64,000 bases of DNA from a virus (taxonomy: Duplodnaviria; Caudoviricetes). Made by a program: the position numbers and the translations under genes. The DNA lies in IMG/VR virus record IMGVR_UViG_3300012956_000024, positions 2,166 to 66,165 of that record; one strand, given 5' to 3'. The notes beneath the pieces are model-generated. The model saw only the letters and a list, made by a program, of their open reading frames with translations. It did no database searches and was not told the origin of the DNA. Below, in pieces: positions 1 through 64,000 of this stretch. Every line of letters starts with the position of its first letter. Within the stretch, counting starts at the first letter, position 1.

Positions 1-78
1 GTAGCCGTCCCACTGGCCGTATTGTGCGAGCTTGGTTTGGCCGTCGATGACAGCCATGATGAGATGACGCGTACCCAT
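1..78 (-). CDS. Hypothetical protein, N-terminus only (MGTRHLIMAVIDGQTKLAQYGQWDGY...)
   Basis: Hand-translated; AAGGAG SD upstream; runs off the window edge. Confidence 0.75.
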   Translation of the reverse strand, partial: MGTRHLIMAVIDGQTKLAQYGQWDGY

Positions 79-85
79 GATGGGG

Positions 86-298
86 TTACTCCTTGAGTTG
101 TGGTTGTAGAGCGATAGTTGCGGCGAGAGCTTCCTGGCGGCGTGCTTCACGGCCGCGCAGGTATTCGGGTGATGCGTTGGGTGGTTCGCGCATTGACATG
201 CCGTAGCTGATCCAACCTTCAGCGAAATCGTCGAAGGTTGGATCGTGTAGCAGCTGGCGTTCGCGCGGTGCGCTTGTACGACGACGTTCTGGTTTCAT
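86..298 (-). CDS. Hypothetical protein, 70 aa
   Basis: ORF track; ATGA overlap with upstream gene. Confidence 0.65.
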   Translation of the reverse strand: MKPERRRTSAPRERQLLHDPTFDDFAEGWISYGMSMREPPNASPEYLRGREARRQEALAATIALQPQLKE

Positions 299-678
299 GA
301 CGGCTCATCTTCAGCGACAGGTATGGTCTGAAGCCTTGCGATCACACCGATTTCCACAAACACCAATGGAAGTGTTGGGTCAAGAGTCGTGTCGCTGAAG
401 ATCTGTGAAAATACGGTGCGACGTACGTGTGCTATCTGGCCTGTGCGCCAGACAGTATTGAGTGTCTTGCCGCCTTTGGAGGTATCGCATTCGACGAGCG
501 CGACGTAGCCGTCGGTGTGAAGTTTTTCGTGCTCGGGACACAACTTCCAGCCGGTGACGGTCTTGGATTCGAGTACAGGGCGCAAGCGTGTGTGCAACAG
601 GATGTCGCCCGTGTCGTGTGTGATCCCGCACACGGGGCATACGGCTTGTTCGATTGAAACGTATGATTTGTCGATCAT
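295..678 (-). CDS. Conserved phage/ICE protein with CxxC and CPEH motifs (putative Zn-binding)
   Basis: Start re-called to MIDKSYVSIEQAVCPVCG; ATGA overlap with 675..824. Confidence 0.75.
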   Translation of the reverse strand: MIDKSYVSIEQAVCPVCGITHDTGDILLHTRLRPVLESKTVTGWKLCPEHEKLHTDGYVALVECDTSKGGKTLNTVWRTGQIAHVRRTVFSQIFSDTTLDPTLPLVFVEIGVIARLQTIPVAEDEPS

Positions 679-824
679 GGCGCGCTCTCCAACAGTACAG
701 CGCCAGGCATCATTGGGGTTACGCCGGTGATGAGTAGCGTGTTGCCGTGTGTGTCTGTGATCCATACCTCGTCGCCTTTGCGCGAGGTTCTTTGTAGGGC
801 ATCGATGAGTTCGTTGACAGTCAT
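675..824 (-). CDS. Hypothetical protein, 49 aa (MTVNELIDALQ...)
   Basis: Hand-translated; fills gap with ATGA overlaps on both sides. Confidence 0.7.
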   Translation of the reverse strand: MTVNELIDALQRTSRKGDEVWITDTHGNTLLITGVTPMMPGAVLLESAP

Positions 825-1042
825 GGGTGCATCCTCTGCAGCCAGCTCTCGCTGTTGAGATCGGCCAGCGCCTGCTCTTCGGTGGCGTAGTAGCCCGAGT
901 CACGGGTGCCGGGCTCTTGATAGCCGTCGGGGTTGTTGTATGCGGTGCCGATGTAGAAACCGGCAGCAGAGCGTAGGACCATGAGGTCCGTGTAGAGGTG
1001 CTCGTTGGGTGGATCGAATGATGCAGCGATATACGAACGCAT
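821..1042 (-). CDS. Hypothetical phage protein (VLRSAAGFYIG...YYATEEQA)
   Basis: AGGAG SD before ATG at 1042. Confidence 0.75.
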   Translation of the reverse strand: MRSYIAASFDPPNEHLYTDLMVLRSAAGFYIGTAYNNPDGYQEPGTRDSGYYATEEQALADLNSESWLQRMHP

Positions 1043-1047
1043 GGGGC

Positions 1048-1245
1048 TTACTCCTGTGGGGTGATGCCAAGAGCTAGCAGTTGCTGCTCCAGGCGTTCGA
1101 TTCGGGCGTAGAACGACTTGCGCTCGCTGTCGCAATCGTCGTAGTCCTCGTTGAGGCTGATGTTGGCTTCGTTCTCCAACGCCAGCATGTCGCGGTACAT
1201 CCGGGCGCGGCTAATGACGTGCTTGAGTATGCGGCGGGTGTTCAT
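1048..1245 (-). CDS. Hypothetical protein, 65 aa
   Basis: AAGGAG SD; downstream of leader repeat copy A. Confidence 0.7.
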   Translation of the reverse strand: MNTRRILKHVISRARMYRDMLALENEANISLNEDYDDCDSERKSFYARIERLEQQLLALGITPQE

Positions 1246-1254
1246 GGTGTGATC

Positions 1255-1310
1255 TCCTTGGAGCAGGATGCTCAACAGGGAAGTGCCCCTACCCGTTTTG
1301 GGTAGTGGCT
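1255..1310 (-). promoter_or_regulatory. Two-hairpin early leader element, copy A
   Basis: GCCCCTACCC 1285-1294 with inverted arm 1300-1309; TGCTCAA 1269-1275; SD follows. Confidence 0.7.
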
Positions 1311-1316
1311 GAAGGG

Positions 1317-1727
1317 TCAGAGAGATGCGCGGATTTCCATGATCAGCTTGCCGAGGTTGTTCTCGCCGACGCCGAGGCATACGCCCCAGAAGACGTCGCC
1401 CCAGGTGTTGCCCTCAATGATGAGATGATTGCCTGTAGCAAGCAGTAGTTCGCGGTAAGGGGTCTGCGCGAATTTCTGCTGTAGCAGATTGCGCATTACG
1501 CTGATTTTTACGGTGTCCCAATCAAGCCGCATAGCGACGTAGCGACCAGCGCGTTTTGCTGCGCTTGCGTGAGCCATGCGCATGATTTGTTTGCGCTGAT
1601 CGAGGTTCAATGTTTTTGCAGCTTGATATGCATGCTCCGTGCTTGCGTATGTTTCACCATCCAGTACGACGAGGCATGGGCTGAAGTTGCTAAGCCAGCG
1701 GTACTCACCTTGAAACGAAATGATCAT
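1317..1727 (-). CDS. NADAR (YbiA-like) family protein
   Basis: Motifs WLSNF, STEHAYQAAK, KF.Q, LLLATG, EGNTWGDVFWG, G.NNLGK.IM.IR. Confidence 0.93.
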   Translation of the reverse strand: MIISFQGEYRWLSNFSPCLVVLDGETYASTEHAYQAAKTLNLDQRKQIMRMAHASAAKRAGRYVAMRLDWDTVKISVMRNLLQQKFAQTPYRELLLATGNHLIIEGNTWGDVFWGVCLGVGENNLGKLIMEIRASL

Positions 1728-1736
1728 TGAAATACC

Positions 1737-1789
1737 CCAGTGAATGAATCACAAAGCGTTGCTCCTACCCGCTTTTCAGCGGGTAGTCC
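1737..1789 (-). promoter_or_regulatory. Two-hairpin early leader element, copy B (divergent)
   Basis: GCTCCTACCCGC/GCGGGTAG stem; second hairpin GUGA/UCAC on minus strand. Confidence 0.55.
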
Positions 1790-1930
1790 TTATTTGCAGC
1801 GTCGCAGGATGAGCAGGATGGCGAGCGCGCAGCCGATGATGATTGGATCGAGGAGCAGAGTGCCTACGGCCAGGTAGACCGTGGCGATTGAGGTGAGGCA
1901 GGCGCGCAAAATCGGGTTGAAGCTGCTCAC
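1790..1930 (-). CDS. Small membrane protein, 46 aa, ~2 hydrophobic segments
   Basis: Hand-translated MSSFNPILRACLTSIATVYLAVGTLLLDPIIIGCALAILLILRRCK; AAGGAG SD, GTG start. Confidence 0.75.
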   Translation of the reverse strand: MSSFNPILRACLTSIATVYLAVGTLLLDPIIIGCALAILLILRRCK

Positions 1931-1958
1931 GATAGAGTCTCCTTGTACGTATCGGGTT

Positions 1959-2270
1959 ACGTCACAACGTCACACGGATTTGGGTGTCGCGGTGCTTTGA
2001 AAAGCTCGTCGGTGCGTTTTGAAAAAGCGTCGGTGGTCAAAGATTGACCAGTGTTTAGACGTCTATACGACTTTTTCGGCTGTAAGTCGTTGATTTTACA
2101 ACGTCACACGGCGAAGCTGAATATGTGACGTAATGTGACGTGGTTTGTGACGTGCTTTTTAGAAGCAATGTATACAGCATAGACTCTCTAAGTACCTAAA
2201 AAATAGGTGTTTTATGAAAGTCAAGTAGGTAGCTGATAGCTGTTCAGGATGTAACGTCACAAACGTCACA
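1959..2270. repeat. Array of 8 perfect ACGTCACA octamers with AT-rich core (putative origin or pac region)
   Basis: Forward 1959, 1967, 2101, 2254, 2263; reverse 2124, 2134, 2146; 14-mer ACAACGTCACACGG at 1964 and 2098. Confidence 0.85.
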
Positions 2271-2401
2271 GGTTGGAAACTGAATGCGGAAACCGGTACC
2301 TCTGACGCTCGCCAGCCGACTCAGTTTTGGAGCTGTGACGAAACCTGAACGAAAACACGGACGCTTGTACGTACACGTACATCTGTACGTACTGACGGTG
2401 T

Positions 2402-2446
2402 TTTCAAAAAACAAACGCCTCGCCCGGAGGGCGAGGCGTTTTGCAA
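2402..2446 (-). terminator. Rho-independent terminator
   Basis: AAACGCCTCGCC/GGCGAGGCGTTT stem then T-run on minus strand, just after stop at 2448. Confidence 0.85.
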
Positions 2447-2447
2447 A

Positions 2448-2555
2448 TCAGCGTTCGTTGATCATGCATGCGACGTTGGTGACGACGCGAACCACGAGGC
2501 CGGCGAGCAGGACGCCGCCGACGATTTTCAAAACGAACAAGGTTTCAGTGCTCAT
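2448..2555 (-). CDS. Small single-TM protein, 35 aa
   Basis: Hand-translated MSTETLFVLKIVGGVLLAGLVVRVVTNVACMINER; ATGA overlap. Confidence 0.7.
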   Translation of the reverse strand: MSTETLFVLKIVGGVLLAGLVVRVVTNVACMINER

Positions 2556-2890
2556 GTGAGTCTCCCGGCAAAGCGTTGCCATTGGCCTTCGGTCAGTAGT
2601 TTCCAGTACCGGACGACGCCGGTGTACGGCTTCTCCGGGTCTTCGCCTGGAATGATTTTGCGCTCGTACCCGTACAGATACTTGGCCATGCGAAAGCTGA
2701 TCGAGAACATGCAGGCCGCGGCCTCGGCCTGGATCATGTTCTCGGTTCCCCAGAACGCGTACATGATGAAGCCGTGCAGCGCGAGATCGTAAAAGCCCAT
2801 ATACCCGACCATGCGGCGTTTGGTTTGGGCTGACAGATAATGGCTAAGCAGCCAGACGCTGAAGAAGCTGACGACAGCCGAAGCGATCAT
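2552..2890 (-). CDS. Membrane protein, 112 aa
   Basis: Hydrophobic segments; ATGA coupling. Confidence 0.75.
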   Translation of the reverse strand: MIASAVVSFFSVWLLSHYLSAQTKRRMVGYMGFYDLALHGFIMYAFWGTENMIQAEAAACMFSISFRMAKYLYGYERKIIPGEDPEKPYTGVVRYWKLLTEGQWQRFAGRLT

Positions 2891-2973
2891 GGTCTGATCC
2901 TCTTGGAGATGAGAAGAAAGATGACGCCGATTATCACCGGCGCCATGTCAATCCAGAACTGCTCGTCCATCAT
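2887..2973 (-). CDS. Micro membrane peptide, 28 aa
   Basis: Hand-translated MMDEQFWIDMAPVIIGVIFLLISKRIRP; ATGA overlaps at both ends. Confidence 0.6.
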   Translation of the reverse strand: MMDEQFWIDMAPVIIGVIFLLISKRIRP

Positions 2974-3161
2974 CCGAGGATGATGCGCTTCGTGATGTAC
3001 ACCTGGGCGGCGTGGATGCCGAGGCATACCGCGACGAACCCGGTGGCGACATAGCCGACCTTCGCGTTGTCCGACGTAGCCGCCTTGATCAGGCGAGCCT
3101 TGAACGAGGGCTTGGCCGGCTTGATGTCGGAAATCTTGGCGCTGAGCTTGGGTGCGGACAT
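2970..3161 (-). CDS. Small protein, basic N-terminus plus one TM
   Basis: GAGGAG SD before ATG at 3161; follows leader copy C. Confidence 0.75.
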   Translation of the reverse strand: MSAPKLSAKISDIKPAKPSFKARLIKAATSDNAKVGYVATGFVAVCLGIHAAQVYITKRIILG

Positions 3162-3177
3162 GGTGTACTCCTCAAGT

Positions 3178-3234
3178 TGATGAGCGAGATTGCTCAATGA
3201 ACCATCGCCCCTACCCATGTGGGCAGAGGCGATG
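3178..3234 (-). promoter_or_regulatory. Two-hairpin early leader element, copy C
   Basis: 14-bp stem with two G-U pairs on minus strand; TGCTCAA 3191-3197, 9-nt spacer. Confidence 0.75.
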
Positions 3235-3238
3235 AGGG

Positions 3239-3502
3239 TCACGCTTGCGCGAACGCTTGCAGTTCGGCAGACGAGACGCTGCGTTTGTCGGGGTGCGCAG
3301 CGAAGTAGCGACGGATGGCGTCGTTGCGCGCACTCACCGTGGGGCGCGTGTTCGGCACCTGGGCAGGCACCAGACTCTTGAGACGCTTGATCTCACGCTG
3401 GGCGCACGTCAGGGAGTGCGCGTAGTTGGCGGCGAGGGCGCGCAGCTGGGCAGCTTCGGCACGGGAGGCAGCGAGCTGAGCGGTAAGGGTTACACGGGCC
3501 AT
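3239..3502 (-). CDS. Hypothetical protein, 87 aa
   Basis: AGGAG SD; follows leader copy D. Confidence 0.75.
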   Translation of the reverse strand: MARVTLTAQLAASRAEAAQLRALAANYAHSLTCAQREIKRLKSLVPAQVPNTRPTVSARNDAIRRYFAAHPDKRSVSSAELQAFAQA

Positions 3503-3507
3503 GATCT

Positions 3508-3563
3508 TCTCCTATGAGCGGAATGCTCAAGAGACGTAGCCCCTACCCACGAGGGCAGGGGCT
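3508..3563 (-). promoter_or_regulatory. Two-hairpin early leader element, copy D
   Basis: GCCCCTACCC 3539-3548 / GGGCAGGGGC 3553-3562; TGCTCAA 3524-3530. Confidence 0.75.
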
Positions 3564-3568
3564 TGCGG

Positions 3569-3718
3569 CTATGCGTACTCGGCCAGGATGGAGGGGATCA
3601 GATTAATTGCTTCGATACGGGTGGGGTAGGGGCCATAGTTGCCGGTTGCCTCGTGCCCTACGTACCAGCCATCGGCCTCACACCACACGTACATGTCGCC
3701 TACTTTCTCGCAGTCCAT
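3569..3718 (-). CDS. Hypothetical protein, 49 aa (MDCEKVGDMYVCGEADGWYVG...)
   Basis: Hand-translated; AAAGGAG SD. Confidence 0.7.
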   Translation of the reverse strand: MDCEKVGDMYVWCEADGWYVGHEATGNYGPYPTRIEAINLIPSILAEYA

Positions 3719-3724
3719 CACGCA

Positions 3725-3781
3725 CTCCTTTGGTTGGGATACTCAAAAGCAAATAGCCCCTACCCGTGAGGGTAGGGGCTA
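3725..3781 (-). promoter_or_regulatory. Two-hairpin early leader element, copy E (could also act as terminator)
   Basis: Perfect 12-bp IR TAGCCCCTACCC/GGGTAGGGGCTA; TACTCAA 3740-3746; TTTGCTTTT follows on minus strand. Confidence 0.75.
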
Positions 3782-3786
3782 GATGA

Positions 3787-3963
3787 TCAGATGCCGAATA
3801 CCTTGTTGAGTGCAACCTTGGCCAATGCGCCAGCGATGATGCCTGCCGAGCAGCCGATGGCGAGAGCGATGGCTACGTCCTTGCCGTTCTGTGGTGCGAC
3901 GCAAGCCTGGACAGCCTTGTTCTTGAGGTTGGTAGCCGAGGTCTTGAGGGATGCGAAGGTCAT
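3787..3963 (-). CDS. Small protein with C-terminal hydrophobic helix, 58 aa
   Basis: GGAG SD before ATG at 3963. Confidence 0.7.
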   Translation of the reverse strand: MTFASLKTSATNLKNKAVQACVAPQNGKDVAIALAIGCSAGIIAGALAKVALNKVFGI

Positions 3964-4095
3964 GGGATTCTCCAGTTGGGGGTTGTGTTGCACCATTCTT
4001 TGGCCCTACCCCCGCCTGGGCTGGTACCGGGGTATGGGACTCCGAAGGTTTTCTGTGGGGGTGCGTGAACCGAACCAAGGGCCGGCTTCTAGCAG

Positions 4096-4350
4096 TACGG
4101 GGGTAGAGAATCTGATATCCAAGAGGTCTAATCATTTTTTCAAAAAACATTGTGTCTATCACTTTTTTCGAAACTCAAAATCATTTTCCCGCCTCGTTTC
4201 GCCGCACATTCTATAAAATTTCGTTGCTAGCAGTGTCTTTATAATTTTGTACTCACACCTATTGTATTTCCATTTTTACACTCACATTCTGCTTGCGCGC
4301 CGCGCGCGTTTGGAGTAGGGTGCGCCGACGCACCCTATCGGAGCCCGCGA
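4096..4350. promoter_or_regulatory. AT-rich divergent control region between early and late arms
   Basis: Noncoding, T/A tracts, TATAAT 4240-4245, TATAAA 4212-4217, 9-bp hairpin 4317-4338; no clean -35 found. Confidence 0.55.
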
Positions 4351-4352
4351 AG

Positions 4353-4589
4353 ATGTCTTCATTCTCAGTAGCCCTCGAAAATTTGAAGCAAGGCCGAAAA
4401 GTCCGCCGTACCGGCTGGAACGGCAAGGGACTCACCCTCGAGCTGCAGCGCCCCGACGCGCACAGCAAGATGACCTTGCCCTACATTTTTATTACATACC
4501 CGGCCGATTCCCCGAATACACCGGGAGCCCGGTGTCCGTGGCTGGCCAGCCAGACGGACTTGCTCACTGACGATTGGGAGCTTGCATAA
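4353..4589 (+). CDS. tad2: DUF2829 family protein (Thoeris anti-defence Tad2-like)
   Basis: FSVALENLKQGRKVRRTGWNGKG ... PWLASQTDLLTDDWE. Confidence 0.88.
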   Translation: MSSFSVALENLKQGRKVRRTGWNGKGLTLELQRPDAHSKMTLPYIFITYPADSPNTPGARCPWLASQTDLLTDDWELA

Positions 4590-4590
4590 A

Positions 4591-4971
4591 ATGACCACGC
4601 GGCCGGCTACCATCAACTTCTACATGTACCCCTACGCCTCGTTTTCCGAAACGACGACGCTGAAGGACTCCGCCGGTGTGGCCATCGATCTCACCGGCCG
4701 CACAGCGCTGATGCACATTCGTCGGAACATCGACGATGTCACGCCGGTGCTCACGCTGAGCACGGCGGACAGTACGATCATTCTCGGCGGCGCGGCCGGC
4801 ACGATCGTCCTGGCGTTGAGCCCGCTGCAGACCAGCGCGCCGACCGTAGAGTGGGAGGGCGAGAGCTGGGTCCACGACCTCATCCTGACGACGACCGCGA
4901 GCGGCTTCGCCGAACGCACCTACCAGGGCGCCATTTTCGTCATGCCCGGTATCACGAGGCCCGCGCCGTGA
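4591..4971 (+). CDS. Virion structural/tail-fibre-associated protein (BppU-N-like)
   Basis: AIDLTGRTALMHIRR ... IVLALSPLQTS ... YQGAIFV.PGIT pattern. Confidence 0.6.
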   Translation: MTTRPATINFYMYPYASFSETTTLKDSAGVAIDLTGRTALMHIRRNIDDVTPVLTLSTADSTIILGGAAGTIVLALSPLQTSAPTVEWEGESWVHDLILTTTASGFAERTYQGAIFVMPGITRPAP

Positions 4972-5240
4972 GCCCCTCTCCTTCTTTTCCGTCATCCGTC
5001 GTGCGCGAAATCGTCGCGAATCCGAACCTGGCGCTGACGAACGCCGTCATCGCGCAGAAAATGCGGGAGCTGGCCGACGAGATTGAAAAAGGCGAGTACG
5101 GAGACGCGGTCGAACACGTCGTCAGCATCATTGTCCCGTACCGCGAGCCGATGGTGCGGTCTGTCCTCGGCGCGCGTTGCGCGAAAGCGCAGCTGATCGG
5201 TATCCTTGCGATGGCGCAACATGAAGAGCTGACGCGCTAA
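4968..5240 (+). CDS. Hypothetical protein, 90 aa
   Basis: GTGA overlap. Confidence 0.6.
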   Translation: MSPSPSFPSSVVREIVANPNLALTNAVIAQKMRELADEIEKGEYGDAVEHVVSIIVPYREPMVRSVLGARCAKAQLIGILAMAQHEELTR

Positions 5241-5265
5241 CCTTTCCCGCCCGGAGAAGCCTGAT

Positions 5266-5679
5266 ATGTCCGCTGTTCTTGCTCGCGCCATCCAGTTCGC
5301 CCTTCGCCCGCACATCAGCGGGAATGTGATTGACCGCGCGCAGATCGCCAACGCGCTGTACCTGTTGCCGCCACCGGAAGGCGCATCCTACAACCCGTTG
5401 CTCGACCACGCCGAACAAAACACGCCGAAGGGCTACCGGTTGACGGGGGCCGCGCGCGACCGCCTCGAACGGCTGAGCCGCGCACCGGACGCCGCGGCGC
5501 GTCGCCGCCTGCTGCACTCGTTCCGCAACGAGTCGATCCGCACGTTCGAGCCCGACATCCTCATCCTCGACGAGACCTTCGAAGAGGTCGAAAACAGAAA
5601 AGGCGTCGTTACATTGGCCCAGCTGCAGGCCGCCGTCGCCAAAGTTCGCCGTCCGCTTACCGAAGAGGACATCATATGA
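5266..5679 (+). CDS. Hypothetical protein, 137 aa
   Basis: GGAG SD; ATGA overlap downstream. Confidence 0.7.
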   Translation: MSAVLARAIQFALRPHISGNVIDRAQIANALYLLPPPEGASYNPLLDHAEQNTPKGYRLTGAARDRLERLSRAPDAAARRRLLHSFRNESIRTFEPDILILDETFEEVENRKGVVTLAQLQAAVAKVRRPLTEEDII

Positions 5680-6110
5680 ACGCGACCCCGATCATGAACC
5701 ACCTGAAATCCGAGCTGATCAAGGCATTCAACGCGAGTGGATTGACGAACGCGGAGTTCGCGCGCCGGACGGAGTGCTCCGAGCCGATGGCTCTGCGGCT
5801 GCGCGACCCGTTCGAGAACGTGCACCTTGACACGATCAATCGTGGTTTCAAAGCCCTCGGCAAGCGCATCGAAGTCAAGGTCGTGGCCTTGCTGCTGGCC
5901 ATCGTCCTGCCGACGGCCGCCCTCGCGCAGCCACCGTGCAAGGTGGTCGCCAGTGTCACCATCCATACCTACGACGGTCCCATCGAGATCGACGAGCTGT
6001 GCATGACCGTGACCTCTTACGCCAGTGTTCCCGGCGAGCCTGGCCAACGTCTGCACGTCGAGGCGGTGGACTTGGGCGACGGTATTTTCAAGAACGGCTT
6101 CGATCCATAG
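5676..6110 (+). CDS. XRE/HicB-type HTH fused to a signal-peptide-like segment and exported domain
   Basis: SGLTNAEFARR...RL.DP...DT...ALGKR, then VVALLLAIVLPTAALA-QP, ending DGIFKNGFDP. Confidence 0.75.
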   Translation: MNATPIMNHLKSELIKAFNASGLTNAEFARRTECSEPMALRLRDPFENVHLDTINRGFKALGKRIEVKVVALLLAIVLPTAALAQPPCKVVASVTIHTYDGPIEIDELCMTVTSYASVPGEPGQRLHVEAVDLGDGIFKNGFDP

Positions 6111-6175
6111 CGCTGGGCGCGATTCCAGTGCATCATCCGCGTCACCGCTCGCCGCACACTGTATAAGAGGGCTTC

Positions 6176-6592
6176 ATGATGGCTGCGTTCAACAAGTTCA
6201 ACGACTTTGCCGAACAGATCGGCCTGAAGAAGATCGACCTCAACGTCGACACCCTCAAGGTGTTCCTGACGAACGCCGCGCCTTCTGCCACCAACACTGC
6301 GTTCGGCACGCCGGCAGAAATTGCCGCCGGCAACGGCTACACGGCGGGCGGCGCTGATGCGCAGAACGTCTGGTCAGAGAGCCCGGCCGGCACCGGCCAG
6401 ATGGTCTGCACTGACATTGTGTGGACCGCCTCGGGCGGCACCATCGGGCCGTTCCGCTACGCCGTCCTCTACGACGACACCAGCACGGTCAAGCACCTGA
6501 TCGGGTGGTGGGACTACGGCTCGGCTATCACGTTGCAGATCGGCGAGACCTTCACGGTCGACTTTGATACTACCACTCTGACGTTGACCTAA
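6176..6592 (+). CDS. Tail-fibre-associated structural protein
   Basis: GNGYTAGG, GTIGPFRYAVLYDDT, LIGWWDYGSAITL.GETFTVDF. Confidence 0.7.
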   Translation: MMAAFNKFNDFAEQIGLKKIDLNVDTLKVFLTNAAPSATNTAFGTPAEIAAGNGYTAGGADAQNVWSESPAGTGQMVCTDIVWTASGGTIGPFRYAVLYDDTSTVKHLIGWWDYGSAITLQIGETFTVDFDTTTLTLT

Positions 6593-6596
6593 GACC

Positions 6597-7442
6597 ATGA
6601 CGATCACAACGCTCGACGGACTCATCAACGCGCTCGGCAACAATTCGAGCCGCGTCGTGATCGACAAGGCCTCTATATCGAACGCCGCGGTCGGCCAGTT
6701 CCACAGCTTGTGGCGGGCGACCGGACAGCCGGGGCAGGGCGCCATCCCGACGACGGTGGCCGTTCCGACCTACGCCACGACTGGCGCGATGAACTTCACG
6801 CAACAGACGGGGCCAGCGACGACATACATCTCCTATTTAGAGGCTGTCTGCTCCAACAGCGCCGTCACGCTTGAGGTTCACGACCGGCTGGCGCATTCCG
6901 GCGGTCTGGTCGGAAACGTCGCGACGGCACAGACGACGAACCTGCCGCTCGATCTCGACAGTCTTCTTGCGACGAACAATCTCGCCGCGCGTATCGGCGA
7001 CAGCAATTATTCGGACGTGCAGTGGTGGCTTGAGTGGTACACCGACACCGGGGCGACGGCCACGACCGTCACTGTGAACGTGACATACAACGACGCCAGC
7101 ACCGGGAACCTGACTGCGTTTGCTATTGCCGCAACACGCCGCGCGTCATTTCTTCAACCGCTCAACGGCCTGATACCAGCAGCCGCAGCAGGCAAGTTCA
7201 TCCGCGGCGTGAACTCGGTTACTTTCACGGCGACGACCGGCACCGCTGGCGCATTGGGCGTCACAGCAACACGCCCGCGCGCGTCGCTTGGATGCCCGTT
7301 GGCGAACATCAAGTGGTCCGGCGATTGGGCATCGCTTCCGCTCAGCGAAATCCCGAATGACTCTGCGCTATTCGTGCTGTTGATCGCCGGGACAACCACA
7401 ACCGGAACGGTGCGCGGCAGCGGCAAGCTGGCGCACGGCTGA
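6597..7442 (+). CDS. Tail structural protein, 281 aa
   Basis: Thr/Ala/Gly-rich beta protein within fibre cluster. Confidence 0.65.
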   Translation: MTITTLDGLINALGNNSSRVVIDKASISNAAVGQFHSLWRATGQPGQGAIPTTVAVPTYATTGAMNFTQQTGPATTYISYLEAVCSNSAVTLEVHDRLAHSGGLVGNVATAQTTNLPLDLDSLLATNNLAARIGDSNYSDVQWWLEWYTDTGATATTVTVNVTYNDASTGNLTAFAIAATRRASFLQPLNGLIPAAAAGKFIRGVNSVTFTATTGTAGALGVTATRPRASLGCPLANIKWSGDWASLPLSEIPNDSALFVLLIAGTTTTGTVRGSGKLAHG

Positions 7443-7444
7443 TC

Positions 7445-8620
7445 ATGGGCGGCATCAACGCCCCTGGTTCCCGATTCGGCTGGCGGGGCGCGCTGGCGCT
7501 ACCGGCGGAATACTTCGACGCCCCTACAGCGGCGTACACGCTCGCCGCCGACGCAGGCGCCGTTGCCCTCACCGGCGCTGCTGCGACACTTATGCTCGCA
7601 GCGGTGCTGACCGCCGGCTCCGGCGGTTACGCGGTCGCTGGCGCGGCGGTCGCCATGAGCGCCGGAAGGGCGCTGGCCGCGGACTCGGGCGGCTACACGC
7701 TGACGCCGACAGATGCAGGGCTTTTGCGCGGGCGCAGCATGCCCGCTGACGGTATGGCTCTCACGGTATCCGGCGCTGATGTCGGACTCAGCCGAACGAC
7801 AGCTGTCACCGCAGACGGCGCTGTGTTTGTTGTCGCCGGCAGCGAGGTCGCGCTCCGGCTCAACCGCGTGATCCGCGCCGACGCGGGCAGCGTTGCGGTG
7901 GCTGGTGCCGCGGTAGGCATGAATCTGGGCTTCCGAGCGGTCGCTGATCCGGCGGTGTTCGCGTGGACGGGCGGCGAGGCGTCATTCCGCGCAACGCGCC
8001 GGCTTTTCGCTGAGACTGCCTCACTTACATCAGGCACTGTCGGAAGCGAAGACTGTGAGTGCTACGATGGTCCGCGCGTTATCCTACAGGCGTCCCCTAC
8101 CTACTCGGTCACGCAGATGCCCACCGCACAAGTCATCACGGTCGCCTCAAACACCACGGCCTGCACGCCCCAGCCCATCACGCAGATGCTAGAAGTCGCC
8201 CAGTCCTCGCCGACCGTCGAAGTGCACCCGGAGTGCCCACCACCGGTCATCGAGGTCAACACGCCCGGCCCGAAGGGCGACAAGGGTGCGCCTGGCGAGA
8301 CGATTCCGCCGATCTATTTCTCCTACGGCGACGCGCCGAGCGTGCGCTGGACAGCGACGGACGCTGGACTCTTGACCGGTGTTCGCGTCATCATCCGCGT
8401 GGCGTTCAACGGTATCGGCCCGACGATCGAGGTGGGTGTGAACGCCGACGTGGACGCTGCGCTGCCGGCGTTCTTCAACGACCCGACGACCGTGCAGGAG
8501 TTCGAGAACACGCCGGACATCCAGATGGCAGCCGGTGATACAATCACATTGACGATTTCGCCCGGAATCGGAGCATCCATAGGCAGCGGCGTGCTGCTGC
8601 TAGATTTCCTACCTGATTAA
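7445..8620 (+). CDS. Tail fibre protein with ~8 x 22-aa Ala/Gly repeats and short collagen motif
   Basis: Repeats like LAADAGAVALTGAAATL; GPKGDKGAPGE. Confidence 0.7.
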   Translation: MGGINAPGSRFGWRGALALPAEYFDAPTAAYTLAADAGAVALTGAAATLMLAAVLTAGSGGYAVAGAAVAMSAGRALAADSGGYTLTPTDAGLLRGRSMPADGMALTVSGADVGLSRTTAVTADGAVFVVAGSEVALRLNRVIRADAGSVAVAGAAVGMNLGFRAVADPAVFAWTGGEASFRATRRLFAETASLTSGTVGSEDCECYDGPRVILQASPTYSVTQMPTAQVITVASNTTACTPQPITQMLEVAQSSPTVEVHPECPPPVIEVNTPGPKGDKGAPGETIPPIYFSYGDAPSVRWTATDAGLLTGVRVIIRVAFNGIGPTIEVGVNADVDAALPAFFNDPTTVQEFENTPDIQMAAGDTITLTISPGIGASIGSGVLLLDFLPD

Positions 8621-8634
8621 CCGGAGATACTGTC

Positions 8635-9336
8635 ATGGCTGGACGTTTTGCAGACCTTCTTGGCACTTTGTATACCAAGTTCCAGCTTGGGATTGGCGGC
8701 CCGCAGGTAAAGGGCAACAGCGGGACCGTCGAAGCACGCAACGCAGCCGACAACGCGTATGCCACGATCCGCGCAGCTCTGGTCGAAATCTACGGCGATG
8801 ACATCATCATCAACGCCGGGGCCGCAGGCTCAGGCGCGGACTGGACCTTCACGATCACCCGCCCGTCTACGGGCATGACCCACGATTTGCAGGTGATCTG
8901 GCCTTCTGGCGACCCCAGTGTTGGCCAGGCGGTGACTGTGGCCAGCTTCGCTGGCGATGTGATCACGCTCGGGTACACCACGCTCGCCGCCGGCACCGAT
9001 AAACTGGTGGTCGACACGACCAGCCTTGCGTTCGGCACGTCGAGTCCGCTAGCCATGTACACCGCTCCCGCCAACGCGGTGCATACGATGTTCCAGATCA
9101 TCATCGACACCGCGTTCGACGGCACGCCAACGATGTCGATTGGCATCACGGGCATGACGAGTAAGTATGTCGGCACGGGATCAGTCGACTTGACTGCGCC
9201 GGCAGGGACGATCTTCGAGGTGTGCCCCGGCGTCGCCGCACCGGGAGGCAGTGAGAACCTCATCACGACGTATTCTGCCGGCGGCGCAACGGTCGGCGCC
9301 GCTCGGATTCTCGGCTACTACGCTATCCCGAGCTAA
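8635..9336 (+). CDS. Tail structural protein, 233 aa
   Basis: GGAG SD; C-terminal part resembles that of 7445..8620. Confidence 0.65.
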   Translation: MAGRFADLLGTLYTKFQLGIGGPQVKGNSGTVEARNAADNAYATIRAALVEIYGDDIIINAGAAGSGADWTFTITRPSTGMTHDLQVIWPSGDPSVGQAVTVASFAGDVITLGYTTLAAGTDKLVVDTTSLAFGTSSPLAMYTAPANAVHTMFQIIIDTAFDGTPTMSIGITGMTSKYVGTGSVDLTAPAGTIFEVCPGVAAPGGSENLITTYSAGGATVGAARILGYYAIPS

Positions 9337-9339
9337 ACC

Positions 9340-10812
9340 ATGACTGGTCCCAAAGTCTTTGGGCAGGACGTGCAGGTTCGAGGTTTCCTCGAAGTTGACA
9401 CGTTCACGGTCAATACGTCGCTGTCCTTGCCGGCGAATCAAATTACACGCGTTTCGCTTGTGAATGGGGCCGCGTGCTCTATCGTTGGCCGCTCTGCGAA
9501 CAGCATCGGCGCCGAGGCCGACATTGCTGCCAGCACCAACGACACCGTGTTCATGCGCAAAGCGAATGCGTTAGTGTTCGACAAGATTCCAGTCACTGCG
9601 TTCGATGTCACCGGCACCCTGGACGACACAAGATTCCTGAATGGCGCCGGCGTTTTTACTAACTCTCTGAACAACACGCTTTACGTCAATGGTCTGAGCA
9701 CCGCCGGCAATGTCGGTTGTAACACGGTTTACGCCACCAATCTCGACGTCAGCGTGTCGGTTCAACTCCCAGTTGATTCAATAGTTCGGGCCGCACTGGT
9801 TAACGGGTCGGCTTGCTCAATAATTGGTCGAAGCGCGAACTCATCTGGCGCCGTGGCCGATATCCCGATGGGCACGAACGACCGTTTGCTTGGCCGTGTA
9901 TCTAACGTGGTGCAGAGTACCCAACTTACGGCTGGCATGTTCCCGAACAACATCGTTACCAACGCCATCCTTCGCGACAGCCCATCGCTCTCGCTTATGG
10001 GTAACGGTAGTAGCTCTCCTGGCGACCCTAGCGACATTTCTGCGATTGGCAGCGGCGACGTGCTGTTCATCGAGAACAGCTCGATCATTTTCGACAACTG
10101 GATCAGGCAGCGCCGAAACATCATGCGCGGGTTCTGGGAGTTCGAGCAAGGGAACGGGCACAAGGACGGTACTGCGCTTGCTGATGCGGTCAACATCGTC
10201 GGCACGCCCTTTTGGTCGCACAAGGTGGGAACCGGCCTCATCAGTCAAGCTGCTCGAGGCGGCACGTATTCAAGAAACTGCCTCACGCTCGGCATTTATT
10301 CGGTCGGCGACCAGGCCGGCTTCTACATGAATGATGTGATTTCATCCGCGAACGGAATCCCAACAAACGCCGGCCCGCTGATCTTTGAGGCAGGCGTTCA
10401 ATGCAACACCATAAGCGCCGCATCCAACGATTACACGATCAATGTCGGCTTCTTGTGCGACAAGCAGATCGCTGATCGTGGCGTGTTCTTTCAATACGAA
10501 AGGGCAACCAGCGGGAATGTGTGGCGGCTGATTGCGAGAGCTTTTGGCACAACGACCACAGTGAGCGCGGCTACCGTTGCTGTTGCGACAGAGTACAGGT
10601 TGCGGATCGAGATCACATCAGCGAGCAACGCCAACTTCTACGTGAATGGCGCATACGTTGGTAACGTAACATCGAACATCCCAACCCTCGTGGGGATGGG
10701 TGCGACCATGTATCGGACGTCGAGTTCTGCTGGCGCGGTGGCGTACTGGGATGTTGACTATGTCGCCTATCAACTCGCGCTATCCACGCCGCGCTCGGCA
10801 ACACAGCGATAA
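9340..10812 (+). CDS. Tail fibre / receptor-binding protein with three internal repeats
   Basis: SIVGRSANSIGAEADI / SIIGRSANSSGAVADI / SLMGNGSSSPGDPSDI; lectin-like C-terminus. Confidence 0.7.
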   Translation: MTGPKVFGQDVQVRGFLEVDTFTVNTSLSLPANQITRVSLVNGAACSIVGRSANSIGAEADIAASTNDTVFMRKANALVFDKIPVTAFDVTGTLDDTRFLNGAGVFTNSLNNTLYVNGLSTAGNVGCNTVYATNLDVSVSVQLPVDSIVRAALVNGSACSIIGRSANSSGAVADIPMGTNDRLLGRVSNVVQSTQLTAGMFPNNIVTNAILRDSPSLSLMGNGSSSPGDPSDISAIGSGDVLFIENSSIIFDNWIRQRRNIMRGFWEFEQGNGHKDGTALADAVNIVGTPFWSHKVGTGLISQAARGGTYSRNCLTLGIYSVGDQAGFYMNDVISSANGIPTNAGPLIFEAGVQCNTISAASNDYTINVGFLCDKQIADRGVFFQYERATSGNVWRLIARAFGTTTTVSAATVAVATEYRLRIEITSASNANFYVNGAYVGNVTSNIPTLVGMGATMYRTSSSAGAVAYWDVDYVAYQLALSTPRSATQR

Positions 10813-10836
10813 ACCCACACGCCGCAGGAGTACGTT

Positions 10837-11247
10837 ATGCTGCACACTGCCCTTCACCCATTGACCGAACGCCGTAGGAAGCCGCGAGTGCTGCCTAAGC
10901 ACTGGCGTGATCTGTTTCCTGGAGGGCCACCGATGCCAGCGACCAAGGACGATATTGCGCGTTTGCGCGGCGTATTGCACATGTTGCAGTCAGAACGTGC
11001 TTTCGCCGCTGGCCACGGGGAGATCGCCAGAAAAGAAACCATCATGGCGCTCGAACGCGCCATTGCGTTGCTGGAGGAAGGCGCAGCCAGTTCTCCTGTG
11101 TTCTGGATTCTCGGCGCTCTGTCGAAAGCATGGGTGCGCAAGAGCCCGTACCGTTTTGTGCCGATCGACCACGACTTGAATCAGTGGGCGCTGGAGCAGC
11201 TGCACGCGCAGCTAGGTAGTGATGAGGCGTCGAATGAAGTCCACTAA
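10837..11247 (+). CDS. Hypothetical protein (second possible start at 10933)
   Basis: AGGAG SD at first start, GGAGG SD at second. Confidence 0.6.
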   Translation: MLHTALHPLTERRRKPRVLPKHWRDLFPGGPPMPATKDDIARLRGVLHMLQSERAFAAGHGEIARKETIMALERAIALLEEGAASSPVFWILGALSKAWVRKSPYRFVPIDHDLNQWALEQLHAQLGSDEASNEVH

Positions 11248-11449
11248 GGCTGCCCGCCGTGCGCTCAACCACATGCCTGAGTGGGCGAACGCCTTGTTCG
11301 TGTTCGTGTTCACCGGGATTATCGGGTACGCTGCGCACCGGATGTCGGAGAGTGCAGCGTTCGAGCACAGCTCGACCTCGTTGATGCTGGACCTTCGCGC
11401 CCGCGTGGCGGCACTTGAATCGAGACCTTGCCCGGAGAGGGAAAAATGA
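11234..11449 (+). CDS. Single-TM protein, holin/antiholin candidate
   Basis: WANALFVFVFTGIIGYAA then coiled-coil; lysis locus. Confidence 0.55.
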   Translation: MKSTKAARRALNHMPEWANALFVFVFTGIIGYAAHRMSESAAFEHSSTSLMLDLRARVAALESRPCPEREK

Positions 11450-11793
11450 AAAACTGGCTGCTGCGTCATCAGGATTTTCTCGGATGGGCGCCCATGGCGT
11501 TTGTACTCGCCATCGGGTCGTGGGTCGCACTCGGCGGCATCGCTGACCGCGACGATCTCATCCGTCGGATACTTCAGATCCCAGTCGCGACGATCTACGC
11601 GTTGATCGCGTCAGGCGTCGCTTACCAGGTATGGCGCCGGTGGAGTTACCGGATGTGCGAAGCCGAGCTGGAGGTCTACTGGGCGGGGGCGTTAGCGGGT
11701 AACCGAGGCCCCCTCATCATCTACGCCATCAACGCGGGCTTCTACTTATGCGCATTCCTCGCCGTGCTGTTCTTCTTGTACTTCTGGCGATAG
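11446..11793 (+). CDS. Holin candidate (3 TM)
   Basis: Three hydrophobic segments, basic termini, immediately upstream of endolysin. Confidence 0.65.
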   Translation: MKNWLLRHQDFLGWAPMAFVLAIGSWVALGGIADRDDLIRRILQIPVATIYALIASGVAYQVWRRWSYRMCEAELEVYWAGALAGNRGPLIIYAINAGFYLCAFLAVLFFLYFWR

Positions 11794-12548
11794 CTGGGTG
11801 TACAAAGCCGCCGGAGACCTTGGTTGAGGTTGCGGCAGAAACCGAGGTTGCTCAGGCCGAAACGGCTCAAGCCGCTGTGCCGGCGATCATCGCCATTCGC
11901 GAAGTCGTCGAAAGTGTGGCGCCGATTGAGTCGGCGACCGCGACACGCTGCGTGGTGCACCCCGAGGCCGTCGACCTCATCGTCCGCTTTGAAGTCACGA
12001 GCCCCCAGTACTACGAACTGAAACTGCAGGGGGTCATATGGGCAGGGCTCCACTCAGGCGCTACGTGGGGCGTCGGCTTCGACGGCGGGCACCAGACCAA
12101 GGCTTTCATCGAGCGCGCGTGGGAGAAACACCCGCAGGTTGATCGCCTGGCGATTACCTCCGGTGTTATCGGCCTGGCTGCGAAGAACCTGGTCCCGCAG
12201 CTACGTGATGTGCGCACGCCGTACCCGATGGCCGCTGACGTTTTCACGCTCGCGACGCTGCCGGTGTACTGCGAACTGGCCAAGCGCGTGTTCCGCAACG
12301 GGTGGGAGTTGTTGCCTGAGCGCGCCCAAGGGGCGCTCGTTGCGACGGTGTACAACCGAGGGGCGAGTACCCAAGGGGCGCGGCGCCTGGAGATGGCAAT
12401 TCTGCAGACGGACTGTGTTCCCCGTGGCGATGTGGCGTGCATCGCGGTGCAGTTGCGCTCGATGCCCCGGCTCTGGGTCGGTACGAACGTGTACGATGGG
12501 CTGCGTAAGCGGTACGAGGCAACGGCGAAGCTCGCCGAAAAAACCTGA
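11748..12548 (+). CDS. Endolysin (pesticin/T4-lysozyme-like muramidase) with N-terminal lipoprotein signal
   Basis: LIVRFEV...SGATWGVGFDGG...GALVATVYNRG; MRIPRRAVLLVLLAIAG-C. Confidence 0.8.
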   Translation: MRIPRRAVLLVLLAIAGCTKPPETLVEVAAETEVAQAETAQAAVPAIIAIREVVESVAPIESATATRCVVHPEAVDLIVRFEVTSPQYYELKLQGVIWAGLHSGATWGVGFDGGHQTKAFIERAWEKHPQVDRLAITSGVIGLAAKNLVPQLRDVRTPYPMAADVFTLATLPVYCELAKRVFRNGWELLPERAQGALVATVYNRGASTQGARRLEMAILQTDCVPRGDVACIAVQLRSMPRLWVGTNVYDGLRKRYEATAKLAEKT

Positions 12549-12560
12549 CAGGAGAGTGCC

Positions 12561-12674
12561 GTGGGTCATTTACTGTTTTTGTGTATCGGTCTCGCCGCTG
12601 GCGGCGCAGTCGTCTTCTACAACTACGCGCGAGTCCGCGCCCTCGTGCCGAAGCGGTTCGGCGGTGACAAGTGA
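12561..12674 (+). CDS. 37-aa single-TM protein
   Basis: Hand-translated MGHLLFLCIGLAAGGAVVFYNYARVRALVPKRFGGDK; AGGAG SD; GTGA overlap. Confidence 0.7.
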   Translation: MGHLLFLCIGLAAGGAVVFYNYARVRALVPKRFGGDK

Positions 12675-13255
12675 TCTTCTGGTTGAAGCTCGCGATGGTC
12701 GGTGCGCTGGTTGGCGGGCTCGCCTACGCCGGCATTGAGGTGCGTAACGCGTTCGTCGAACGCGCGCAGTTCGCCGCGGCCAACGACCAGCTCAAGGAGA
12801 CGATCAAGGCGAAGGACGACGCCATCGCGGCGGCTGAAAAAGCGGCTGACGACGCGCGACGCGACGCGAAGGCGCAGATCGACAAGATCAAGGGCGAAGT
12901 GGACCTCGCCAATCAGCTCGCCGCTGCGGCGGTGGAGAAAACCAAAACCATTGCGAGGAATCTGGCTCATGCGAACGATGCGATCGAAACTTGGAAACTC
13001 AGTAGCGCTGCTGCTGCTGCTGCCGCTGCTATGCCTTTCCCTGTCGGCGTGCTCGAACCGCCAAAAACCGGACCCACAGCCCAAATCGAACGTGATCCGT
13101 GTCCTGCCGCCGGATCACCTGGTACAGCTGGTGCCGGAGCCTGTGTTCCAACCTTGAGCGAAGGTCTGCGGCTTTGCACAGCGATGCAGGGCGCACTGCG
13201 AACGTGTAACGGCCAACTCGAGCAGCTGCAGATATGGAAAAAAGCCAATCAATGA
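12671..13255 (+). CDS. Inner-membrane spanin (Rz-like)
   Basis: N-terminal TM plus coiled coil after endolysin. Confidence 0.8.
   Translation: MIFWLKLAMVGALVGGLAYAGIEVRNAFVERAQFAAANDQLKETIKAKDDAIAAAEKAADDARRDAKAQIDKIKGEVDLANQLAAAAVEKTKTIARNLAHANDAIETWKLSSAAAAAAAAMPFPVGVLEPPKTGPTAQIERDPCPAAGSPGTAGAGACVPTLSEGLRLCTAMQGALRTCNGQLEQLQIWKKANQ
12969..13157 (+). CDS. Outer-membrane lipoprotein spanin (Rz1-like), embedded in +1 frame, apparently short
   Basis: MRTMRSKLGNSVALLLLLPLLCLSLSA-C lipobox; Pro-rich mature part. Confidence 0.75.
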   Translation: MRTMRSKLGNSVALLLLLPLLCLSLSACSNRQKPDPQPKSNVIRVLPPDHLVQLVPEPVFQP

Positions 13256-13734
13256 CGTTGAGTGAGCCCGAAGAGCCAGGAGGCGTCGTCGGGCTCACCA
13301 ACGAGGAAGCGAGCTACGTCTATAACGTAGAGGTGCTCGGTCTGCCTGTGAAAAAAGCGGCGTTGATGGCCGGTATGCCGATCAATCTGGTCAGCAAACC
13401 GATCATCCAGCAGGCGCGCACGCAGCTGCGCAAACAGGTCCGCGGCGACCTTCTGTTGACCAAGGAAGATATCGTGCACGGCATGATGGACGCCGTGGGC
13501 CGCGCCAAGTTGTTCGGCGAGCCTGCTACGGAAATCATCGGTTTGAAAGAAGTGGCTCGGCTGATGGGTTTCGACCAGCCGCAGAAGATCGACGTCAACG
13601 TCAAAGCGACGATCGAAGTGATGATGCAGCAGGCGCGCGGCATGTCGCTCGAAGAGCTGATGGTCGGCGTACCCGGCGCAGGGGAAGTGTTGGATGTCGA
13701 GTTCTACGAAACCAAAAAAAGCGAAAATCAATAA
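13252..13734 (+). CDS. terS: Terminase small subunit
   Basis: N-terminal HTH; directly upstream of TerL. Confidence 0.7.
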   Translation: MTLSEPEEPGGVVGLTNEEASYVYNVEVLGLPVKKAALMAGMPINLVSKPIIQQARTQLRKQVRGDLLLTKEDIVHGMMDAVGRAKLFGEPATEIIGLKEVARLMGFDQPQKIDVNVKATIEVMMQQARGMSLEELMVGVPGAGEVLDVEFYETKKSENQ

Positions 13735-15613
13735 ACCCGTCAGCGAGCTGAAGCCGCTGAAGTGCCGCGCCTGCGGCGAATTTCGCGTGCTTGATGATTT
13801 CCGGCTGTTTACCGTCAAGCCTGCCACCAGCTACATGGACTTCTGCGTGTTCTGCGAGCGCCGCGAGAGCACCGTCGTTTTGTATCGTCGATATACCGGA
13901 TACGCAACGGCCGCAATCGCGCAAGCCGTCTTCGCGGCCGACCGCACGCCGGCGCTGAATCGCTCGACCGAGCAGGTACGCCTGCTCGTCGAAGCGTTCA
14001 AGACCAAGCCCGCGACGAACGAAGAGATTGTCCAGCTTGAGGTACGCCGCCGTGAGCTGGCGCGGCGGAACCTGATCTATTACACAACAATGTTCGTGCC
14101 AGGATACAAGCCGGGATGGGTGCACCACGACATCGCGCGGCGTCTCGAGAAGTTCATGCGCGACGTCGAGGCGGGAAAATCGCCGCGCCTGATCATCGCG
14201 ATGCCGCCGCGGCACGGCAAGAGCCAGCTCGCGTCTGACATCTTTCCGTCGTGGGTGTTGGGGCATCACCCGGAGTGGGGCATCATCGGGTCGAGTTACG
14301 CGCAGTCCCTGCCGCTCGACTTCAGTCGCGCGATCCGTGACCGCATGGGCGACGCGGACTACAAATCGATTTTCCCTGACGCGCATCTGCGCGCCGGCGT
14401 GCAAGGTGTCGAGTCGTGGAAGACGTCGAAAAATGGCGGCTACATCGCCGCCGGCGTCGGCACCGGCATCAACGGCAAGGGTATGCACATCGGCATCCTC
14501 GACGACGCGTTGAAGGACTCCGAGGCGGCCGACTCCGAGACAATCCGCAACAGCACGTTCGCATGGTACAACCAGGTGTTCCGTTTGCGCCTGGCGCCGG
14601 GCGGCGGCGTCCTGATCATCGCGACGCGGTGGCATTACGCGGACCCGACCGGCAAGGTGCTCGATATCGAGGCCGAGTTGATCAAAAACGGCGTGCCTGT
14701 CGAAGAGCGCGAGAACTGGGACATGATCTCCTACCCGGCGATCGCCGAGCAGGACGAGTTTTTGCTCGCTGACGGGACGATTCGACAAGGGCAGCTCGAC
14801 GTTGAAGGGGAAGAAAAAGCGCGCCTGCTGCGGCGCAAAGGCGAGGCGCTGCACCCCGAGCGCTACACGCTCAACGACTTGCTCAAACTCAAGCACGGTA
14901 TGCCGCCGCTCAAGTGGAGCGCGCTGTTCCAGCAGAGCCCCACGCCCGACGATGGTGACTTTTTCAAGAAAGACGACATCAAATACCGCTGGCTCGATCC
15001 GGCGTATCGACCGATGTGCAACCTATTCCTCGTGGTCGACTACGCGATCACGAAGAAACAGCGTAGCGACTTCACCGTGGCCGGTATCGTTGCACAGGAC
15101 AGCAACGACGATATGTACTTGCTCGCTATGCGACGTGGGCGCTGGAAGACATTTCAGATCGTTGAAAACCTCATGGCGCTTATCGAGGAGTACAACCCGA
15201 CAACGTACGCCGGCGAACAAGGACAGATACACCACGCGGTGTGGCCTGTGATACTGCAGGCGATGGAGGCGCACAAGCCGAAGCCCATTTATATCTCGGT
15301 CGACGAGACGCTGGTGCCGATCCAGGACAAGGAGGTCCGCGCTCGGCCGCTGCAAGCGCGCACGCAGCGCGGCAAGTTTTTTCTGTCTTTCGACACGCCT
15401 GCACCGCCGGACGACTACAATGTCGCGGTTCGCGAAATGCTCCAGTTTCCGAACGGGTTGAACGACGACTGCGTGGATATGCTGGCGTGGGGCGCGCGTC
15501 TAGCGCAGAATCTGTCCTTGCCGAGCCCGCCCGTGTTCCACAATCGTCCGACGAAGAGCTGGAAAGATGACCTTAGTACTTCCGAACAGCCTACCTCTTT
15601 CATGGGCGCTTGA
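13694..15613 (+). CDS. terL: Terminase large subunit
   Basis: MPPRHGKS Walker A, GILDD Walker B, C-terminal nuclease FPNG.NDDCVD. Confidence 0.96.
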   Translation: MSSSTKPKKAKINKPVSELKPLKCRACGEFRVLDDFRLFTVKPATSYMDFCVFCERRESTVVLYRRYTGYATAAIAQAVFAADRTPALNRSTEQVRLLVEAFKTKPATNEEIVQLEVRRRELARRNLIYYTTMFVPGYKPGWVHHDIARRLEKFMRDVEAGKSPRLIIAMPPRHGKSQLASDIFPSWVLGHHPEWGIIGSSYAQSLPLDFSRAIRDRMGDADYKSIFPDAHLRAGVQGVESWKTSKNGGYIAAGVGTGINGKGMHIGILDDALKDSEAADSETIRNSTFAWYNQVFRLRLAPGGGVLIIATRWHYADPTGKVLDIEAELIKNGVPVEERENWDMISYPAIAEQDEFLLADGTIRQGQLDVEGEEKARLLRRKGEALHPERYTLNDLLKLKHGMPPLKWSALFQQSPTPDDGDFFKKDDIKYRWLDPAYRPMCNLFLVVDYAITKKQRSDFTVAGIVAQDSNDDMYLLAMRRGRWKTFQIVENLMALIEEYNPTTYAGEQGQIHHAVWPVILQAMEAHKPKPIYISVDETLVPIQDKEVRARPLQARTQRGKFFLSFDTPAPPDDYNVAVREMLQFPNGLNDDCVDMLAWGARLAQNLSLPSPPVFHNRPTKSWKDDLSTSEQPTSFMGA

Positions 15614-15616
15614 TCG

Positions 15617-17749
15617 ATGAGCCAGACAGCGAAATACCAGTACGAAAACTACCGTTACTGCATCGACAACGGACATCTTGATTGGCTGCTTAAAGCCGAG
15701 ACGTGCTTCAATTTCTGGCGCAGCCGGCAGTGGGATGAGGCGATCAAGGCCCAACGCATCCGTGAAGGGCGTCCAGCTTTCACGTTCAACATCATCGAAT
15801 CGTTGATTCGCGCCATGAAGGGCATCCAGCGCGCGTTGCGCAACGACGTGCGCTTCGCGCCAGTGTCGAATGCGTCCAACGAGTCAGCGCTCACGCAAGA
15901 CGCGTTGTGGATGCACATTCAGAACCAGAACAACCTCGACTTTCTCGAAGCGGACATCTACGAGCGCGGACTCATCATGAGCCGGGCGTACTACGAAGTG
16001 CGCGTGTCGACTGACAAGTCGACGCAAGGTGACGTAGTTATCAAGCCGCGGCGCAGCCGCGACATCATCCTCGATCCGACCGTTGACGAATACGACCCTG
16101 ACGACTGGCCCCAGGTTATCGACCGTCGCTGGGTGAGCTACGCCGATATGGTGCAGATGCACGGAAGAGAGAAAGCGAACGCCGCGCGGGCTATGGGGTC
16201 GCCGAATTATTTCCAGTACGAAGACGCGCTGTTTGCCGAAGACCTCATGCGGCAACCGTACTTCGCACACGGGCAAATGGAAGAGAGTCAGTACGCGCGC
16301 GCGATGTTGCTGCTCAGTCGACAGTACAACGTGTACAAGAACAAGGACGTCTTCATCAATCTGCAGACGGGCGAGACCAAAGAGATCCCCGAGACATGGG
16401 ACCGCAACCGCGTGTCCTTCGTGCTCGAACGCGCAAACCAGATGATCCCGAACAGCGTCGGGACGATCAACCGGAAAGTGAAGACGATTCGGTGGTGTGT
16501 AACGTGCAACGACGAGGTCATGCACGACTCTGACAGCCCCTATTCGCACTTCACCATCGTTCCGTATTTCCCGACGTTTGTTGAGGGCGAGACGATGGGC
16601 GCCGTCGAAACGCTGGTCGATCCGCAGCAGCTCTACAACCTGATGACGAACAGCGAGATCCACATCGTGGCGTCAACAGCGAACGGCGGGTACAAGGTCA
16701 GGAAGGGCAACCTGAAAAACATGACGCCGCAGGAGCTGGAGCGCAACGGCGCGCGAACGGGGTTGGTCATCGAAGTGGACGATGTGGCCCAGCTCGAAAA
16801 GTTCCAGCCAAACCAGCTCCCTGCTGGCCACGACCGGCTGAGTTCGAAATCCGAACAGCTGATGCGCAACATAGCCGGCGTGTCGAACAGCGGCCGCGGT
16901 TTTTCACGGGACGACGCGTCGGGCGACAAGGTCACGCAAGACCAAGCTGCGCAGGACATCAATTCGGCGTCGTGGTTGTCAAATCTGCATCGGTCCAAGC
17001 ATATGCTTGCGCGCCGCGTGCTCGACTGCGTGCAGTCTCACTACGACGGGCATCGCGAGTTCATGATTACGTCGGGCTCTATATTCGCGCCGAAAGCGAA
17101 GAAGGTCGAGATCAACGACGGCTCGTTCGTCAACGACGTGACCAGCGGCGAATACACAACGGTGCTCGTACCGTCGCCGTCGCGCACGTCCCTGTCGATC
17201 GAAGACTTCGAGCTGGTGATGAAGCTGCGCACCGAAGCCGGCATCCAGTTTCCCGACGAACTGCTCATCGAGCTGTCGCCGGCGTCGAACAAGGCTGCGC
17301 TCATCCAGGCGCTGGATGGTCAATCGGGCGACCGCGCCAAGGCAGCACAGGAAGCGGCAGCGGCACAAGCCGAAGTCGAGCTGGGGCTCGGACGCGCCAA
17401 GATCGAGAAAGAGAAGTCAGCGTCCAGCCTCAACTCCGCTCGCGCCGCGAAGTTCGCCGTCGAGACCGAGAGCGACCCGGATGCGGCGTACGAGCGCGTC
17501 GAACAAGAGCGTATCCAGGCAGACCGCGACGAGTCGCAGGAACGCTTGGCGATTGACCGCGAGCGCATCGCTATGGAAGAGCGTAACAGCCGCCGGCAGA
17601 CTGCGCTCGAGCTGACGAAGATCCACAGTCAGGAAACGATCGCCGCGAAGAACAACGAGGCCAAGGTGAAAACCGCGGCCATGAAACCCAAGCCGAAGCC
17701 GCCCACGAAATCGGGCGGCAAAGCAAAAACCCCCGCCCGAAAGAGGTAG
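15617..17749 (+). CDS. Portal protein (P22/N4-like)
   Basis: QWD...GRPAFTFN.I motif, 710 aa, long helical C-terminus, follows TerL. Confidence 0.9.
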   Translation: MSQTAKYQYENYRYCIDNGHLDWLLKAETCFNFWRSRQWDEAIKAQRIREGRPAFTFNIIESLIRAMKGIQRALRNDVRFAPVSNASNESALTQDALWMHIQNQNNLDFLEADIYERGLIMSRAYYEVRVSTDKSTQGDVVIKPRRSRDIILDPTVDEYDPDDWPQVIDRRWVSYADMVQMHGREKANAARAMGSPNYFQYEDALFAEDLMRQPYFAHGQMEESQYARAMLLLSRQYNVYKNKDVFINLQTGETKEIPETWDRNRVSFVLERANQMIPNSVGTINRKVKTIRWCVTCNDEVMHDSDSPYSHFTIVPYFPTFVEGETMGAVETLVDPQQLYNLMTNSEIHIVASTANGGYKVRKGNLKNMTPQELERNGARTGLVIEVDDVAQLEKFQPNQLPAGHDRLSSKSEQLMRNIAGVSNSGRGFSRDDASGDKVTQDQAAQDINSASWLSNLHRSKHMLARRVLDCVQSHYDGHREFMITSGSIFAPKAKKVEINDGSFVNDVTSGEYTTVLVPSPSRTSLSIEDFELVMKLRTEAGIQFPDELLIELSPASNKAALIQALDGQSGDRAKAAQEAAAAQAEVELGLGRAKIEKEKSASSLNSARAAKFAVETESDPDAAYERVEQERIQADRDESQERLAIDRERIAMEERNSRRQTALELTKIHSQETIAAKNNEAKVKTAAMKPKPKPPTKSGGKAKTPARKR

Positions 17750-17753
17750 CACC

Positions 17754-18839
17754 ATGAACACCGCTGATGATGCTGACGACGTTGTCGTCGACCCCGATGC
17801 TGAGCTGTTTTCACCGGAAGCGCTTGCTTTGCGCGACGCGATTGCGGCAGATGCCGCCGACAAGGACGACAAGGACGACAAGGACGACAAGGACGACAAG
17901 GACGATGCCGACGACAAGGACGACAAGGACGACAAGGACGACAAGGACGACAAGGACGACAAGGACGACAAGGACGACGAGGACGACAAGGACGACGAGG
18001 ACGACAAGCCGCGCAACGCCGACGGCACGTTCAAGGGCGACAAGTCGAACAGCGTAGCTCGCGCCAAAGCCATCAAGCAACGCGATGAGGCTCGTGCCGA
18101 GGCTGCTGCGCTCCGTGAACAGTTGGCCGCCGCAGCTAAAACTTCGGATGCGACCGCGGACGCCAAGGCGAAAGACGAGCCCGCGCCTGATCCTCGTCGT
18201 GTTGCGATCGACGCCAAACTCGACACGCTGTACGCGCAAGTCGAAGAACTTCGCGCCGATGCGAAAACGGCCGACGCCGCCAAGGTGCAGCGCGAAATCG
18301 ATACGCTGAATCGACAGCTCAACGTGCTCGACGCGGAAGAGATCTCGGTGCGAACGGCCACCAAGGTCACCGCCGCATCTCACCAGCAGCAGCTCGTCGC
18401 GGCTGACGATATGCGGTTCAACGCGTATCTCGATATGGTCGAAGCGCACGCGCCGGAGCTTGTGAAAGACAGTGATGACTACGATCCCGAAGTCGCCAAG
18501 GAATTTGCGCTGCTACTGCACAGCTACGAAAAAGGCGGTGGCTTGTCGGGCTCGCAGGCGCTGCGCAAGGCGTCGATCCTGCTGCTCAAGTACGACCCAG
18601 CGGCGGCGGCTAAGCCTGGCAAAGTCGAAACCGACAAACTTGCCTCGACGGAAAAGAAACCGCGCAAACAGGATATCGGCAAGGTGGTCGACCTCAACAA
18701 GCGCCAGCCCCCCGACGTAAGTGATCGCGGCGCAAGCAAGGATGCGCCCGCGATCGATCCGCGCAAGCTGACGGATGAAGAGCTGTTCGCGTTGCCTGAG
18801 AAGAAACTCCTGGAGCTGCGCGACGGCGGACTTTTCTGA
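17754..18839 (+). CDS. Capsid scaffolding protein with acidic DDK repeat
   Basis: Between portal and capsid; acidic N-terminus, coiled coil, C-terminal L.DEELFAL motif. Confidence 0.75.
   Translation: MNTADDADDVVVDPDAELFSPEALALRDAIAADAADKDDKDDKDDKDDKDDADDKDDKDDKDDKDDKDDKDDKDDEDDKDDEDDKPRNADGTFKGDKSNSVARAKAIKQRDEARAEAAALREQLAAAAKTSDATADAKAKDEPAPDPRRVAIDAKLDTLYAQVEELRADAKTADAAKVQREIDTLNRQLNVLDAEEISVRTATKVTAASHQQQLVAADDMRFNAYLDMVEAHAPELVKDSDDYDPEVAKEFALLLHSYEKGGGLSGSQALRKASILLLKYDPAAAAKPGKVETDKLASTEKKPRKQDIGKVVDLNKRQPPDVSDRGASKDAPAIDPRKLTDEELFALPEKKLLELRDGGLF
17859..18008 (+). repeat. 9-bp tandem repeat (GACGACAAG), 16 units plus a partial, encoding (DDK)n
   Basis: Read directly; one DDA and two DDE variants. 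Confidence 0.97.
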
Positions 18840-18845
18840 CGGTTT

Positions 18846-19026
18846 TCAACCAAGGGGCTTGCATTTAGCTCGCCCTTTGGTTTACTGTTCGTGCACCGTG
18901 CTCCGAGCGTCAATCGGAACGTCCAACGGAACGCATCCGTTCTTCGCTGGCTCAAGCGTTACTTGAGCGAAAAAAAGATGAGCCCTTCCTGGGCATTCCT
19001 TATTTTCCACAGCGGAGTATTTCGTC
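18846..19026 (+). promoter_or_regulatory. Structured leader of major capsid gene, possible sigma70 promoter
   Basis: TTGCAT-N18-TACTGT; several consecutive hairpins. Confidence 0.5.
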
Positions 19027-20139
19027 ATGGCTTCAACCAATTTCGCCGCCCAGACCGAAGAGCAACTGACCGTCTGGGAGCGCCAGTTCTGGCACGAGAC
19101 CATCAACAAGACCGAGTTCGCCATGTTCATGGGCACCGGTCCGGGCTCGATGATCCAGAAGATCACGACGCTCAAGCAGGGCAACAACGGCGCTCGCGCG
19201 GTCATTACCCTGATCAACGAGACGCTGAGCGACGGTGTCGTCGGTGACAACCCGCTGCTCAACAACGAGTCGGCGATGTCTTCGGACGAGGAAGTCATCA
19301 ACATCGACCAGTGGCGTGACGCTCACCGTACCACCGGTGAAATGAACGACATGCGGTCGCTGATCAACTTCCGCACGGCCGCCCGATTCTCGCTCAGCAA
19401 CATCGCTGCTCGCGTGCTCGACGAGCTGATTTCGCTGACCCTGTCGGGCGTCGCGTACACCTTCAAGCCGGACGGTTCCACCCGCGTCGGCTCGCAGCTC
19501 CCTCTGCTCGAGTTCGCGGACGACGTCAAGGTTCCGACCGCCAACCGTCACTACCGATGGGACGTCGCCACCGGTCTGACTGCTGCGGACACGTCCCAGG
19601 TCGCCATCGCAGATACGCCGAGTTGGGAAATGCTGGTCGACCTGAAGGCCCGCGCTGTCGAGTCGTTCATTCCGCCGATCCGCACCGAAGACGGTGTGCA
19701 GATCTTCAACGTCTTCATGTGTCCGCGCGGCATGGCGAAGCTCAAGAAAGATACGGACTTCATCGCTGCGTGGCGCGAGGCTGAAAAGCGCGGCGCGGGG
19801 AATCCGCTCTTCAAGGGCACGCGTCACGGCGGCAAGCAGGGCATCCTGATCGACGGCCTCAACATCCTCGAGTATCGCCACGTGTTCAACACGCTCGGTA
19901 CGGCGACGAAGTGGGGCGGCGGTGCGGTAGACGGCCAGCGTGTTCTGCTCTGCGGTGCCCAGGCGCTCGGCTTCGCCGACATCCAGCGTGCCCAGTGGCG
20001 CGAGGAAAAGATCGACTACCAGAACCAGCACGGTATCTCGATCGGCAAGAAGTTCGGCCTGCTGAAGCCGCAGTATTTCAGCACCCATACGCAGACGACG
20101 GAAGATTTCAGCGTCATCTGCGTCGACACCGCCATCTGA
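19027..20139 (+). CDS. Major capsid protein (N4-gp56/DUF4043-like)
   Basis: TNFAAQTEEQLTVW N-terminus, GVVGDN.L..NE, GISIGKKFGLLKP; strong codon bias. Confidence 0.92.
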   Translation: MASTNFAAQTEEQLTVWERQFWHETINKTEFAMFMGTGPGSMIQKITTLKQGNNGARAVITLINETLSDGVVGDNPLLNNESAMSSDEEVINIDQWRDAHRTTGEMNDMRSLINFRTAARFSLSNIAARVLDELISLTLSGVAYTFKPDGSTRVGSQLPLLEFADDVKVPTANRHYRWDVATGLTAADTSQVAIADTPSWEMLVDLKARAVESFIPPIRTEDGVQIFNVFMCPRGMAKLKKDTDFIAAWREAEKRGAGNPLFKGTRHGGKQGILIDGLNILEYRHVFNTLGTATKWGGGAVDGQRVLLCGAQALGFADIQRAQWREEKIDYQNQHGISIGKKFGLLKPQYFSTHTQTTEDFSVICVDTAI

Positions 20140-20152
20140 CCGGAGCACTGAC

Positions 20153-20542
20153 ATGGCCAACGAAAAGATCATTGCCCGTCAGTACAACCTGTCGGGCGTC
20201 GCAAAGCTCACGGTCGCGAACCTCGGTGCCGGCAACGGTGTCGACTTCGTTATCCCAGCGGGGGCGCTGCTTCTGCGTGCAGGAGTCATCGCGTCCGTCG
20301 CGTTCGATTCCGGCACGACAGCCACGGCCACGGTGACCGACGGGACGACCGTGTTCGTCAACGCACAGGACATCAAGACAGCGGCGGGTTTCGAGACAGC
20401 TGCAGTCGTCGGCAAGTACTACCCGACGGGCGGCACGATCTCGTGCAACATCGCGGAAACCGGTACCACGGCCACGGCTGGCGAGTGCGTGTTCTTCATC
20501 GAATACGTTCGCCTCGGTAGCCAGGCTGAAAACCAGTTCTGA
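20153..20542 (+). CDS. Capsid decoration/minor capsid protein
   Basis: Small beta protein following MCP, before terminator. Confidence 0.65.
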   Translation: MANEKIIARQYNLSGVAKLTVANLGAGNGVDFVIPAGALLLRAGVIASVAFDSGTTATATVTDGTTVFVNAQDIKTAAGFETAAVVGKYYPTGGTISCNIAETGTTATAGECVFFIEYVRLGSQAENQF

Positions 20543-20566
20543 CCACAGGTGGGTAGCCTGTAACTC

Positions 20567-20596
20567 AAGGCGGCGGGGAAACCTGCCGCCTTTTTT
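20567..20596 (+). terminator. Rho-independent terminator
   Basis: AAGGCGGCGG/CTGCCGCCTT stem plus T6. Confidence 0.9.
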
Positions 20597-20622
20597 CTAA
20601 CACCAACCCCGATAGGTGATAT

Positions 20623-21207
20623 ATGCCCAACGTGAAAGCTGCAAAACAGGCGAAGACCGTCAGCATGATCTCGCTCCGCGATGTCTCAGTACCGTCTCTC
20701 ACAGGCCATATCGTTCGGTTTGAAGCCGGCGTCGCTCGTGACGTGCCGGTGCACATGGTCGACGAAGCCATGAAGCTGGGCTGCGCGCCAACGGACAGCG
20801 TCAACCTGCCTTCCGATAGCGAGCTGGGTCGCAAGGCCGTTGACTTTGTCGGTACGCTGCGCGACTCGCTGTTGTTCCTCGCGTGCAAGACCGTCGCCGA
20901 AAAGAACGACTCGGCTGACTTCTCTGGGACCACGCCGAAGGGCGAGGTGCTTGGCGAGATCACGGGGTTCCGCGTGACCGCGAAGGAAGCCACGGCCGCG
21001 TTCCAGGTGTACATGGCCGCGCACAAGTCGGGCGAGACGCCCGAGCTGCATCCCAGCGCCGACAAGATCCTCATGGTCCAGCAGGCCAATACCAAAGCCG
21101 AGCTTGTGGAGCTGGCTGAGCTGTTCGAGTTTCCCAAGGAAGAATGGACGTCGAAGACCAAGTCGGAGCTGCATGAGTACCTGCTGGCGACGTTGCGCGA
21201 GGGCTGA
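20623..21207 (+). CDS. Hypothetical head-associated protein, 194 aa
   Basis: ORF, codon bias, position. Confidence 0.7.
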   Translation: MPNVKAAKQAKTVSMISLRDVSVPSLTGHIVRFEAGVARDVPVHMVDEAMKLGCAPTDSVNLPSDSELGRKAVDFVGTLRDSLLFLACKTVAEKNDSADFSGTTPKGEVLGEITGFRVTAKEATAAFQVYMAAHKSGETPELHPSADKILMVQQANTKAELVELAELFEFPKEEWTSKTKSELHEYLLATLREG

Positions 21208-21209
21208 GC

Positions 21210-21911
21210 GTGGCCACTACCACAGACGAGCTGCTGTCTGATTTCCGCGAGGACGTCGCCGACCCTCTCGAGGGCATCGACGCCTCGCACCCAGACAGTG
21301 ACAGTCTGTGGAGCAACGCCGTTATCTACCGATACATGACGGACGCGTGCGATAGGCTCGCGCGCGACACCAAGAGCCTGATCAAGTTGGCCACGTTGGC
21401 CTTCGAGATTGGGCAATCGCTGATCTCGTTGCCGCGGCACATCCTGCACGTTCACAGCGCGCGGTTGTCGTCGAACAACCGCGAACTGAAGCCCCACAAC
21501 GTCGACGATACGTCGGCGATGGCGATCAGCGACTACGGCATTCGAGCTAGCAGCTTCTCTCAGCTGTTCGACACGCATGGCGAGCCGCGCGTGTTCGTGC
21601 GTGACTACGATCAGCGAGGCATCCGCCTGGCGCCGATTCCGCAGCGCGCTGACGCGATCATCGCACAGTGCTCGATGGTTCCCGCGGTACCGCTGAGTGC
21701 GGGCATGATGCTGCCGTTCCTCGAGCGCCCGGACCAGCACTTGATACTGCTCTACATGAAGTACCTCGCTTATCGAAAGCAGGACGCAGACACGTACGAC
21801 TTGAAGCGTTCGAGCGAGTTCAAGGCAGAGTACGATGCGACCGTTCTCGACCGCGAGCAAGAGATTCGCAATATCAGACGCACGCCCGGTGTAGTGCGGC
21901 CGGACCTCTGA
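21210..21911 (+). CDS. Head-tail adaptor protein (DUF6682-like)
   Basis: FREDVAD...LWS...I.RY...A, YLAYRKQDADTYD. Confidence 0.75.
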   Translation: MATTTDELLSDFREDVADPLEGIDASHPDSDSLWSNAVIYRYMTDACDRLARDTKSLIKLATLAFEIGQSLISLPRHILHVHSARLSSNNRELKPHNVDDTSAMAISDYGIRASSFSQLFDTHGEPRVFVRDYDQRGIRLAPIPQRADAIIAQCSMVPAVPLSAGMMLPFLERPDQHLILLYMKYLAYRKQDADTYDLKRSSEFKAEYDATVLDREQEIRNIRRTPGVVRPDL

Positions 21912-22017
21912 TGTGCACCAAGATGCGCCTGTCGGCCACAGTGCTACTGGTTCTTCCGTTTCGGGCGCGGCGAGCACCGTAACACGGCCGACGGGCGCAA
22001 CCTTTACGGAGCGATAG

Positions 22018-23328
22018 ATGAGCCGGTTCGACGATCGTGAATCAGTCTCCTTCGGCCCGTGGCCCTTCGGGTCGAACAACCTTGCGCGCGAAGATTCGCT
22101 TCCGCGCGGTCATTTGCGCTTCGCGAAAAATACGGACATCTACCCGTCAGGCAAAGCGCGCGAGCGCCCTGGGTTTACGCTTCGTCAAGCGGTGGTCGGC
22201 GACTCGTTGTGGTCAGACGGTTCGCTCCTGGTGTACCGCGCTGACAACGAGCTGCGCCGGTTCGATCCGCAGACAAACACGTCGACGACCTTGTTCTCCG
22301 GCTTGTTCCCGGCAGGAGGCGATCTGGTGTACTGCGAGACGCCGCAGGGCATCTACATCTCGGACTCGCGTGATGCGTGGCACCTCGATCCGTATGCGCT
22401 GACCGTGCGTCCTTGGGGGCTGCTGCCACCGCAAGGCCCGCCGATGTGCGCGGCGTCGAACGACGGGGGTTTGTTCGCAGGGACTGTGCAGGTGGCCATT
22501 ACCTACAGCATGGCCAGCGGCGAAGAGTCAGGGGCTTCACCGGCAGTGAGCACGCTCATTCCAGCGTTTGGTGGGGTGCAGCTGTCCAGCATTCCGCAGC
22601 CGATGCAAGCGCACGCGGCGAGCATCAACGTCTACGCGACTGCGCCCAACGGCACAGAGTTCGAGTGGGTATCTCGACTGCCTGTCGGTACGACGTCCTA
22701 TCTGGTCGGCACGGGGCCGCGTGGGCGTGTGCTGCAGTCGCAGTTCTACACCAGCATGCCGGCGGGGCAGTGCGCGACCGAGTACAACGGCGTTCTGTAT
22801 GTGGGCGTCGGTCGGCTGCTCTTGTGGTCGCCGCCGCTCTGGTACGGGCAGTGCGACATGGTCGACAACTACATCGAGTTCGGCGCGGACATCGACATGA
22901 TCACGCCTGCAGGTCCGCGCGCAGGCGGTGGCGGTGTGTTCGTGGCGGCTGGGCGCAAGACGACGTTTCACCCTGGCGCGAAGCCGAAGGACTTCAAACA
23001 GGTGGACGTTGCGAGCGGCGCGATACGTGGATCGTGCGCGCGCGTACCGGGCGACATGTTCAAGATTCAGGGCTTGCCGAGCTACGAGCTTCCACTGTGG
23101 GTCGACCGCGACGGCTTCCTGACGCTTGGGCTTGCCGACGGCACGACGCTGCGCCCGACCAGTGATCGGTACGTGATGGAGCGCGGCGAAACGGCAGCGA
23201 CTTTCGTGCGAAGTCTGCGCGGCGTAAGTCAGTACGTGGTCACCATGCCGGGGCCGACGGCGAAGAGTGCGATGGCTTTCACCGACGCCGCCGAAATGAC
23301 ACTTATCCGCCGAGCTGACCCATGCTGA
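22018..23328 (+). CDS. Tail/head-completion structural protein (beta-rich)
   Basis: GGAG SD; position after adaptor. Confidence 0.7.
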   Translation: MSRFDDRESVSFGPWPFGSNNLAREDSLPRGHLRFAKNTDIYPSGKARERPGFTLRQAVVGDSLWSDGSLLVYRADNELRRFDPQTNTSTTLFSGLFPAGGDLVYCETPQGIYISDSRDAWHLDPYALTVRPWGLLPPQGPPMCAASNDGGLFAGTVQVAITYSMASGEESGASPAVSTLIPAFGGVQLSSIPQPMQAHAASINVYATAPNGTEFEWVSRLPVGTTSYLVGTGPRGRVLQSQFYTSMPAGQCATEYNGVLYVGVGRLLLWSPPLWYGQCDMVDNYIEFGADIDMITPAGPRAGGGGVFVAAGRKTTFHPGAKPKDFKQVDVASGAIRGSCARVPGDMFKIQGLPSYELPLWVDRDGFLTLGLADGTTLRPTSDRYVMERGETAATFVRSLRGVSQYVVTMPGPTAKSAMAFTDAAEMTLIRRADPC

Positions 23329-23519
23329 CATATACGAAAAAAGTGACGCCCCCTGACGCCGCCGCCTATGACGCCGAAGTGGAGAAGAGGCGCGAGCTGT
23401 GCGGTTCGTGCGAGAATAAGACAACGGTAGCCGGGGTTGATCTGTGCTCGCTGTGTCTTTGTGTGATTCGTGGTAAAACTGCTTTGCGCGGGGCACATTG
23501 CCCCATCAATAAATGGTGA
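23322..23519 (+). CDS. Cys-rich small protein (DUF6171-like)
   Basis: R..LC..C...C.LC.C...K......CP..KW. Confidence 0.7.
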   Translation: MLTYTKKVTPPDAAAYDAEVEKRRELCGSCENKTTVAGVDLCSLCLCVIRGKTALRGAHCPINKW

Positions 23520-23526
23520 GGGCAAT

Positions 23527-24105
23527 ATGAAAGACATCATCCGGCACTCTGCAGAGTTTCTCCGCGCGCTTCGCAACAAGCGCTTCGAGTCTCGTCCTGA
23601 CGGCAGCATCCTGCTCGCCGCGCAAGGCATCGTGTTCAAGGGCTTCGGCGGAATCCGAAACATCACCGCCAACGAGCCGTGGGAAGAGCACCAGAACGTG
23701 GTGACTGCGCAGGGCATCGGTGTGGTTCTGGCTTCGGGCATCACCGGCTCGTCCTGGTACTTCGCACCGTATTTCGCTGCCGTCACTCCGGTGGGCTCGA
23801 TCACGGCGGCGAACTTCAACTCGACGCAGACCGAGTTCACGAACTACGACGAAGCCACGCGCCAGTTGTGTGATTACGCAGACCCGGTGGCGGGTGTCAT
23901 CACGAACGCGGCGGCCGTTGCGACCATCACGATCGCTGGCGGCGCTCAGACGGCCATCTACGGCTTCGGTATCATGTCGGTCAGTGGTAAGGGCTCGGGC
24001 GCTGGGGCGTGTCTCGCGGTATCCCCGCTCGGTTCTGGCCGCACCGGGCTGCAGGACGGCGACGAGTACGGTCTGAAGCACACGATCACCGGTGTGAGCG
24101 CGTGA
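23527..24105 (+). CDS. Tail structural protein
   Basis: GAGG SD before ATG at 23527. Confidence 0.7.
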   Translation: MKDIIRHSAEFLRALRNKRFESRPDGSILLAAQGIVFKGFGGIRNITANEPWEEHQNVVTAQGIGVVLASGITGSSWYFAPYFAAVTPVGSITAANFNSTQTEFTNYDEATRQLCDYADPVAGVITNAAAVATITIAGGAQTAIYGFGIMSVSGKGSGAGACLAVSPLGSGRTGLQDGDEYGLKHTITGVSA

Positions 24106-24106
24106 T

Positions 24107-27100
24107 ATGTCGCACCGCTCTACCCGGCCAGCGCGGCTAGTCTTTACCGGCAGCCGCCTGGCGGGGGAGCGGTTCGTTCCGTACGGCCGAGCGTTGCTTG
24201 GTGAGGTCATCGAGTCCGCGGGCTTCAACAACCTCGATACTCACAGCATCACGCGGCGGGTAGGGCCTGCGACGATCAAAGCGTGGTACAGCTTTGGTGA
24301 CGCGCAGATTTCGATCGACGTACCCTTTTCAGGCAGCGGCGACGGAGACGACGTGTTGCGCACGGTCGCCGCCACCTGGTACCCGCGCGGCTTCGCGCTT
24401 TATCCGGTCAGCGATGCCGGCAAGGGCGGCTGGGGCGTGCCCCTGCTACCCGTGGGCGACGATCTGTTTGCGCCGGCGAACCTGGCGCCCGGATTGGATA
24501 CGACGCGCTGGACGCCGGGCGGCCAGCTTGGCGAAGTGCTGTTGACACAGGTGCCGGGCGCGGGCTACCCGGGGAACAAGCCGCTGGAGCTGACCGCTCC
24601 GGGCATACAACACCCGGTGTACGGTCTGCGTACGCAGGCAGTTGCCCCTGATCCTGCGACGAACTGGCAGGCGTATCGCATCGAGTTCTGCGACTACTCC
24701 GTCCAGTCGCCGCAGCCGATGGTGGGGGACATCCGGCGCGACACCGTGTTCAAACGCGAGATTTACCGGCTGGTCAACGAGCATCGGGTTGGAATCAGCC
24801 GAGATCCGTTGATGCTACCCGTGCGCGGAACCTACGATTCCGCGCAGGCTACAGCAGAGTGCATGTCGGCTGTGCGCGTGCTTGGCCACTTCTACGCAGG
24901 ATTCCCGCCGACGTACCGGACGCCAGGCGACCGGTTGAACCGCGATGCGGGAGTGACGTTTCTGTATCCAGGCGATGTTTATGACGATCGCAACGAGGTA
25001 CTGAACGGTGGCGAGAACGCGCTGGTCAATGCCGACGGGTCATTGTCCGTCGTGCTGGGCGTTGACCCGGTCGGAGCCAACATCACCCGCGTGGTGCCGC
25101 GAGGCCCCTTGCCGCCGCAAACCGCCATGGATATGTGGCTGGACTCGCCGGGCCACCGGTTCAACATCGAGAACGTGCTTTGGGACTTCGGAAACGAACG
25201 GGGGTTGTCGGCCACAGCGCTTCGCGTCGGGGCGAAAAACAGTTTCTATGTGCAGCACTTTGAGCGGCACGTGGCATGGCTGGTGGCGGGAAACTGCCAA
25301 TGGCTGTCCGCCCACGATGAGGTGCGCCCGCTATCCTGGTGGAGCTACAACACGGCCAACCTCTCATGGGAGACCTGGCCGATCCGGATGACCTTCAACT
25401 CCGAGACTTTTACATCCACGTTGATAGCGGGGCGTACGTTCACTGTCGAAGTGTCCGGAGCCCACATCGCATCGATCGTCTACACTGAGCACGCCCCGCC
25501 CAGTTTCTGGCCGCTGGATCGCCGCACGCGACTCGCGCTGTCGCCGTACGTCTATTCGCGCGGGCGCAACATCGCCATTGCCCCGCATGGCGGCCTTGTA
25601 CTGTCGGCAGCGGTGCAGAAGATCGCGGGCGCCCCGACGATTTATCGCTTGATCGCGCTGGTGCACCACCACGCCGATCAGAGCGAGGCGCCACTGGTGG
25701 ACGGCATGACCTCGGCGTTGCGTGTCTGGTACGTGGATATGCCGCACGACATCGACGCGGCTGCGATGCCGCACGTGGTGGTCCGCGGTGTGGCCGGCGA
25801 AGAAGACCACGCGACCTGGGACTGGCTGGAACTCAACAGCCCGTACTCGTGGCGCGGCGGGGCGCTGGTGGATGTTGGCGGTGACGGCACGCTGCTCAAG
25901 TACACATCGCTTTGGCGGTTCAACCCGGCCGGCACAAAAGCTATCTGCCTGCGCGATTTCGGCGACGTGGCGGACTACACGGACGAATACGCAAATGGCG
26001 CGGCGGCCCCGCCCGGGGTCGGCCTGTTCATGCCGGCCCCGTTCGGCGTGTTCCCAGGCGGCCAACTGGGCACATTCACGGGCGGGCGCCGCTGCAAGTA
26101 TCTGGAATTGGACGTTTCCGACATTGATTCGCCCAGCCTGTTTGTGTCCGCTGTCAACGCTGGCGGGCCGGCGCACCGGGTGATGCCGGACTACGCACCG
26201 GTCAATACGGACAGCAATACGGCCTGCGTGTGGCTGCGGCCGCTGGCGGCGGACTACGACGCGGCAGGCGAACCCATTTTCGCGTTCAATGTGGTCGTCA
26301 GTTTTCCGGGCTCCTACGTCCACACGACCGGCGTGATTGCCAACGAACGCCACGGCGTGCACTTCGGCGCGTGGGATGCTGTCTACGGCACTGCTGTAGC
26401 GGAAACCACCTGGTACTCGACCGTGGTCGCTCTGCCGGGTGAGGATCTGATGGCAACGCTGCCATCGGTACTGAACGTACGGGACAAGGTGTTCGCTGTG
26501 TGCGGATCTCCGTGCATGGCAACCGATGCCGGCCCGAGCGGGTGGAGCACGCCGGCTGACGCGAACTATCCCACCTACGTGGCCCACACGGCTGCCGACA
26601 TCTACCGCATCGCTACCCTCTCGGTAGAGTGCCTGGCCTGCCAACAGGTACCGCCGGAGTACACGCTGCGAATGTACCGCCAAGGCGAAATCATCGCCAC
26701 GAGGCTCGTATCGAACAATGACCCGACATCCGGATACCTGCTTCACGACCGCCGTTTGCTGCCAATGTGCAACTGGCGGTGGATGCCGTGGACGGTGCAC
26801 TCGGCGCTGAATGCGACGTACGCCGTCGAACCGAGCGGGGCGTGGGCCGCTACGCTGCAGTACCTGCCGCAGGCTGATCTTGGCTACACCTTCCACCCGG
26901 GCGGAGACATCAACTCGCCTCCAACGTGCTATCTCGGCATGGACTACGGCGGGTGGGACAACAAGTGTTTCAGTGGATGTGGCTACCCCTTCAGGATCGG
27001 CAGCAACGCGGCACTTATTGACGCCGCGCTCGCGTTTGATCGCGGCGGTGCCATGGTTGCGAGTTTTGCTGGTCAGGCGGAACTGGCCAGCCTCATGCAA

Positions 27101-27145
27101 ATCCCCGGGGCCAATCCCCGATCCCTCTACGCGCGGGTGCTCTGA
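24107..27145 (+). CDS. Large tail protein with CAP/SCP domain, 1012 aa
   Basis: LVNEHR...GHF...GEN...W.DSPGHR.NI. Confidence 0.75.
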   Translation: MSHRSTRPARLVFTGSRLAGERFVPYGRALLGEVIESAGFNNLDTHSITRRVGPATIKAWYSFGDAQISIDVPFSGSGDGDDVLRTVAATWYPRGFALYPVSDAGKGGWGVPLLPVGDDLFAPANLAPGLDTTRWTPGGQLGEVLLTQVPGAGYPGNKPLELTAPGIQHPVYGLRTQAVAPDPATNWQAYRIEFCDYSVQSPQPMVGDIRRDTVFKREIYRLVNEHRVGISRDPLMLPVRGTYDSAQATAECMSAVRVLGHFYAGFPPTYRTPGDRLNRDAGVTFLYPGDVYDDRNEVLNGGENALVNADGSLSVVLGVDPVGANITRVVPRGPLPPQTAMDMWLDSPGHRFNIENVLWDFGNERGLSATALRVGAKNSFYVQHFERHVAWLVAGNCQWLSAHDEVRPLSWWSYNTANLSWETWPIRMTFNSETFTSTLIAGRTFTVEVSGAHIASIVYTEHAPPSFWPLDRRTRLALSPYVYSRGRNIAIAPHGGLVLSAAVQKIAGAPTIYRLIALVHHHADQSEAPLVDGMTSALRVWYVDMPHDIDAAAMPHVVVRGVAGEEDHATWDWLELNSPYSWRGGALVDVGGDGTLLKYTSLWRFNPAGTKAICLRDFGDVADYTDEYANGAAAPPGVGLFMPAPFGVFPGGQLGTFTGGRRCKYLELDVSDIDSPSLFVSAVNAGGPAHRVMPDYAPVNTDSNTACVWLRPLAADYDAAGEPIFAFNVVVSFPGSYVHTTGVIANERHGVHFGAWDAVYGTAVAETTWYSTVVALPGEDLMATLPSVLNVRDKVFAVCGSPCMATDAGPSGWSTPADANYPTYVAHTAADIYRIATLSVECLACQQVPPEYTLRMYRQGEIIATRLVSNNDPTSGYLLHDRRLLPMCNWRWMPWTVHSALNATYAVEPSGAWAATLQYLPQADLGYTFHPGGDINSPPTCYLGMDYGGWDNKCFSGCGYPFRIGSNAALIDAALAFDRGGAMVASFAGQAELASLMQIPGANPRSLYARVL

Positions 27146-27321
27146 TGATCGAATCCAATGCGCGGTTGTTCGGGCACCAAAGCCTGCTCGGCGGCGCTGC
27201 CCCGTATTGGGGCAGCGGCGATAACCAGTGCTACAATGCCTGCGGTGAAGGCCGCGACGCGACCGATTACAGGCTTTGCGGAATCAGCGCTCCCCGGTCA
27301 CCGTATGTGAGGGTCGTATGA
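27145..27321 (+). CDS. 58-aa Cys-containing peptide
   Basis: Hand-translated; TGATG and ATGA overlaps. Confidence 0.65.
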   Translation: MIESNARLFGHQSLLGGAAPYWGSGDNQCYNACGEGRDATDYRLCGISAPRSPYVRVV

Positions 27322-27779
27322 TCAGAGTGTCGACTGGGTTCAAGCGGGCCTTCTACGGAGGCATCAACTTCTCGCAGGCGTTTTTGAGCGGGTGCATCGA
27401 GCTGCTTGACGGCGACATGCCCGCTTCGCCCAACGATCCGCCTGTCGGCACGGTGATCGGACGCATTACGCGCAACGGTGGTGTATATACACACGGGATG
27501 CCTGCAAACTCTCTGAACTACGAACTGAACTCCTTCGGTGAGATCCGCAAGCCCGCGGCAGATGTGTGGGTGTTGAGCGGCCTGGCTGCAGGTACCGTCA
27601 CATGGGGCCGCGTATTCAGTGGCGCCGATTCCAAAACGCTGTCGGTCACGGACGCGCGCATCGATTTTCAAGTCAACCCGCTCGATGGCTCGGGCATGCA
27701 CATCACCGACGCAACGCTGGGTGTTGCCACGCAGCGCGAGGTAACATTCTTCCTACTGGGCATTCCGCCTTTCTCGTGA
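27318..27779 (+). CDS. Tail structural protein (paralogue of 27787..28290)
   Basis: Shared STG/SLA.K.A...I....G..PA..D pattern. Confidence 0.7.
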   Translation: MIRVSTGFKRAFYGGINFSQAFLSGCIELLDGDMPASPNDPPVGTVIGRITRNGGVYTHGMPANSLNYELNSFGEIRKPAADVWVLSGLAAGTVTWGRVFSGADSKTLSVTDARIDFQVNPLDGSGMHITDATLGVATQREVTFFLLGIPPFS

Positions 27780-27786
27780 GGTCACC

Positions 27787-28290
27787 ATGAAACTGTCGCT
27801 TGCACTCAAGACTGCGCTTCTCGGTACGGGGTCGCTCGACTCCGTTCTCAGTGGCTTCTTCATCTACATTTTCAAAGGCCCCGTGCCGGCTACGGCCGAC
27901 GCCGTGCTCGATACGGTCGGCACGCACACACAGCTAGCCGTGATCTCGCTGGCAAGCGGCGGCGTCAGTGGCGGCAACGAGCTGACGTTCGGGTCGGCAA
28001 CTGCCGGCGCGATTTCGAAGGGCGCAGGTACGTGGTCGGGTCCGATCGATTCGGATGGCGCGGACGCCGCTACTGCTACACACACACCGACGTTCCTGCG
28101 GCTGTGTAACGGCTTGACCGACACCGGGCGCACGCTCGGCAGCGGTACGGATCTGCGCATCCAGCTGACGTGCGGCAACACCGGCATCTACGAGATCTAC
28201 GTTCCAGACATGGTCGACGACGGCGCGGCGGGCAACACGCAGGGCTTCAGCGTGTTCGATATCCGCATCCCTGATACGTCGCCGTCTTGA
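27787..28290 (+). CDS. Tail structural protein
   Basis: GAGG SD; paralogue of previous gene. Confidence 0.7.
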   Translation: MKLSLALKTALLGTGSLDSVLSGFFIYIFKGPVPATADAVLDTVGTHTQLAVISLASGGVSGGNELTFGSATAGAISKGAGTWSGPIDSDGADAATATHTPTFLRLCNGLTDTGRTLGSGTDLRIQLTCGNTGIYEIYVPDMVDDGAAGNTQGFSVFDIRIPDTSPS

Positions 28291-28303
28291 TCGGAGCGCC
28301 TTC

Positions 28304-29047
28304 ATGGCCTACGTCAACATCCTTAGCCTCCCCGGCGTCACTTATACAATAGTGTATAAGCATGCGGCGGGCGCTGGCTATGTCGCAGCCCCAGTCGATC
28401 CCATCACGGTCGCCGGCGGGTGGTTCGTAATCCCGAACCAAAGTGAGTGGGGCTCGTGCGGCATCGAGATCACCAGCTTTGGGATGGGTGTACTGCCGAT
28501 GGACGGCCGTATAGAGTTCGACAATATCTTGTTCCCGGACCTCGAACCGTACGGCTTCGGGCCAGCCATTACTTCGACCCCACCGAACACAAGCGGCAGC
28601 GGATACAGCACAAGCCCCGCGTCAGGCACGCTTGACAGCCTCACTGACGGTACGTTTAGGTATTTCAACCTATCAGCTGGTACGACCGGATCTTTTGCTG
28701 GCGGGGCGTTCAGGGTACTTCTGGATGGCTCGTTCCCCCCACCGGTGTTCTGGACGGACTTCGACGGCACGTACGAAGACACGGAACTGCACAAACAAGT
28801 ACAGCTGGTATCGCACCCGGCAGTGGCTGCGGTCGCCGCAGTGCCCCCGCTAGAGGTATGTACGCCTGACCCACCGGAAGTACCAGGGCCTGGGGGCAGC
28901 GGACTAGGAGGCAGCAGTTCTGGCCCTCCGTCGGTCGACAACCCGCCACCGCCTGGGGAGCCGCGCATCCGGTGTACCGATTTAGGCAACGGCCTCACAT
29001 GCTGCCGCGACCAGAACGGCAATCCTATCGGAAGTGGGTGCGGCTGA
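28304..29047 (+). CDS. Tail protein with Pro/Gly/Cys-rich C-terminus
   Basis: GGAG SD; TGATG overlap. Confidence 0.65.
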   Translation: MAYVNILSLPGVTYTIVYKHAAGAGYVAAPVDPITVAGGWFVIPNQSEWGSCGIEITSFGMGVLPMDGRIEFDNILFPDLEPYGFGPAITSTPPNTSGSGYSTSPASGTLDSLTDGTFRYFNLSAGTTGSFAGGAFRVLLDGSFPPPVFWTDFDGTYEDTELHKQVQLVSHPAVAAVAAVPPLEVCTPDPPEVPGPGGSGLGGSSSGPPSVDNPPPPGEPRIRCTDLGNGLTCCRDQNGNPIGSGCG

Positions 29048-29499
29048 TGCCGTGCAATACCATACCGGGGGTCGTCGGCGTCGAAGGGCAGGACGCCTAC
29101 ATCGAAACCGTGCTCATCGCCGGCTGGAACGCGGGCGCCAACAGCATCGACGTGCAGAACGGCGACTGTTATTTCACGTGGGCGGTTAACGATGACATCG
29201 TAGGCGGGGTGGCTGGTATCGGCCCTGTCGACCGCTCACCGAACAACTACGCACAGCTCACACATGCGATCCAGATTATTTCAGCGAACGGAACGCGCGT
29301 TTGCCAAGTCGTGGAACGCGGCGCATACAAAGGCTCGCTGGTGCCGCTTGGTAGCGGCGCGGCGCTGTATATCCAGCGCGCGCGAGGCATCGTTGAGTAT
29401 CGTGTCGGCGGCACTCGGATCTACACTTCATCCACGCCGTCTACGGGTTCTATCCGTGCCGGCGGCGTTCTCTACCTCTCCGGGGATCTGATTATCTGA
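29047..29499 (+). CDS. Tail protein (GWNAGA.S motif)
   Basis: Coupled starts and stops. Confidence 0.65.
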   Translation: MPCNTIPGVVGVEGQDAYIETVLIAGWNAGANSIDVQNGDCYFTWAVNDDIVGGVAGIGPVDRSPNNYAQLTHAIQIISANGTRVCQVVERGAYKGSLVPLGSGAALYIQRARGIVEYRVGGTRIYTSSTPSTGSIRAGGVLYLSGDLII

Positions 29500-31070
29500 T
29501 GGCTGAGTTCGAGCCCCTCGCGTCGCCGGTAATCACGTTCGAGTCCGAAGCGGATTGTCGGCTGCAGTTTTCTGCGTTCGGCGGCGACCTGGGCGGGTTC
29601 GCGGGTGGGTACGTCGAACTCGTGCTCGAAGTGGACGCCGAGACGTCGGTAGGCGGGGCGGCGGCGCTGCGCTTCGAAGCCTTCGGCGGCGACTTCAGCG
29701 GGATGGCCGGTGGATGGGCGTCGCTCGCGTTTCGCGGCGACGGCGTGGCCGGTGGTTTTTTGCCTGACGCGGCGTTCGGCGCTGGCAATCTCGCCTTCGA
29801 AGCGTCCGCGACGCCTTTCTATATCAACTTCGGCGGCGGGGAAGGCGACCTGGGGTACTCGGCGTTTGGCGGCGATTTCGGCAGCGGCGCAGGCGGATGG
29901 GGCGAGCTGACGTTGAGCGCGCGCGGAGGCCCCGACGAAATATACGAGCAGAATCCGCTGGTCCTGTTGCTGACGCCGGGGTTCATGTACGCGACGATCG
30001 GATATGGTCTGTTCGCCGGCGCGGACGGCATCGTGTTCAGCGGAGCTGCGACAGACGCACTTACGTGGACAGCAGAGGACGTGCTTCAGCTGTCTGCCCT
30101 GGCGTCGACGCATATGGCTGCGTCCAACAGCGTCAACGAGACGATCGCGTTCCGCGATACGCCGGCGCTCGTCACGTACCTCGCCGCTGTGAGCGCGGTG
30201 ACGTTTGCTGACTCTGCGGAAGCGTCGCTGTACGCGCTGCTCGCGGCGGCGTCCATGATGCAGCTGGACGACTCGATCGAAACAACGATGCGGTCCTACG
30301 GCGTCGCGGCATCTATGTTCGTCATGGCCGACGCCGGTGTCATGCGCGGCGAACTGGCCGCGATCGACGCGTTCGAGATGTCGGACGAAGCGGTCGACAG
30401 CGTGCGCACACTGGTCGCCGCACTTGACACGCTGACGCTGGCTGACGAGTCGGCGGGGAACCTCTACGCATTCGGCTCCGCGACCGACACACTCACGCTC
30501 GAAGACGCGACGTCGGGGCTGCTGTCGGGGGCGCTCGAAGCATTCGATACGATCACGTTCTCAGGGATCATCCGACTGCTCGGCGTCGATTACACCGCCT
30601 ACTCGGTGTCCCTCGACAACCAGGCGGTTAGCGAGTACGAGAACTACAACTTCGGGTCGTTCGCTGTGCACGAAGCCAGCGGCGTTGTCTTCGGTATGGG
30701 CGACGACGGCATCTACTCACTGGACGGCCCAACCGACAACGGCGAGCCGATCGTCGGGCGTGTGCGCGGAGGTCTCAACAACCTCGGCACCGCGCTCAAG
30801 AAAGCGGTCCCCGCGGTCTACGTCGGGTACACCTCGACCAACAAGCTCGGGTTGAAAGTCATCACGACAGACGGCCCTAGCGGCGAGAAGCGGGCGAACA
30901 TCTACTCGCTACAGCCTATCGCGAAAGCCGCGACCACTGACGGCCGGTTCTCGCCTTCGAAGAAGCTGCACTCGGTATACTGGCAGTTCGAGCTGCTCAG
31001 CGAAGAAGGCGGGCAGTTCGAACTCGACGAAGTGCGCATGTGGCGCATGGTGCTGAACCGGAGAAAGTGA
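29499..31070 (+). CDS. Tail structural protein with AFGGD and D.L.L.D repeats
   Basis: Three F/Y.AFGGD..G..GG units, then ~20-aa periodic repeats. Confidence 0.7.
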   Translation: MAEFEPLASPVITFESEADCRLQFSAFGGDLGGFAGGYVELVLEVDAETSVGGAAALRFEAFGGDFSGMAGGWASLAFRGDGVAGGFLPDAAFGAGNLAFEASATPFYINFGGGEGDLGYSAFGGDFGSGAGGWGELTLSARGGPDEIYEQNPLVLLLTPGFMYATIGYGLFAGADGIVFSGAATDALTWTAEDVLQLSALASTHMAASNSVNETIAFRDTPALVTYLAAVSAVTFADSAEASLYALLAAASMMQLDDSIETTMRSYGVAASMFVMADAGVMRGELAAIDAFEMSDEAVDSVRTLVAALDTLTLADESAGNLYAFGSATDTLTLEDATSGLLSGALEAFDTITFSGIIRLLGVDYTAYSVSLDNQAVSEYENYNFGSFAVHEASGVVFGMGDDGIYSLDGPTDNGEPIVGRVRGGLNNLGTALKKAVPAVYVGYTSTNKLGLKVITTDGPSGEKRANIYSLQPIAKAATTDGRFSPSKKLHSVYWQFELLSEEGGQFELDEVRMWRMVLNRRK

Positions 31071-31071
31071 C

Positions 31072-32955
31072 ATGTCAGACGGCTTCTTCAACTGCTGGGT
31101 AAACCCCAACCGCTCGGCGGAAGAAGTCGGCGATCAGATGACGCGCTTGCGCGAGTACACTGAAATCGCGTTCGACAAAGCGATTCAGATCGGCGAACAG
31201 CTCACGCACTACAACGTGCCGAGTGGATCTGTGCCGCTGCAGTCGATCTCGTTTTACGGTTTTCCGATCTCCGATCCGACGAGCTACATCCCCGATCTTG
31301 ACGAATCGAATCAGCCGATTCCGAACGCCCCCAACGCGCCGAACATAACGCTGCCAGGTGCCCTCGGTAACCCTGGTCCAGCGCCTGATCGCCCGGCGGA
31401 AGCGCCGCCACCGACATTCGGTGTCGCGCCGTCGATATACACGCCTGTGTTCGGTGCGGCGCCGACGATCAACTACCCGACGCTCGGCGAGTACGGCGAT
31501 TACACAGGCGACATCCCTGAGCCGAACTTGCACGCCATAGTGCTGCCTGACGCGCCGGCCATCGACATCGACACTATCTCGTTCGACGCGATTCGCCCTG
31601 TGTTCGACGCTGTCGAACCGGACGCGGCCGATTTCAACTACGTCGAGGAAATCTACGGGCAGATTCTGTCCGACGAGATCAAGGCGAAACTGCAGTCGAT
31701 GCTCAACGGCCAGTCGGGCATTCCCGTGGAGATCGAGCGCGCGTTGTGGGAGCGTGAAGCGGAGCGCGAAGCTGCGCAGGAGTTTCGCGCTGAACAAGAA
31801 GTCGTCGAAGACTGGGGCGCAAGAGGCTTTTCGCGCCCGGGCGGGATTGTCAGCGCTGAGCTGCGTCGCATCCGCCAAAACAGCTGGAACCAGCGCAACC
31901 AGAAAAGTCGGGACGTCGCTATTCGCACGCAGGAGGTGCTGCTCGAACAGCTCAAGTTCGCGTGCACGAGCGGCATCGCGCTGGAAGACATGTGGATGCG
32001 CATGTTCAACTCGGTGCAGGACCGCCGGCTGCAGGCCGCGCAAGTCGCTGTCAACATCTCCATCGCAGTGTTCAACGCGAAAGTATCTCTGTTCAACGCG
32101 GAGATGCAGGGATACCAGATCGATGCACAGGTGTACAAAGAGCGCATTGAGGCCGAGATCGCCAAAGTGCAGGTGTATGCCGAGCAGGTGCGCGCGCAGT
32201 CTTTGATCGGACAGCTCAATCAGCAAGAAATCGAGATGTACACGGCGCGGCTGTCCGCCGTCGAAACGAATGTACGCGTGTACCTCGGTTTCATCCAGGC
32301 ATACACTGCGCGGTTGGACGGCGAGCGCATCAAGCTCGACGTGTACCGCACGCAGCTGGAGGCTGAGAACACGAAGCTGCAGGGCAGTTCGCTGCAGGTA
32401 CAAGCGTTTGGGCAGCTCATCCAGGCTGAAAGCATCAAGCAGCAGACCTATGTGTCGCGCGCCCAGATATACCAGACCAATGTGAGCGCGTGGCAGACCG
32501 AGTATCAGGCGCTGATCGAAAAGTTCAAAGTCGGACTTGGGTACGCTGATACGCAGGTGCGCGTGTTCGACTCGACAGTGCGTGGTCTCGAAGCGCAGCT
32601 CGGCGTCGTGCGCACTCGTATCGACGAAGTAACCTCGCGCAACCAGGCCAAGGTCCAGGCATTTTCGGCTATCGCGCAGGCTGCCGGGATCACCAACGAC
32701 GCCACCGCGCGCCGCGCACTCGCGCGTACGGACACGAACCGGTCTATCGCCGAACTGGCGATCAAGGTCGGCGACATCAATATCACTAACACACAGCGCG
32801 CGGCGCAGATCAACCTCGAAGCGATTCAGGCCGCAGCACGAGTGCTGGCGCAGATGGCGTCGGGAGCTATGGCGGCGGGCAGCGTGAGCGCGAACATTCA
32901 GGACTCGACCAGCGCCGGCGCGCAGTGCAGCTACAACACGCAGCAGACGATCTAG
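31072..32955 (+). CDS. Virion protein with long helical/coiled-coil region, 627 aa
   Basis: ORF, position. Confidence 0.65.
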   Translation: MSDGFFNCWVNPNRSAEEVGDQMTRLREYTEIAFDKAIQIGEQLTHYNVPSGSVPLQSISFYGFPISDPTSYIPDLDESNQPIPNAPNAPNITLPGALGNPGPAPDRPAEAPPPTFGVAPSIYTPVFGAAPTINYPTLGEYGDYTGDIPEPNLHAIVLPDAPAIDIDTISFDAIRPVFDAVEPDAADFNYVEEIYGQILSDEIKAKLQSMLNGQSGIPVEIERALWEREAEREAAQEFRAEQEVVEDWGARGFSRPGGIVSAELRRIRQNSWNQRNQKSRDVAIRTQEVLLEQLKFACTSGIALEDMWMRMFNSVQDRRLQAAQVAVNISIAVFNAKVSLFNAEMQGYQIDAQVYKERIEAEIAKVQVYAEQVRAQSLIGQLNQQEIEMYTARLSAVETNVRVYLGFIQAYTARLDGERIKLDVYRTQLEAENTKLQGSSLQVQAFGQLIQAESIKQQTYVSRAQIYQTNVSAWQTEYQALIEKFKVGLGYADTQVRVFDSTVRGLEAQLGVVRTRIDEVTSRNQAKVQAFSAIAQAAGITNDATARRALARTDTNRSIAELAIKVGDINITNTQRAAQINLEAIQAAARVLAQMASGAMAAGSVSANIQDSTSAGAQCSYNTQQTI

Positions 32956-32967
32956 GGGGTATTCACC

Positions 32968-33360
32968 ATGTATCCTATTAACCCGCTGGCGGCGAATAAG
33001 CATCTCACGGCCAATTTCGATCCGCGGTTCCCTCAGCAGTCGATCGATCAGGCCAAGGTGTTTGCGCAGCAGTCCCAAGCCGCGGCGAACGCTGTCGGCG
33101 CCGCACCAGGCTCGATCGCTGCGCGCGAAAATCCATTGCGCTACGGTTCTGTCGCTGGCCGAGAAAATCCGCAAGCGTTCGGGCAAGACGCGATCCGAGC
33201 GCTTGACGCGGTGAACACCGCAACTTCAGCGCTCGCCCCACCGGAACAAGCCCTCGCGCGGCGCGGGATGTCTGACAGCTTCTCGGCAGGCAACTTCGAT
33301 GCGCTACAATCTGTGGCACTCGTCAAGCGCCGTCCTGCCCCGCGCACGTTCGAATATTGA
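32968..33360 (+). CDS. Putative internal virion protein, 130 aa
   Basis: GGGGG SD; Ala/Gln-rich. Confidence 0.55.
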   Translation: MYPINPLAANKHLTANFDPRFPQQSIDQAKVFAQQSQAAANAVGAAPGSIAARENPLRYGSVAGRENPQAFGQDAIRALDAVNTATSALAPPEQALARRGMSDSFSAGNFDALQSVALVKRRPAPRTFEY

Positions 33361-33374
33361 TTGGAGATACCCAG

Positions 33375-34943
33375 ATGGCCGATACAGCTGATCCGAACAA
33401 CGCAGTCGACCCGATCAAGCCGCAGCCACGCCGCAATTATCCGGCGGGGTACCAGTCGCAAGGCGGTTTGCCCGAGGCGTTGAATGCTGCACAGCCCCCC
33501 GCGCTCCCCGCGCCTGTCGATACGGTGCAGCGGCGCGCCAGCACAGGCATCCCGGTGGTCGATGGAGCGATGTCTGCTCTCAACAACTTGAACGCGGCAG
33601 GCGCTGACATCGTTGACGCGCCGCTGGGCGCAGTAAACCAGGGTCTGCGCGCGGCGTTCGGCGAGGGCATCCCGAAGTACGACCGCAATGTGCGCAGTCT
33701 TTTTGAAGATACGGGAGCCGTCAACGACGCTACGTTGTCGCCGGAACTGCAGCGCCAGAATGGGCTGTTCCAGCCTGCCCCCGCCCAAACACCCGCTGCG
33801 GATCTCGCACCTTCCGCACCTTCCGCGCCGATGACATTCGATCCGAGTGCTGTCATCGCTGGCCCCCAGCAATCCGATGGTTTGCCCACCGGAGTGTCGC
33901 GCCGCGGCGACGGCATTTTCGAAGGCCGCGGTGCACACGGCGAGCGTGCGTTCGCTGACTCCGGGTACGCGCCGCAGTTCGCCGGCGTCGCCGGTGCGTC
34001 GCCGGAAGCGCAGAGGGTGTACGCCTACCGCTTCCAGCAGGATCGTCCGCTAAAGAACGCGAGCGGCTACGATTTCCAGCGTGCGCGCGATGCTGAGATT
34101 CAAGCGGCCGGTGAGGACTACAAGCGATACGTCGCTGCAGGCTCGCCTCGCACGCAGGATGGTAGGGGCCTGTCGGAATACGACTTCCTCCAGCGTCGGC
34201 AGCGCAACTCACTCGAGAACTTCCTCGACTCCGAAGCGGGCGGCAGCGGTTCGCGCGCCAGTGATCGCGGTGGGCTGTTGTCGGGTGCTGGCCGGCGTGA
34301 TGGCGCGCAGGCCGATGCCATCGCAGCGAATGATGCGCTGCTGAAGACGGCGCAAGGAAAGCAGGGCATCGAGAAGGGCGACATCGAGATCAACAAGCTG
34401 GCAAACGAACGCGCGGATGCGCAGTTCGGAGAACTTTCGAAGCGATATACCGAGAACCCGGATCTCGCACGTCAGTTCGGTCCGGGGGTGTCGCCCAGCG
34501 ACGCCGCCGCAGCCGAGCTGGCCATGAACATGACGCTTTCGCAGACCGATCCGCTGTCGACGGAAGTAGGCCGTCGCGGCGTCGCTATCCTCGAGCGCAT
34601 CGCCGGACAGACCAACGCTGACCGCCCGATTTTTGCTGGGCGTGCTGGCGACTTCCCTGCGGGCTCGGCGCCGGCGGCGCTGGAGAACTACAGCGTCGGC
34701 AAAAGAGGACTCGGCGCTCGGCTGATCAATAAGCTCACCGGCGACCCGGATTTCGTACTGCAGAGCCCGGCGTTCGACAAGCGCGACGGTAAGCGCAATG
34801 TGCCGATCGATCCGAACGACCCGAACGCGGAACGATTCACGAACTACGAGACTGGGTTGCCCGGTATTCTTGGTGGACAGCGCGGGCAAGAGTTTCTTCT
34901 TCGGTACCAGGACATCGCAAAACGTCGCAACAAAAAGGAATAA
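33375..34943 (+). CDS. Putative internal virion (ejection) protein, 522 aa
   Basis: GGAG SD; precedes giant protein. Confidence 0.6.
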   Translation: MADTADPNNAVDPIKPQPRRNYPAGYQSQGGLPEALNAAQPPALPAPVDTVQRRASTGIPVVDGAMSALNNLNAAGADIVDAPLGAVNQGLRAAFGEGIPKYDRNVRSLFEDTGAVNDATLSPELQRQNGLFQPAPAQTPAADLAPSAPSAPMTFDPSAVIAGPQQSDGLPTGVSRRGDGIFEGRGAHGERAFADSGYAPQFAGVAGASPEAQRVYAYRFQQDRPLKNASGYDFQRARDAEIQAAGEDYKRYVAAGSPRTQDGRGLSEYDFLQRRQRNSLENFLDSEAGGSGSRASDRGGLLSGAGRRDGAQADAIAANDALLKTAQGKQGIEKGDIEINKLANERADAQFGELSKRYTENPDLARQFGPGVSPSDAAAAELAMNMTLSQTDPLSTEVGRRGVAILERIAGQTNADRPIFAGRAGDFPAGSAPAALENYSVGKRGLGARLINKLTGDPDFVLQSPAFDKRDGKRNVPIDPNDPNAERFTNYETGLPGILGGQRGQEFLLRYQDIAKRRNKKE

Positions 34944-34946
34944 CGC

Positions 34947-37900
34947 GTGGCCACTCAATTTGACTCGCTTATCCCTGACGACGCGAACCCCTACGTTACT
35001 GATGCGATGCGCCGTCGAGGCGCACCGATCGATACGACGTTCGTCCACAGCGACGCCCCTGATGGCAGTTTTGAAAACCAGACCGACGGGCTCACTCGCC
35101 GTCTGCGGTCTGCCGCGACAAATTTCGAGTCCTACGTGCCAGCGGTCGAAGGACTCGCGCGGCAAGTCGTCGGTGATCAGGAAGGCGCGCAGAAGGCGTA
35201 CCAAGAGTACGGCGACCTGCAGCAGCGTGCCCAGGCCATCGGCCCCGACGTGCAGACGATGGACGACGTGCGCCGCCGCGGCAGCACGCCGGAAGCCTAC
35301 GCCGAGTTCGCCGCAACGCAGGCGGTCAACGCCGTCCCTGACATCCTCGCCACCGTCGCCACGGGTGGCTTTGGTGGCGCTGTCGGCGGAACCATCGCTC
35401 GCCGCGCAGGACTGCGCGCTGCGACCGCCGCGGCCGAACGACAGGCCGCGAAAGAGGCAGCGCCGGCGCTCGCCGAAGCCGTTGTCAAAGCACAGGGCTC
35501 CGACGCGGCTGAGCGCCTGGCACGGCGTCAACTGGTTGAAGAAACGACGCAGCGCACGCTGCGCGACCGCACGCCCGAAGTGCTGGCCGCGCAGCGTGCG
35601 ACCGAGGAAGCGGCGGTGAAAGCCGGTCAGATTGTCGGCTCGACGGCAGGGCAGTACCCCGGTGTCGTCGCCGACAGCGTCGAAGCGCTGAAGAATACGG
35701 ACCAGGAAGGCGCGCTCAAGATCGGCGGTGCCGACATCGTCTCGGCCGCGTTCGGCTCGCTGCCGGCTGAGCGTTTCCTCTCACGGCTTGGCGGCGGTGC
35801 TGCGCGCCAGGTGCTCGAAGATAGCGCGCGCAAGATCCTCCCCCGCGTGGCGAAAGAGTTCGCCACGCAAGGCGCGCTCGAAGGCGGTGTCGGTGTGGGT
35901 CAGGCTGCGATCCAGCTCGCGGGTCACAAGTGGGTCGATGACAACGTCGATCTGGTCGGCCCCGAAGCGTTCGACCGCTACCTCGCCGAAGCGGTGGGCG
36001 GCTTCTTCGCCGGCGGCACGATCAGCGGTGTGCACACCGCGGGCGCCGCGGGCGTCGAGCGTTGGAAGGAAGGCGCGCAGGGCCGCGGTGAAAAGTACAA
36101 CGCGCTCAAAGAGCGCCTGGTCAAGAACATCCGCGCGGCGGGTGCTGCGGCCGAGTCCAAGCTCGGCGATATCCGTGACCGCGTACGCGCCGGTGAAACA
36201 GAAGGCGCACCGCGGCCGAAGCCGGGCGACCCGATCAACGCGGACGGCTCGCCAGCGAACGGTGCAGACTTCGTTGTTTCTCCTGACGGCACCACGGTCG
36301 CCGCGGGCGACAGCACGCGTGCGAGCGCCGCTGACTTCTTCGCACGCGCGCAGGAAGGGTTGAACCGCGCCGTCGGCGCGGCACCTGGTGTCGCTGCGAA
36401 AGCGAAAGCCGGCATCGACTCGATCATCGACCGTTTCAAAAAGACCGACGCGCAGGTGCAGAACGACGAGTCGATCGAAACTGAGAGCGACGAAGTGTCG
36501 CGTCGGACGCTCGCGAACATGGTGCGTGACTACGAGAGCGGTGAAATGCCCCCGGAGCTTCAGGGCGCCATGGGCAACCGCGCACCGAACCAGAATCCGA
36601 TCCAGTTCGAAACCAAGACCCAAGACGTACTCGCGACGATCATCCCGCGCGACCACGCGCTCTGGCAGTACCCCGACACCGCGCAGGCGATGATGCGCTC
36701 GGCCGAGAAGATCTTCACCGGCGAAGAGCGCACCGAAACCGATGACCGCCACATCGGTCTGTTGCAGTCATTGGCCCCCGACAAGGTCGCTCGATGGGAA
36801 GCGGCGAACCTTGACGCTGACGGCTACGGCGGCGCCATGAGAGTGGCGAAGCGACTCACTGAGAACCGCCGCCTCTCTGCGCGTGAGCGCGCGGCTGAAC
36901 GCGAACAGACCAACAAGCCGACCGTCGAAGTCCTCGACACACTGGGCAAGACGTTCGACGGCCAGACGGCTGTCACGCGAACTGCGCGCGTGCGCGAGCG
37001 TTCGCCGATGGCCGCCGAAGCGACCGTGCGCGGCCCTGAACCGACGTCGACGACCGAGTTCGACGCGCGCACCGCGCGCGACCCCTCGACCGCCGACATC
37101 ACCGAGACCGATCTCAACGACGCCGAAGCCATCGACCCGCGCGACTCCGACGCCGAGGTCATGGGCGGCTTCGGCAGCGGCATCAGCGAAGCCGACGCCG
37201 TCCAGGACTCGCCACTCGACAAACTGCCCAACACCGACCCGACGTCTCGTGAGTACCCGGCGCTTCAGCGCGCTGCGCGTGAAGAGCTGCTGGGCGGCCA
37301 GCCCGACCTGGAGACCGGCGGCTTCCCCGGTGGCAACGAGAGCCGCATATTCAAGGAAGGCACGAACGAGAAGCTCTACAGCGAGAAGCTCAACTCGGCG
37401 TCGACCGTCAAGACGGACAAGACCTTCCGCATCGGCGGCGTGCAGCGCGCGAAGCTGCTCGAGCTGGGCAACATGGTGCAGTACCAGCGCGCGAAAGAAC
37501 CAGGCATGGGCGCGCTCGAAGCTATCCAGCAGTCCATCGCCGATCTGAAACTTGCCGGCGTCAACGTCGACCCAAGCACGTTCAGTGAGGGGGCGGTGCG
37601 GACCATCAAAGGGTTCACGTTGAGCCGCGCGCTGGAGGAACACCGGAAGCAGCCAAGCGCGAAGACGATCTCCGAGCTGCGGACGCTGATCGACAAGTCC
37701 GCCGGGTTGTCCGATGCGGACGTCGTTGCCCGCGCACAGCAGAAGCTGCAGACCGAGACCGTCGGCAAGCTGTCTCGCGCCGATGTAGCAGCCTTGCGCA
37801 ACACAGCGACCGACGCCGACATCAAGACCAAGGCTGCCAGGGTCAGCGAGGCAGTGGACGCCGCGCGTCAACGCCCGCTGACCAGCGAAGACCACGAGAG

Positions 37901-40900
37901 TATCGGTGAGTTACAGGCGCTACAAGAAAAGTACCTCACCAACGCACAGGCCGAAGCGCTCGGCGACGCCCAGCGCAAAATGCAGCCGCTCGAAATCAAG
38001 ACTCCGGTCGGCGTTTTTTACACGGAAAACTTGGGCGACCACGCCAGCATATCGTTCCGCCCCGAAGACCTGTCGAGCAATTTAAACGCAGAAGCAGCCT
38101 ACGAAAGAGCACTCAAAGCCGGCACGACGAACGCCACGACACTCAAGGACTTCATCGCCGAAAAAGCCGACGCTCGTCCGAACGAACGCACCGAGCGGCA
38201 GAGCTTCGACCAGATCCAGTCCAACGCGGTCGAGGACATCAGCCTGCGCGAGCAGGCGCCGCGCGAAGCACCACCGCGCGAGATCGACGCTATCACCAGG
38301 GAGAAGGTGACAACGCAGCGCGCCATCGCCGACGTCAGTCTCAACACGACGTACGCCCGTGAAACTACCGGTGCGCGCAAGGCGCGTGTGGCTGCGCGCG
38401 AGAGCATCGTCAAGTCACAAGCCAAGATCGCCGAGATCGAGAACAAGCTGGACGACGCGTCGTCGCGGCGTCCGATCAGCCCCGACAAACGCGCCACGCT
38501 CGAAGCGATCGTCAGCAAAGGCAGTCGTGCGCACGCTGATGCGAAGTACGCACAAGAAGTAGCGGTCAGGTACGCGCAGAACGCGCTGGACCCTACGGCT
38601 GGCGGACCCGGGCGCGACGCCATGTCTGACGCGGAGGCGCGTGAGCACCAGGCGCTGGTAGCTAAAGCCAACGCGCTGTGGACGCCTGACGTACAGAAAA
38701 CAGACGCAGCGATAAAGGCGCTCGACAATTCACGGCCTTCGGACATAAACCCGCAGAAGCTGCAGGCCCAGCTCGCCCGCGAGAAAGACAGCGTCCGTTT
38801 TCAGGAGCGCATTGTCGCTGACGCACTGGTGGAGGCCGGTCGCAAGATCGGCCTGGCTGAACTGAAGCGGGAGCATGACAACAACCGGCTCAGCACGGAG
38901 AAGTACGGCAAGCAGCGCAAAGCGTTGGAGGAAGACGACGCCGTTGCCGAGGACTACTTCAAGCGCGCAGATGACGGCGAGTTCGACGGCCGTCCGCACG
39001 TTACCGAGGTCGCGCAAGACAAGAGCGAAGTCAAGCGTGAAGCCGACGACGTGGAAGACAAACTCAACGCTGTAGCGAGGGCGCACTTTGGCAAAGAGTG
39101 GGCGTACGCCAAAGTCGATAAAGACGGGGTCAACCCGTTCACAGGCAAACCAACGCCTTCCAAAGCCAAGATGTTGTACAAAGCGCTGTCGGCGAAACTG
39201 ACGCCGCGCGAAGCAGCGGCCGAGCGTCTGCGTCAAGCGGGCAAGCGCAAGGCGACGACGCCCGAGGCGGTCAAGGCCAAGCGTGAGCTGCGCGAGAAAT
39301 ACCTCGCCTACCCCGCCGAGCTGCGCTCGAAACTCGACCTGATCGAAGCGGCGCGTGATGTCGTCGACCAGCTGCCCTCCGGCGACCCGCTGCGCGCGGC
39401 GTACGAGAAACTGGCCAAGGCGTCGAACGTACCGATTAACGACAAGGCACCGCGCACGGGCAAACTGGACGGCGCGAAGGACGCCGCTGCGCGCGAGACC
39501 GCACGCCAGCGTAGCGAGCGCATCGCCGAGCGTGCGAAAGGTGAGCCCGAGTACATGCGTGCACGCAAACGTGCGCAGCGCATCACTCGCCGTGAAGCCG
39601 CAGCCAAAGCCGCAGCGAGCAACCCGGCGGAGAATCTGCTCGACCCTTCGACAGCGAAACCTGACGCTGACAGTAAGCAGCGCGTCAACAGCAAGGCGCT
39701 GTCCGACTCGCCGCCCGCGACGCAGGCGGAAGCGCGCGACGCCCGCCTGACTGCGCGCGAGAAAGCGGCTGCGCAAGCCAAGCGCGACGCTGAGAACAAA
39801 GGCAAACAGCGCAAGCTGCAAGAACAACTCGACGAGACGATCGACGACGGCGTCGAAGCGGCGACCAATGAAGACGGCGAGCACGACCTCAAAGCGGAAG
39901 CCAGCATGCTCAACGCGCTGCTTGAGCGCATGGGGCTTGGCGGACACCCTGTTACGGTCGAGGCGTTGCCCGAGCATCGTCGTACAGGGCCGGGCGAGCC
40001 TGGCGGCTCGTACGTTGGCGGCACGATATATATCAACCCGGCGCTGAAAGGGCCTGAGCGCATTGAAGTGCTCGCGCACGAGCTGGGGCACCACGTCATC
40101 CGTGCGTCGATCGCTGAAGCGAGCGGCGGTGAAGTGACGGCCAACGAGTTGGGCTATTTCAAGTCTGACGACGTGCTCGAGATGCTGCGCGTGTCGAACC
40201 CGGATCTGCACGCGGCGATCAAGTCCGATTTCGAATCGTGGGCCGCGAAGAACCCGGCATCGCGGCGCGTAGTCGACGCGCGCGCGTCGCGCGCTGCGTT
40301 CCACCGTGCGCGTGCGCTGCTGTCGCGCAATACGAGGTCGAAAGAGACGACCAACGACCTGTCGATCGAAAAGCAGCAGTACGCCTACTCGATGGACGAG
40401 TACATCGCTGACAACATCGCTCGCGCGCTCGCCGGCAAGCACGAGTCGCAGACCGTCATCGGCAAGTTCTTCAACGACATCGCCGCGAAACTGCGTGCGG
40501 TGTACGACGCGCTGTTCGCCAAAGGCAACGCCAAGTGGGCGCCGGCGCCGTCCGTCGACAAGTGGGTGCAGGGCCTGTTCGACGCGAACGTGCGCGACGT
40601 GTCCGAAGCCATCGGTCAGCCGGTGTCGAAGGAGACGGCGGACGCCGGCATTCGCGCGGCCGTAGAGAACGCGTTCCAAGGCCCCGTCTTCCCCGCCCGT
40701 CCGTCGAAACTCAACACCGGCGCACCGCCGCCACCGGGGCCGACGCCGGCGCAGCCCAACACACCGCCGCCGCGCGATCCGAAGAGCTTCCGCGACATGC
40801 TGCGTTTCGTGCGCGGCACGCTGCGCACCCCGGAGCGCAAGATCCTTGACCGCGTGCTCAGCCGCGGTGCGGTCGACAAGCGGCTGCAGGAGATCTACAA

Positions 40901-43586
40901 GGACAACCCCGGCGCGCTGCGTTTGCTCGACGACGCCAAGCACGGGCTCGAAGGCCGCATCGCACTCGCGTACTTCGCCTGGAAGGACGGCAAGCTCACG
41001 ACGGGGCCAGAAGCGACGAACGCGCTGTTCGACATCGACGACACGCTGCGCTCGGTTCTCAACGTGTCCAGTGATGGCGCGTACGCGCAGCGCATCTTCG
41101 ACGACATCGCCACCGGGTACATCAGCCGCGTCGAGGCGGCCGGCAAGACCTATGACATCCGCGACCTTGAAACCCGCGCTCGCGGCAAGCTCAACGCCAC
41201 GCTCAACCATTTCAGCGACATCGCTGAGAAAATCGGTGAACCGTTGTCGAAGTTCTGGGAAAGCAAGATGTCGCGGGCGTTCAACAGCGGTATCCCGGCG
41301 TACCGTCATTTCGCGTCACTCATCCAGCGCCCCGGCGGCAAGACCGGCGACGACCGCGGCTTCAATCCTAGCGTCGTGCATACGACCGCACGCTACGTGC
41401 GCCAGGCAGGCCGCGTGTTCGAAGGCTTGAGTGAGCGCGACATGCACAAGGCGCTGACCTACCTGCAGCGCGGCCCCAGCGCGAGCAAGTTTCCCGACGT
41501 CAACCGCAACGTCTCATACGCGGAGTTTGCGAAGGCTCATTTCGCGAGGGAGAAAGCGGCGCGTGCTCCTGGCGCGCGCCTCGATAAGTTCGTGCACGGC
41601 GATGTAAATGCGGCGTTCGTACGTCAGGCGAACGAGCAGGAGCTGAAAGGATTCATCGACACGCAGATAGACAAAGAACGCGGGCTACAGCGGACAATCG
41701 ACGCCATAGTAGAAGACGGCGGTGAAGCCGGCGCGCAAACAACGCTGCTGCAGCAGATCGTCGATGAACGCAAACTTGCGGAGGCGCGCCTTGAAAAACT
41801 GCCTGCTGCGCGTAAAGCCGAAAGTGAGCGCGCGGGAACGCCCGAAGGCACACGCCCTGAGATACGCGCCGCCATCGACAAGGCACGCAAGCTCATGGAT
41901 GACCTGCACGCCTACGCGACGGACGCCGGCGTCAAGCTCCCTCGTCGTTCGAACTTCTGGCCGGTGGTGCTCGATCTGCGCAACGATACGGCGAAGACGC
42001 GGCTGACCACTCTCTACAGCCAGCCGCACTTCGAAGCGCGCATCCGTGAACTGTTCGGCTCGAAGGACAAGCCGTCCGACCTCCCGATCGCTGACTTGGT
42101 CAAGAACCTCGTCGACGGCGCGACACAGGGTGAGCATGGCGCTCCGACCACGGGTGCTGGCGCGCCGAACTTCAAGTCCGCCAACTACCGGTTGAGCCAG
42201 TTCGTCTACGACCTGGGCTCGCCGGCCGACATCGACACGTTCGCTGCCCTGCAGTCCAAAGATCCGGCCGAAGTGCTCGGCCGCTACGTGGAGCCGCTGG
42301 TCAAGCGGGCTGAGTACGCGCGCCGGTTCGGCGACGACGGCGCGCGGGCCAATCGCCTGCTCGAACAGATGAAGGCCCAGGGCGCCACGGACGCCCAGGT
42401 CGGCGAAGCCCGGAACACCCTCAAGGCCGCGCTGGGCACCTACGGCGCCGAGGGCTCCCCCCTGATCGCCATGCTCTCTCCGGGGCTCTCCCAGCGCCTG
42501 GCGACCCCACGGACGCGGAGCATCATCCACGGTCTGCAGGCGTACCAGAACGCCCGTCTGTTGCCGCTGGCGACGCTCTCGAGCCTCGTCGACCCCATCG
42601 GCATCGCCGTACGCACCGGAGGCGACTTCAAGACGGCCTGGGATGGCTTCAAGCTGGGCATGAAGGCGCTGCGCGACAAAGGCACGCGCGACGACATCCA
42701 TCGCCTTCTGGAGACGCTGGGGAGCACAGAGGACATCGGCACGCTGGAAGCTCTGCAGCAGGGCTTCGGCGGGGGTGACAGCCCGTCTTCACGGAAAGTT
42801 AACGAGTTCGTGTTCAAGTGGAACGGCCTGCAGGGCTGGACGCGGGCGACGCGCTACATGGCCCTGAAGGCGTCCAACGGCTTCATGCTCAAGCACGCAG
42901 CCGGGCAGGGCGACAGCGGGCGCTACCTGCGCGAGCTGGGGCTCAAACCGGGTGACGTGCAGCCAGGCGTTGGCGGCAACGTCAAGCTCCTGACCGACGC
43001 TGAACGCGCGAGCGCTACGCCCGCCGAAGTGCGACGCGACGACCGCGTGCGCAAGGCCATGATGCAGTTCGTCGACGAGGCGATCCTGCGGCCGAACAGC
43101 CAGCAGACGCCGCTCTGGTACTCCGACCCCTACGTGGGTCTGGTCACGCAGTACAAGGCGTTCGCCTACGCGCTCTACGACCAGATCGGCGGCCGTATCG
43201 CCCGCGAGATGTCACAGGGCAACCTCAAGGTGCTGCTGCCGGCGCTGGCCTACCTGCCGGTGACGATCATGGCCGAGCTGCTGCGTGAGCTGCTGCAGTA
43301 CGGCCCGGACGGTAACCCGAGGCGCAAGTCGTGGGGCGCGGCAGAGTACACTGGCCTCGCCGTCAGCAAGCAGCTGGCCATGCGCGGCCCGAAGCTCGAG
43401 GTCCAGGCCGACATCGTCAATGACTTCAAGCAGCAGCGTGTTCCGGGCCAGTCGCAGACCGGCCCGACAATCAGCCAGGCGATCGACGTCGTTGACGGCG
43501 GCGACAACCTGCGCACCCTCGAAGCCGCGCTCCCTGCGAGCGCACTCTGGAAAAGGTGGAATGACGATGACCGACCGACAGGATGA
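34947..43586 (+). CDS. Giant internal virion/polyvalent protein with zincin-like metallopeptidase motif, 2879 aa
   Basis: IYIN...EVLAHELGHH (40077-40091) plus DEYIADNIA downstream; terminal position in late operon. Confidence 0.8.
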   Translation: MATQFDSLIPDDANPYVTDAMRRRGAPIDTTFVHSDAPDGSFENQTDGLTRRLRSAATNFESYVPAVEGLARQVVGDQEGAQKAYQEYGDLQQRAQAIGPDVQTMDDVRRRGSTPEAYAEFAATQAVNAVPDILATVATGGFGGAVGGTIARRAGLRAATAAAERQAAKEAAPALAEAVVKAQGSDAAERLARRQLVEETTQRTLRDRTPEVLAAQRATEEAAVKAGQIVGSTAGQYPGVVADSVEALKNTDQEGALKIGGADIVSAAFGSLPAERFLSRLGGGAARQVLEDSARKILPRVAKEFATQGALEGGVGVGQAAIQLAGHKWVDDNVDLVGPEAFDRYLAEAVGGFFAGGTISGVHTAGAAGVERWKEGAQGRGEKYNALKERLVKNIRAAGAAAESKLGDIRDRVRAGETEGAPRPKPGDPINADGSPANGADFVVSPDGTTVAAGDSTRASAADFFARAQEGLNRAVGAAPGVAAKAKAGIDSIIDRFKKTDAQVQNDESIETESDEVSRRTLANMVRDYESGEMPPELQGAMGNRAPNQNPIQFETKTQDVLATIIPRDHALWQYPDTAQAMMRSAEKIFTGEERTETDDRHIGLLQSLAPDKVARWEAANLDADGYGGAMRVAKRLTENRRLSARERAAEREQTNKPTVEVLDTLGKTFDGQTAVTRTARVRERSPMAAEATVRGPEPTSTTEFDARTARDPSTADITETDLNDAEAIDPRDSDAEVMGGFGSGISEADAVQDSPLDKLPNTDPTSREYPALQRAAREELLGGQPDLETGGFPGGNESRIFKEGTNEKLYSEKLNSASTVKTDKTFRIGGVQRAKLLELGNMVQYQRAKEPGMGALEAIQQSIADLKLAGVNVDPSTFSEGAVRTIKGFTLSRALEEHRKQPSAKTISELRTLIDKSAGLSDADVVARAQQKLQTETVGKLSRADVAALRNTATDADIKTKAARVSEAVDAARQRPLTSEDHESIGELQALQEKYLTNAQAEALGDAQRKMQPLEIKTPVGVFYTENLGDHASISFRPEDLSSNLNAEAAYERALKAGTTNATTLKDFIAEKADARPNERTERQSFDQIQSNAVEDISLREQAPREAPPREIDAITREKVTTQRAIADVSLNTTYARETTGARKARVAARESIVKSQAKIAEIENKLDDASSRRPISPDKRATLEAIVSKGSRAHADAKYAQEVAVRYAQNALDPTAGGPGRDAMSDAEAREHQALVAKANALWTPDVQKTDAAIKALDNSRPSDINPQKLQAQLAREKDSVRFQERIVADALVEAGRKIGLAELKREHDNNRLSTEKYGKQRKALEEDDAVAEDYFKRADDGEFDGRPHVTEVAQDKSEVKREADDVEDKLNAVARAHFGKEWAYAKVDKDGVNPFTGKPTPSKAKMLYKALSAKLTPREAAAERLRQAGKRKATTPEAVKAKRELREKYLAYPAELRSKLDLIEAARDVVDQLPSGDPLRAAYEKLAKASNVPINDKAPRTGKLDGAKDAAARETARQRSERIAERAKGEPEYMRARKRAQRITRREAAAKAAASNPAENLLDPSTAKPDADSKQRVNSKALSDSPPATQAEARDARLTAREKAAAQAKRDAENKGKQRKLQEQLDETIDDGVEAATNEDGEHDLKAEASMLNALLERMGLGGHPVTVEALPEHRRTGPGEPGGSYVGGTIYINPALKGPERIEVLAHELGHHVIRASIAEASGGEVTANELGYFKSDDVLEMLRVSNPDLHAAIKSDFESWAAKNPASRRVVDARASRAAFHRARALLSRNTRSKETTNDLSIEKQQYAYSMDEYIADNIARALAGKHESQTVIGKFFNDIAAKLRAVYDALFAKGNAKWAPAPSVDKWVQGLFDANVRDVSEAIGQPVSKETADAGIRAAVENAFQGPVFPARPSKLNTGAPPPPGPTPAQPNTPPPRDPKSFRDMLRFVRGTLRTPERKILDRVLSRGAVDKRLQEIYKDNPGALRLLDDAKHGLEGRIALAYFAWKDGKLTTGPEATNALFDIDDTLRSVLNVSSDGAYAQRIFDDIATGYISRVEAAGKTYDIRDLETRARGKLNATLNHFSDIAEKIGEPLSKFWESKMSRAFNSGIPAYRHFASLIQRPGGKTGDDRGFNPSVVHTTARYVRQAGRVFEGLSERDMHKALTYLQRGPSASKFPDVNRNVSYAEFAKAHFAREKAARAPGARLDKFVHGDVNAAFVRQANEQELKGFIDTQIDKERGLQRTIDAIVEDGGEAGAQTTLLQQIVDERKLAEARLEKLPAARKAESERAGTPEGTRPEIRAAIDKARKLMDDLHAYATDAGVKLPRRSNFWPVVLDLRNDTAKTRLTTLYSQPHFEARIRELFGSKDKPSDLPIADLVKNLVDGATQGEHGAPTTGAGAPNFKSANYRLSQFVYDLGSPADIDTFAALQSKDPAEVLGRYVEPLVKRAEYARRFGDDGARANRLLEQMKAQGATDAQVGEARNTLKAALGTYGAEGSPLIAMLSPGLSQRLATPRTRSIIHGLQAYQNARLLPLATLSSLVDPIGIAVRTGGDFKTAWDGFKLGMKALRDKGTRDDIHRLLETLGSTEDIGTLEALQQGFGGGDSPSSRKVNEFVFKWNGLQGWTRATRYMALKASNGFMLKHAAGQGDSGRYLRELGLKPGDVQPGVGGNVKLLTDAERASATPAEVRRDDRVRKAMMQFVDEAILRPNSQQTPLWYSDPYVGLVTQYKAFAYALYDQIGGRIAREMSQGNLKVLLPALAYLPVTIMAELLRELLQYGPDGNPRRKSWGAAEYTGLAVSKQLAMRGPKLEVQADIVNDFKQQRVPGQSQTGPTISQAIDVVDGGDNLRTLEAALPASALWKRWNDDDRPTG

Positions 43587-44049
43587 TGACGCCTTCACCG
43601 ACGAAGACGTCGAACGCATCGAAGCCGCGGAACAGCGCCGCATACGCGCGGAGATGGACGAGCATATGAGCAAAGCTGTCTACCTGCACGCCGGCGTGCT
43701 CAAGCTCGACGAAGAAGCGTTCATAGGCTCTGGGCACGCGAGACGCGAGCCGCACAACACGACGCACGACGTACAGCCTGCGCACGACATCCTCGGCTGC
43801 GGCATGAAGGAACTCAAAGACCGCGAACAGACCTACGACGCACCCGGTGGCGAGCGCAGCATGGCCAAGACCGTTGCCGCGTTCAACGCGATCTACGGCG
43901 CGTCGATGACCGAAGTGCAGGGATGGCAGTTCATGGCCCTGCTCAAGATGGTTCGCGCGAACCAGGGCAAGTTCAAGCGCGACAATTTCGTCGATCAGGC
44001 AGCGTACAGTGCGCTCGCCGGTGAAGCCGCAGCAAAAGCGAAGGGTTAG
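43567..44049 (+). CDS. DUF6378-like protein
   Basis: DREQTYD...ERSM...AFNAIYG...GW.FM.LLK..R......D..VDQAAYSAL. Confidence 0.75.
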   Translation: MTDRQDDDAFTDEDVERIEAAEQRRIRAEMDEHMSKAVYLHAGVLKLDEEAFIGSGHARREPHNTTHDVQPAHDILGCGMKELKDREQTYDAPGGERSMAKTVAAFNAIYGASMTEVQGWQFMALLKMVRANQGKFKRDNFVDQAAYSALAGEAAAKAKG

Positions 44050-44085
44050 GTCGGGAAGCATAGCTTCGCGATCCCTATCGGGCTA

Positions 44086-44118
44086 AAAAGAAAAGCCCCG
44101 CTTCGGCGGGGCTTTTTT
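44086..44118. terminator. Bidirectional terminator between convergent arms
   Basis: AAAAGCCCCGC-TTCG-GCGGGGCTTTTTT. Confidence 0.95.
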
Positions 44119-44130
44119 ACTGGGGGTGTG

Positions 44131-44394
44131 TCAGCTCTGTTGCGCCTTGTTCATGAGGCGCGCCTGATGACGTTCGAGCGAGTCAGCGAACGCGCGCAAA
44201 CGAGCGATCGACGTCACCATGTCGCTAGGGTCGAGCATGCACAATTGGCGCCACTGTGTTTCGCCTTCGCCGTGCGAGTACATGATGCCGAGTTGGGTTC
44301 CGAGGTCCACCGGCTCGGCGGCAAAGTATTGGAGCTTGTTGTTCGTTCTCACGTTTTCATCCTCTCGCTTGCAGTAATCGCATAATACTGGCAC
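44131..44394 (-). CDS. Hypothetical protein, 87 aa
   Basis: Coupled to upstream gene; CxxC near N-terminus. Confidence 0.7.
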   Translation of the reverse strand: MPVLCDYCKREDENVRTNNKLQYFAAEPVDLGTQLGIMYSHGEGETQWRQLCMLDPSDMVTSIARLRAFADSLERHQARLMNKAQQS

Positions 44395-44645
44395 TAGTGA
44401 ATCTCCAGATCAGTGTCCAGATCTTCGACGTCGATCTCAGCGCCCCAGTAGTCGATAGCCATGTCGGCTTCATCTTCACTGATCAGTCCGTTGTTCACGG
44501 CGCGCACAGCGTTGCCTTCCAGCGTACGAATCGCGCGGGCGCCGGCGTAGAATCCGACACGCATGCTCTCAATGTCGTGCGTAGGCATTTTTTCAGCTTC
44601 GAGCCCTACCAATAGTTCGAGCCATTCATCGTAGAGCGTGCGCAT
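44394..44645 (-). CDS. Hypothetical protein, 83 aa
   Basis: TGATG overlap; FYAGA motif. Confidence 0.7.
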   Translation of the reverse strand: MRTLYDEWLELLVGLEAEKMPTHDIESMRVGFYAGARAIRTLEGNAVRAVNNGLISEDEADMAIDYWGAEIDVEDLDTDLEIH

Positions 44646-44830
44646 CAGGGCTTCGCGTTTGAATCGATGCCCTCATGGTACAACTCTTCACGCCACACTG
44701 GCACTGTCGGCGGTGCGTCGATAGTCAACGTGACCACGCCATGCGGGCGAAGACCGACAGCGATCGTGATTTTGTCGGGGCCGTTGCCGATGACGATCTT
44801 TTCTCCATCGCGTCGTTTCAAGACGAGCAT
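44645..44830 (-). CDS. csrA: Carbon storage regulator CsrA/RsmA homologue
   Basis: MLVLKRRDGEKIVIG...IDAPPTVPVWREELY compared with MLILTRRVGE...NAPKEVSVHREEIY; AAGGA SD. Confidence 0.9.
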   Translation of the reverse strand: MLVLKRRDGEKIVIGNGPDKITIAVGLRPHGVVTLTIDAPPTVPVWREELYHEGIDSNAKP

Positions 44831-44839
44831 GCGCAGTCC

Positions 44840-45049
44840 TTAGTTGGTGGGGAAGGTGTACGTCGGAATCATGTGCACGCGCGCTTCACCGATCAGCGTG
44901 TCCTTGTCGTAGAGCAGCACTTGAGCGTAGGCCACTGCCGTGTGTCGCATGAGCGCGAGCATCGCTTCTTGCGCGGCGTTGATCAGCCGCTCGTTCTCAG
45001 CGATCCATGCAGGGTCAAGATAGACATCAGTGTTTGGCATAGCAGACAT
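44840..45049 (-). CDS. Hypothetical protein, 69 aa
   Basis: ORF track. Confidence 0.65.
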   Translation of the reverse strand: MSAMPNTDVYLDPAWIAENERLINAAQEAMLALMRHTAVAYAQVLLYDKDTLIGEARVHMIPTYTFPTN

Positions 45050-45677
45050 TTTTCACTCTCGGGTTCCAGCAGCGCCGGCAGGCGCCGCACTCGTTGTTCT
45101 GTTCTGGCGCAGGGCACGTCACCTTCGGGCTGAATGGCTCGCCGCGTGACACGGTGGAGGTGTTCGGAAATCCTGTCGGCGGCGGGCCGTCAACCATCGT
45201 CGCACTCAAGCGCACAACCAGGTTCTTCGGGAAGGCCCCGTGCTTCTTGAGGTAGGTGTAGACGAACACCTTCTCGCGCGTCGGCAGCCAGAAGCGCACG
45301 TGCGGACAGGCGACGGCGATGGCAGCGATCTTCTCCAAGTGCGTGGGTGACTGGATGTCGCCGGCGTCGTGCCAGCGAAAGTAGCGCATGTCGATCGTAG
45401 AGATCAGCTGCGTCATCGCCTCGACCCATCTCGGGTGCTTGATCGATTCGAGTCGACGGTACAGCGCGTCTTCGACGTTGGGCATCGTGTAGTGCCCCTT
45501 CATCGCGTAACACTTGTTGCACACGCTGCCAGGTACCGGCCGCAGCTTCGAGCCTACGAGGCACTCTCTCGCGGGGAGGCCGTAAGCGTAGCCGGGCATC
45601 TTGCTTGGGCGACCGAGGCCGCCTACCAGATCCCACGCCTGTTTGCGCGTGAGTGGGCGTTGCTCACCGTCAGCCAC
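45027..45677 (-). CDS. Gp88-like protein (Cys-rich, putative Fe-S/radical-SAM-like)
   Basis: SKMPG...C..GS...C.KCYA.KG; RWHDAGDIQ; CPA....CGACRRCW. Confidence 0.8.
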   Translation of the reverse strand: MADGEQRPLTRKQAWDLVGGLGRPSKMPGYAYGLPARECLVGSKLRPVPGSVCNKCYAMKGHYTMPNVEDALYRRLESIKHPRWVEAMTQLISTIDMRYFRWHDAGDIQSPTHLEKIAAIAVACPHVRFWLPTREKVFVYTYLKKHGAFPKNLVVRLSATMVDGPPPTGFPNTSTVSRGEPFSPKVTCPAPEQNNECGACRRCWNPRVKNVCYAKH

Positions 45678-45680
45678 GAG

Positions 45681-45884
45681 CTATTCAACAGTCCGTTCGT
45701 ACGACGTGCAACGGTCGATGATTACAGCCGCGTGGCTGCGCGCGCGAACGTAAACGGCGTCGATGTCTTCGGCTGTCATCGGAAAGCCGTGAAATCTCGC
45801 TATCGTCGGTGCCATCAGCGTGGCGATGAGTTGGGCGCGTAGTGCGTCAATAACAGGACGGCCGTGATGAAAATTGTCTGACAT
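45681..45884 (-). CDS. Hypothetical protein, 67 aa
   Basis: TAATG overlap. Confidence 0.6.
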   Translation of the reverse strand: MSDNFHHGRPVIDALRAQLIATLMAPTIARFHGFPMTAEDIDAVYVRARSHAAVIIDRCTSYERTVE

Positions 45885-45991
45885 TAGAATCTCCCGCCTC
45901 GGTTACGCCACGCGATGACAAGCACCGCGATGTTCATCATGATCGATGAACCGGCTTTGATGACACGCCACAAAAGTTTCTGATCCAACAT
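45884..45991 (-). CDS. Possible 35-aa peptide
   Basis: Fills gap; hand-called start. Confidence 0.4.
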   Translation of the reverse strand: MLDQKLLWRVIKAGSSIMMNIAVLVIAWRNRGGRF

Positions 45992-46362
45992 GCGACCTCG
46001 AAGATGGGTATGGCCGTCGTAGCTGGTGTCCCGTTCTTCCATTGATTGGGGTTGAACTGGATGCACGCCTGTCCTTTTGGAAGGCCGACGATACCGACGA
46101 CATTGGGGCAGTCGCCGGCGTTTTCGTACCGTCGCGTCATCCAGTGAAGCTGCAGCGCCGTGTAGTTGCCGACGACGATGTTGTTGCGCGGCATCACCGG
46201 GTTGAACTTGTATTCGACCCATAGGTCGTGGCGCGGGCCGTCGTAATACTGGTCGGGCACGCCAGAGAGCGCCATCATGCTGCCGACGTTGCTCTGCTTG
46301 AACACATCGCGCAGCTGGCGGTTGACGGCGCTGCGGAAGACCGACTCGGGCTTGCGGCTCAC
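45937..46362 (-). CDS. VRR-NUC-like nuclease/resolvase
   Basis: PE..F...V, GVPD, WVEYK, Q..WM. Confidence 0.8.
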   Translation of the reverse strand: MSRKPESVFRSAVNRQLRDVFKQSNVGSMMALSGVPDQYYDGPRHDLWVEYKFNPVMPRNNIVVGNYTALQLHWMTRRYENAGDCPNVVGIVGLPKGQACIQFNPNQWKNGTPATTAIPIFEVACWIRNFCGVSSKPVHRS

Positions 46363-46526
46363 GGCGAAATGTCCTTGAGCGCGCCCCAGGCTTCGCCGAA
46401 GTCGAGTCCTTCAGTGCCGTGCCATTGCCCTTCGCAGACATCTGGCATCGCAATACCGATACCGACGAGCTGATCCATCAGTTCGTCGAGTACCTTATAC
46501 AGTCGAGCGCCTTCGTCGAGAGTCAT
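46359..46526 (-). CDS. Hypothetical protein, 55 aa
   Basis: Hand-translated MTLDEGARLYKVLDELM...; overlaps on both sides. Confidence 0.7.
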   Translation of the reverse strand: MTLDEGARLYKVLDELMDQLVGIGIAMPDVCEGQWHGTEGLDFGEAWGALKDISP

Positions 46527-46792
46527 CCTTTCGTCTCCCGCGGGTCACACCCATAACTGTCCTTCTGGCGCACCTGGCCGTCCTTGCCATGTAGCCAGAT
46601 CTCGCTGGGAACGCGGCACACGCGCCACATCTGCGTGCAGTGAATGCGCAACGGCCGCACGATGTCGCGCTGCGCAGGCTTGGAGTCGATGACCTCGCCG
46701 CCAACCTTCAAGTACCAGCGTTTGCCGATCTTGACAACGTGGTAGTTGGTGCGCGGGAAATCAGGAAGCGGCGGTGTCTGTTTCTTGGTCAT
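46523..46792 (-). CDS. DUF2188-like protein
   Basis: YHVV...W...E..LHGKDGQV..KDSYG.DP...KG. Confidence 0.8.
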   Translation of the reverse strand: MTKKQTPPLPDFPRTNYHVVKIGKRWYLKVGGEVIDSKPAQRDIVRPLRIHCTQMWRVCRVPSEIWLHGKDGQVRQKDSYGCDPRETKG

Positions 46793-46804
46793 GGCGTTCT
46801 CCTG

Positions 46805-46954
46805 CTATCTGTCGTTGGCTGCCTGGTACTTCGCGTCTTCCCAAAGTGCCTTCGCGCGTTTTTCAACATCGAACGCGCCTTCTTCGATCGCTTCTTCGTA
46901 GTAGCGCTCGGGGATCTCGGGCGGGTCGTCCGGCGGATCGAGTTTGTAGTTCAT
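46805..46954 (-). CDS. Acidic hypothetical protein, 49 aa
   Basis: Hand-translated MNYKLDPPDDPPEIPERYYEE...; AGGAG SD. Confidence 0.7.
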   Translation of the reverse strand: MNYKLDPPDDPPEIPERYYEEAIEEGAFDVEKRAKALWEDAKYQAANDR

Positions 46955-46971
46955 ACCGTTCTCCTGTTCGA

Positions 46972-47102
46972 ACCTATATCAAAGATGCCGCCGCTCCGAC
47001 GCTCCCTCCTACATAGTGTGAGCGTCACAACTGTTCGTCGGTTCCCGCTCTCAGCACAACCTTGTACTTCGGATGTGCAACGACGACACCTTTGATATAG
47101 GT
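46972..47102 (-). ncRNA. Putative structured RNA / long-stem 5' leader
   Basis: 23-bp closing stem whose 4 non-WC pairs are all G-U on minus strand; internal hairpins. Confidence 0.6.
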
Positions 47103-47104
47103 CC

Positions 47105-47144
47105 AGAAAGTAAAACGGCCCCACCGGTTAGGGCGGGGCCGTAT
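47105..47144 (-). terminator. Rho-independent terminator
   Basis: ACGGCCCC/GGGGCCGT stem then TTTTACTTTC. Confidence 0.8.
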
Positions 47145-47146
47145 TG

Positions 47147-47260
47147 AAAAAACCGGGCGGGGCAGCTACGGGGAGCTGAATCCCGTTTCTCGTCTGCCCA
47201 CCTACTCTACCGACACGGGATTCACAGCTCCCACACGATCAATAGAGGGCTTGCCCGGCC
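47147..47260 (-). ncRNA. Putative structured RNA, ~114 nt, ending in U6
   Basis: GGCCGGGC/GCCCGGUU outer stem; GGGAGCUG(UG)AAUCCCGU / ACGGGAUUCAGCUCCC inner stem. Confidence 0.6.
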
Positions 47261-47262
47261 TG

Positions 47263-47523
47263 TTACTTCGCCAGTGTGCCCGCCAGCCGGAATCCGAGCA
47301 GCTTCCACACTCCATCAACTGCCTGCTCACGTGCGAGGCGGTTACCGATCTCGGCATCGAAGTTCTCGATGCTGACGCACGCCGACAAACCTTCGACCGT
47401 GAAACCGTTCTTCAGCGTGAGCTGGCAGACAGTAGTGCGGCCGTTGGGCAACACGGTGTACGTCGCGCGGACGATCTCAGCGTCGACGTCATCCTGCGTG
47501 ACGCGTGGAGCGCCGCCGCTCAT
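47263..47523 (-). CDS. N4 Gp49/Sf6 Gp66 family protein
   Basis: VT...V...I.......TTVCQLTLKNGFTVEG.SACVS.ENFDAEIG..LA. Confidence 0.9.
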   Translation of the reverse strand: MSGGAPRVTQDDVDAEIVRATYTVLPNGRTTVCQLTLKNGFTVEGLSACVSIENFDAEIGNRLAREQAVDGVWKLLGFRLAGTLAK

Positions 47524-48008
47524 GCCGCACCCAGACGATCGGTCTCGATCTTGAGCTTGGCAGCGACGGCTGCGTCGTACGCCGCGGCCGTCTTGGCTGC
47601 CGTGGCCTTGAGCTTCGGCGTGGCCTTGTCGAGATCCTTGAGCGTGCGTTCGGCGTTCTTCAGCGCGTCCTTGGCGAGCTTCACGGCCGACTTCTGGTCG
47701 GCCTTGACGGCCAGCGGACGCGCTTCGACCTGGCCCAACGTCTTCTTCTTCGAGCTGACGAGCTTGTCGGCGTCCTTGACGAGCTTCTGGCGCGCCTTGA
47801 GCGCCGTGGCGGCACCGCTCTTGGCCGTCTTGGTGATCTTGACGGCCTCGCGAGCCGCGGCACGCTGCTGCGTGAGCGTCAGGGGCGGTGCCTTGCCCTT
47901 GCGGACAGGGGCGGCGACGGTGGGAGCAGGGGCGGCGACAGGGGCAGCGGCCGTACGACCGCGACCACCCGGTTTGACCTTGCTGATGGCTGACTGTGCT
48001 TCGGGCAT
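47520..48008 (-). CDS. Lys/Ala-rich basic protein (histone-H1-like composition)
   Basis: Composition; GGAG SD. Confidence 0.7.
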   Translation of the reverse strand: MPEAQSAISKVKPGGRGRTAAAPVAAPAPTVAAPVRKGKAPPLTLTQQRAAAREAVKITKTAKSGAATALKARQKLVKDADKLVSSKKKTLGQVEARPLAVKADQKSAVKLAKDALKNAERTLKDLDKATPKLKATAAKTAAAYDAAVAAKLKIETDRLGAA

Positions 48009-48074
48009 GGTGTAGCTCCGGTAAAGAGGCCGGCGGGATGCCGGCCTTGAATGCCGCGGGCGCGGCGATAAGGG

Positions 48075-48878
48075 TTAGCGGCGTGCCGGCGTGCGTGGCC
48101 GGGCAGCAGCGCGTGAACGGCTGGGCGGTGCAGCAGCCGCAGCGGCGGCGAAGTCCGGCTTGCGCATCAGCGCGTCCTCGGCCGTCTTGCCCTGCGCGAA
48201 GTGCATCGCGTAGTTCGGGTTCGGCACCGGATCGGAGAAGTCGATCGTGGCATAGGTGCCGCGCGGCGTACCGGTGATCGTGAAGATCGCCTTGACCGGG
48301 TGGCCGCCGAGCGAGCGCGCGACGCCGTTGACCGCGCCTTCGAACGACTTGAGGCTGGTCGGCGGGATCTCGAGCAGGTAGACCGTACCGCGTTCGTCGG
48401 CCAGGGCGTCGGGATCGTTCGGATCGTCGACACGCAGGGCGGCGATGTAGCGGTTCGAGCATGCCTTGCTCTTGCCGTTCTGGTGCGTGCCGAACGCGTT
48501 GACACCGCCCATCGGACAACTGTGGCAGGTGTCGCTCTGGATATTCGGACTGTCGGCTTCCGGTTTGAGGTTCATCACGGCGGCGTGGCCGATGGCGTAG
48601 CAGGCCGGCGCGGTCGGCGCACCGTCCCGATACGGGACGTCGTAGAACTTGTTGGTGCCGACGAAGTTGACGATGACGGCATTGAACTGCTTGCCGATGT
48701 TCTCGCCGCCGGGGAGGATGAAATCACCCGAGGGGTCAACCTTGATCTTGTTGCCCGAAGGCGCCGAGACGAAGGTGGTGATGTTGCTCGCGAAGGCGGC
48801 GAGTTCAGCGTCGACCGTGGCGAGTTCCTGGCCCTTGGGGGCGGCGGGCTTGGTGATTGCTTTGCTGGCGCGTGCCAT
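48075..48878 (-). CDS. Putative ssDNA-binding/recombination protein
   Basis: P.CYA...PEADSP..QS..C..CP..FG...GKACSN...L.IPPTSLK.F; replication module. Confidence 0.65.
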   Translation of the reverse strand: MARASKAITKPAAPKGQELATVDAELAAFASNITTFVSAPSGNKIKVDPSGDFILPGGENIGKQFNAVIVNFVGTNKFYDVPYRDGAPTAPACYAIGHAAVMNLKPEADSPNIQSDTCHSCPMGGVNAFGTHQNGKSKACSNRYIAALRVDDPNDPDALADERGTVYLLEIPPTSLKSFEGAVNGVARSLGGHPVKAIFTITGTPRGTYATIDFSDPVPNPNYAMHFAQGKTAEDALMRKPDFAAAAAAAPPSRSRAAARPRTPARR

Positions 48879-48884
48879 TGGGTA

Positions 48885-49265
48885 TTACCTCTTGGTGACG
48901 TTGAGACGTTGAGTTTCGATTTTTTGGAGACCTGGAATTGGTTTGCCGCGTTGGTCTTCCATTTCCTTGACCGCGAGCTGCGCCGGTCGTTTTTCGAGCA
49001 GGTGGAGCGCTTTGTTGCGGTACACGAACTTCGCGAAGTCGTCGAACGAGCTGATGCCTGCGCGTTCGCTTTTGGAAATGGAGCAGGTGGAAAGCGATCC
49101 ACTGACCTTGTCGAGACTTTGCTCCTGCATCAACGCCATCAACTTGTTTTCAAGCTCCTTGCGGTCGTTGGTGAGCGCGTCGGCGACGGCTTGGGCAGCG
49201 GCGATCTTGTCCCGCATGGTGTAGATTCGGTCAGCCAGATCACCCATCGATTCGCGAGCAGCCAT
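48885..49265 (-). CDS. Conserved coiled-coil phage protein
   Basis: Typical neighbour of SSB; PIPGL C-terminus. Confidence 0.7.
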   Translation of the reverse strand: MAARESMGDLADRIYTMRDKIAAAQAVADALTNDRKELENKLMALMQEQSLDKVSGSLSTCSISKSERAGISSFDDFAKFVYRNKALHLLEKRPAQLAVKEMEDQRGKPIPGLQKIETQRLNVTKR

Positions 49266-49287
49266 AGTATTCTCTCCTGTTTCAAAG

Positions 49288-49467
49288 TCAACGATTTTTT
49301 GAAATCTTGTCCAACTGCGTTTTCAAAAGCAGCTTGGATCCCTTGGTTAGCTTCGGCGCGGGCTCTTCAGCCTTGCCTTCCTTGCCATCGGCGTAGCCTT
49401 TGGCATACATCTTGACGGCGAGCTGTTCAGCCAGAAAACAGACCGCGTCGAGTTCCTGGGGGGTCAT
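49288..49467 (-). CDS. Hypothetical protein, 59 aa
   Basis: Hand-translated MTPQELDAVCFL...YAKGYADG; ATGA overlap. Confidence 0.65.
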   Translation of the reverse strand: MTPQELDAVCFLAEQLAVKMYAKGYADGKEGKAEEPAPKLTKGSKLLLKTQLDKISKNR

Positions 49468-49658
49468 GTCCCTGAGTTGTCCAGCACGTCCTCACAGGCG
49501 AGCGCGTGCATAATGCACGAGCCGAGGACAGCGGCCGCGCGGCTGTAATTCAGGTTGTCAGTGACTTCCCGTCCGTACGTAACGCGAAACGTCAGGTCAG
49601 ACCGCTGCTCCAGCGTTATCGCGAGGGTGCCTTCGCCCCACTCAAAGCAGGTTCTCAT
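49464..49658 (-). CDS. Hypothetical protein, 64 aa
   Basis: ATGA overlaps. Confidence 0.7.
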   Translation of the reverse strand: MRTCFEWGEGTLAITLEQRSDLTFRVTYGREVTDNLNYSRAAAVLGSCIMHALACEDVLDNSGT

Positions 49659-50005
49659 TGCAGGTCCTTCGGTAGTTCGACCTCGTCGCCGAGTTTGCTG
49701 GCCACGTAGCAGCGCATGGCAGCGATGAGCGGTGTTGGGCCTTCAAGGTAGTGACGAAGCCAGTCTGTGCGCTTAATCCACTGAACCATAGTCCCCGTAT
49801 TACCCGCATCGAGCATAGCTAACCAACGCCCGTCCAAAGCGTGTCCTTCTCGGCGCAGTGGTCGTAGCAAGATGCCTTCACGCTCGATGATCGGGCCGGC
49901 CAACGCCCAGTCACGATCGTACAGCCACGACCCGATCTCCGGGAAGCCTTCGCACTTTGCTACTGCCCAGTTGAGCTTTCCGCGTTCAAGCTCTGCGGTT
50001 TTCAT
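49655..50005 (-). CDS. DUF2591/NinX-like protein
   Basis: MKT.EL....LNWAVAK, DWALAGPIIERE, GPTPLIAAMRCYVAS. Confidence 0.85.
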   Translation of the reverse strand: MKTAELERGKLNWAVAKCEGFPEIGSWLYDRDWALAGPIIEREGILLRPLRREGHALDGRWLAMLDAGNTGTMVQWIKRTDWLRHYLEGPTPLIAAMRCYVASKLGDEVELPKDLQ

Positions 50006-50022
50006 CCGTCCACCTCCATCAG

Positions 50023-51975
50023 CTATTTGTTGTACCTCTGACTCGAGTGGATATCGACGCCGATCGGCAGGCCCTTGGCCCACTCAGGCGGTCTCGACAT
50101 GATTTCGCGGATGATGCCGAGTGACTTCTTCACGTGCTTGTTCGGCGCGACGGTGACGATCTCATCATGCGTGGACATCACGATGCGCACGTCGGGGAGC
50201 GCGTCGGCGATCTGGACCATCTGCTCGGCGACGATCAGGCGCGCGAGGAACTGAACCATGTTCTCCACAAGGATGCCGCCGTAGAGCTTGGTACGGTCCT
50301 CGTAGATCTCGCCGTCCTTCTTGCGGCGATACTCGGCCGCGTAGCTGAAGCTGTTGTCCTCGTGAAACTGCACGAGGTCGTAGCGCATGCTCAACTGATT
50401 CGGCCCGTGCAGTACGCCGCGGCCTTCGAAGCCCTCGTAGACAACACAGCCGTGCGGTACACGCACGCAGCTGCGGAACGCTGAGCGCGCCGCGTTTTGC
50501 GTCGCTCGCCAGTTGGCGACGATGCGCCCGTTGGTCTGCCTCCAAGCCGCAACGATGTCCTTGGCGGCGCTGTCGGTGATCTCTACGGGCGGGCCGAACT
50601 GGCCGATGCGCAGCATGTCCGCGAATCGCGGCCCGCCGGCCTGGTATCCAAGGGCCAGCACGGCGACCTTGCCAACGAATCGTTCGGCTGGGTCTTTTTC
50701 CTTGTCGATGCGCCGGCCGTAGATGTTGCTCGCGGCGATCGAATAGACATCCTCCTTGCGTCGGAACGCTTCGGTGATGTCGTCCTGGCCTGAGAACCAT
50801 GCATTGACGCGCGCTTCAATCTGAGCCAGATCCGCGATGATCAGTTTGTGCGATGGAGGCACGTAGACCGCCGTGCGTAGATCCGAGCCGCGTCCCAGGT
50901 TCTGCCAGTTCGATTTGTCAGCGCCTGACCAGCGCAGCGTCTTGGCACCGGCGTGTTTCAGATAGATCGGCTGCGGGCCAAGCTCTGCGCGATTGCCCAT
51001 GCGCGCCGAGCGTGTTTCGACGATCGAGGTCTTGTTGGCGAGGCGGGCCTGCACCAGCTCGCGCACCTTGCGGTTGGGATGCTTGAGCAGATCCTTGAAC
51101 TCCAGGTCGCCTTTGGAGAACGCGAACGCCAGCGGCGTCGTGTCTTTCTTGTCGAGCGTGATGACGCCTTCGTCCTTGAGCTGTTTGGCGTACTTCGGCC
51201 GGAGCTTCGTCGGCGGTTCGACACCGGCGGCGCGAAGCAGCGCAGCAAATTTGTCGTTGGAGACCAAGTCTGCCTTTTCGACAGGCGCGCGCTTCGTCGA
51301 CACCTTCGCGACCAGCGCAGCTTTGTCGGCGATGTTCTCGGCGTTGACGCGGTCGACGATCTCCTTGTCGACGAGCACTGTCGGTCGCGCGTACATCTTG
51401 ATCGTCAAGTCGATCAGTTTCAGCTCGTGCAGTGGCAGGCACGGCACGAGTTTCTTGGCGATGCCGAAGGTCTGCTCGATGTCGTTGCCGGCGTACTTGG
51501 CCAGCGCACGGTACTGTCGGTCCGACAGGTCGCGCACACCCTTGACGTTTTCCAGCGACGACGCGCCGACCTTGCCTCGTAGCCCAAGCGCACGGGCCAG
51601 GCTGTCGAGGTTCTTCGGCACGGTCACCGGCATGAGGATGTTTGCCATCGACAGCGTGTCGAGGTAGAAGGCCGGGAAGCGCTTGTAGTGGTGCGAGAGG
51701 ATGAGCCCATCGAAGTGCGTGTGATGCGCGAGCAGCGCCGTGTGCTTCCAGTCGACCTCGGCGGCGAAGTCCTTGAAGTCGAAATTGCTGAGTACGTCGG
51801 CGCGACGCTCGTCGTGCCACTGGGCTGAGACCATGTGCGTCTTGAACCGCGGATCGACGATGTACTCGGTCGTGGCCATCTTCTTCACCGAGTACTCGTC
51901 GTCGTAGTAGGTCTCATAGTCCAAGCCGAGGATGGCGTCGACTTCGAGGGCGTCGCAGAGTTCTTTGAGGTTCAT
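50023..51975 (-). CDS. polA: DNA polymerase, family A, with 3'-5' exonuclease
   Basis: ExoI LDYETY, ExoII, ExoIII Y..ND; motif A DLAQIEAR, motif B GK...L.LGY, motif C THDE. Confidence 0.95.
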   Translation of the reverse strand: MNLKELCDALEVDAILGLDYETYYDDEYSVKKMATTEYIVDPRFKTHMVSAQWHDERRADVLSNFDFKDFAAEVDWKHTALLAHHTHFDGLILSHHYKRFPAFYLDTLSMANILMPVTVPKNLDSLARALGLRGKVGASSLENVKGVRDLSDRQYRALAKYAGNDIEQTFGIAKKLVPCLPLHELKLIDLTIKMYARPTVLVDKEIVDRVNAENIADKAALVAKVSTKRAPVEKADLVSNDKFAALLRAAGVEPPTKLRPKYAKQLKDEGVITLDKKDTTPLAFAFSKGDLEFKDLLKHPNRKVRELVQARLANKTSIVETRSARMGNRAELGPQPIYLKHAGAKTLRWSGADKSNWQNLGRGSDLRTAVYVPPSHKLIIADLAQIEARVNAWFSGQDDITEAFRRKEDVYSIAASNIYGRRIDKEKDPAERFVGKVAVLALGYQAGGPRFADMLRIGQFGPPVEITDSAAKDIVAAWRQTNGRIVANWRATQNAARSAFRSCVRVPHGCVVYEGFEGRGVLHGPNQLSMRYDLVQFHEDNSFSYAAEYRRKKDGEIYEDRTKLYGGILVENMVQFLARLIVAEQMVQIADALPDVRIVMSTHDEIVTVAPNKHVKKSLGIIREIMSRPPEWAKGLPIGVDIHSSQRYNK

Positions 51976-52362
51976 TCAATAACTCGCTTCAGTCGTTACA
52001 ACGCCCCAACGCTCAGTGACGTTGTGGTAGATTTCTTGAATGTCGACTACTTCGCGTTCGTTCTTGTTGTTAAACGCTTCAGCTACTCCTGTGCCGTACC
52101 TGGATTTCTCGTTGCCGACAGTTATGAACACGGCAATCTCGTCGTCCGCGAGGTGCGGAGCGACCTTATCGACGAAGTCATAGTCCTCGTCAGTGTCTCC
52201 GTCGTACGACGGCCAGTAGCCTTCGTCGTCTCCAAACACTGCGAACAAACCGTCTTTGTTGGTCTCAACGTGCGCACCTACATCGATCATTGCTGCTCGG
52301 AACGCCGCCTCGTCCTTGACGCGGAAGTAGTTGCTGCGGCTCATGCCGTACCAGTTAGCCAT
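51976..52362 (-). CDS. Hypothetical protein (MANWYGMSRSNYFRVKD...)
   Basis: GGAG SD; abuts polymerase start. Confidence 0.75.
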   Translation of the reverse strand: MANWYGMSRSNYFRVKDEAAFRAAMIDVGAHVETNKDGLFAVFGDDEGYWPSYDGDTDEDYDFVDKVAPHLADDEIAVFITVGNEKSRYGTGVAEAFNNKNEREVVDIQEIYHNVTERWGVVTTEASY

Positions 52363-52880
52363 TTTTCTTGACTCCGTCGTTCGAAACGGTTGTCCCACGC
52401 CTCGCGTAGGGCGACATGATGTTCAGGCGCTACGCACTCAAGAAACCCCGTGTCTTCGAGGGAGCGGCCGGAGCCTTGAACGAACATTTCATCGGCGTCC
52501 GCGAGGGTTACGCACATCTCCCAGACATCCCCCCTTATATACGCGTCGTAGAGTTCGAGTTCGCGCCGCATGTAGGCTTCCGCGCGTTCGCGGTCGCCTG
52601 CAAATGCGGTCTCGAAGGCTTCTTGCGTGATGTAATGCTCGCCCAGCTGCCCTGAATCCCACGGGCATGAAAACGGGGAGTGGCTGATCGTGAGGCCGCT
52701 GTGGTCGTACATGTATATCGGCCACGCGATAGCAGCGTCTTTGGGCGGACGCTCGGCGTCCTTGTCACCGAGCGTATACCGGCGATGCGCGCACACCATC
52801 ACGCTGGTGTCGTCGAACTGCCGCGGGTCTTCAGGATCGGGGTCCGTGTAGATTTGAATGCGTACGGTTTGCTCGCTCAT
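52341..52880 (-). CDS. Conserved phage protein (YMYDHSG...CPWDSGQ.G)
   Basis: Start re-called at 52880, ATGA overlap. Confidence 0.75.
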   Translation of the reverse strand: MSEQTVRIQIYTDPDPEDPRQFDDTSVMVCAHRRYTLGDKDAERPPKDAAIAWPIYMYDHSGLTISHSPFSCPWDSGQLGEHYITQEAFETAFAGDRERAEAYMRRELELYDAYIRGDVWEMCVTLADADEMFVQGSGRSLEDTGFLECVAPEHHVALREAWDNRFERRSQEKWLTGTA

Positions 52881-53896
52881 GCGATCATCTCCAGCGCACG
52901 GCTCCATGCCCGCTGCTTGATCTGCTCGCCCTTGCCGAACCACGCGCTGTCGAGGCGGTTGCCTTGATTGCGCGCAGGCATCTTGTGATCGACGTCGAAC
53001 GTGACTGCGTTGACCAGGCCCCACAGCAAGCCCTTGGCCGAGGCCATGTGTGCGCCGGGCGAATTGAAAAGCGCTTCGGTCATACGCTTCTCCATGAATT
53101 TCTCCAGCGTCTTCGCTGTAGCCTCGTCTTCCTGGGCTTCCTTGATCTCGTCGACCGTGCTCAGGCTGTAGTAGGCATTGAGGAAGAATTTTACGGCTTC
53201 GTCCTGCGAGACGACGCGTTCGCTCATGGCCTGTGCGCGGCTGGTGAAGGCAGACCACGCGTCGCCCACTTCGAGGTCGATCTTGATGGCGTCCGCGTTG
53301 AACTTCGTGCTGTGCGGCACGACCACGTTGGCCTTGCCGTTGTTGGCCGCGAAGGTGAGCGTGTTGTTGCACACCACACGTATCGAGGTGAACCGTGCCT
53401 GCGTCGACATCGTGCCGTCGTAGGAGGTGGCCAGCAGCAGGTATCCCTTGACCTTGTCTTCGCCGCGCAGCGTGACGGCGTTCTTGGTGTTGGCCAGCGC
53501 CCAGATCTTCTTGCCGTCCTTGAGCGCGCCGGCCGTTTCCAGCTCGAAGCCGTGGCGCTCGACCAGGTCGCGGTAAAATTCGATGATGTCCCTGGGTTGG
53601 ACGATCTGGTAGCGCGGGCTGACGATCGAGAGCACGTCGCCGGTGTCGCTGCGGTAGAGCACGTCGTGGTTCTTGGATTGCGCGAGCAGGAGGTCTTCGA
53701 GCTTTCCGTCGCCGATCGGATCGCGCGCGAACTGCACGCCTGCGCGCTTGGCCGTCCAGTCGAGTCCGGCTTCGGTCTGCCACGTTTCGAGGGGTGCTCC
53801 GGGTGTGAGCACTTGGCCCAAGCCGTGCCAGGGTGTCTGGCCGGTGTAGGCCATTGCGTTGCGGCCGTCGGCCGCGGTAGCGAGTTCATGTGCCAC
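52877..53896 (-). CDS. DUF932 / LGT_TIGR03299-like protein
   Basis: MAYTGQTPWHGLG, YQIVQP, ETAGALKDGKKIWALA, TSIRVVCNNT, S.WFG.G...K. Confidence 0.9.
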   Translation of the reverse strand: MAHELATAADGRNAMAYTGQTPWHGLGQVLTPGAPLETWQTEAGLDWTAKRAGVQFARDPIGDGKLEDLLLAQSKNHDVLYRSDTGDVLSIVSPRYQIVQPRDIIEFYRDLVERHGFELETAGALKDGKKIWALANTKNAVTLRGEDKVKGYLLLATSYDGTMSTQARFTSIRVVCNNTLTFAANNGKANVVVPHSTKFNADAIKIDLEVGDAWSAFTSRAQAMSERVVSQDEAVKFFLNAYYSLSTVDEIKEAQEDEATAKTLEKFMEKRMTEALFNSPGAHMASAKGLLWGLVNAVTFDVDHKMPARNQGNRLDSAWFGKGEQIKQRAWSRALEMIA

Positions 53897-54110
53897 TGAT
53901 CTTCTCCTGATTGATGTCGCGTTCGACGGCGACGATGCACTTTTCACGTAGTCGATGCGGGTCTGTATCGTCGGGCAAATATCCGAGAATGCGAAACGCA
54001 TAGTCGACTTGCTCGTCGACAGAAAATGGTTTGCTGTCGTTTAGATCGCGAATATGACTCGCTACATTGACGACAGCGGTGACGGTGTGGAGCGATTTGG
54101 GGATACACAT
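53886..54110 (-). CDS. Hypothetical protein, 74 aa
   Basis: ORF track. Confidence 0.55.
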   Translation of the reverse strand: MCIPKSLHTVTAVVNVASHIRDLNDSKPFSVDEQVDYAFRILGYLPDDTDPHRLREKCIVAVERDINQEKISGT

Positions 54111-54652
54111 GCGGGTTCCAGTGGGTGGATACTGCTCGTGCGGTAACTATATGTGTGACCGTTTTCGTTGGTGCCGATAACTTGGCCACGTCGGCTCCAG
54201 ATGTTCTTGGGGTCGAACGGCGATGAGTCCAGCGTGATGATCTCTTTGCCGCCCCAGCGCACCTTGTCGCCAGGCTTGAGCGTCTTGAGCCACTTCGCGC
54301 GAGAGGTTTTCTTGGCGCGTGCTTCGCGGCACTTCGCACGCCACGCGACGGCATTCGGTTCTTGGCTTGTACTTTGTGCGAGCAGCCGTTCGGGACAACC
54401 AGTTTCGTACGGTCCCATCGTCTCGTCGATGTCCTTGTAGCCCCACCGACACGGGTCGTACCCAGTGCTGCGCATGCCTTGCAGCAGGCATAAGACGATG
54501 AATCTGCCGAACGGCTCGACCTTGTGGTTGAACAACAGCCACAACTTGTTGCCTGTGAGTGAGTGGTCGATTAGTTCAACGTGCTCGCCGTGTTGTTTCA
54601 GCAGGTGCTCGACCAGTTCCTTCTTCGTTGAGTGACCGAAGAGCCAGCCCAT
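54062..54652 (-). CDS. DUF6927-like protein
   Basis: MGW..., WGYKDIDETMGP....CP..LL, AWR..CR. Confidence 0.75.
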   Translation of the reverse strand: MGWLFGHSTKKELVEHLLKQHGEHVELIDHSLTGNKLWLLFNHKVEPFGRFIVLCLLQGMRSTGYDPCRWGYKDIDETMGPYETGCPERLLAQSTSQEPNAVAWRAKCREARAKKTSRAKWLKTLKPGDKVRWGGKEIITLDSSPFDPKNIWSRRGQVIGTNENGHTYSYRTSSIHPLEPACVSPNRSTPSPLSSM

Positions 54653-54655
54653 GTG

Positions 54656-55024
54656 CTACTCCAGATCGTTGGCCCACTTCCACGGAGTGAGGGCTTGCAC
54701 ATCGGGCTTATATCCGCCGCCGTAGTGCACAGTCAGCGTGCGGATGTCGACGAGGAACGCGCCGGCGTCTTCATCGCCGTCGGCTTTGGTAAGCGGTTTT
54801 TTCGAGTTCCATACACCGAAGCCGGTAGTACCGTCGATGTTGTCGCGCAGCGCGTACCCGACGAGCCGCGCGAAGCCGTACGACAAATCATCCGGCCGCT
54901 CGGTCAAGAACTTCTTGTGGAACTCGTCGATCAGTGCCGGTGCCTCCTGGCCGCCCCAGTGCGAGTACAGCACAGGGCTCAGTTCGTCGCCGTTTTTCAG
55001 CTGGATCAATACTCTGTCGCCCAT
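54656..55024 (-). CDS. Hypothetical protein (MGDR...LYSHWGG)
   Basis: AAGGAG SD. Confidence 0.75.
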   Translation of the reverse strand: MGDRVLIQLKNGDELSPVLYSHWGGQEAPALIDEFHKKFLTERPDDLSYGFARLVGYALRDNIDGTTGFGVWNSKKPLTKADGDEDAGAFLVDIRTLTVHYGGGYKPDVQALTPWKWANDLE

Positions 55025-55027
55025 GGC

Positions 55028-55474
55028 TCATACTCCTTTCGGTTGGTTGTCTTCCCAGCGGTAATTCACTGGATCGGACGATGGGAATGCGCGTGTTGCA
55101 GTAACGAGGAGCCAGCGCGACATAAGGTTTTTTGCGTTGGCTTCGGCCTCTTCCTTGGTCGCGAAGCGAAGCGCGTTGCTTGACCATTTGTCGCCGTTGC
55201 CGGCCGTTTGCACTTCTGGCTTCCAGCTCACGACACGGATCATCGTGTTGCCGTTGATGTCCGTCTTGCACTCCGGGCAGTGGTACGGCCACTCAGGTTG
55301 CTGCGGAGACGACGAGTCCCACAACATATTGCTGCCGTCGTGAAACTCGGGTTCGAGATCGCCGTCAACTTCGTTGAACCCCGCGATTTTGATAACGGCG
55401 ATAACCGTGTCGATCTGATTCAGTTCGGTGTTGCCGCAGTTCGGACATGCGCAGGTGATGAGATCGTCACTCAC
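55028..55474 (-). CDS. Zn-ribbon-containing hypothetical protein
   Basis: CPNC...CPEC; GTGA overlap. Confidence 0.7.
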   Translation of the reverse strand: MSDDLITCACPNCGNTELNQIDTVIAVIKIAGFNEVDGDLEPEFHDGSNMLWDSSSPQQPEWPYHCPECKTDINGNTMIRVVSWKPEVQTAGNGDKWSSNALRFATKEEAEANAKNLMSRWLLVTATRAFPSSDPVNYRWEDNQPKGV

Positions 55475-56004
55475 AACGTGAGCCCCAAGTGCTTGACGAC
55501 CGCCTGCAGGTACTCGGCCTGATAGATCGCGTCGTCGAGCGCGTTGTGATGTGTGCCTTTGCGAACGGGCTCTACGAAATCCCGCGTCTTGCCGAGGTTC
55601 TTGAGCGTGCGGAAGCAGCGGTTGCGGCTGTAGCGCCAGCCCTGAAGGTCGAAAGACTTGATTGCGCTGGCGAGAATGGCGTTGTCGAAGTCCGAACCGT
55701 TGCCCCACACGCCTTCAGCGTTGGTGCAGAACGCGCCGAAGTTGCTCAGTGCGGTTACGGGAGCGACGGCGTGTACGTTGAACACGTTGCGCGCTTCGGG
55801 TGCTTGCTGCATCCACCACTTGAGCGTGTCCGCGCTGACTGTTCGGCCGACATCGATCTGTGGCTGCAGGCGCAGGACTTCATACAGTGTGTCGCTCGGG
55901 AAGATCGGGCCTTCTTTGTTCGGATCGAACAGAACCGCGCCGATCGAGACGACGACAGCAGTGGCGGTGGTGTCAAGTGTTTCGATGTCTACCATGCAGT
56001 GCAT
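55471..56004 (-). CDS. DEDD 3'-5' exonuclease/exoribonuclease
   Basis: MVDIETL, WGNGSDFDN.IL, HNALDDA.YQA. Confidence 0.9.
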   Translation of the reverse strand: MHCMVDIETLDTTATAVVVSIGAVLFDPNKEGPIFPSDTLYEVLRLQPQIDVGRTVSADTLKWWMQQAPEARNVFNVHAVAPVTALSNFGAFCTNAEGVWGNGSDFDNAILASAIKSFDLQGWRYSRNRCFRTLKNLGKTRDFVEPVRKGTHHNALDDAIYQAEYLQAVVKHLGLTL

Positions 56005-56019
56005 GTGGTTCTCCAGTTG

Positions 56020-56400
56020 TTAGAAAGGACAGTCATCAGTGGTGGAGTGGTCGTGGCCCCAAGGGCCATGTTGGTTTCGACCTCGACCGCGTTTTCGAAG
56101 GTCGTCAACGTTTTCGCGCTGCGTACCGGGCAGCAGATGGTCCCAGCGTATGCAACGGCGGTTGTCGCAGGTGTGGCGGACGACGAGACCCGCAGGCACA
56201 GGACCTACGTTGACTTCGTAGGAGAGCTTGTGCGAGGTCATGCACGTTCGCCGACCGTCGCGCTTGACGTACACGTTGCCGTATCCGTTCGTGTGCCGCG
56301 CACCGGTGAACTCCCAACAGCAGTCTAGAGAGTCTGACTCGACGACTCGCTGGAGCATCAGCGCGTAGGCGCTCAGCATCCCTGTGTCGTCGGTACCCAT
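56020..56400 (-). CDS. HNH endonuclease
   Basis: CWEFTG...GYG...SHKLSY...VRHTCDNRRC...HL..GT..EN..D. Confidence 0.9.
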   Translation of the reverse strand: MGTDDTGMLSAYALMLQRVVESDSLDCCWEFTGARHTNGYGNVYVKRDGRRTCMTSHKLSYEVNVGPVPAGLVVRHTCDNRRCIRWDHLLPGTQRENVDDLRKRGRGRNQHGPWGHDHSTTDDCPF

Positions 56401-57833
56401 TACTTTGGGCGTCGGCTCTTGCACTGTGAAAGGAAATCCTCCATTCGCGTCGTCTTTGCGTCGAGGCGCGCGTACACCAGGTCTTCTACGGTGCCTTTGG
56501 CTTGAACGAGGATCGTGTTCGTGACCTGATCCTGCGCACCGCGGTAGATGCGGAAGATGGCCTGTTTGAGAATGTCGGCCTCGTAGATCGGCGAGCAGAT
56601 GATCGTGGTCGTACCACGCGTCAGGGTGAGGCCGTGGGCACCAGTACGCGGGTGCAGCAGCAGCGTCTTGTACTTGCCAGCTTGATAGTCGACGACGATC
56701 TGGTCGCGCTCGCGCTGGTTCACTGAGCCATCGATCAATGCGTAGGCGAAGCCGGCCGCGTCGAACGCTTTGCACAGCTCGTCGCGTTGATGCTTCCAGT
56801 TGAAGAACACGACGCTGTGCTTGACCGAGTCGACCAACTCGGTAACCAGCTCGTAGCGCTGGTGGTCGATGATCTGATAGGCGCCATCTTCGCCGCTACC
56901 GCCGTACACGGCGCCGGAGGCGATCTGCAGGAGCTTCGTGCGCAGCGCGGCGGCGTGCACCGCTGTGATGGGGTGCGTCGGGTCGTCGCTCAGCAGGATG
57001 TAGTCCGACTCCATGCGCTTGTAGGCCGCGAGCGCCTTGGGCGAGAGCGTGAACTCACGGACCGAGCGGTGGTTCGCCGGTACGTGTTTCATCACGTCTT
57101 CGAACGCGTGGCGTATCGCACGCGGATTGATCAAGGATGAGACGACGCTCTCGGCTTGCGGTTTGTCGTCGTACCTGACCATCTTGGGATCAGGACCGAC
57201 CTGCGTAGAGACCTGCATCGCGTCGCGCATGCGGAAGTAGCTATCACCGAGACTGGCGCCGTCGTCGATGATCAGCGCCTGGTGCCACAGCTCCATGACA
57301 CTGTTCGCTGTCGGCGTGCCTGTCAGCGCGCGGCGACGCTTGAAGTAGACGCGGATTTCTTTCATCGCTTTGGAGCGCTGCGAGGTGTGGTGTTTGAATG
57401 TCGTCGACTCGTCGATGACCAGCTCGTCGAAGCCTTCGAGATACTTGCGTCGGCGCCGCTGCTCTTTCTTGTTCTTGTCGGTGAACCACTTCACGCCGTC
57501 GGTGTTGATGATGACGACATCGGTGTTCATCGCGAACGCGGCTTCGCGCTGTTCAGCGGTGGCGTAAGAGACGGTCAGCTCGGGCGTGAAGCGCTCAATG
57601 TCAGCCCCCCATGCGGCGAACATGAGCGTCTTCGGGCACACGACAAGCATCCGTTTGCGGCCCTTGCGGTCACGGAAGATCTCGGCGTGCGAACGCGTCT
57701 TGCCGGTACCTGGGTCACTGAAGTCGTAGCCGCGGTCGACCTTAGCAAAGAATGTCTTTGTCGCTTTCTGGTGAGCCCACGGGGGTTGGACGGTTGAGCC
57801 GACATTCGGTCCTGACGCGATCTTTAGAGCCAC
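56400..57833 (-). CDS. SNF2-family SF2 helicase
   Basis: DPGTGKT, IDES, LTGTP, GLTLT, Q...RIYR.AQ. Confidence 0.93.
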   Translation of the reverse strand: MALKIASGPNVGSTVQPPWAHQKATKTFFAKVDRGYDFSDPGTGKTRSHAEIFRDRKGRKRMLVVCPKTLMFAAWGADIERFTPELTVSYATAEQREAAFAMNTDVVIINTDGVKWFTDKNKKEQRRRRKYLEGFDELVIDESTTFKHHTSQRSKAMKEIRVYFKRRRALTGTPTANSVMELWHQALIIDDGASLGDSYFRMRDAMQVSTQVGPDPKMVRYDDKPQAESVVSSLINPRAIRHAFEDVMKHVPANHRSVREFTLSPKALAAYKRMESDYILLSDDPTHPITAVHAAALRTKLLQIASGAVYGGSGEDGAYQIIDHQRYELVTELVDSVKHSVVFFNWKHQRDELCKAFDAAGFAYALIDGSVNQRERDQIVVDYQAGKYKTLLLHPRTGAHGLTLTRGTTTIICSPIYEADILKQAIFRIYRGAQDQVTNTILVQAKGTVEDLVYARLDAKTTRMEDFLSQCKSRRPK

Positions 57834-58632
57834 TGAGTTTCGCTCCGTCTTTCAGAGAGTAGTAGACGTATTTACGTCCGAAGAGCATTCGGTACGCGTT
57901 GGGTTGGGGTTGCCCAGTGTCGTTGTGCGCGGACATCGCAGCTGACTTCGCCGCTGGGCGCGGCGTTTTCTCCAGCACGCTGCGAGACGCACGCTGCTTC
58001 GGAGATGGATCGGCCGCAGCCTTGGAGGCGACTCGCGGACCAGGGGGAGTCCGTTTGGGCGACGGGGCTGCGGCCGAAGGAGGAGCCGGCTGTTTCGCGC
58101 GAGTGGCTGTTGCAGAACCCCTCGGAGGGTGTAGTGGCGCTGGGGAGGGCGCTACCCTCTTGCTGCGCGAAGCAGCCGGCATAACGGGAGCCGCCTGCAC
58201 ACCACTGTTTCGCTGTGGGGGCGTTGCCCCGCGAGGTCGGGTGGCAGGCGGCATAGAACGGTCGCCCCCGCTTTTCAGCGGTTCTGCCGGGGGCGTAATG
58301 GCAGTGGGTGCCCTGTGAGAGCCCGCTTTCTTCTCGACACTTCGACAGCGGGGCGCCGATCCCCCGAGGATACCCGCTGCCTTTGTCGCAGCAGCAGGCG
58401 CTGTCGAGAACATCTTACCAATACTTACAGCTTCGCGTGCGACGCGCTCATTCATCGGTTTGCTACGCGCCAATGCGTAGCCTTTTTCGGTCAAGCGCGC
58501 CCACTCACCGAACTTGCCCTGGCCTTGTTCGGCTAGGCCGCGCTTAACCAGTGCAGCCGTTTCAGGCTGCGGCCGATCGGAACACAATGCCAGATCGTGC
58601 AGGTGCTGGGTCTGCGCTTCAGTGAGCTTCAT
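57742..58632 (-). CDS. wHTH-like N-terminus plus long Pro/Ala/basic disordered region
   Basis: LVKRGLAE...LTEKG; low complexity; ATGA overlap with upstream stop. Confidence 0.5.
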   Translation of the reverse strand: MKLTEAQTQHLHDLALCSDRPQPETAALVKRGLAEQGQGKFGEWARLTEKGYALARSKPMNERVAREAVSIGKMFSTAPAAATKAAGILGGSAPRCRSVEKKAGSHRAPTAITPPAEPLKSGGDRSMPPATRPRGATPPQRNSGVQAAPVMPAASRSKRVAPSPAPLHPPRGSATATRAKQPAPPSAAAPSPKRTPPGPRVASKAAADPSPKQRASRSVLEKTPRPAAKSAAMSAHNDTGQPQPNAYRMLFGRKYVYYSLKDGAKLSGSKDRVRTECRLNRPTPVGSPESDKDILC

Positions 58633-59177
58633 GGCAGCTCGAGTTCGTCGCTCAGATCTTGCGGGATGATGGCCGGCAGGTTGTCGGCGTTGGCGGGCTC
58701 GAGCTTGACGAGGACGTTCCGCGCAGCAGGCCACACCTCGTAGAGCTTTTTCCACGTGCTAACGCTAGCCAATACACCGGAAATCTTCGTCTGCAGTGTT
58801 GCGCGCTTTTTTTCGTTTGCGTCTACTGCAGTCTCGAGGTCTGCACAAGTCGACGCATCGATCGTGAGTTCCGGCGCGTGCCAGATGTTGGTGTGCGTGG
58901 CGAGAAAACGCATCTCGCGTGGGAGTGGTGCAAGGATGATACTGATCAGGACGCTTCCTGGTGGCGTGTAGACCAAGCGCACAGTCGAATATGTCGGCAA
59001 CCACCCATCTGGAAGTTGAGACATTCGGGTCTGAGTATCGGCATCGTACAACCGGTTGTATGCTTCCGTTGCAGTGCTGAGCTTCAGCGCCTTGAGAGCG
59101 GCGTCACTTTTCTTCATGCCGCGTTCGAGCAGAACGTGGCGGATTGTTTCGCGGTCTTGTTTACGAAGGCGGGTCAT
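58629..59177 (-). CDS. Nmad5-like protein
   Basis: MTRLRK..RE.I; L.SV.TWKKLYEVWP; LPAI. Confidence 0.75.
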   Translation of the reverse strand: MTRLRKQDRETIRHVLLERGMKKSDAALKALKLSTATEAYNRLYDADTQTRMSQLPDGWLPTYSTVRLVYTPPGSVLISIILAPLPREMRFLATHTNIWHAPELTIDASTCADLETAVDANEKKRATLQTKISGVLASVSTWKKLYEVWPAARNVLVKLEPANADNLPAIIPQDLSDELELP

Positions 59178-59249
59178 AATCGTATCCAGATAAGGAAGAG
59201 AAGTGTGGCGATAATGTGCCACGGGTAGTTGGCGATGAAGGTGCCAACA

Positions 59250-59543
59250 CTACACAACATGCCACTGATCAGCGGTGATTTTGACGATGCTGAAACCGCA
59301 CTGGCGTAATAGTTTCTGCGCGTTGATCACGTCCGACTGTAGACACTGTCCGCGCGAAAACTCGAACGACGGCTCTTGGGCTTCAATGGGTGGCGGTACG
59401 TCACGGACGCGTTCCAGCTGGATGGCGGTCAGCCGTTGAAGGTGCTGATCGAGTGTAATTCTCACTTCAAAGGACGCGATTACTGAGGCTCTCACTGTTT
59501 CGTCGATAGCGTGCTGCAGTTCGTAGTTAGACAAGGTGGTCAA
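59250..59543 (-). CDS. Hypothetical protein, ~97 aa
   Basis: GGAG SD, TTG start (uncertain). Confidence 0.55.
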   Translation of the reverse strand: MTTLSNYELQHAIDETVRASVIASFEVRITLDQHLQRLTAIQLERVRDVPPPIEAQEPSFEFSRGQCLQSDVINAQKLLRQCGFSIVKITADQWHVV

Positions 59544-59892
59544 TTTCTTTCTCCAATTCTGCGCGATCGGCCAGTTTCTTGGCCAACGCGTCGCGCTTTG
59601 CGATAGCGTCACGAAGAATCTCAGGTCCATTGGTGGGGTGCTCGCGCGTATCTCCAAGAAGCTTGAGTGTTTTCGCCATATCCGGTGCGCGAGTGACGAC
59701 GAACGTCAAGACAGCGACATGACAATTGGCAGCGATCAGATCGTCGTGGTCATCACGCAGATGCGACAGTTCTTGCATCAGCGGATGTGTCGCGCGAAAC
59801 GCGAGATCGGTAGTTACGTAGTGACAGATGTCGGCTTTGCTGTAACCAGCAGCGAGCAATGTGTCAGTGGCAGACTCAGCAAGCATATTCAA
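59527..59892 (-). CDS. Hypothetical protein, 121 aa
   Basis: AGGAG SD. Confidence 0.7.
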   Translation of the reverse strand: MNMLAESATDTLLAAGYSKADICHYVTTDLAFRATHPLMQELSHLRDDHDDLIAANCHVAVLTFVVTRAPDMAKTLKLLGDTREHPTNGPEILRDAIAKRDALAKKLADRAELEKEIDHLV

Positions 59893-60365
59893 ACTCCTAT
59901 GTGGTACCTACGTTTAGCTTTTTTGTACGCCGCGTCGGCGGCAGCGACTGTATCGAAGCTGCCAAGACGTTTGCGACCATTGTCAGTTCGGATTCGCGCG
60001 TGCCATTTACCGCGCTCAAATGAAACGCCGAGCACACCGGTGCTTTTGTTGGTTATATGTGCTATGCGCTGATTTCGCGCGTTTTGTGTGCGCGTTGCAT
60101 CGCGCAAATTGACCCAGCGGTTATCATTGCGAACACCGTTGCGATGATCGATTTCAAACGAGGGCCATTCGCCGGTGACGTATAGCCATGCGAGTCGGTG
60201 CGCTCGGTATTGAACGTAATCGACGCGAAGTAGCAAATAACCGCGAGAGTTCAACGTACCTGCAGTCGTTCCCGCGGAATGTCCTTTCACGGCTACGGCG
60301 CGTGTGAATACGCCAGTACGCTCGTTGTAGTGGAGTAACTCACGAAGACGGATGGCGGTCAGCAT
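59889..60365 (-). CDS. HNH endonuclease with AP2 domain
   Basis: RAHRLAW...IDHRNG.RNDNR..NLR; GV.GV...W.ARI...LG.F. Confidence 0.92.
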   Translation of the reverse strand: MLTAIRLRELLHYNERTGVFTRAVAVKGHSAGTTAGTLNSRGYLLLRVDYVQYRAHRLAWLYVTGEWPSFEIDHRNGVRNDNRWVNLRDATRTQNARNQRIAHITNKSTGVLGVSFERGKWHARIRTDNGRKRLGSFDTVAAADAAYKKAKRRYHIGV

Positions 60366-61069
60366 TACACACTCACCGGGCAGTGGCCGTTTCCGTTGCG
60401 ACTGCCGTAAGGACACCAGTGACACGTCCGCACATTGGCGTTCGGGCGGAAGAATTTATCGGCGTATATGCGGTCAGCACGACGCTCAAAGACACCGACG
60501 AACTTGAGGGCTTCCTCGGTGGTGTACTCCACAGCGTTGACCCAGCCTTCGTCGAGATACCACAGTTCGGCGTGGATCGTTTCGACCCAGGGCTGGCGCA
60601 GCGCCGCAGCAGCGGAATAGAGCTGTAGTTGCTGGGCATGCTCGAACTGCTTGAACTGGCTCTTGCCTGACTTGTAATCGATCGGGATCGATATGCCGTT
60701 GTGTTCGTCGATGACATTGAGGTCGAGCTTCGCCCACAGCCAAACGCCGTCGCGTTCACAGACTTCCCAGTCTTTGTCGAACAGCCAGTTCTGCTCGGCC
60801 GTGGCCATCTTCGCGCTGTAGAGTACGCGCGCGTGGTCGAACAGCGGGCGAAAGACGTCGAGCTTGCGTGCTTCATTGGTGAAGTCGTCGGTTTCACCTT
60901 TGACGTAGGCTTCCAGGTGGTGGTGGATGCGGTTGCCGCGCTCCATCGGGTTATCCGGTGGGCGTGGAGGCTCGGGGATCTTGTCGATCTTGGCGAGCTT
61001 GAACCGCAGCGCGCAGCCTTCGTACATCATGAGGCTGGAGAATGACCAGTTGCCAGTGAACAGGGTCAT
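60365..61069 (-). CDS. PD-(D/E)XK (Cas4/RecB-like) exonuclease
   Basis: WSFSSL..Y..C, RG..IH, KLD...IDYKSG, QL.LY, C.WC. Confidence 0.9.
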   Translation of the reverse strand: MTLFTGNWSFSSLMMYEGCALRFKLAKIDKIPEPPRPPDNPMERGNRIHHHLEAYVKGETDDFTNEARKLDVFRPLFDHARVLYSAKMATAEQNWLFDKDWEVCERDGVWLWAKLDLNVIDEHNGISIPIDYKSGKSQFKQFEHAQQLQLYSAAAALRQPWVETIHAELWYLDEGWVNAVEYTTEEALKFVGVFERRADRIYADKFFRPNANVRTCHWCPYGSRNGNGHCPVSV

Positions 61070-63465
61070 CGGGCTTTCTTCCTTATGGGGGTAACGATGC
61101 TGTCAGGTGTCTTGACAGCAGGCCGAGGGAGGTTGTCGGGCAATGTCCACTCCACCTGCATGCCGCGCACGCGAACGGTGTAATCGTCGGGGTCGCGAAA
61201 CTGCTTGCTGCAGTCGAGACCCAGCGCCTTGTAGTGGCGCAGGCGCCAAGTCTTCGAGTCCTGGAAGTAGCGTGGATCGGGGATCATCGTGCGGAACAGC
61301 ACGAACAGATCCGCTTCGGTGATCAGCATCTTCTTGCCCTCGCGGGCACTCGCGATGCAGCGGTCGAGCAAGGGCTTGAACAACAGGTTCGGATTGAACC
61401 GGTTGTGGAAGTCAGCTTCGGCTTCGGCGGCGCTTGGGCTACGATCGACGAAGAACTGGAGGTCGCCCTTTGTGATGGCTTCGGCCACCAGCTGGTTGAT
61501 CGGCGTTGAGTTCTCGTGCATGTCAGCACGCGCCCGTGTCTCAACGAGGCGGCGGACTTGCGCGATATTGACAGGCCATCGTTGAAGGACATCGGCGAAG
61601 GCGTCCAGCTCGTCGCCGGCGAGCAAGCTGCGCATCTCGTTGGGCGTGTAGATGAGCTGCTTGTCCTGTCGCTCGGCGATGTTGTATCGACGATCGTCGC
61701 TGGTGACGATCGTCGGCGTGCGCTCGTTAGCGAAGAGAATTATGTTGCAGTAGCTGTCTGCAGCGTAGGTGCGTGTGTTCTTCTGATTGATCTCGATTGG
61801 CGAGTCAGTGATCCAGTGCTTGAGCTTGGACGTCAGCTCGGCGCTGTTGCTCACTGACCGGGTGTCGGCCTCTTCGAAGATGACGAACAGGGCGCCGTCG
61901 AGGAAGGCGTTGAAGTTCGTCATGACCAGGCCGAACTGCACGGTCTTGACGTGCTCGACGCCGAACAGTGGCGTCAGGATCTCGCGCATGAAGACACCTT
62001 TGCCGGTGCCAGTTGTGCCATGGATGACCCAGGCGGTCTGGGTCTTCTCGCGGTATTGGAAAATGAAAGCCAACCAATTGATGAAGTGGGTGTACACCTC
62101 ATGGGTCGGGTCGCCGAGCATTGAGGTGATCGTCTTGTTGATGGCGTGAGGAATGTCCTTCAACGTACTCGGCATGCTTCCGCGTTCTTTGACCATGAAA
62201 TCTGTCGCCCTGAAACTGTTGATGGAGGTACTACCCGGTACATACTGCGTGTCAATCTTTGGGTTGAAGACGATATCGAGGTGCGGCAGCAACGGCTTTG
62301 GGGGTATCCCGTACTCTAGCTGCCAAGCCTTGGCCGATGTCTCGCTGGCTGTGTGCAGCGTGAGTTTTCGAGCCAAGGGCGAGTAGGTGCCGATTTTGAC
62401 TGGCGAGCCTTGATTCGTAGCATAAAACGCCAGGACTTCAGTACCTTCGTCGAGGGGCTGCTTAGCGACAACACGCGGTGCATGCTTACGGAGGGACTTG
62501 TACAACTCAGGCGCTACGTCTTCGGTTCTAAGACTTGGCTCTCCTTTAAAATTACGAACGAGAGAGGGATTTCGGAGATCGATAAAATAGGCGTAGCTGT
62601 CACCGCCATTGAGATTGAAGCGTAGGAAATGGTCGCCACTTGTTCGTATGCCATGAACTTCACACACGCTTGCGTTTTTAAGAACGTCTTCTCCACTGAG
62701 GTTGACCAGTTCGTATACCAACGGGTCGAGCCCGATAGTGGCACGAAGCGCATTGATTTTCCCCTTGATCTGGTCATGTGTGACGGCCTCGAAGGGCGGG
62801 ATGGTCAGGTGTGAGAGCTTTCGCTTAATCAGTTTGATCGGCTCGGCGATGTTTGGGCGGAACCCATGGCACTTGGGTGCGGCGATGTAGATGATGCGCG
62901 CGGTGTAGGCCACGACACGATCGAGTGGCCAGTGCAGCGCGTGTCCGGAGTCACTCAAGTGCATCTGTTTCTCTAGCGCGGGCGTAGTGAAGTTGATGTG
63001 CTCAAACCACTTTTTTACTTCCAGCTCGTCGGTAGGTTTTTTCAGCAGCATGAAGATGTGGCCTGACCAACTGGTCGTGTCGGGTTTGAACATTGATGGT
63101 GAGAGCTGGGCGATGAACGACACGTTCTGGCACGCAGCGGGCAAGTAGCGTTTGACTACGTCCTCGGCGCTAGCGCCTTCGACTTTGTCGAAGTCGAACA
63201 CGATCCAGTCTCGAGCTTGCTTGAGGGCCAAGCCGGCGCGGGATTCGTGGACGAGAGGGCGTTGAAGCTGACCTCCATAGAGGCAGTGACCGAGAGCGGC
63301 ATGAGCTTTCAACTGGCCCAACATGTCATCCAGCGAGTTGACTGACTCGTGATAGCTGGTGACTTTGCTGACCTGGGGGTAAGGGGCGGTGATGATTGTG
63401 CCGTTGGCTTCGGCAGAAAACGTCTTGGTCAGTGGCAACGGACTACCGAGAAAAACGACGTGCAT
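61066..63465 (-). CDS. Primase-helicase (N-terminal primase-like, C-terminal SF3/DUF5906 NTPase)
   Basis: FDFD and SGHIF in N-terminus; GTTGTGKG Walker A, FEE Walker B, DDRRY. Confidence 0.88.
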   Translation of the reverse strand: MHVVFLGSPLPLTKTFSAEANGTIITAPYPQVSKVTSYHESVNSLDDMLGQLKAHAALGHCLYGGQLQRPLVHESRAGLALKQARDWIVFDFDKVEGASAEDVVKRYLPAACQNVSFIAQLSPSMFKPDTTSWSGHIFMLLKKPTDELEVKKWFEHINFTTPALEKQMHLSDSGHALHWPLDRVVAYTARIIYIAAPKCHGFRPNIAEPIKLIKRKLSHLTIPPFEAVTHDQIKGKINALRATIGLDPLVYELVNLSGEDVLKNASVCEVHGIRTSGDHFLRFNLNGGDSYAYFIDLRNPSLVRNFKGEPSLRTEDVAPELYKSLRKHAPRVVAKQPLDEGTEVLAFYATNQGSPVKIGTYSPLARKLTLHTASETSAKAWQLEYGIPPKPLLPHLDIVFNPKIDTQYVPGSTSINSFRATDFMVKERGSMPSTLKDIPHAINKTITSMLGDPTHEVYTHFINWLAFIFQYREKTQTAWVIHGTTGTGKGVFMREILTPLFGVEHVKTVQFGLVMTNFNAFLDGALFVIFEEADTRSVSNSAELTSKLKHWITDSPIEINQKNTRTYAADSYCNIILFANERTPTIVTSDDRRYNIAERQDKQLIYTPNEMRSLLAGDELDAFADVLQRWPVNIAQVRRLVETRARADMHENSTPINQLVAEAITKGDLQFFVDRSPSAAEAEADFHNRFNPNLLFKPLLDRCIASAREGKKMLITEADLFVLFRTMIPDPRYFQDSKTWRLRHYKALGLDCSKQFRDPDDYTVRVRGMQVEWTLPDNLPRPAVKTPDSIVTPIRKKAR

Positions 63466-63543
63466 GTGGTGTAGCCCCTGGGTGGTAAGTGACGCGGACG
63501 ACCATTTTGCGCGTCTGGCAAGACGCCAACAAGCAAGGCTGCG

Positions 63544-63771
63544 TCAATGGAATGGGCAGTTGTAATTGAACGGCTCAATTGCAATCCACAGGTTGGGTTT
63601 ACCGTTGAACGCGAACACAAGTTCTTGTGTTGACCCGCAGCGCGTACACGTACGCTTGTACGTATGTTCGCGGGAATGTTCGCGGGAATGTTCGTAGGTC
63701 CAAGGGAACTGTAGCCATGCCCAGAAGCGATCGGCCAAGTAATTCCAGAGCGATGAGAGGGGCTCAATCAT
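63544..63771 (-). CDS. Hypothetical protein, 75 aa, with REHS repeats
   Basis: AAGGA SD; CTRCG. Confidence 0.6.
   Translation of the reverse strand: MIEPLSSLWNYLADRFWAWLQFPWTYEHSREHSREHTYKRTCTRCGSTQELVFAFNGKPNLWIAIEPFNYNCPFH
63664..63694. repeat. 12-bp tandem repeat ATGTTCGCGGGA, ~2.6 copies
   Basis: Read directly. Confidence 0.9.
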
Positions 63772-63882
63772 TTTCCTTTCTCCGTTTGTTCGGCTTGGCC
63801 TTTCGCCACCGGCGTTTCTGGGCCTTGCTGCGGTTGCGGAACTCGCGTGGCGCGGCTTAACTCAGGTGTTATTCCGCAATGG

Positions 63883-63999
63883 TCACTTGCCAGTGTTAGT
63901 GCGCACGGTTGCAATCAGTGTCACGGCTTCCGCCTGCGTAAAGCCTTCCGCCATGAAGGCATCGCGCGCCTTGGCAAACATCACTGCGGCGGACTTGAA
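63883..63999 (-). CDS. Hypothetical protein, C-terminus only (...AFMAEGFTQAEAVTLI...)
   Basis: Hand-translated; runs off the window edge. Confidence 0.65.
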   Translation of the reverse strand, partial: FKSAAVMFAKARDAFMAEGFTQAEAVTLIATVRTNTGK

Positions 64000-64000
64000 C

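Follow-up and report, generated by a model that had tools for sequence, protein, structure and literature searches.

The window, that is, the whole 64,000-nt stretch of virus DNA analysed here, carries on its minus (mRNA) strand an intergenic unit of about 65 nt that recurs at the joints of unrelated ORFan genes, in five full copies (A to E) and one variant first copy. The order is stop codon, a G+C-rich hairpin of 9-14 bp (HP1), a linker, a second hairpin of 4-6 bp (HP2), the SD and the ATG. Each copy begins 2-8 nt after a stop codon, except the variant first copy, which has no preceding gene. The original prediction had described a two-hairpin leader repeated on this strand and a half copy near 4003; the unit is present at every place named, and the half copy is the variant first copy, in which HP1 (4004-4038) was found and HP2 was not. 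The features are as follows.

4004-4038, minus strand: variant first copy, HP1 of 9 bp with a bulge and a 16-nt loop; no HP2.
3719-3783, minus strand: copy E, with HP1 at 3754-3781, a T-rich tail at 3744-3753, SD at 3725-3730 and ATG at 3716-3718; 61.4 bits.
3731-3746, minus strand: HP2 of copy E, degenerate, with AUCCC retained.
3500-3566, minus strand: copy D, with HP1 at 3538-3563 (one G-U), linker at 3530-3537, SD at 3509-3513 and ATG at 3500-3502; z -4.77, 64.7 bits.
3515-3529, minus strand: HP2 of copy D, loop AUUCC.
3159-3234, minus strand: copy C, with HP1 at 3203-3234 (G-U and U-G pairs), linker at 3197-3202, SD at 3168-3173 and ATG at 3159-3161; z -4.70, 65.4 bits.
3181-3196, minus strand: HP2 of copy C.
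2413-2441, minus strand: comparator, a canonical intrinsic terminator at the end of the first early gene block, unrelated to the unit and not a member of the family.
1725-1794, minus strand: copy B, with HP1 at 1765-1786, a weak SD and ATG at 1725-1727 of the NADAR gene; z -4.16, 40.9 bits.
1740-1752, minus strand: HP2 of copy B, GUGA/UCAC, compensatory.
1243-1313, minus strand: copy A, with HP1 at 1285-1309, linker at 1275-1284, SD at 1254-1258 and ATG at 1243-1245; z -2.95, 63.3 bits.
1261-1274, minus strand: HP2 of copy A, loop AUCCU.

The full copies fold as drawn (z -3.0 to -4.8). The variant first copy precedes the first early gene and belongs to a block that the relative L046 also conserves; its fold taken alone is not significant (z 0.13). 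The stem mismatches of copies C and D are G-U pairs on the mRNA strand, as the original prediction had it, and HP1 of copy B has a decayed lower stem and an apical GC extension. The linker is pyrimidine-rich, with a sequence conserved no further than this composition, and the SD adjoins HP2 in every case. The window has 12 occurrences of a 10-mer from the 3' arm of HP1 with at most one mismatch (2.1 expected), a count reached in 0 of 100 shuffles, and the true copies among these matches all lie within 1285-4011. The 66,165-bp virus record of this uncultured phage (G000:C1) has two further copies a short way left of the window, one at 1513-1592 with a compensatory HP2 and the last at 393-461, where HP1 and a T-run form a canonical terminator. 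These two copies, the adjacency to stop codons, the terminator-type HP1 with one canonical terminator, and the pyrimidine-rich linker had gone unmentioned before, as had the fact that conservation in HP2 resides in the loop and not in the TTGAGC word.

A covariance model of the unit, the check that had been proposed for it, matched only this phage (G000) and the relatives G003, G004, L193, L196 and L197, always on the early-gene strand. A looser word pattern gave 118 matches, 80 of them listed as chance loci; the model was run on 79 of these loci, which merely share the words, and matched none. The upstream stretches taken from G001, G002 and G005 hold structural genes on the opposite strand. 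Over 18 copies, 93.3% of the cells pair, compared with 78.6% in shuffles and at most 52.6% in slid controls, and 10 of the 16 pairs have undergone double changes, a number reached by 0 of 500 shuffles. All four pairs of the HP2 stem covary, with 97% of cells pairing, and in L047 this stem is flipped. The inner core of HP1 (CUACC/GGUAG) is kept, with four invariant pairs and a fifth that varies among A-U, G-U and G-C. G-U pairs outnumber A-C pairs by 15 to 5, a signature specific to one strand; together with the covariation, this fits the RNA element on the sense strand that had been predicted. The HP2 loop is kept as A-Y-Y-C-C, with A as the first base in 18 of 18 copies and a closing C-G pair in 16 of 18; the deviating loops are AAUGUC in L046 and AUGUC in L197a. 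Around the SD, conservation is limited to GGAG. HP1 and HP2 remain linked in order and spacing across six phages, with protein identities of only about 50-58% in their core genes. The relatives also have half copies without a preceding gene, like the variant first copy, so HP1 is not solely a gene-end signal. A search of the entire window against Rfam gave no match at the gathering threshold and, within 1000-4400, no relevant match at E up to 1. The two-hairpin family is new to description.

The stability of HP1 ranges from -14 to -29 kcal/mol. The last copy and copy E stand at the canonical-terminator end of a gradation whose other end is hairpins lacking a U-tract. In the U-tract test (at least 5 T in 8), copy E is the only one in the window to pass, copies A-D having 3 T in 8, and a copy left of the window also passes. 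By a rough discriminant, 6 of the 18 HP1 copies are of terminator grade, in the window copy E only, so attenuation by the remaining copies is a guess. At the end of the early block, both here and in relatives, the HP1 stem with a T-run forms canonical terminators. At a similar place, one relative that lacks the repeat carries an ordinary terminator with the same CTACCC core.

Several further readings of the unit were examined. A host REP or borrowed repeat does not fit the 65 scattered matches across 185,579 species genomes, at most three per genome, and the matches to the hairpin word in viral contigs are unrelated hairpins without HP2. Occlusion of the SD by the linker appears in many minimum-energy folds, but there is no excess over controls: P(SD paired) is 0.28-0.81 in 12 native copies and 0.42-0.76 in composition-matched shuffles, and 19 other genes average 0.60. 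A coupling switch, in which the terminating ribosome melts HP1 and frees the SD, was rejected as a general rule: the mean P(SD paired) is 0.70 compared with 0.66, and only copies E and C show release. A generic scan for two successive hairpins and an SD returned 19 matches on one strand and 18 on the other. Lambda-type nut sites combine boxA with a boxB hairpin whose pentaloop is purine-rich and GNRA-like, occur once or twice per genome and are served by an N-type protein; the loops here are pyrimidine-rich, there are 7-8 copies, and none of the early proteins gave a family match. The hairpin promoters of N4-type virion RNA polymerases have a 5-7 bp stem and a 3-nt loop, compared with the 9-14 bp stem and loops of at least 3 nt in HP1; a virion protein of 2879 aa in this phage gave no Pfam or PDB match in a sequence-level search.

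Early messages of T7 carry RNase III sites between genes, and after cutting the hairpin at the 3' end stabilises the message. The present unit likewise places a conserved, structured signal wherever two genes of an early polycistronic mRNA meet; RNase III substrates offer about two helical turns of dsRNA, in the T7-type site with an internal loop, whereas the hairpins here are shorter and perfectly paired and have no internal loop. The original prediction had also likened the unit to the PeSL (promoter-early stem-loop) cassettes of T4-like phages, in which a terminator-like stem-loop is followed by a sigma-70 type promoter (-35, N17, -10) (Arbiol 2010, PMC2839356; Comeau 2014, PMC4122927). The likeness holds in part. 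Both are repeated composite intergenic signals that start with a terminator-like stem-loop, sit between small variable ORFan early genes in plastic regions, are similar in sequence within a genome while drifting between genomes, and have been proposed to let cassettes be shuffled at the joints they form. A PeSL, however, has a promoter as its second half; in the unit that place is taken by a hairpin whose stem covaries and whose loop is conserved, and there is no -10. The phage here is a KPP25-like podophage, not a T4-like myovirus. The SAS/ESAS repeats of Cluster K mycobacteriophages, for which a role in translation is suspected (Pope 2011, PMC3203893), resemble the unit in that some non-structural genes carry, at the translation start, a conserved motif directly preceded by an inverted repeat whose spacer varies, and in that the consensus differs between subgroups. 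They have no sequence similarity to it; in SAS the SD is part of a fixed 13-mer at the start codon, whereas here an ordinary SD follows a conserved hairpin loop, and neither covariation nor strand asymmetry is reported for ESAS.

We propose, giving the reading about an even chance, that the unit acts in cis as an intercistronic element of the polycistronic early mRNA, joining an attenuating or 3'-protecting HP1 to a shared leader with HP2 and marking the joints of cassettes. HP1 would be a terminator-derived hairpin placed after each stop codon. With a U-tract it would terminate, as in the last copy and probably copy E; without one, RNA polymerase would pass, probably with slight attenuation, and the upstream message would be shielded from 3'-5' decay. 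The linker and HP2 would form the common leader of the next gene, in which the HP2 stem is free to vary. The constancy of the closing C-G and of the A-Y-Y-C-C loop makes it probable that a single factor, common to all copies, recognises the loop, or else that the loop holds translation or stability at a common level.

Endonucleolytic punctuation is an unlikely alternative: host RNase E in the linker, or RNase III in HP1, would cut the early precursor at each unit, so that upstream messages end in HP1 and downstream messages start with HP2. A conserved unit at every early gene junction, with its structure on the sense strand and a linker predicted to be single-stranded between two stable hairpins, speaks for such processing, but an HP1 of 9-14 bp is short for RNase III, and conservation of the linker stops at composition. 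Somewhat less probable still is a switch in which a single trans-acting factor, whether a protein of phage or host or an RNA, would bind the HP2 loop and so turn all tagged early genes on or off jointly at translation. In its favour, the loop and closing pair persist while the stem covaries or even flips (L047), HP2 always abuts the SD, and copy E retains AUCCC despite its decayed stem. Against it, no gene co-occurs with the element in the phyletic pattern across genomes, no RNA-binding domain was found among the early and middle proteins searched, and the loops of L046 and L197a deviate.

We consider it improbable that the units are plain leaky terminators beside unrelated RBS hairpins, repeated by duplication only and sharing no function. 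Copy E and the last copy do satisfy terminator criteria, and terminator-like hairpins with the HP1 word are scattered through unrelated viruses and bacteria. In phiKZ, intrinsic terminators are conserved in sequence, one hairpin sequence being reused many times (Putzeys 2024, PMC10914365). The unit shares with such terminators a G+C-rich hairpin after the stop codon, a U-tract in some copies and the reuse of a hairpin sequence; however, most copies lack the U-tract, each is tied to a second conserved hairpin and the next RBS, the order and spacing of the two modules are preserved across the six phages, and the HP2 loop and HP1 core are conserved beyond structural need. A site acting at the DNA level, whether a phage polymerase promoter, an operator or a site-specific recombination site, is very improbable. 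The half copies in relatives, 3' arm only, do lie just after promoter-like regions, and the units do stand at cassette boundaries. A scan for sigma-70 promoters (two hexamers, 16-18 nt spacing), however, found none in any copy; there is no -10, in line with the original prediction, and TTGAGC gives way to unrelated stems in relatives. No RNA polymerase or sigma factor was found either. A double-stranded operator was rejected on the variable distance between half-sites (3 to 16 nt or more), and the G-U excess is limited to one strand. Integron attC sites are imperfect hairpins with extrahelical bases and have a partner tyrosine recombinase, whereas HP1 is perfectly paired and the complete record has no match to PF00589; G005 does have a tyrosine recombinase, yet no element.

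The proposed intercistronic element would also bear on how the early region evolves. The same unit sits between unrelated ORFan genes, so the repeated stretch of about 65 nt would provide homology through which early-gene cassettes could be gained, lost and duplicated. Most of the unknown and anti-defence genes of phages reside in early regions, where turnover is fastest; a portable joint of terminator hairpin and leader hairpin, without a promoter, would explain how genes are swapped without broken expression and how a variable block keeps one expression pattern. More tentatively, with perhaps one chance in five, the HP2 loop is a candidate shared operator through which one factor co-regulates translation of all tagged early ORFan genes, some of them likely anti-defence; if so, genes landing between two units would be wired at once into the early programme. 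The element, with its natural compensatory stem variants and conserved loop, offers a compact test bed, and RNA family libraries, where it is at present missing, would gain a new entry.

The gene content agrees with the earlier idea of a handle for cassette shuffling, which fits both the ORFans and the gain and loss of units. The early genes flanked by units are small, change fast and differ between phages, and those between units are ORFans that have neither a homologue in related phages nor a PHROG. No recent exchange at a unit was detectable, because all relatives are only about 65-72% identical in DNA. In L046, one cassette has been duplicated. In L193 and L196 a unit comes after one shared gene, which in L197 overlaps its neighbour without a unit.

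On the minus (mRNA) strand, the two-hairpin unit was found at every place named in the original prediction. The unit consists of a G+C-rich hairpin (HP1), a linker, a small hairpin (HP2), an SD and an ATG. Copies A to E are full units in the window, and the variant first copy, upstream of the first early gene, has HP1 alone. Two more copies lie just left of the window in the same record. The features are as follows.

1285-1309, minus strand, HP1 of copy A
1765-1786, minus strand, HP1 of copy B
3203-3234, minus strand, HP1 of copy C
3538-3563, minus strand, HP1 of copy D
3754-3781, minus strand, HP1 of copy E
4004-4038, minus strand, variant first copy
2413-2441, canonical terminator, unrelated to the unit, closing the first early block
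Record 1513-1592, extra copy, HP2 stem with a compensatory change
Record 393-461, extra copy, same HP1 stem, then a T-run, no HP2

The T-run and the lack of HP2 make the copy at record 393-461 a canonical terminator. The 10-mer of the 3' arm, allowing at most one mismatch, occurs 12 times in the window against 2.1 expected, a count reached in none of 100 shuffles; the whole record holds nine exact matches and none to a reversed control word. The full copies fold as drawn (z between -3.0 and -6.4). In all copies but the first, which no gene precedes, the unit begins 2-8 nt past the preceding gene's stop codon. HP1 is 9-14 pairs long with at least 3 nt in its loop, the linker is pyrimidine-rich (5-11 nt), and HP2 is a stem of 4-6 pairs capped by a loop of 4-6 nt, with the SD 2-20 nt further on and the ATG after it. 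There is no unit where adjoining early genes overlap stop to start (2448-3161).

Pairs were counted across 18 aligned copies, drawn from six phages. Pairing was found in 93.3% of cells, compared with 78.6% in shuffles and at most 52.6% in slid controls. Double changes affect 10 of the 16 pairs (37 cells), and none of 500 shuffles matched any of these measures. In HP2, each of the four core pairs covaries and 97% of cells are paired; one copy in the viral contig L047 has its HP2 arms exchanged. The HP2 loop, mostly A-Y-Y-C-C, starts with A in 18/18 copies and is closed by C-G in 16/18. In HP1, the outer pairs covary and four inner pairs are invariant; a fifth inner pair is A-U in 11 copies, G-U in five and G-C in one. 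There are 15 wobble pairs that can form on the mRNA strand alone, compared with 5 A-C mismatches, a bias that selection on the hairpin as sense-strand RNA would produce. The original prediction had read the repeat as an RNA element, and the covariation among relatives together with this wobble excess bears it out.

A composite intercistronic mRNA module is the best-supported reading; the main rivals are DNA-level sites, plain terminators, a pure operator tag and endonucleolytic punctuation. Among DNA-level identities, a sigma-70 promoter was ruled out, as had been proposed from the sequence: the -10 is absent, and the -35-like word is one version of the covarying stem. A dimer operator on duplex DNA was ruled out by the spacing of the conserved half-sites, which are 3 to >16 nt apart. 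An integron-like site was rejected: a tyrosine recombinase is missing from the complete record, and G005, a relative that has the gene, lacks the unit. Nor is the unit a borrowed host repeat: the exact hairpin has 65 scattered matches in 185,579 species genomes. It also occurs in 36 viral loci as unrelated terminator-like hairpins, none of them with HP2. The element had not been assigned to a known family at the outset, and a search of Rfam likewise found none for it. Neither an RNA polymerase nor a sigma factor was found.

As for plain terminators, a rough discriminant after d'Aubenton-Carafa 1990 gave +9 to +67 for those of these phages and -56 to +25 for the two-hairpin copies, of which 6/18 scored positive (within the window, copy E only). 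A relative without the repeat has an ordinary terminator in its early region, with a CTACCC core as in HP1 plus a T-run. Together, these observations indicate that HP1 is terminator-derived and graded, and most copies in the window's phage should let polymerase pass. The linker pairs with the SD in many minimum-energy folds, lengthening HP2. Predicted SD pairing (0.28-0.81, 12 copies) is not above composition-matched shuffles (0.42-0.76) or 19 other phage genes (mean 0.60), and a switch driven by a terminating ribosome, which would open HP1 and so release the SD, is unsupported in general (means 0.70 vs 0.66).

In the composite module, HP1 would be a terminator-type hairpin that terminates where a U-tract is present; elsewhere its probable roles are weak attenuation and protection of the upstream message. 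HP2 would be a leader hairpin common to the tagged genes, and its conserved loop suggests either a shared reader or a shared setting for the gene that follows. The repeated units may also supply homology for gain, loss and duplication of cassettes. The proposed comparison with the PeSL cassettes of T4-like phages (PMC2839356; PMC4122927) holds in that these too have a stem-loop, lie among ORFans and have been proposed to act in shuffling; however, PeSLs carry a promoter, which the unit lacks. The SAS/ESAS repeats of Cluster K mycobacteriophages (PMC3203893) have a comparable layout, in which a start-associated motif follows closely on an inverted repeat; their sequence and fixed 13-mer are not found in the unit. 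The reuse resembles phiKZ, in which a single terminator hairpin sequence is used repeatedly (PMC10914365).

Loci near primase homologues were taken from viral and metagenome contigs, and a covariance model was made from ten copies. It matched the window's record, two viral contigs (L046 and L047) and three metagenome contigs (L193, L196 and L197), in every case on the primase strand and upstream of that gene. There was no match in three nearly complete relatives (G001, G002 and G005), KPP25 or the remaining loci, nor in 79 loci sharing only the loose word pattern. The unit is thus patchily distributed across a single clade.

Homologues in related phages exist for just two of the early genes. 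In L046, an early cassette is duplicated in tandem (4597-4899 and 5014-5484; 90% protein identity), with a unit ahead of each. One early gene common to L193, L196 and L197 has a unit after it in L193 and L196, but in L197 it overlaps its neighbour, with no unit. In L046 and L047, half copies (3' arm alone) come directly after regions that are promoter-like or rich in repeats. No phage pair compared was close enough to reveal a recent exchange at the unit. Of the genes that the units separate, just one matched PHROG or Pfam: the gene at 1317-1727 (minus strand), between copies B and A, which has a NADAR domain (Pfam E 6.7e-23). Since such domains belong to enzymes that remove ADP-ribose, the gene may act in counter-defence.

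The 66,165-bp virus record, of which the window is bases 2166-66165, is rated complete. By its portal (33% identity), terminase, DNA polymerase and primase-like protein (primase, 31%), the phage is distantly related to Pseudomonas phage KPP25/phiR18 and Acidovorax phage AP1. Structural genes occupy the plus strand from about 4300 to 43600, including a 2879-aa virion protein (34947-43586) with a C-terminal-only PHROG match, a short metalloprotease-like stretch, and no sequence match to Pfam or any solved structure. The small early genes run on the minus strand from about 3963 downward, off the window's left end, and would continue into the right-end replication genes if the record is circular. 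The latter include a 3'-5' exoribonuclease-like (Rv2179c-like) gene and one with an Nmad5 (nucleotide-modification-associated) domain (55471-56004 and 58629-59222, respectively, both minus strand).

The window (4020-4100, minus strand) and L046 (4500-4580) share conserved non-coding blocks upstream of the first early gene, one of them the same 15-mer in both; the blocks may represent a promoter or an early-operon 5' leader. The primases of the two phages are only 50% identical. Beyond the terminator at 2413-2441, a 470-bp non-coding stretch (1935-2400, minus strand) is dense in GTGACGT/ACGTCACA words. Similar GTGAC-word arrays occupy the same early-region place in L046 (6690-6830) and L054 (7840-7945). 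The stretch could be an origin or regulatory array. In the 68-kb relative L047, a tyrosine integrase gene (6986-8116) lies between the early genes and the primase; since the window's phage lacks one, members of the clade may differ in lifestyle.

Follow-up and report, generated by a model that had tools for sequence, protein, structure and literature searches.

A candidate family of structured RNAs with an invariant core beside a terminator of an uncultured sludge podophage

The locus and its genomic setting

The stretch of DNA analysed here (the window, 64,000 nucleotides) spans bases 2166–66165 of a 66,165-bp IMG/VR virus record, the source of which is an uncultured sludge podophage of 66 kb; sequencing runs carrying this region come from activated-sludge and wastewater metagenomes. 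The genome encodes primase, helicase, exonuclease, family A DNA polymerase, terminase, portal, and major head proteins, and the nearest cultured DNA polymerases, those of Pseudomonas phages KPP25 and phiR18, share 32% identity with its own. An N4-like identity was considered and dropped in view of this low value and of a 2879-aa protein at the end of the structural arm (34947–43586, plus strand), for which Pfam offers no match. The replication arm also encodes a Rv2179c-like 3′–5′ exoribonuclease (2.2e-41) and a DUF932 protein (3.4e-56), at 55471–56004 and 52877–54001, respectively, both on the minus strand.

On the minus-strand arm running from 64000 to 44100, only two strong intrinsic terminators are present, T1 and T2. 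Between them lies a distal operon of around ten small genes, which include a GP88-family protein and a homologue of CsrA. The 131-nt element described here occupies the space between T1 and the first of these genes, beginning 3 nt past the U-rich tail of T1 and ending 6 nt ahead of an AGGAG motif. Its coordinates and strand, read from the sequence, agree with those of the preliminary description, as does the Shine–Dalgarno sequence of the next gene, placed just 3′ of the closing stem.

47115–47142, minus strand: terminator T1, with an 11-bp stem (nine G-C pairs), a 6-nt loop, and a U-rich tail GUUUUACUUUCU at 47116–47105 (terminator scan)
46972–47102, minus strand: the whole element in its type A form, 131 nt, a three-way junction closed by helix P1
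46952–46965, minus strand: AGGAG (46965–46961) and ATG (46954–46952) of the first distal-operon gene, which encodes 49 aa (46954–46805)
44645–44830, minus strand: CsrA homologue of 61 aa, the eighth operon gene after the element (Pfam CsrA, 3.5e-14, 52.9 bits)
44091–44116, minus strand: terminator T2, at the end of the distal operon (terminator scan)

A TACTTT hexamer upstream of the stem had been proposed as a −10 box. The hexamer does exist (47112–47107), but it lies inside the U-tract of T1 and has no accompanying −35; it is also present in relatives that do not carry the element. In two close relatives (L026 and L027), it turns into a plain U-run, and the supposed −10 is thus the tail of the terminator. 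No sigma-70-like promoter was seen between T1 and the distal operon. A 57-aa open reading frame across this region (47124–46951) was rejected, as its GTG falls within the T1 stem and a 1-nt deletion in L026 shifts that start out of frame.

Upstream of T1, the window carries a gene of the gp49/Sf6 gene 66 family (PF13876; 86 aa, 47523–47263, minus strand). A 418-aa reading frame ending at the same point (48519–47263, minus strand) is a GC-rich artefact, the last 86 codons alone constituting the real gp49/66-type gene. Metatranscriptome contigs from three RNA runs, examined together with one DNA run, cover 47201–47525 only, which corresponds to this upstream gene. In relatives, the same slot is occupied by a 76–77-aa protein with an Acb2/Tad1 hairpin domain (PF24729; L022:5311–5544, L032:3623–3856, L034:2275–2505, and L036:3519–3749), presumably a sponge of the cyclic-nucleotide type.

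T1 itself has homologues at the same place in six other contigs (L008, L030, L032, L034, L035, and L036). Its position, recognisable from GGCCC...GGGC followed by a U-tract, is kept across lineages whose DNA polymerases are only around 50% identical (L008:12430–12475, L030:6665–6712, L032:3886–3945, and L036:3765–3815). The stretch from the stop of the sponge gene to T1 is a variable slot: in the window, it holds a 114-nt rod-like hairpin (47147–47260, minus strand), in L034 an unrelated sequence of around 200 nt (2510–2700), in L022 another sequence (5545–5640), in L035 and L043 the type B form of the element, and in L032 and L036 almost nothing. In sample SRR18390467, contig L041 ends exactly at the stop codon of the sponge gene and contig L035 begins 30 nt before that stop; these ends may reflect coexisting slot variants in one sample or an assembly break at a structured region. 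Towards the far end of the accessory operon, a Sequestin-domain protein (PF21825) is encoded in the type B phage and related phages (L034:6027–6221, L035:3671–3865, and L036:7065–7262) and a DUF3268 zinc-finger protein in L022, L026, and L032.

Fold, conservation, and covariation of the element

The closing stem had been described as 23 bp with four G-U pairs, and this holds: 47102–47080 pairs with 46994–46972 through 19 Watson–Crick and four G-U pairs with no other mismatch. A 24th pair (U47079–A46995) can be read from the sequence, and three further pairs (G.U, G-C, and U.G) could extend the type A stem outwards. No longer inverted repeat exists in the 64-kb window. The 131-nt minus-strand RNA folds at −60.7 kcal/mol (z −6.2), a stability equalled by none of 200 shuffles, against −42.9 kcal/mol (z −4.0) for the opposite, plus strand. 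This signal is confined to the closing stem; the 85-nt interior taken alone (z −0.7) folds no better than shuffled sequence. The parts of the element in the fold common to its two known forms, derived below, are as follows.

47079–47102, minus strand: 5′ strand of P1, 24 nt, pairing with 46995–46972 (sequence reading)
47054–47078, minus strand: P2 hairpin, with an 8-bp stem, one U.U mismatch, and a 9-nt loop GAAGUACAA
47042–47053, minus strand: junction strand J2/3, UGAGAGCGGGAA, 12 nt, identical at 12 of 12 positions between types A and B
47036–47041, minus strand: 5′ strand of P3, CCGACG, pairing with 47001–46996
47002–47035, minus strand: P3 loop, 34 nt, conserved in its 5′ portion (AACAGUUGUGACGCUCAC) and its 3′ portion (GAGGGAG) and variable in the middle
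46996–47001, minus strand: 3′ strand of P3, CGUCGG (covariation between types A and B)
46972–46995, minus strand: 3′ strand of P1, 24 nt (sequence reading and comparison of types A and B)

Close relatives were fetched through the 49-aa and a 162-aa neighbouring protein, yielding six contigs (L022–L027) from at least five samples. All six carry the element, unchanged except at one base pair. The only two substitutions within the 131 nt of type A are the two partners of pair 47098/46976, which is A-U in the window, C-G in L022, L023, L026, and L027, and a C.U intermediate in L025; a sludge DNA contig shows the same change on the 3′ side. The block of 186 nt comprising T1, the element, and the ribosome-binding site (47142–46957) is 98.9% identical in L022, in which the neighbouring genes are 94%, 94%, 77%, 86%, 78%, and 81% identical. 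The identity among type A copies could reflect recent recombination of the block instead of constraint.

A covariance model built from type A (R1) found a diverged homologue, type B, at L035:36–140 (35.4 bits, E 8e-8). An identical type B sequence is present in L043, a 45.6-kb contig from another sample, which was obtained by an exact-protein look-up in which 13 contigs were read and 10 more similar places were not taken in. Type B starts 5 nt past the stop of the Acb2-like gene and leaves 7 nt between its end and T1; it thus lies on the opposite side of the terminator from type A, within a 3′ UTR.

Both types share a common fold, a three-way junction of helices P1, P2, and P3, which in type A lies 1.2 kcal/mol above the minimum free energy. 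P1 is longer in type A (24 bp) than in type B (13 bp), and comparison of its inner 13 bp with P1 of type B shows seven double and four single changes that preserve pairing. P2 (9 bp in type B) differs by three compensatory pairs; only five of its 16 stem positions are identical, and pairing is kept although stem and loop sequence are not. P3 reads CCGACG/CGUCGG in type A and CCAGCG/CGCUGG in type B, with two adjacent compensatory pairs and complete pairing in both. The stems of P1 and P2 are only 31%–38% identical between the types. The unpaired parts show the reverse: besides J2/3, the P3 loop is identical at 25 of 34 positions, 17 of them among the first 18, and type B lacks 4 nt in the middle of the loop (loop length 30–34 nt).

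In total, 13 pairs are changed on both sides between the types, compared with 3.5 ± 1.6 in shuffles (0 of 500 reaching this number) and 0–3 in slid controls, a covariation that is drawn from two independent lineages only. The helices of both types contain seven G-U pairs and no A-C pair, which indicates that selection has acted on the fold of the sense strand. The earlier suggestion that mismatches restricted to G-U favour selection at the RNA level is thereby upheld, together with pair 47098/46976, and the covariation in relatives for which it called has been found both in that pair of type A and in the 13 pairs that separate the types. A fold that is conserved and covaries in this way points to a selected RNA structure, as opposed to a miniature inverted-repeat transposable element (MITE), a promoter, or a small gene.

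Among the inner hairpins proposed previously, GCAC/GUGC corresponds to P2 and gains the support of covariation; the other two fall away, with type B losing one pair of CGG-GAA-CCG and two of GACGCUC/GAGCGUC. The latter is replaced by the covarying helix CCGACG/CGUCGG, i.e., P3. Sequence complementarity also suggests that J2/3 (UGAGAGC) may form a pseudoknot with GCUCACA in the P3 loop (47023–47017; GCUCAC(A/G) across types), whereby six of seven pairs form and the only variable pair stays paired, changing from U-A to U.G.

Distribution of the element and its boundaries

The cassette site is the gap between the Acb2-like sponge gene and the distal accessory operon, and the cassette always abuts T1, 3′ of it in the clade of the window and 5′ of it in type B. 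Five more distant lineages, found through a 267-aa and a 141-aa protein, are without the element (L008, L030, L032, L034, and L036), and in these, the U-tract of T1 directly joins the ribosome-binding site and start codon. The junction in L032, ...UUUUACUUUCAG-CCUAU-GGAGAAC..., looks like an empty site. The distribution of the element is hence insertion-like, and the direct joining of T1 to the ribosome-binding site in five lineages indicates that the junction works without it. A single copy is present in the 66-kb genome.

Mosaic changes begin at the edges of the block. In L022, a different sequence stands in place of the gp49 gene and of the stretch immediately before T1, and in L022, L026, and L027, the ribosome-binding site of the element serves a different gene, encoding 55 aa (located ahead of the 49-aa gene at L022:5830–5997 and L026:3143–3310). 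The presence of different genes after the same ribosome-binding site argues that the block is a unit at whose borders such changes occur. Elsewhere in the operon, L023 and L025 do not carry the 55-aa gene found in the window at 46359–46526; the same skip, of 169 nt (46362 to 46532), is seen in a sludge DNA contig. In L026 and L027, around five positions are changed in the spacer that separates T1 from the stem.

This pattern raises the possibility of an element that acts as DNA and whose RNA fold is a by-product; a MITE-like insertion, a recombination linker, and a palindrome bound by a protein would all be of this kind. Such an element would account for the empty site in relatives, for the terminal inverted repeats (arms of 23–24 bp), and for gene gain and replacement starting exactly at the block borders, as they do at PeSL cassettes (PMC2839356); template switching at a quasi-palindrome could, moreover, mimic compensatory change. 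It nevertheless appears very unlikely. The phage holds only one copy; dispersed copies with conserved ends, as expected of a MITE, were not found, and the arms are without a match in 185,579 species genomes, IMG/VR, and JGI metagenomes; the flanks (CUGG and UCGAAC) contain no direct repeat and hence no target-site duplication. The arms of types A and B differ and yet pair, the internal helices P2 and P3 covary as well, and the bias towards G-U over A-C pairs is that of an RNA.

Wider searches returned the same two types. Across the whole window and eight related loci, the Infernal search of Rfam that had been recommended gave no match at gathering score, and at E values up to 10, the element region and type B gave sub-threshold matches on the terminator only. 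ARAGORN detected no tRNA or tmRNA. Searches by blastn with the element and its core against 50,697 phage records found nothing, and patterns of the arms and of the core had 0 matches in viral contigs (IMG/VR), genome contigs (185,579 species genomes), and metagenome contigs (JGI). Models R1 and R2 on at least 30 related loci recovered types A and B only, and R2 on five whole related virus records gave no match. A relaxed core pattern, GAGAGCGGGAA-N10-40-GACGCTCAC, did yield 15 IMG/VR matches (L045–L059); all are coding, falling in a conserved coding region common to around eleven 45-kb phage contigs, and none fits model R2, so that they are regarded as false positives. Within the window, antisense targets of the conserved core were none beyond chance.

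Possible roles and comparison with known systems

From the comparison of sequences, the element is probably the type A member of a small family of phage structured RNAs with an invariant core. The family appears to be undescribed and, so far, comprises two lineages. Stems that are randomised but compensated, an unpaired core that does not vary, and independence of position relative to T1 together suggest a self-contained module with a sequence-specific job, and some 40 invariant unpaired bases go beyond the needs of a plain processing hairpin. Occurrence on either side of T1 likewise fits such a module better than the leader of one gene. The earlier idea of a regulatory leader tied to the adjacent ribosome-binding site is weakened accordingly, type B being located across the terminator in a 3′ UTR.

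The favoured reading, tentatively given a probability of around 0.4, combines polycistronic transcription, entry of RNase III at P1, and binding of a partner by the core. The element would be made within a polycistronic message, which for type A would depend on read-through of T1, given that this terminator looks strong and that the interval from it to the element contains no sigma-70-like promoter. Stacked on P2 or P3, the long helix P1 would then serve as a substrate for host RNase III, and cleavage would excise a compact core RNA of around 85–110 nt. In type A, the same cut would split the distal-operon message from the upstream message around 10 nt before the ribosome-binding site. The invariant unpaired core is presumed to bind its partner, most likely a protein, in a sequence-specific manner. 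RNase III accepts helices of around two turns or more as substrates, examples being the T7 R sites and the lambda N leader. By this measure (a coaxial helix of at least 20 bp), the length of P1 in type A, 24 bp without interruption, is plausible as an RNase III entry site; the 13-bp P1 of type B would be too short unless stacked on its 9-bp P2.

A simpler account holds that the long helix alone matters, as an RNase III site or a 5′ stabiliser. It would determine the level of the distal operon or its translation in the manner of the T7 R sites and the lambda N hairpin, with the interior as filler. The concentration of all thermodynamic signal in P1 fits this account, as does the end of the helix just 6 nt short of AGGAG; in L026, an extended stem even pairs the U-tract of T1 with the ribosome-binding region. 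Addition of the element to a junction that functions without it in five lineages would also suit a modulating role. A filler interior would not, however, be expected to keep an invariant unpaired core between types whose stems are randomised, and type B lies upstream of T1, apart from any ribosome-binding site. Nor is there sequence or structure homology to the lambda N leader: with filters off, the best score of R1 on lambda 34900–35700 was 3.3 bits (E 0.57). A plain processing hairpin is therefore possible, albeit on the unlikely side.

Control in cis of read-through at T1 or T2 into the accessory operon, by an antitermination RNA resembling put or EAR or by a ligand- or protein-sensing switch, would explain why the element is invariably adjacent to T1, 7 nt ahead of it in type B and 3 nt past its tail in type A, and why no promoter is seen for the distal operon. 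Eight of nine bases of J2/3 are complementary to the 5′ arm of T1 (−14.0 and −12.2 kcal/mol), and a conserved core with covarying stems is as found in RNAs that bind RNA polymerase or ligands. The type A element is, however, transcribed after T1, which places that terminator out of its reach, and a G-rich strand may match a C-rich one by chance. Riboswitches are marked by a short P1 that competes with an expression platform. The order of element then terminator in type B resembles that of a riboswitch. A P1 of 24 bp, as in type A, cannot switch, and no antiterminator, riboswitch, or aptamer of Rfam matches. Read-through control is, on balance, improbable.

The three-way junction, its invariant junction nucleotides, the possible pseudoknot, and the freely covarying stems are also what an undescribed self-cleaving ribozyme that cuts the polycistronic transcript might display, and an intergenic location in phages independent of position would suit one. 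The core CUGAGAG...CGAAC has a superficial likeness to that of the hammerhead (CUGANGA...GAAA). The hammerhead reading was rejected, given that there is no GA after N7 and no A15.1, that the GA-to-AG swap is compensated in P3 and not in helix II, and that the junction nucleotides are all on one strand. With no match to any known ribozyme family even at E 10, and with an atypical closing helix of 24 bp, self-cleavage is hardly to be expected.

A further candidate role is linked to CsrA, either as a decoy for host CsrA/RsmA or as an operator for the CsrA that the phage encodes in the same operon. Aligned with solved CsrA chains, the phage protein keeps the N-terminal ML(V/I)L.RR.GE and the C-terminal REE(L/I)Y motifs. 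It is retained in most of the related contigs examined (L022, L024–L026, and L034–L036), and a tblastn search for it in 50,697 phage records came back empty at E 1e-3. The occurrence of csrA genes in phages has been described (PMC7366521), and knock-down of one shrinks plaques (PMC11879866). CsrA homologues lie downstream of the element in both type A and type B phages, and three GGA motifs, one as AGGGA, occupy kept positions in unpaired or junction regions. The four GGA motifs noted at the outset are indeed present in type A, but do not amount to an enrichment (4 compared with 3.0 ± 1.3 in dinucleotide shuffles, p 0.34), and only one ANGGA occurs. The P2 loop GUACAAGGUUGU, which resembles the CsrA consensus, contains GGU and not GGA, and is not conserved in type B. 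L034 and L036 encode CsrA without having the element, which is also absent from L032, where no CsrA is among the matches listed; no CsrB/Rsm family of Rfam matches at gathering score or at E values up to 10. The proposal of a CsrA decoy thus loses ground, and a CsrA-linked function of either kind is doubtful.

Returning to the favoured module, its core (UGAGAGCGGGAA with AACAGUNGUGACGCUCAC...GAGGGA, possibly pseudoknotted) might represent a new functional class of RNA beside anti-defence genes, be it a self-cleaving ribozyme, an RNA polymerase-binding antiterminator, or a decoy for a protein of the host, for example a defence sensor or CsrA/RsmA. This is speculative and, as a whole, rather unlikely. 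Hairpins between phage genes are usually written off as terminators or processing sites. The present element bears the signature of a specific functional RNA, that is, randomised but compensated stems around some 40 invariant unpaired bases, and it moves as a unit, inserted on either side of one conserved terminator in an accessory region where an Acb2-like nucleotide-sponge gene and a phage CsrA are also found. Should a partner or activity be found, the poorly understood accessory or anti-defence modules of uncultured phages would gain an RNA component, and there would be a tangible example of a non-coding RNA cassette passed horizontally from phage to phage. With few and compact members (105–131 nt), the family lends itself easily to in vitro testing.

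Four known systems invite comparison. CsrB, RsmY, and RsmZ are, like the element, structured non-coding RNAs with unpaired GGA motifs in genomes that encode a CsrA-family protein; unlike them, the element has only four GGA motifs, one of them within ANGGA, has no Rfam match, and, in type A, is without a promoter or terminator of its own. Like the RNase III sites of T7 (R0.3–R18.5) and the lambda hairpin that follows nutL and precedes the N ribosome-binding site, the element would put a long double-stranded helix into a polycistronic phage message; in type A, a ribosome-binding site follows directly, and the effect to be expected is one on message separation, stability, or translation. In contrast to those sites, the helix here closes a three-way junction with an invariant unpaired core, the module also occurs in a 3′ UTR, and cleavage is putative.

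MITEs of the Correia and ERIC type resemble the element in size (around 100–160 bp), terminal inverted repeats, and location in intergenic spacers next to genes. The element differs in being single-copy, with no target duplication and no dispersed copies in the collections scanned, and reverses the MITE pattern, as its arms are unconserved but compensated and its interior is conserved. Co-transcribed Correia elements are reported to form hairpins that are bound or cut by RNase III (PMC2649163).

In T4-type phages, PeSLs serve as mobile regulatory cassettes through which modules are shuffled (Arbiol et al. 2010, PMC2839356). As in PeSLs, a conserved intergenic block here contains a terminator stem-loop, and gene gain, loss, and replacement among related phages begin and end there (PMC2839356), mosaic borders coinciding with the block. 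PeSLs differ in being multi-copy and in combining a strong sigma-70 promoter with the stem-loop, whereas the present block is found once, has a terminator but no recognisable promoter, and contains an additional structured RNA of 131 nt. Although the defining feature of each system is thus missing here, the element would, by analogy, work most like the RNase III-sensitive structures of phages and co-transcribed Correia elements, and the block in which it resides most like a PeSL.
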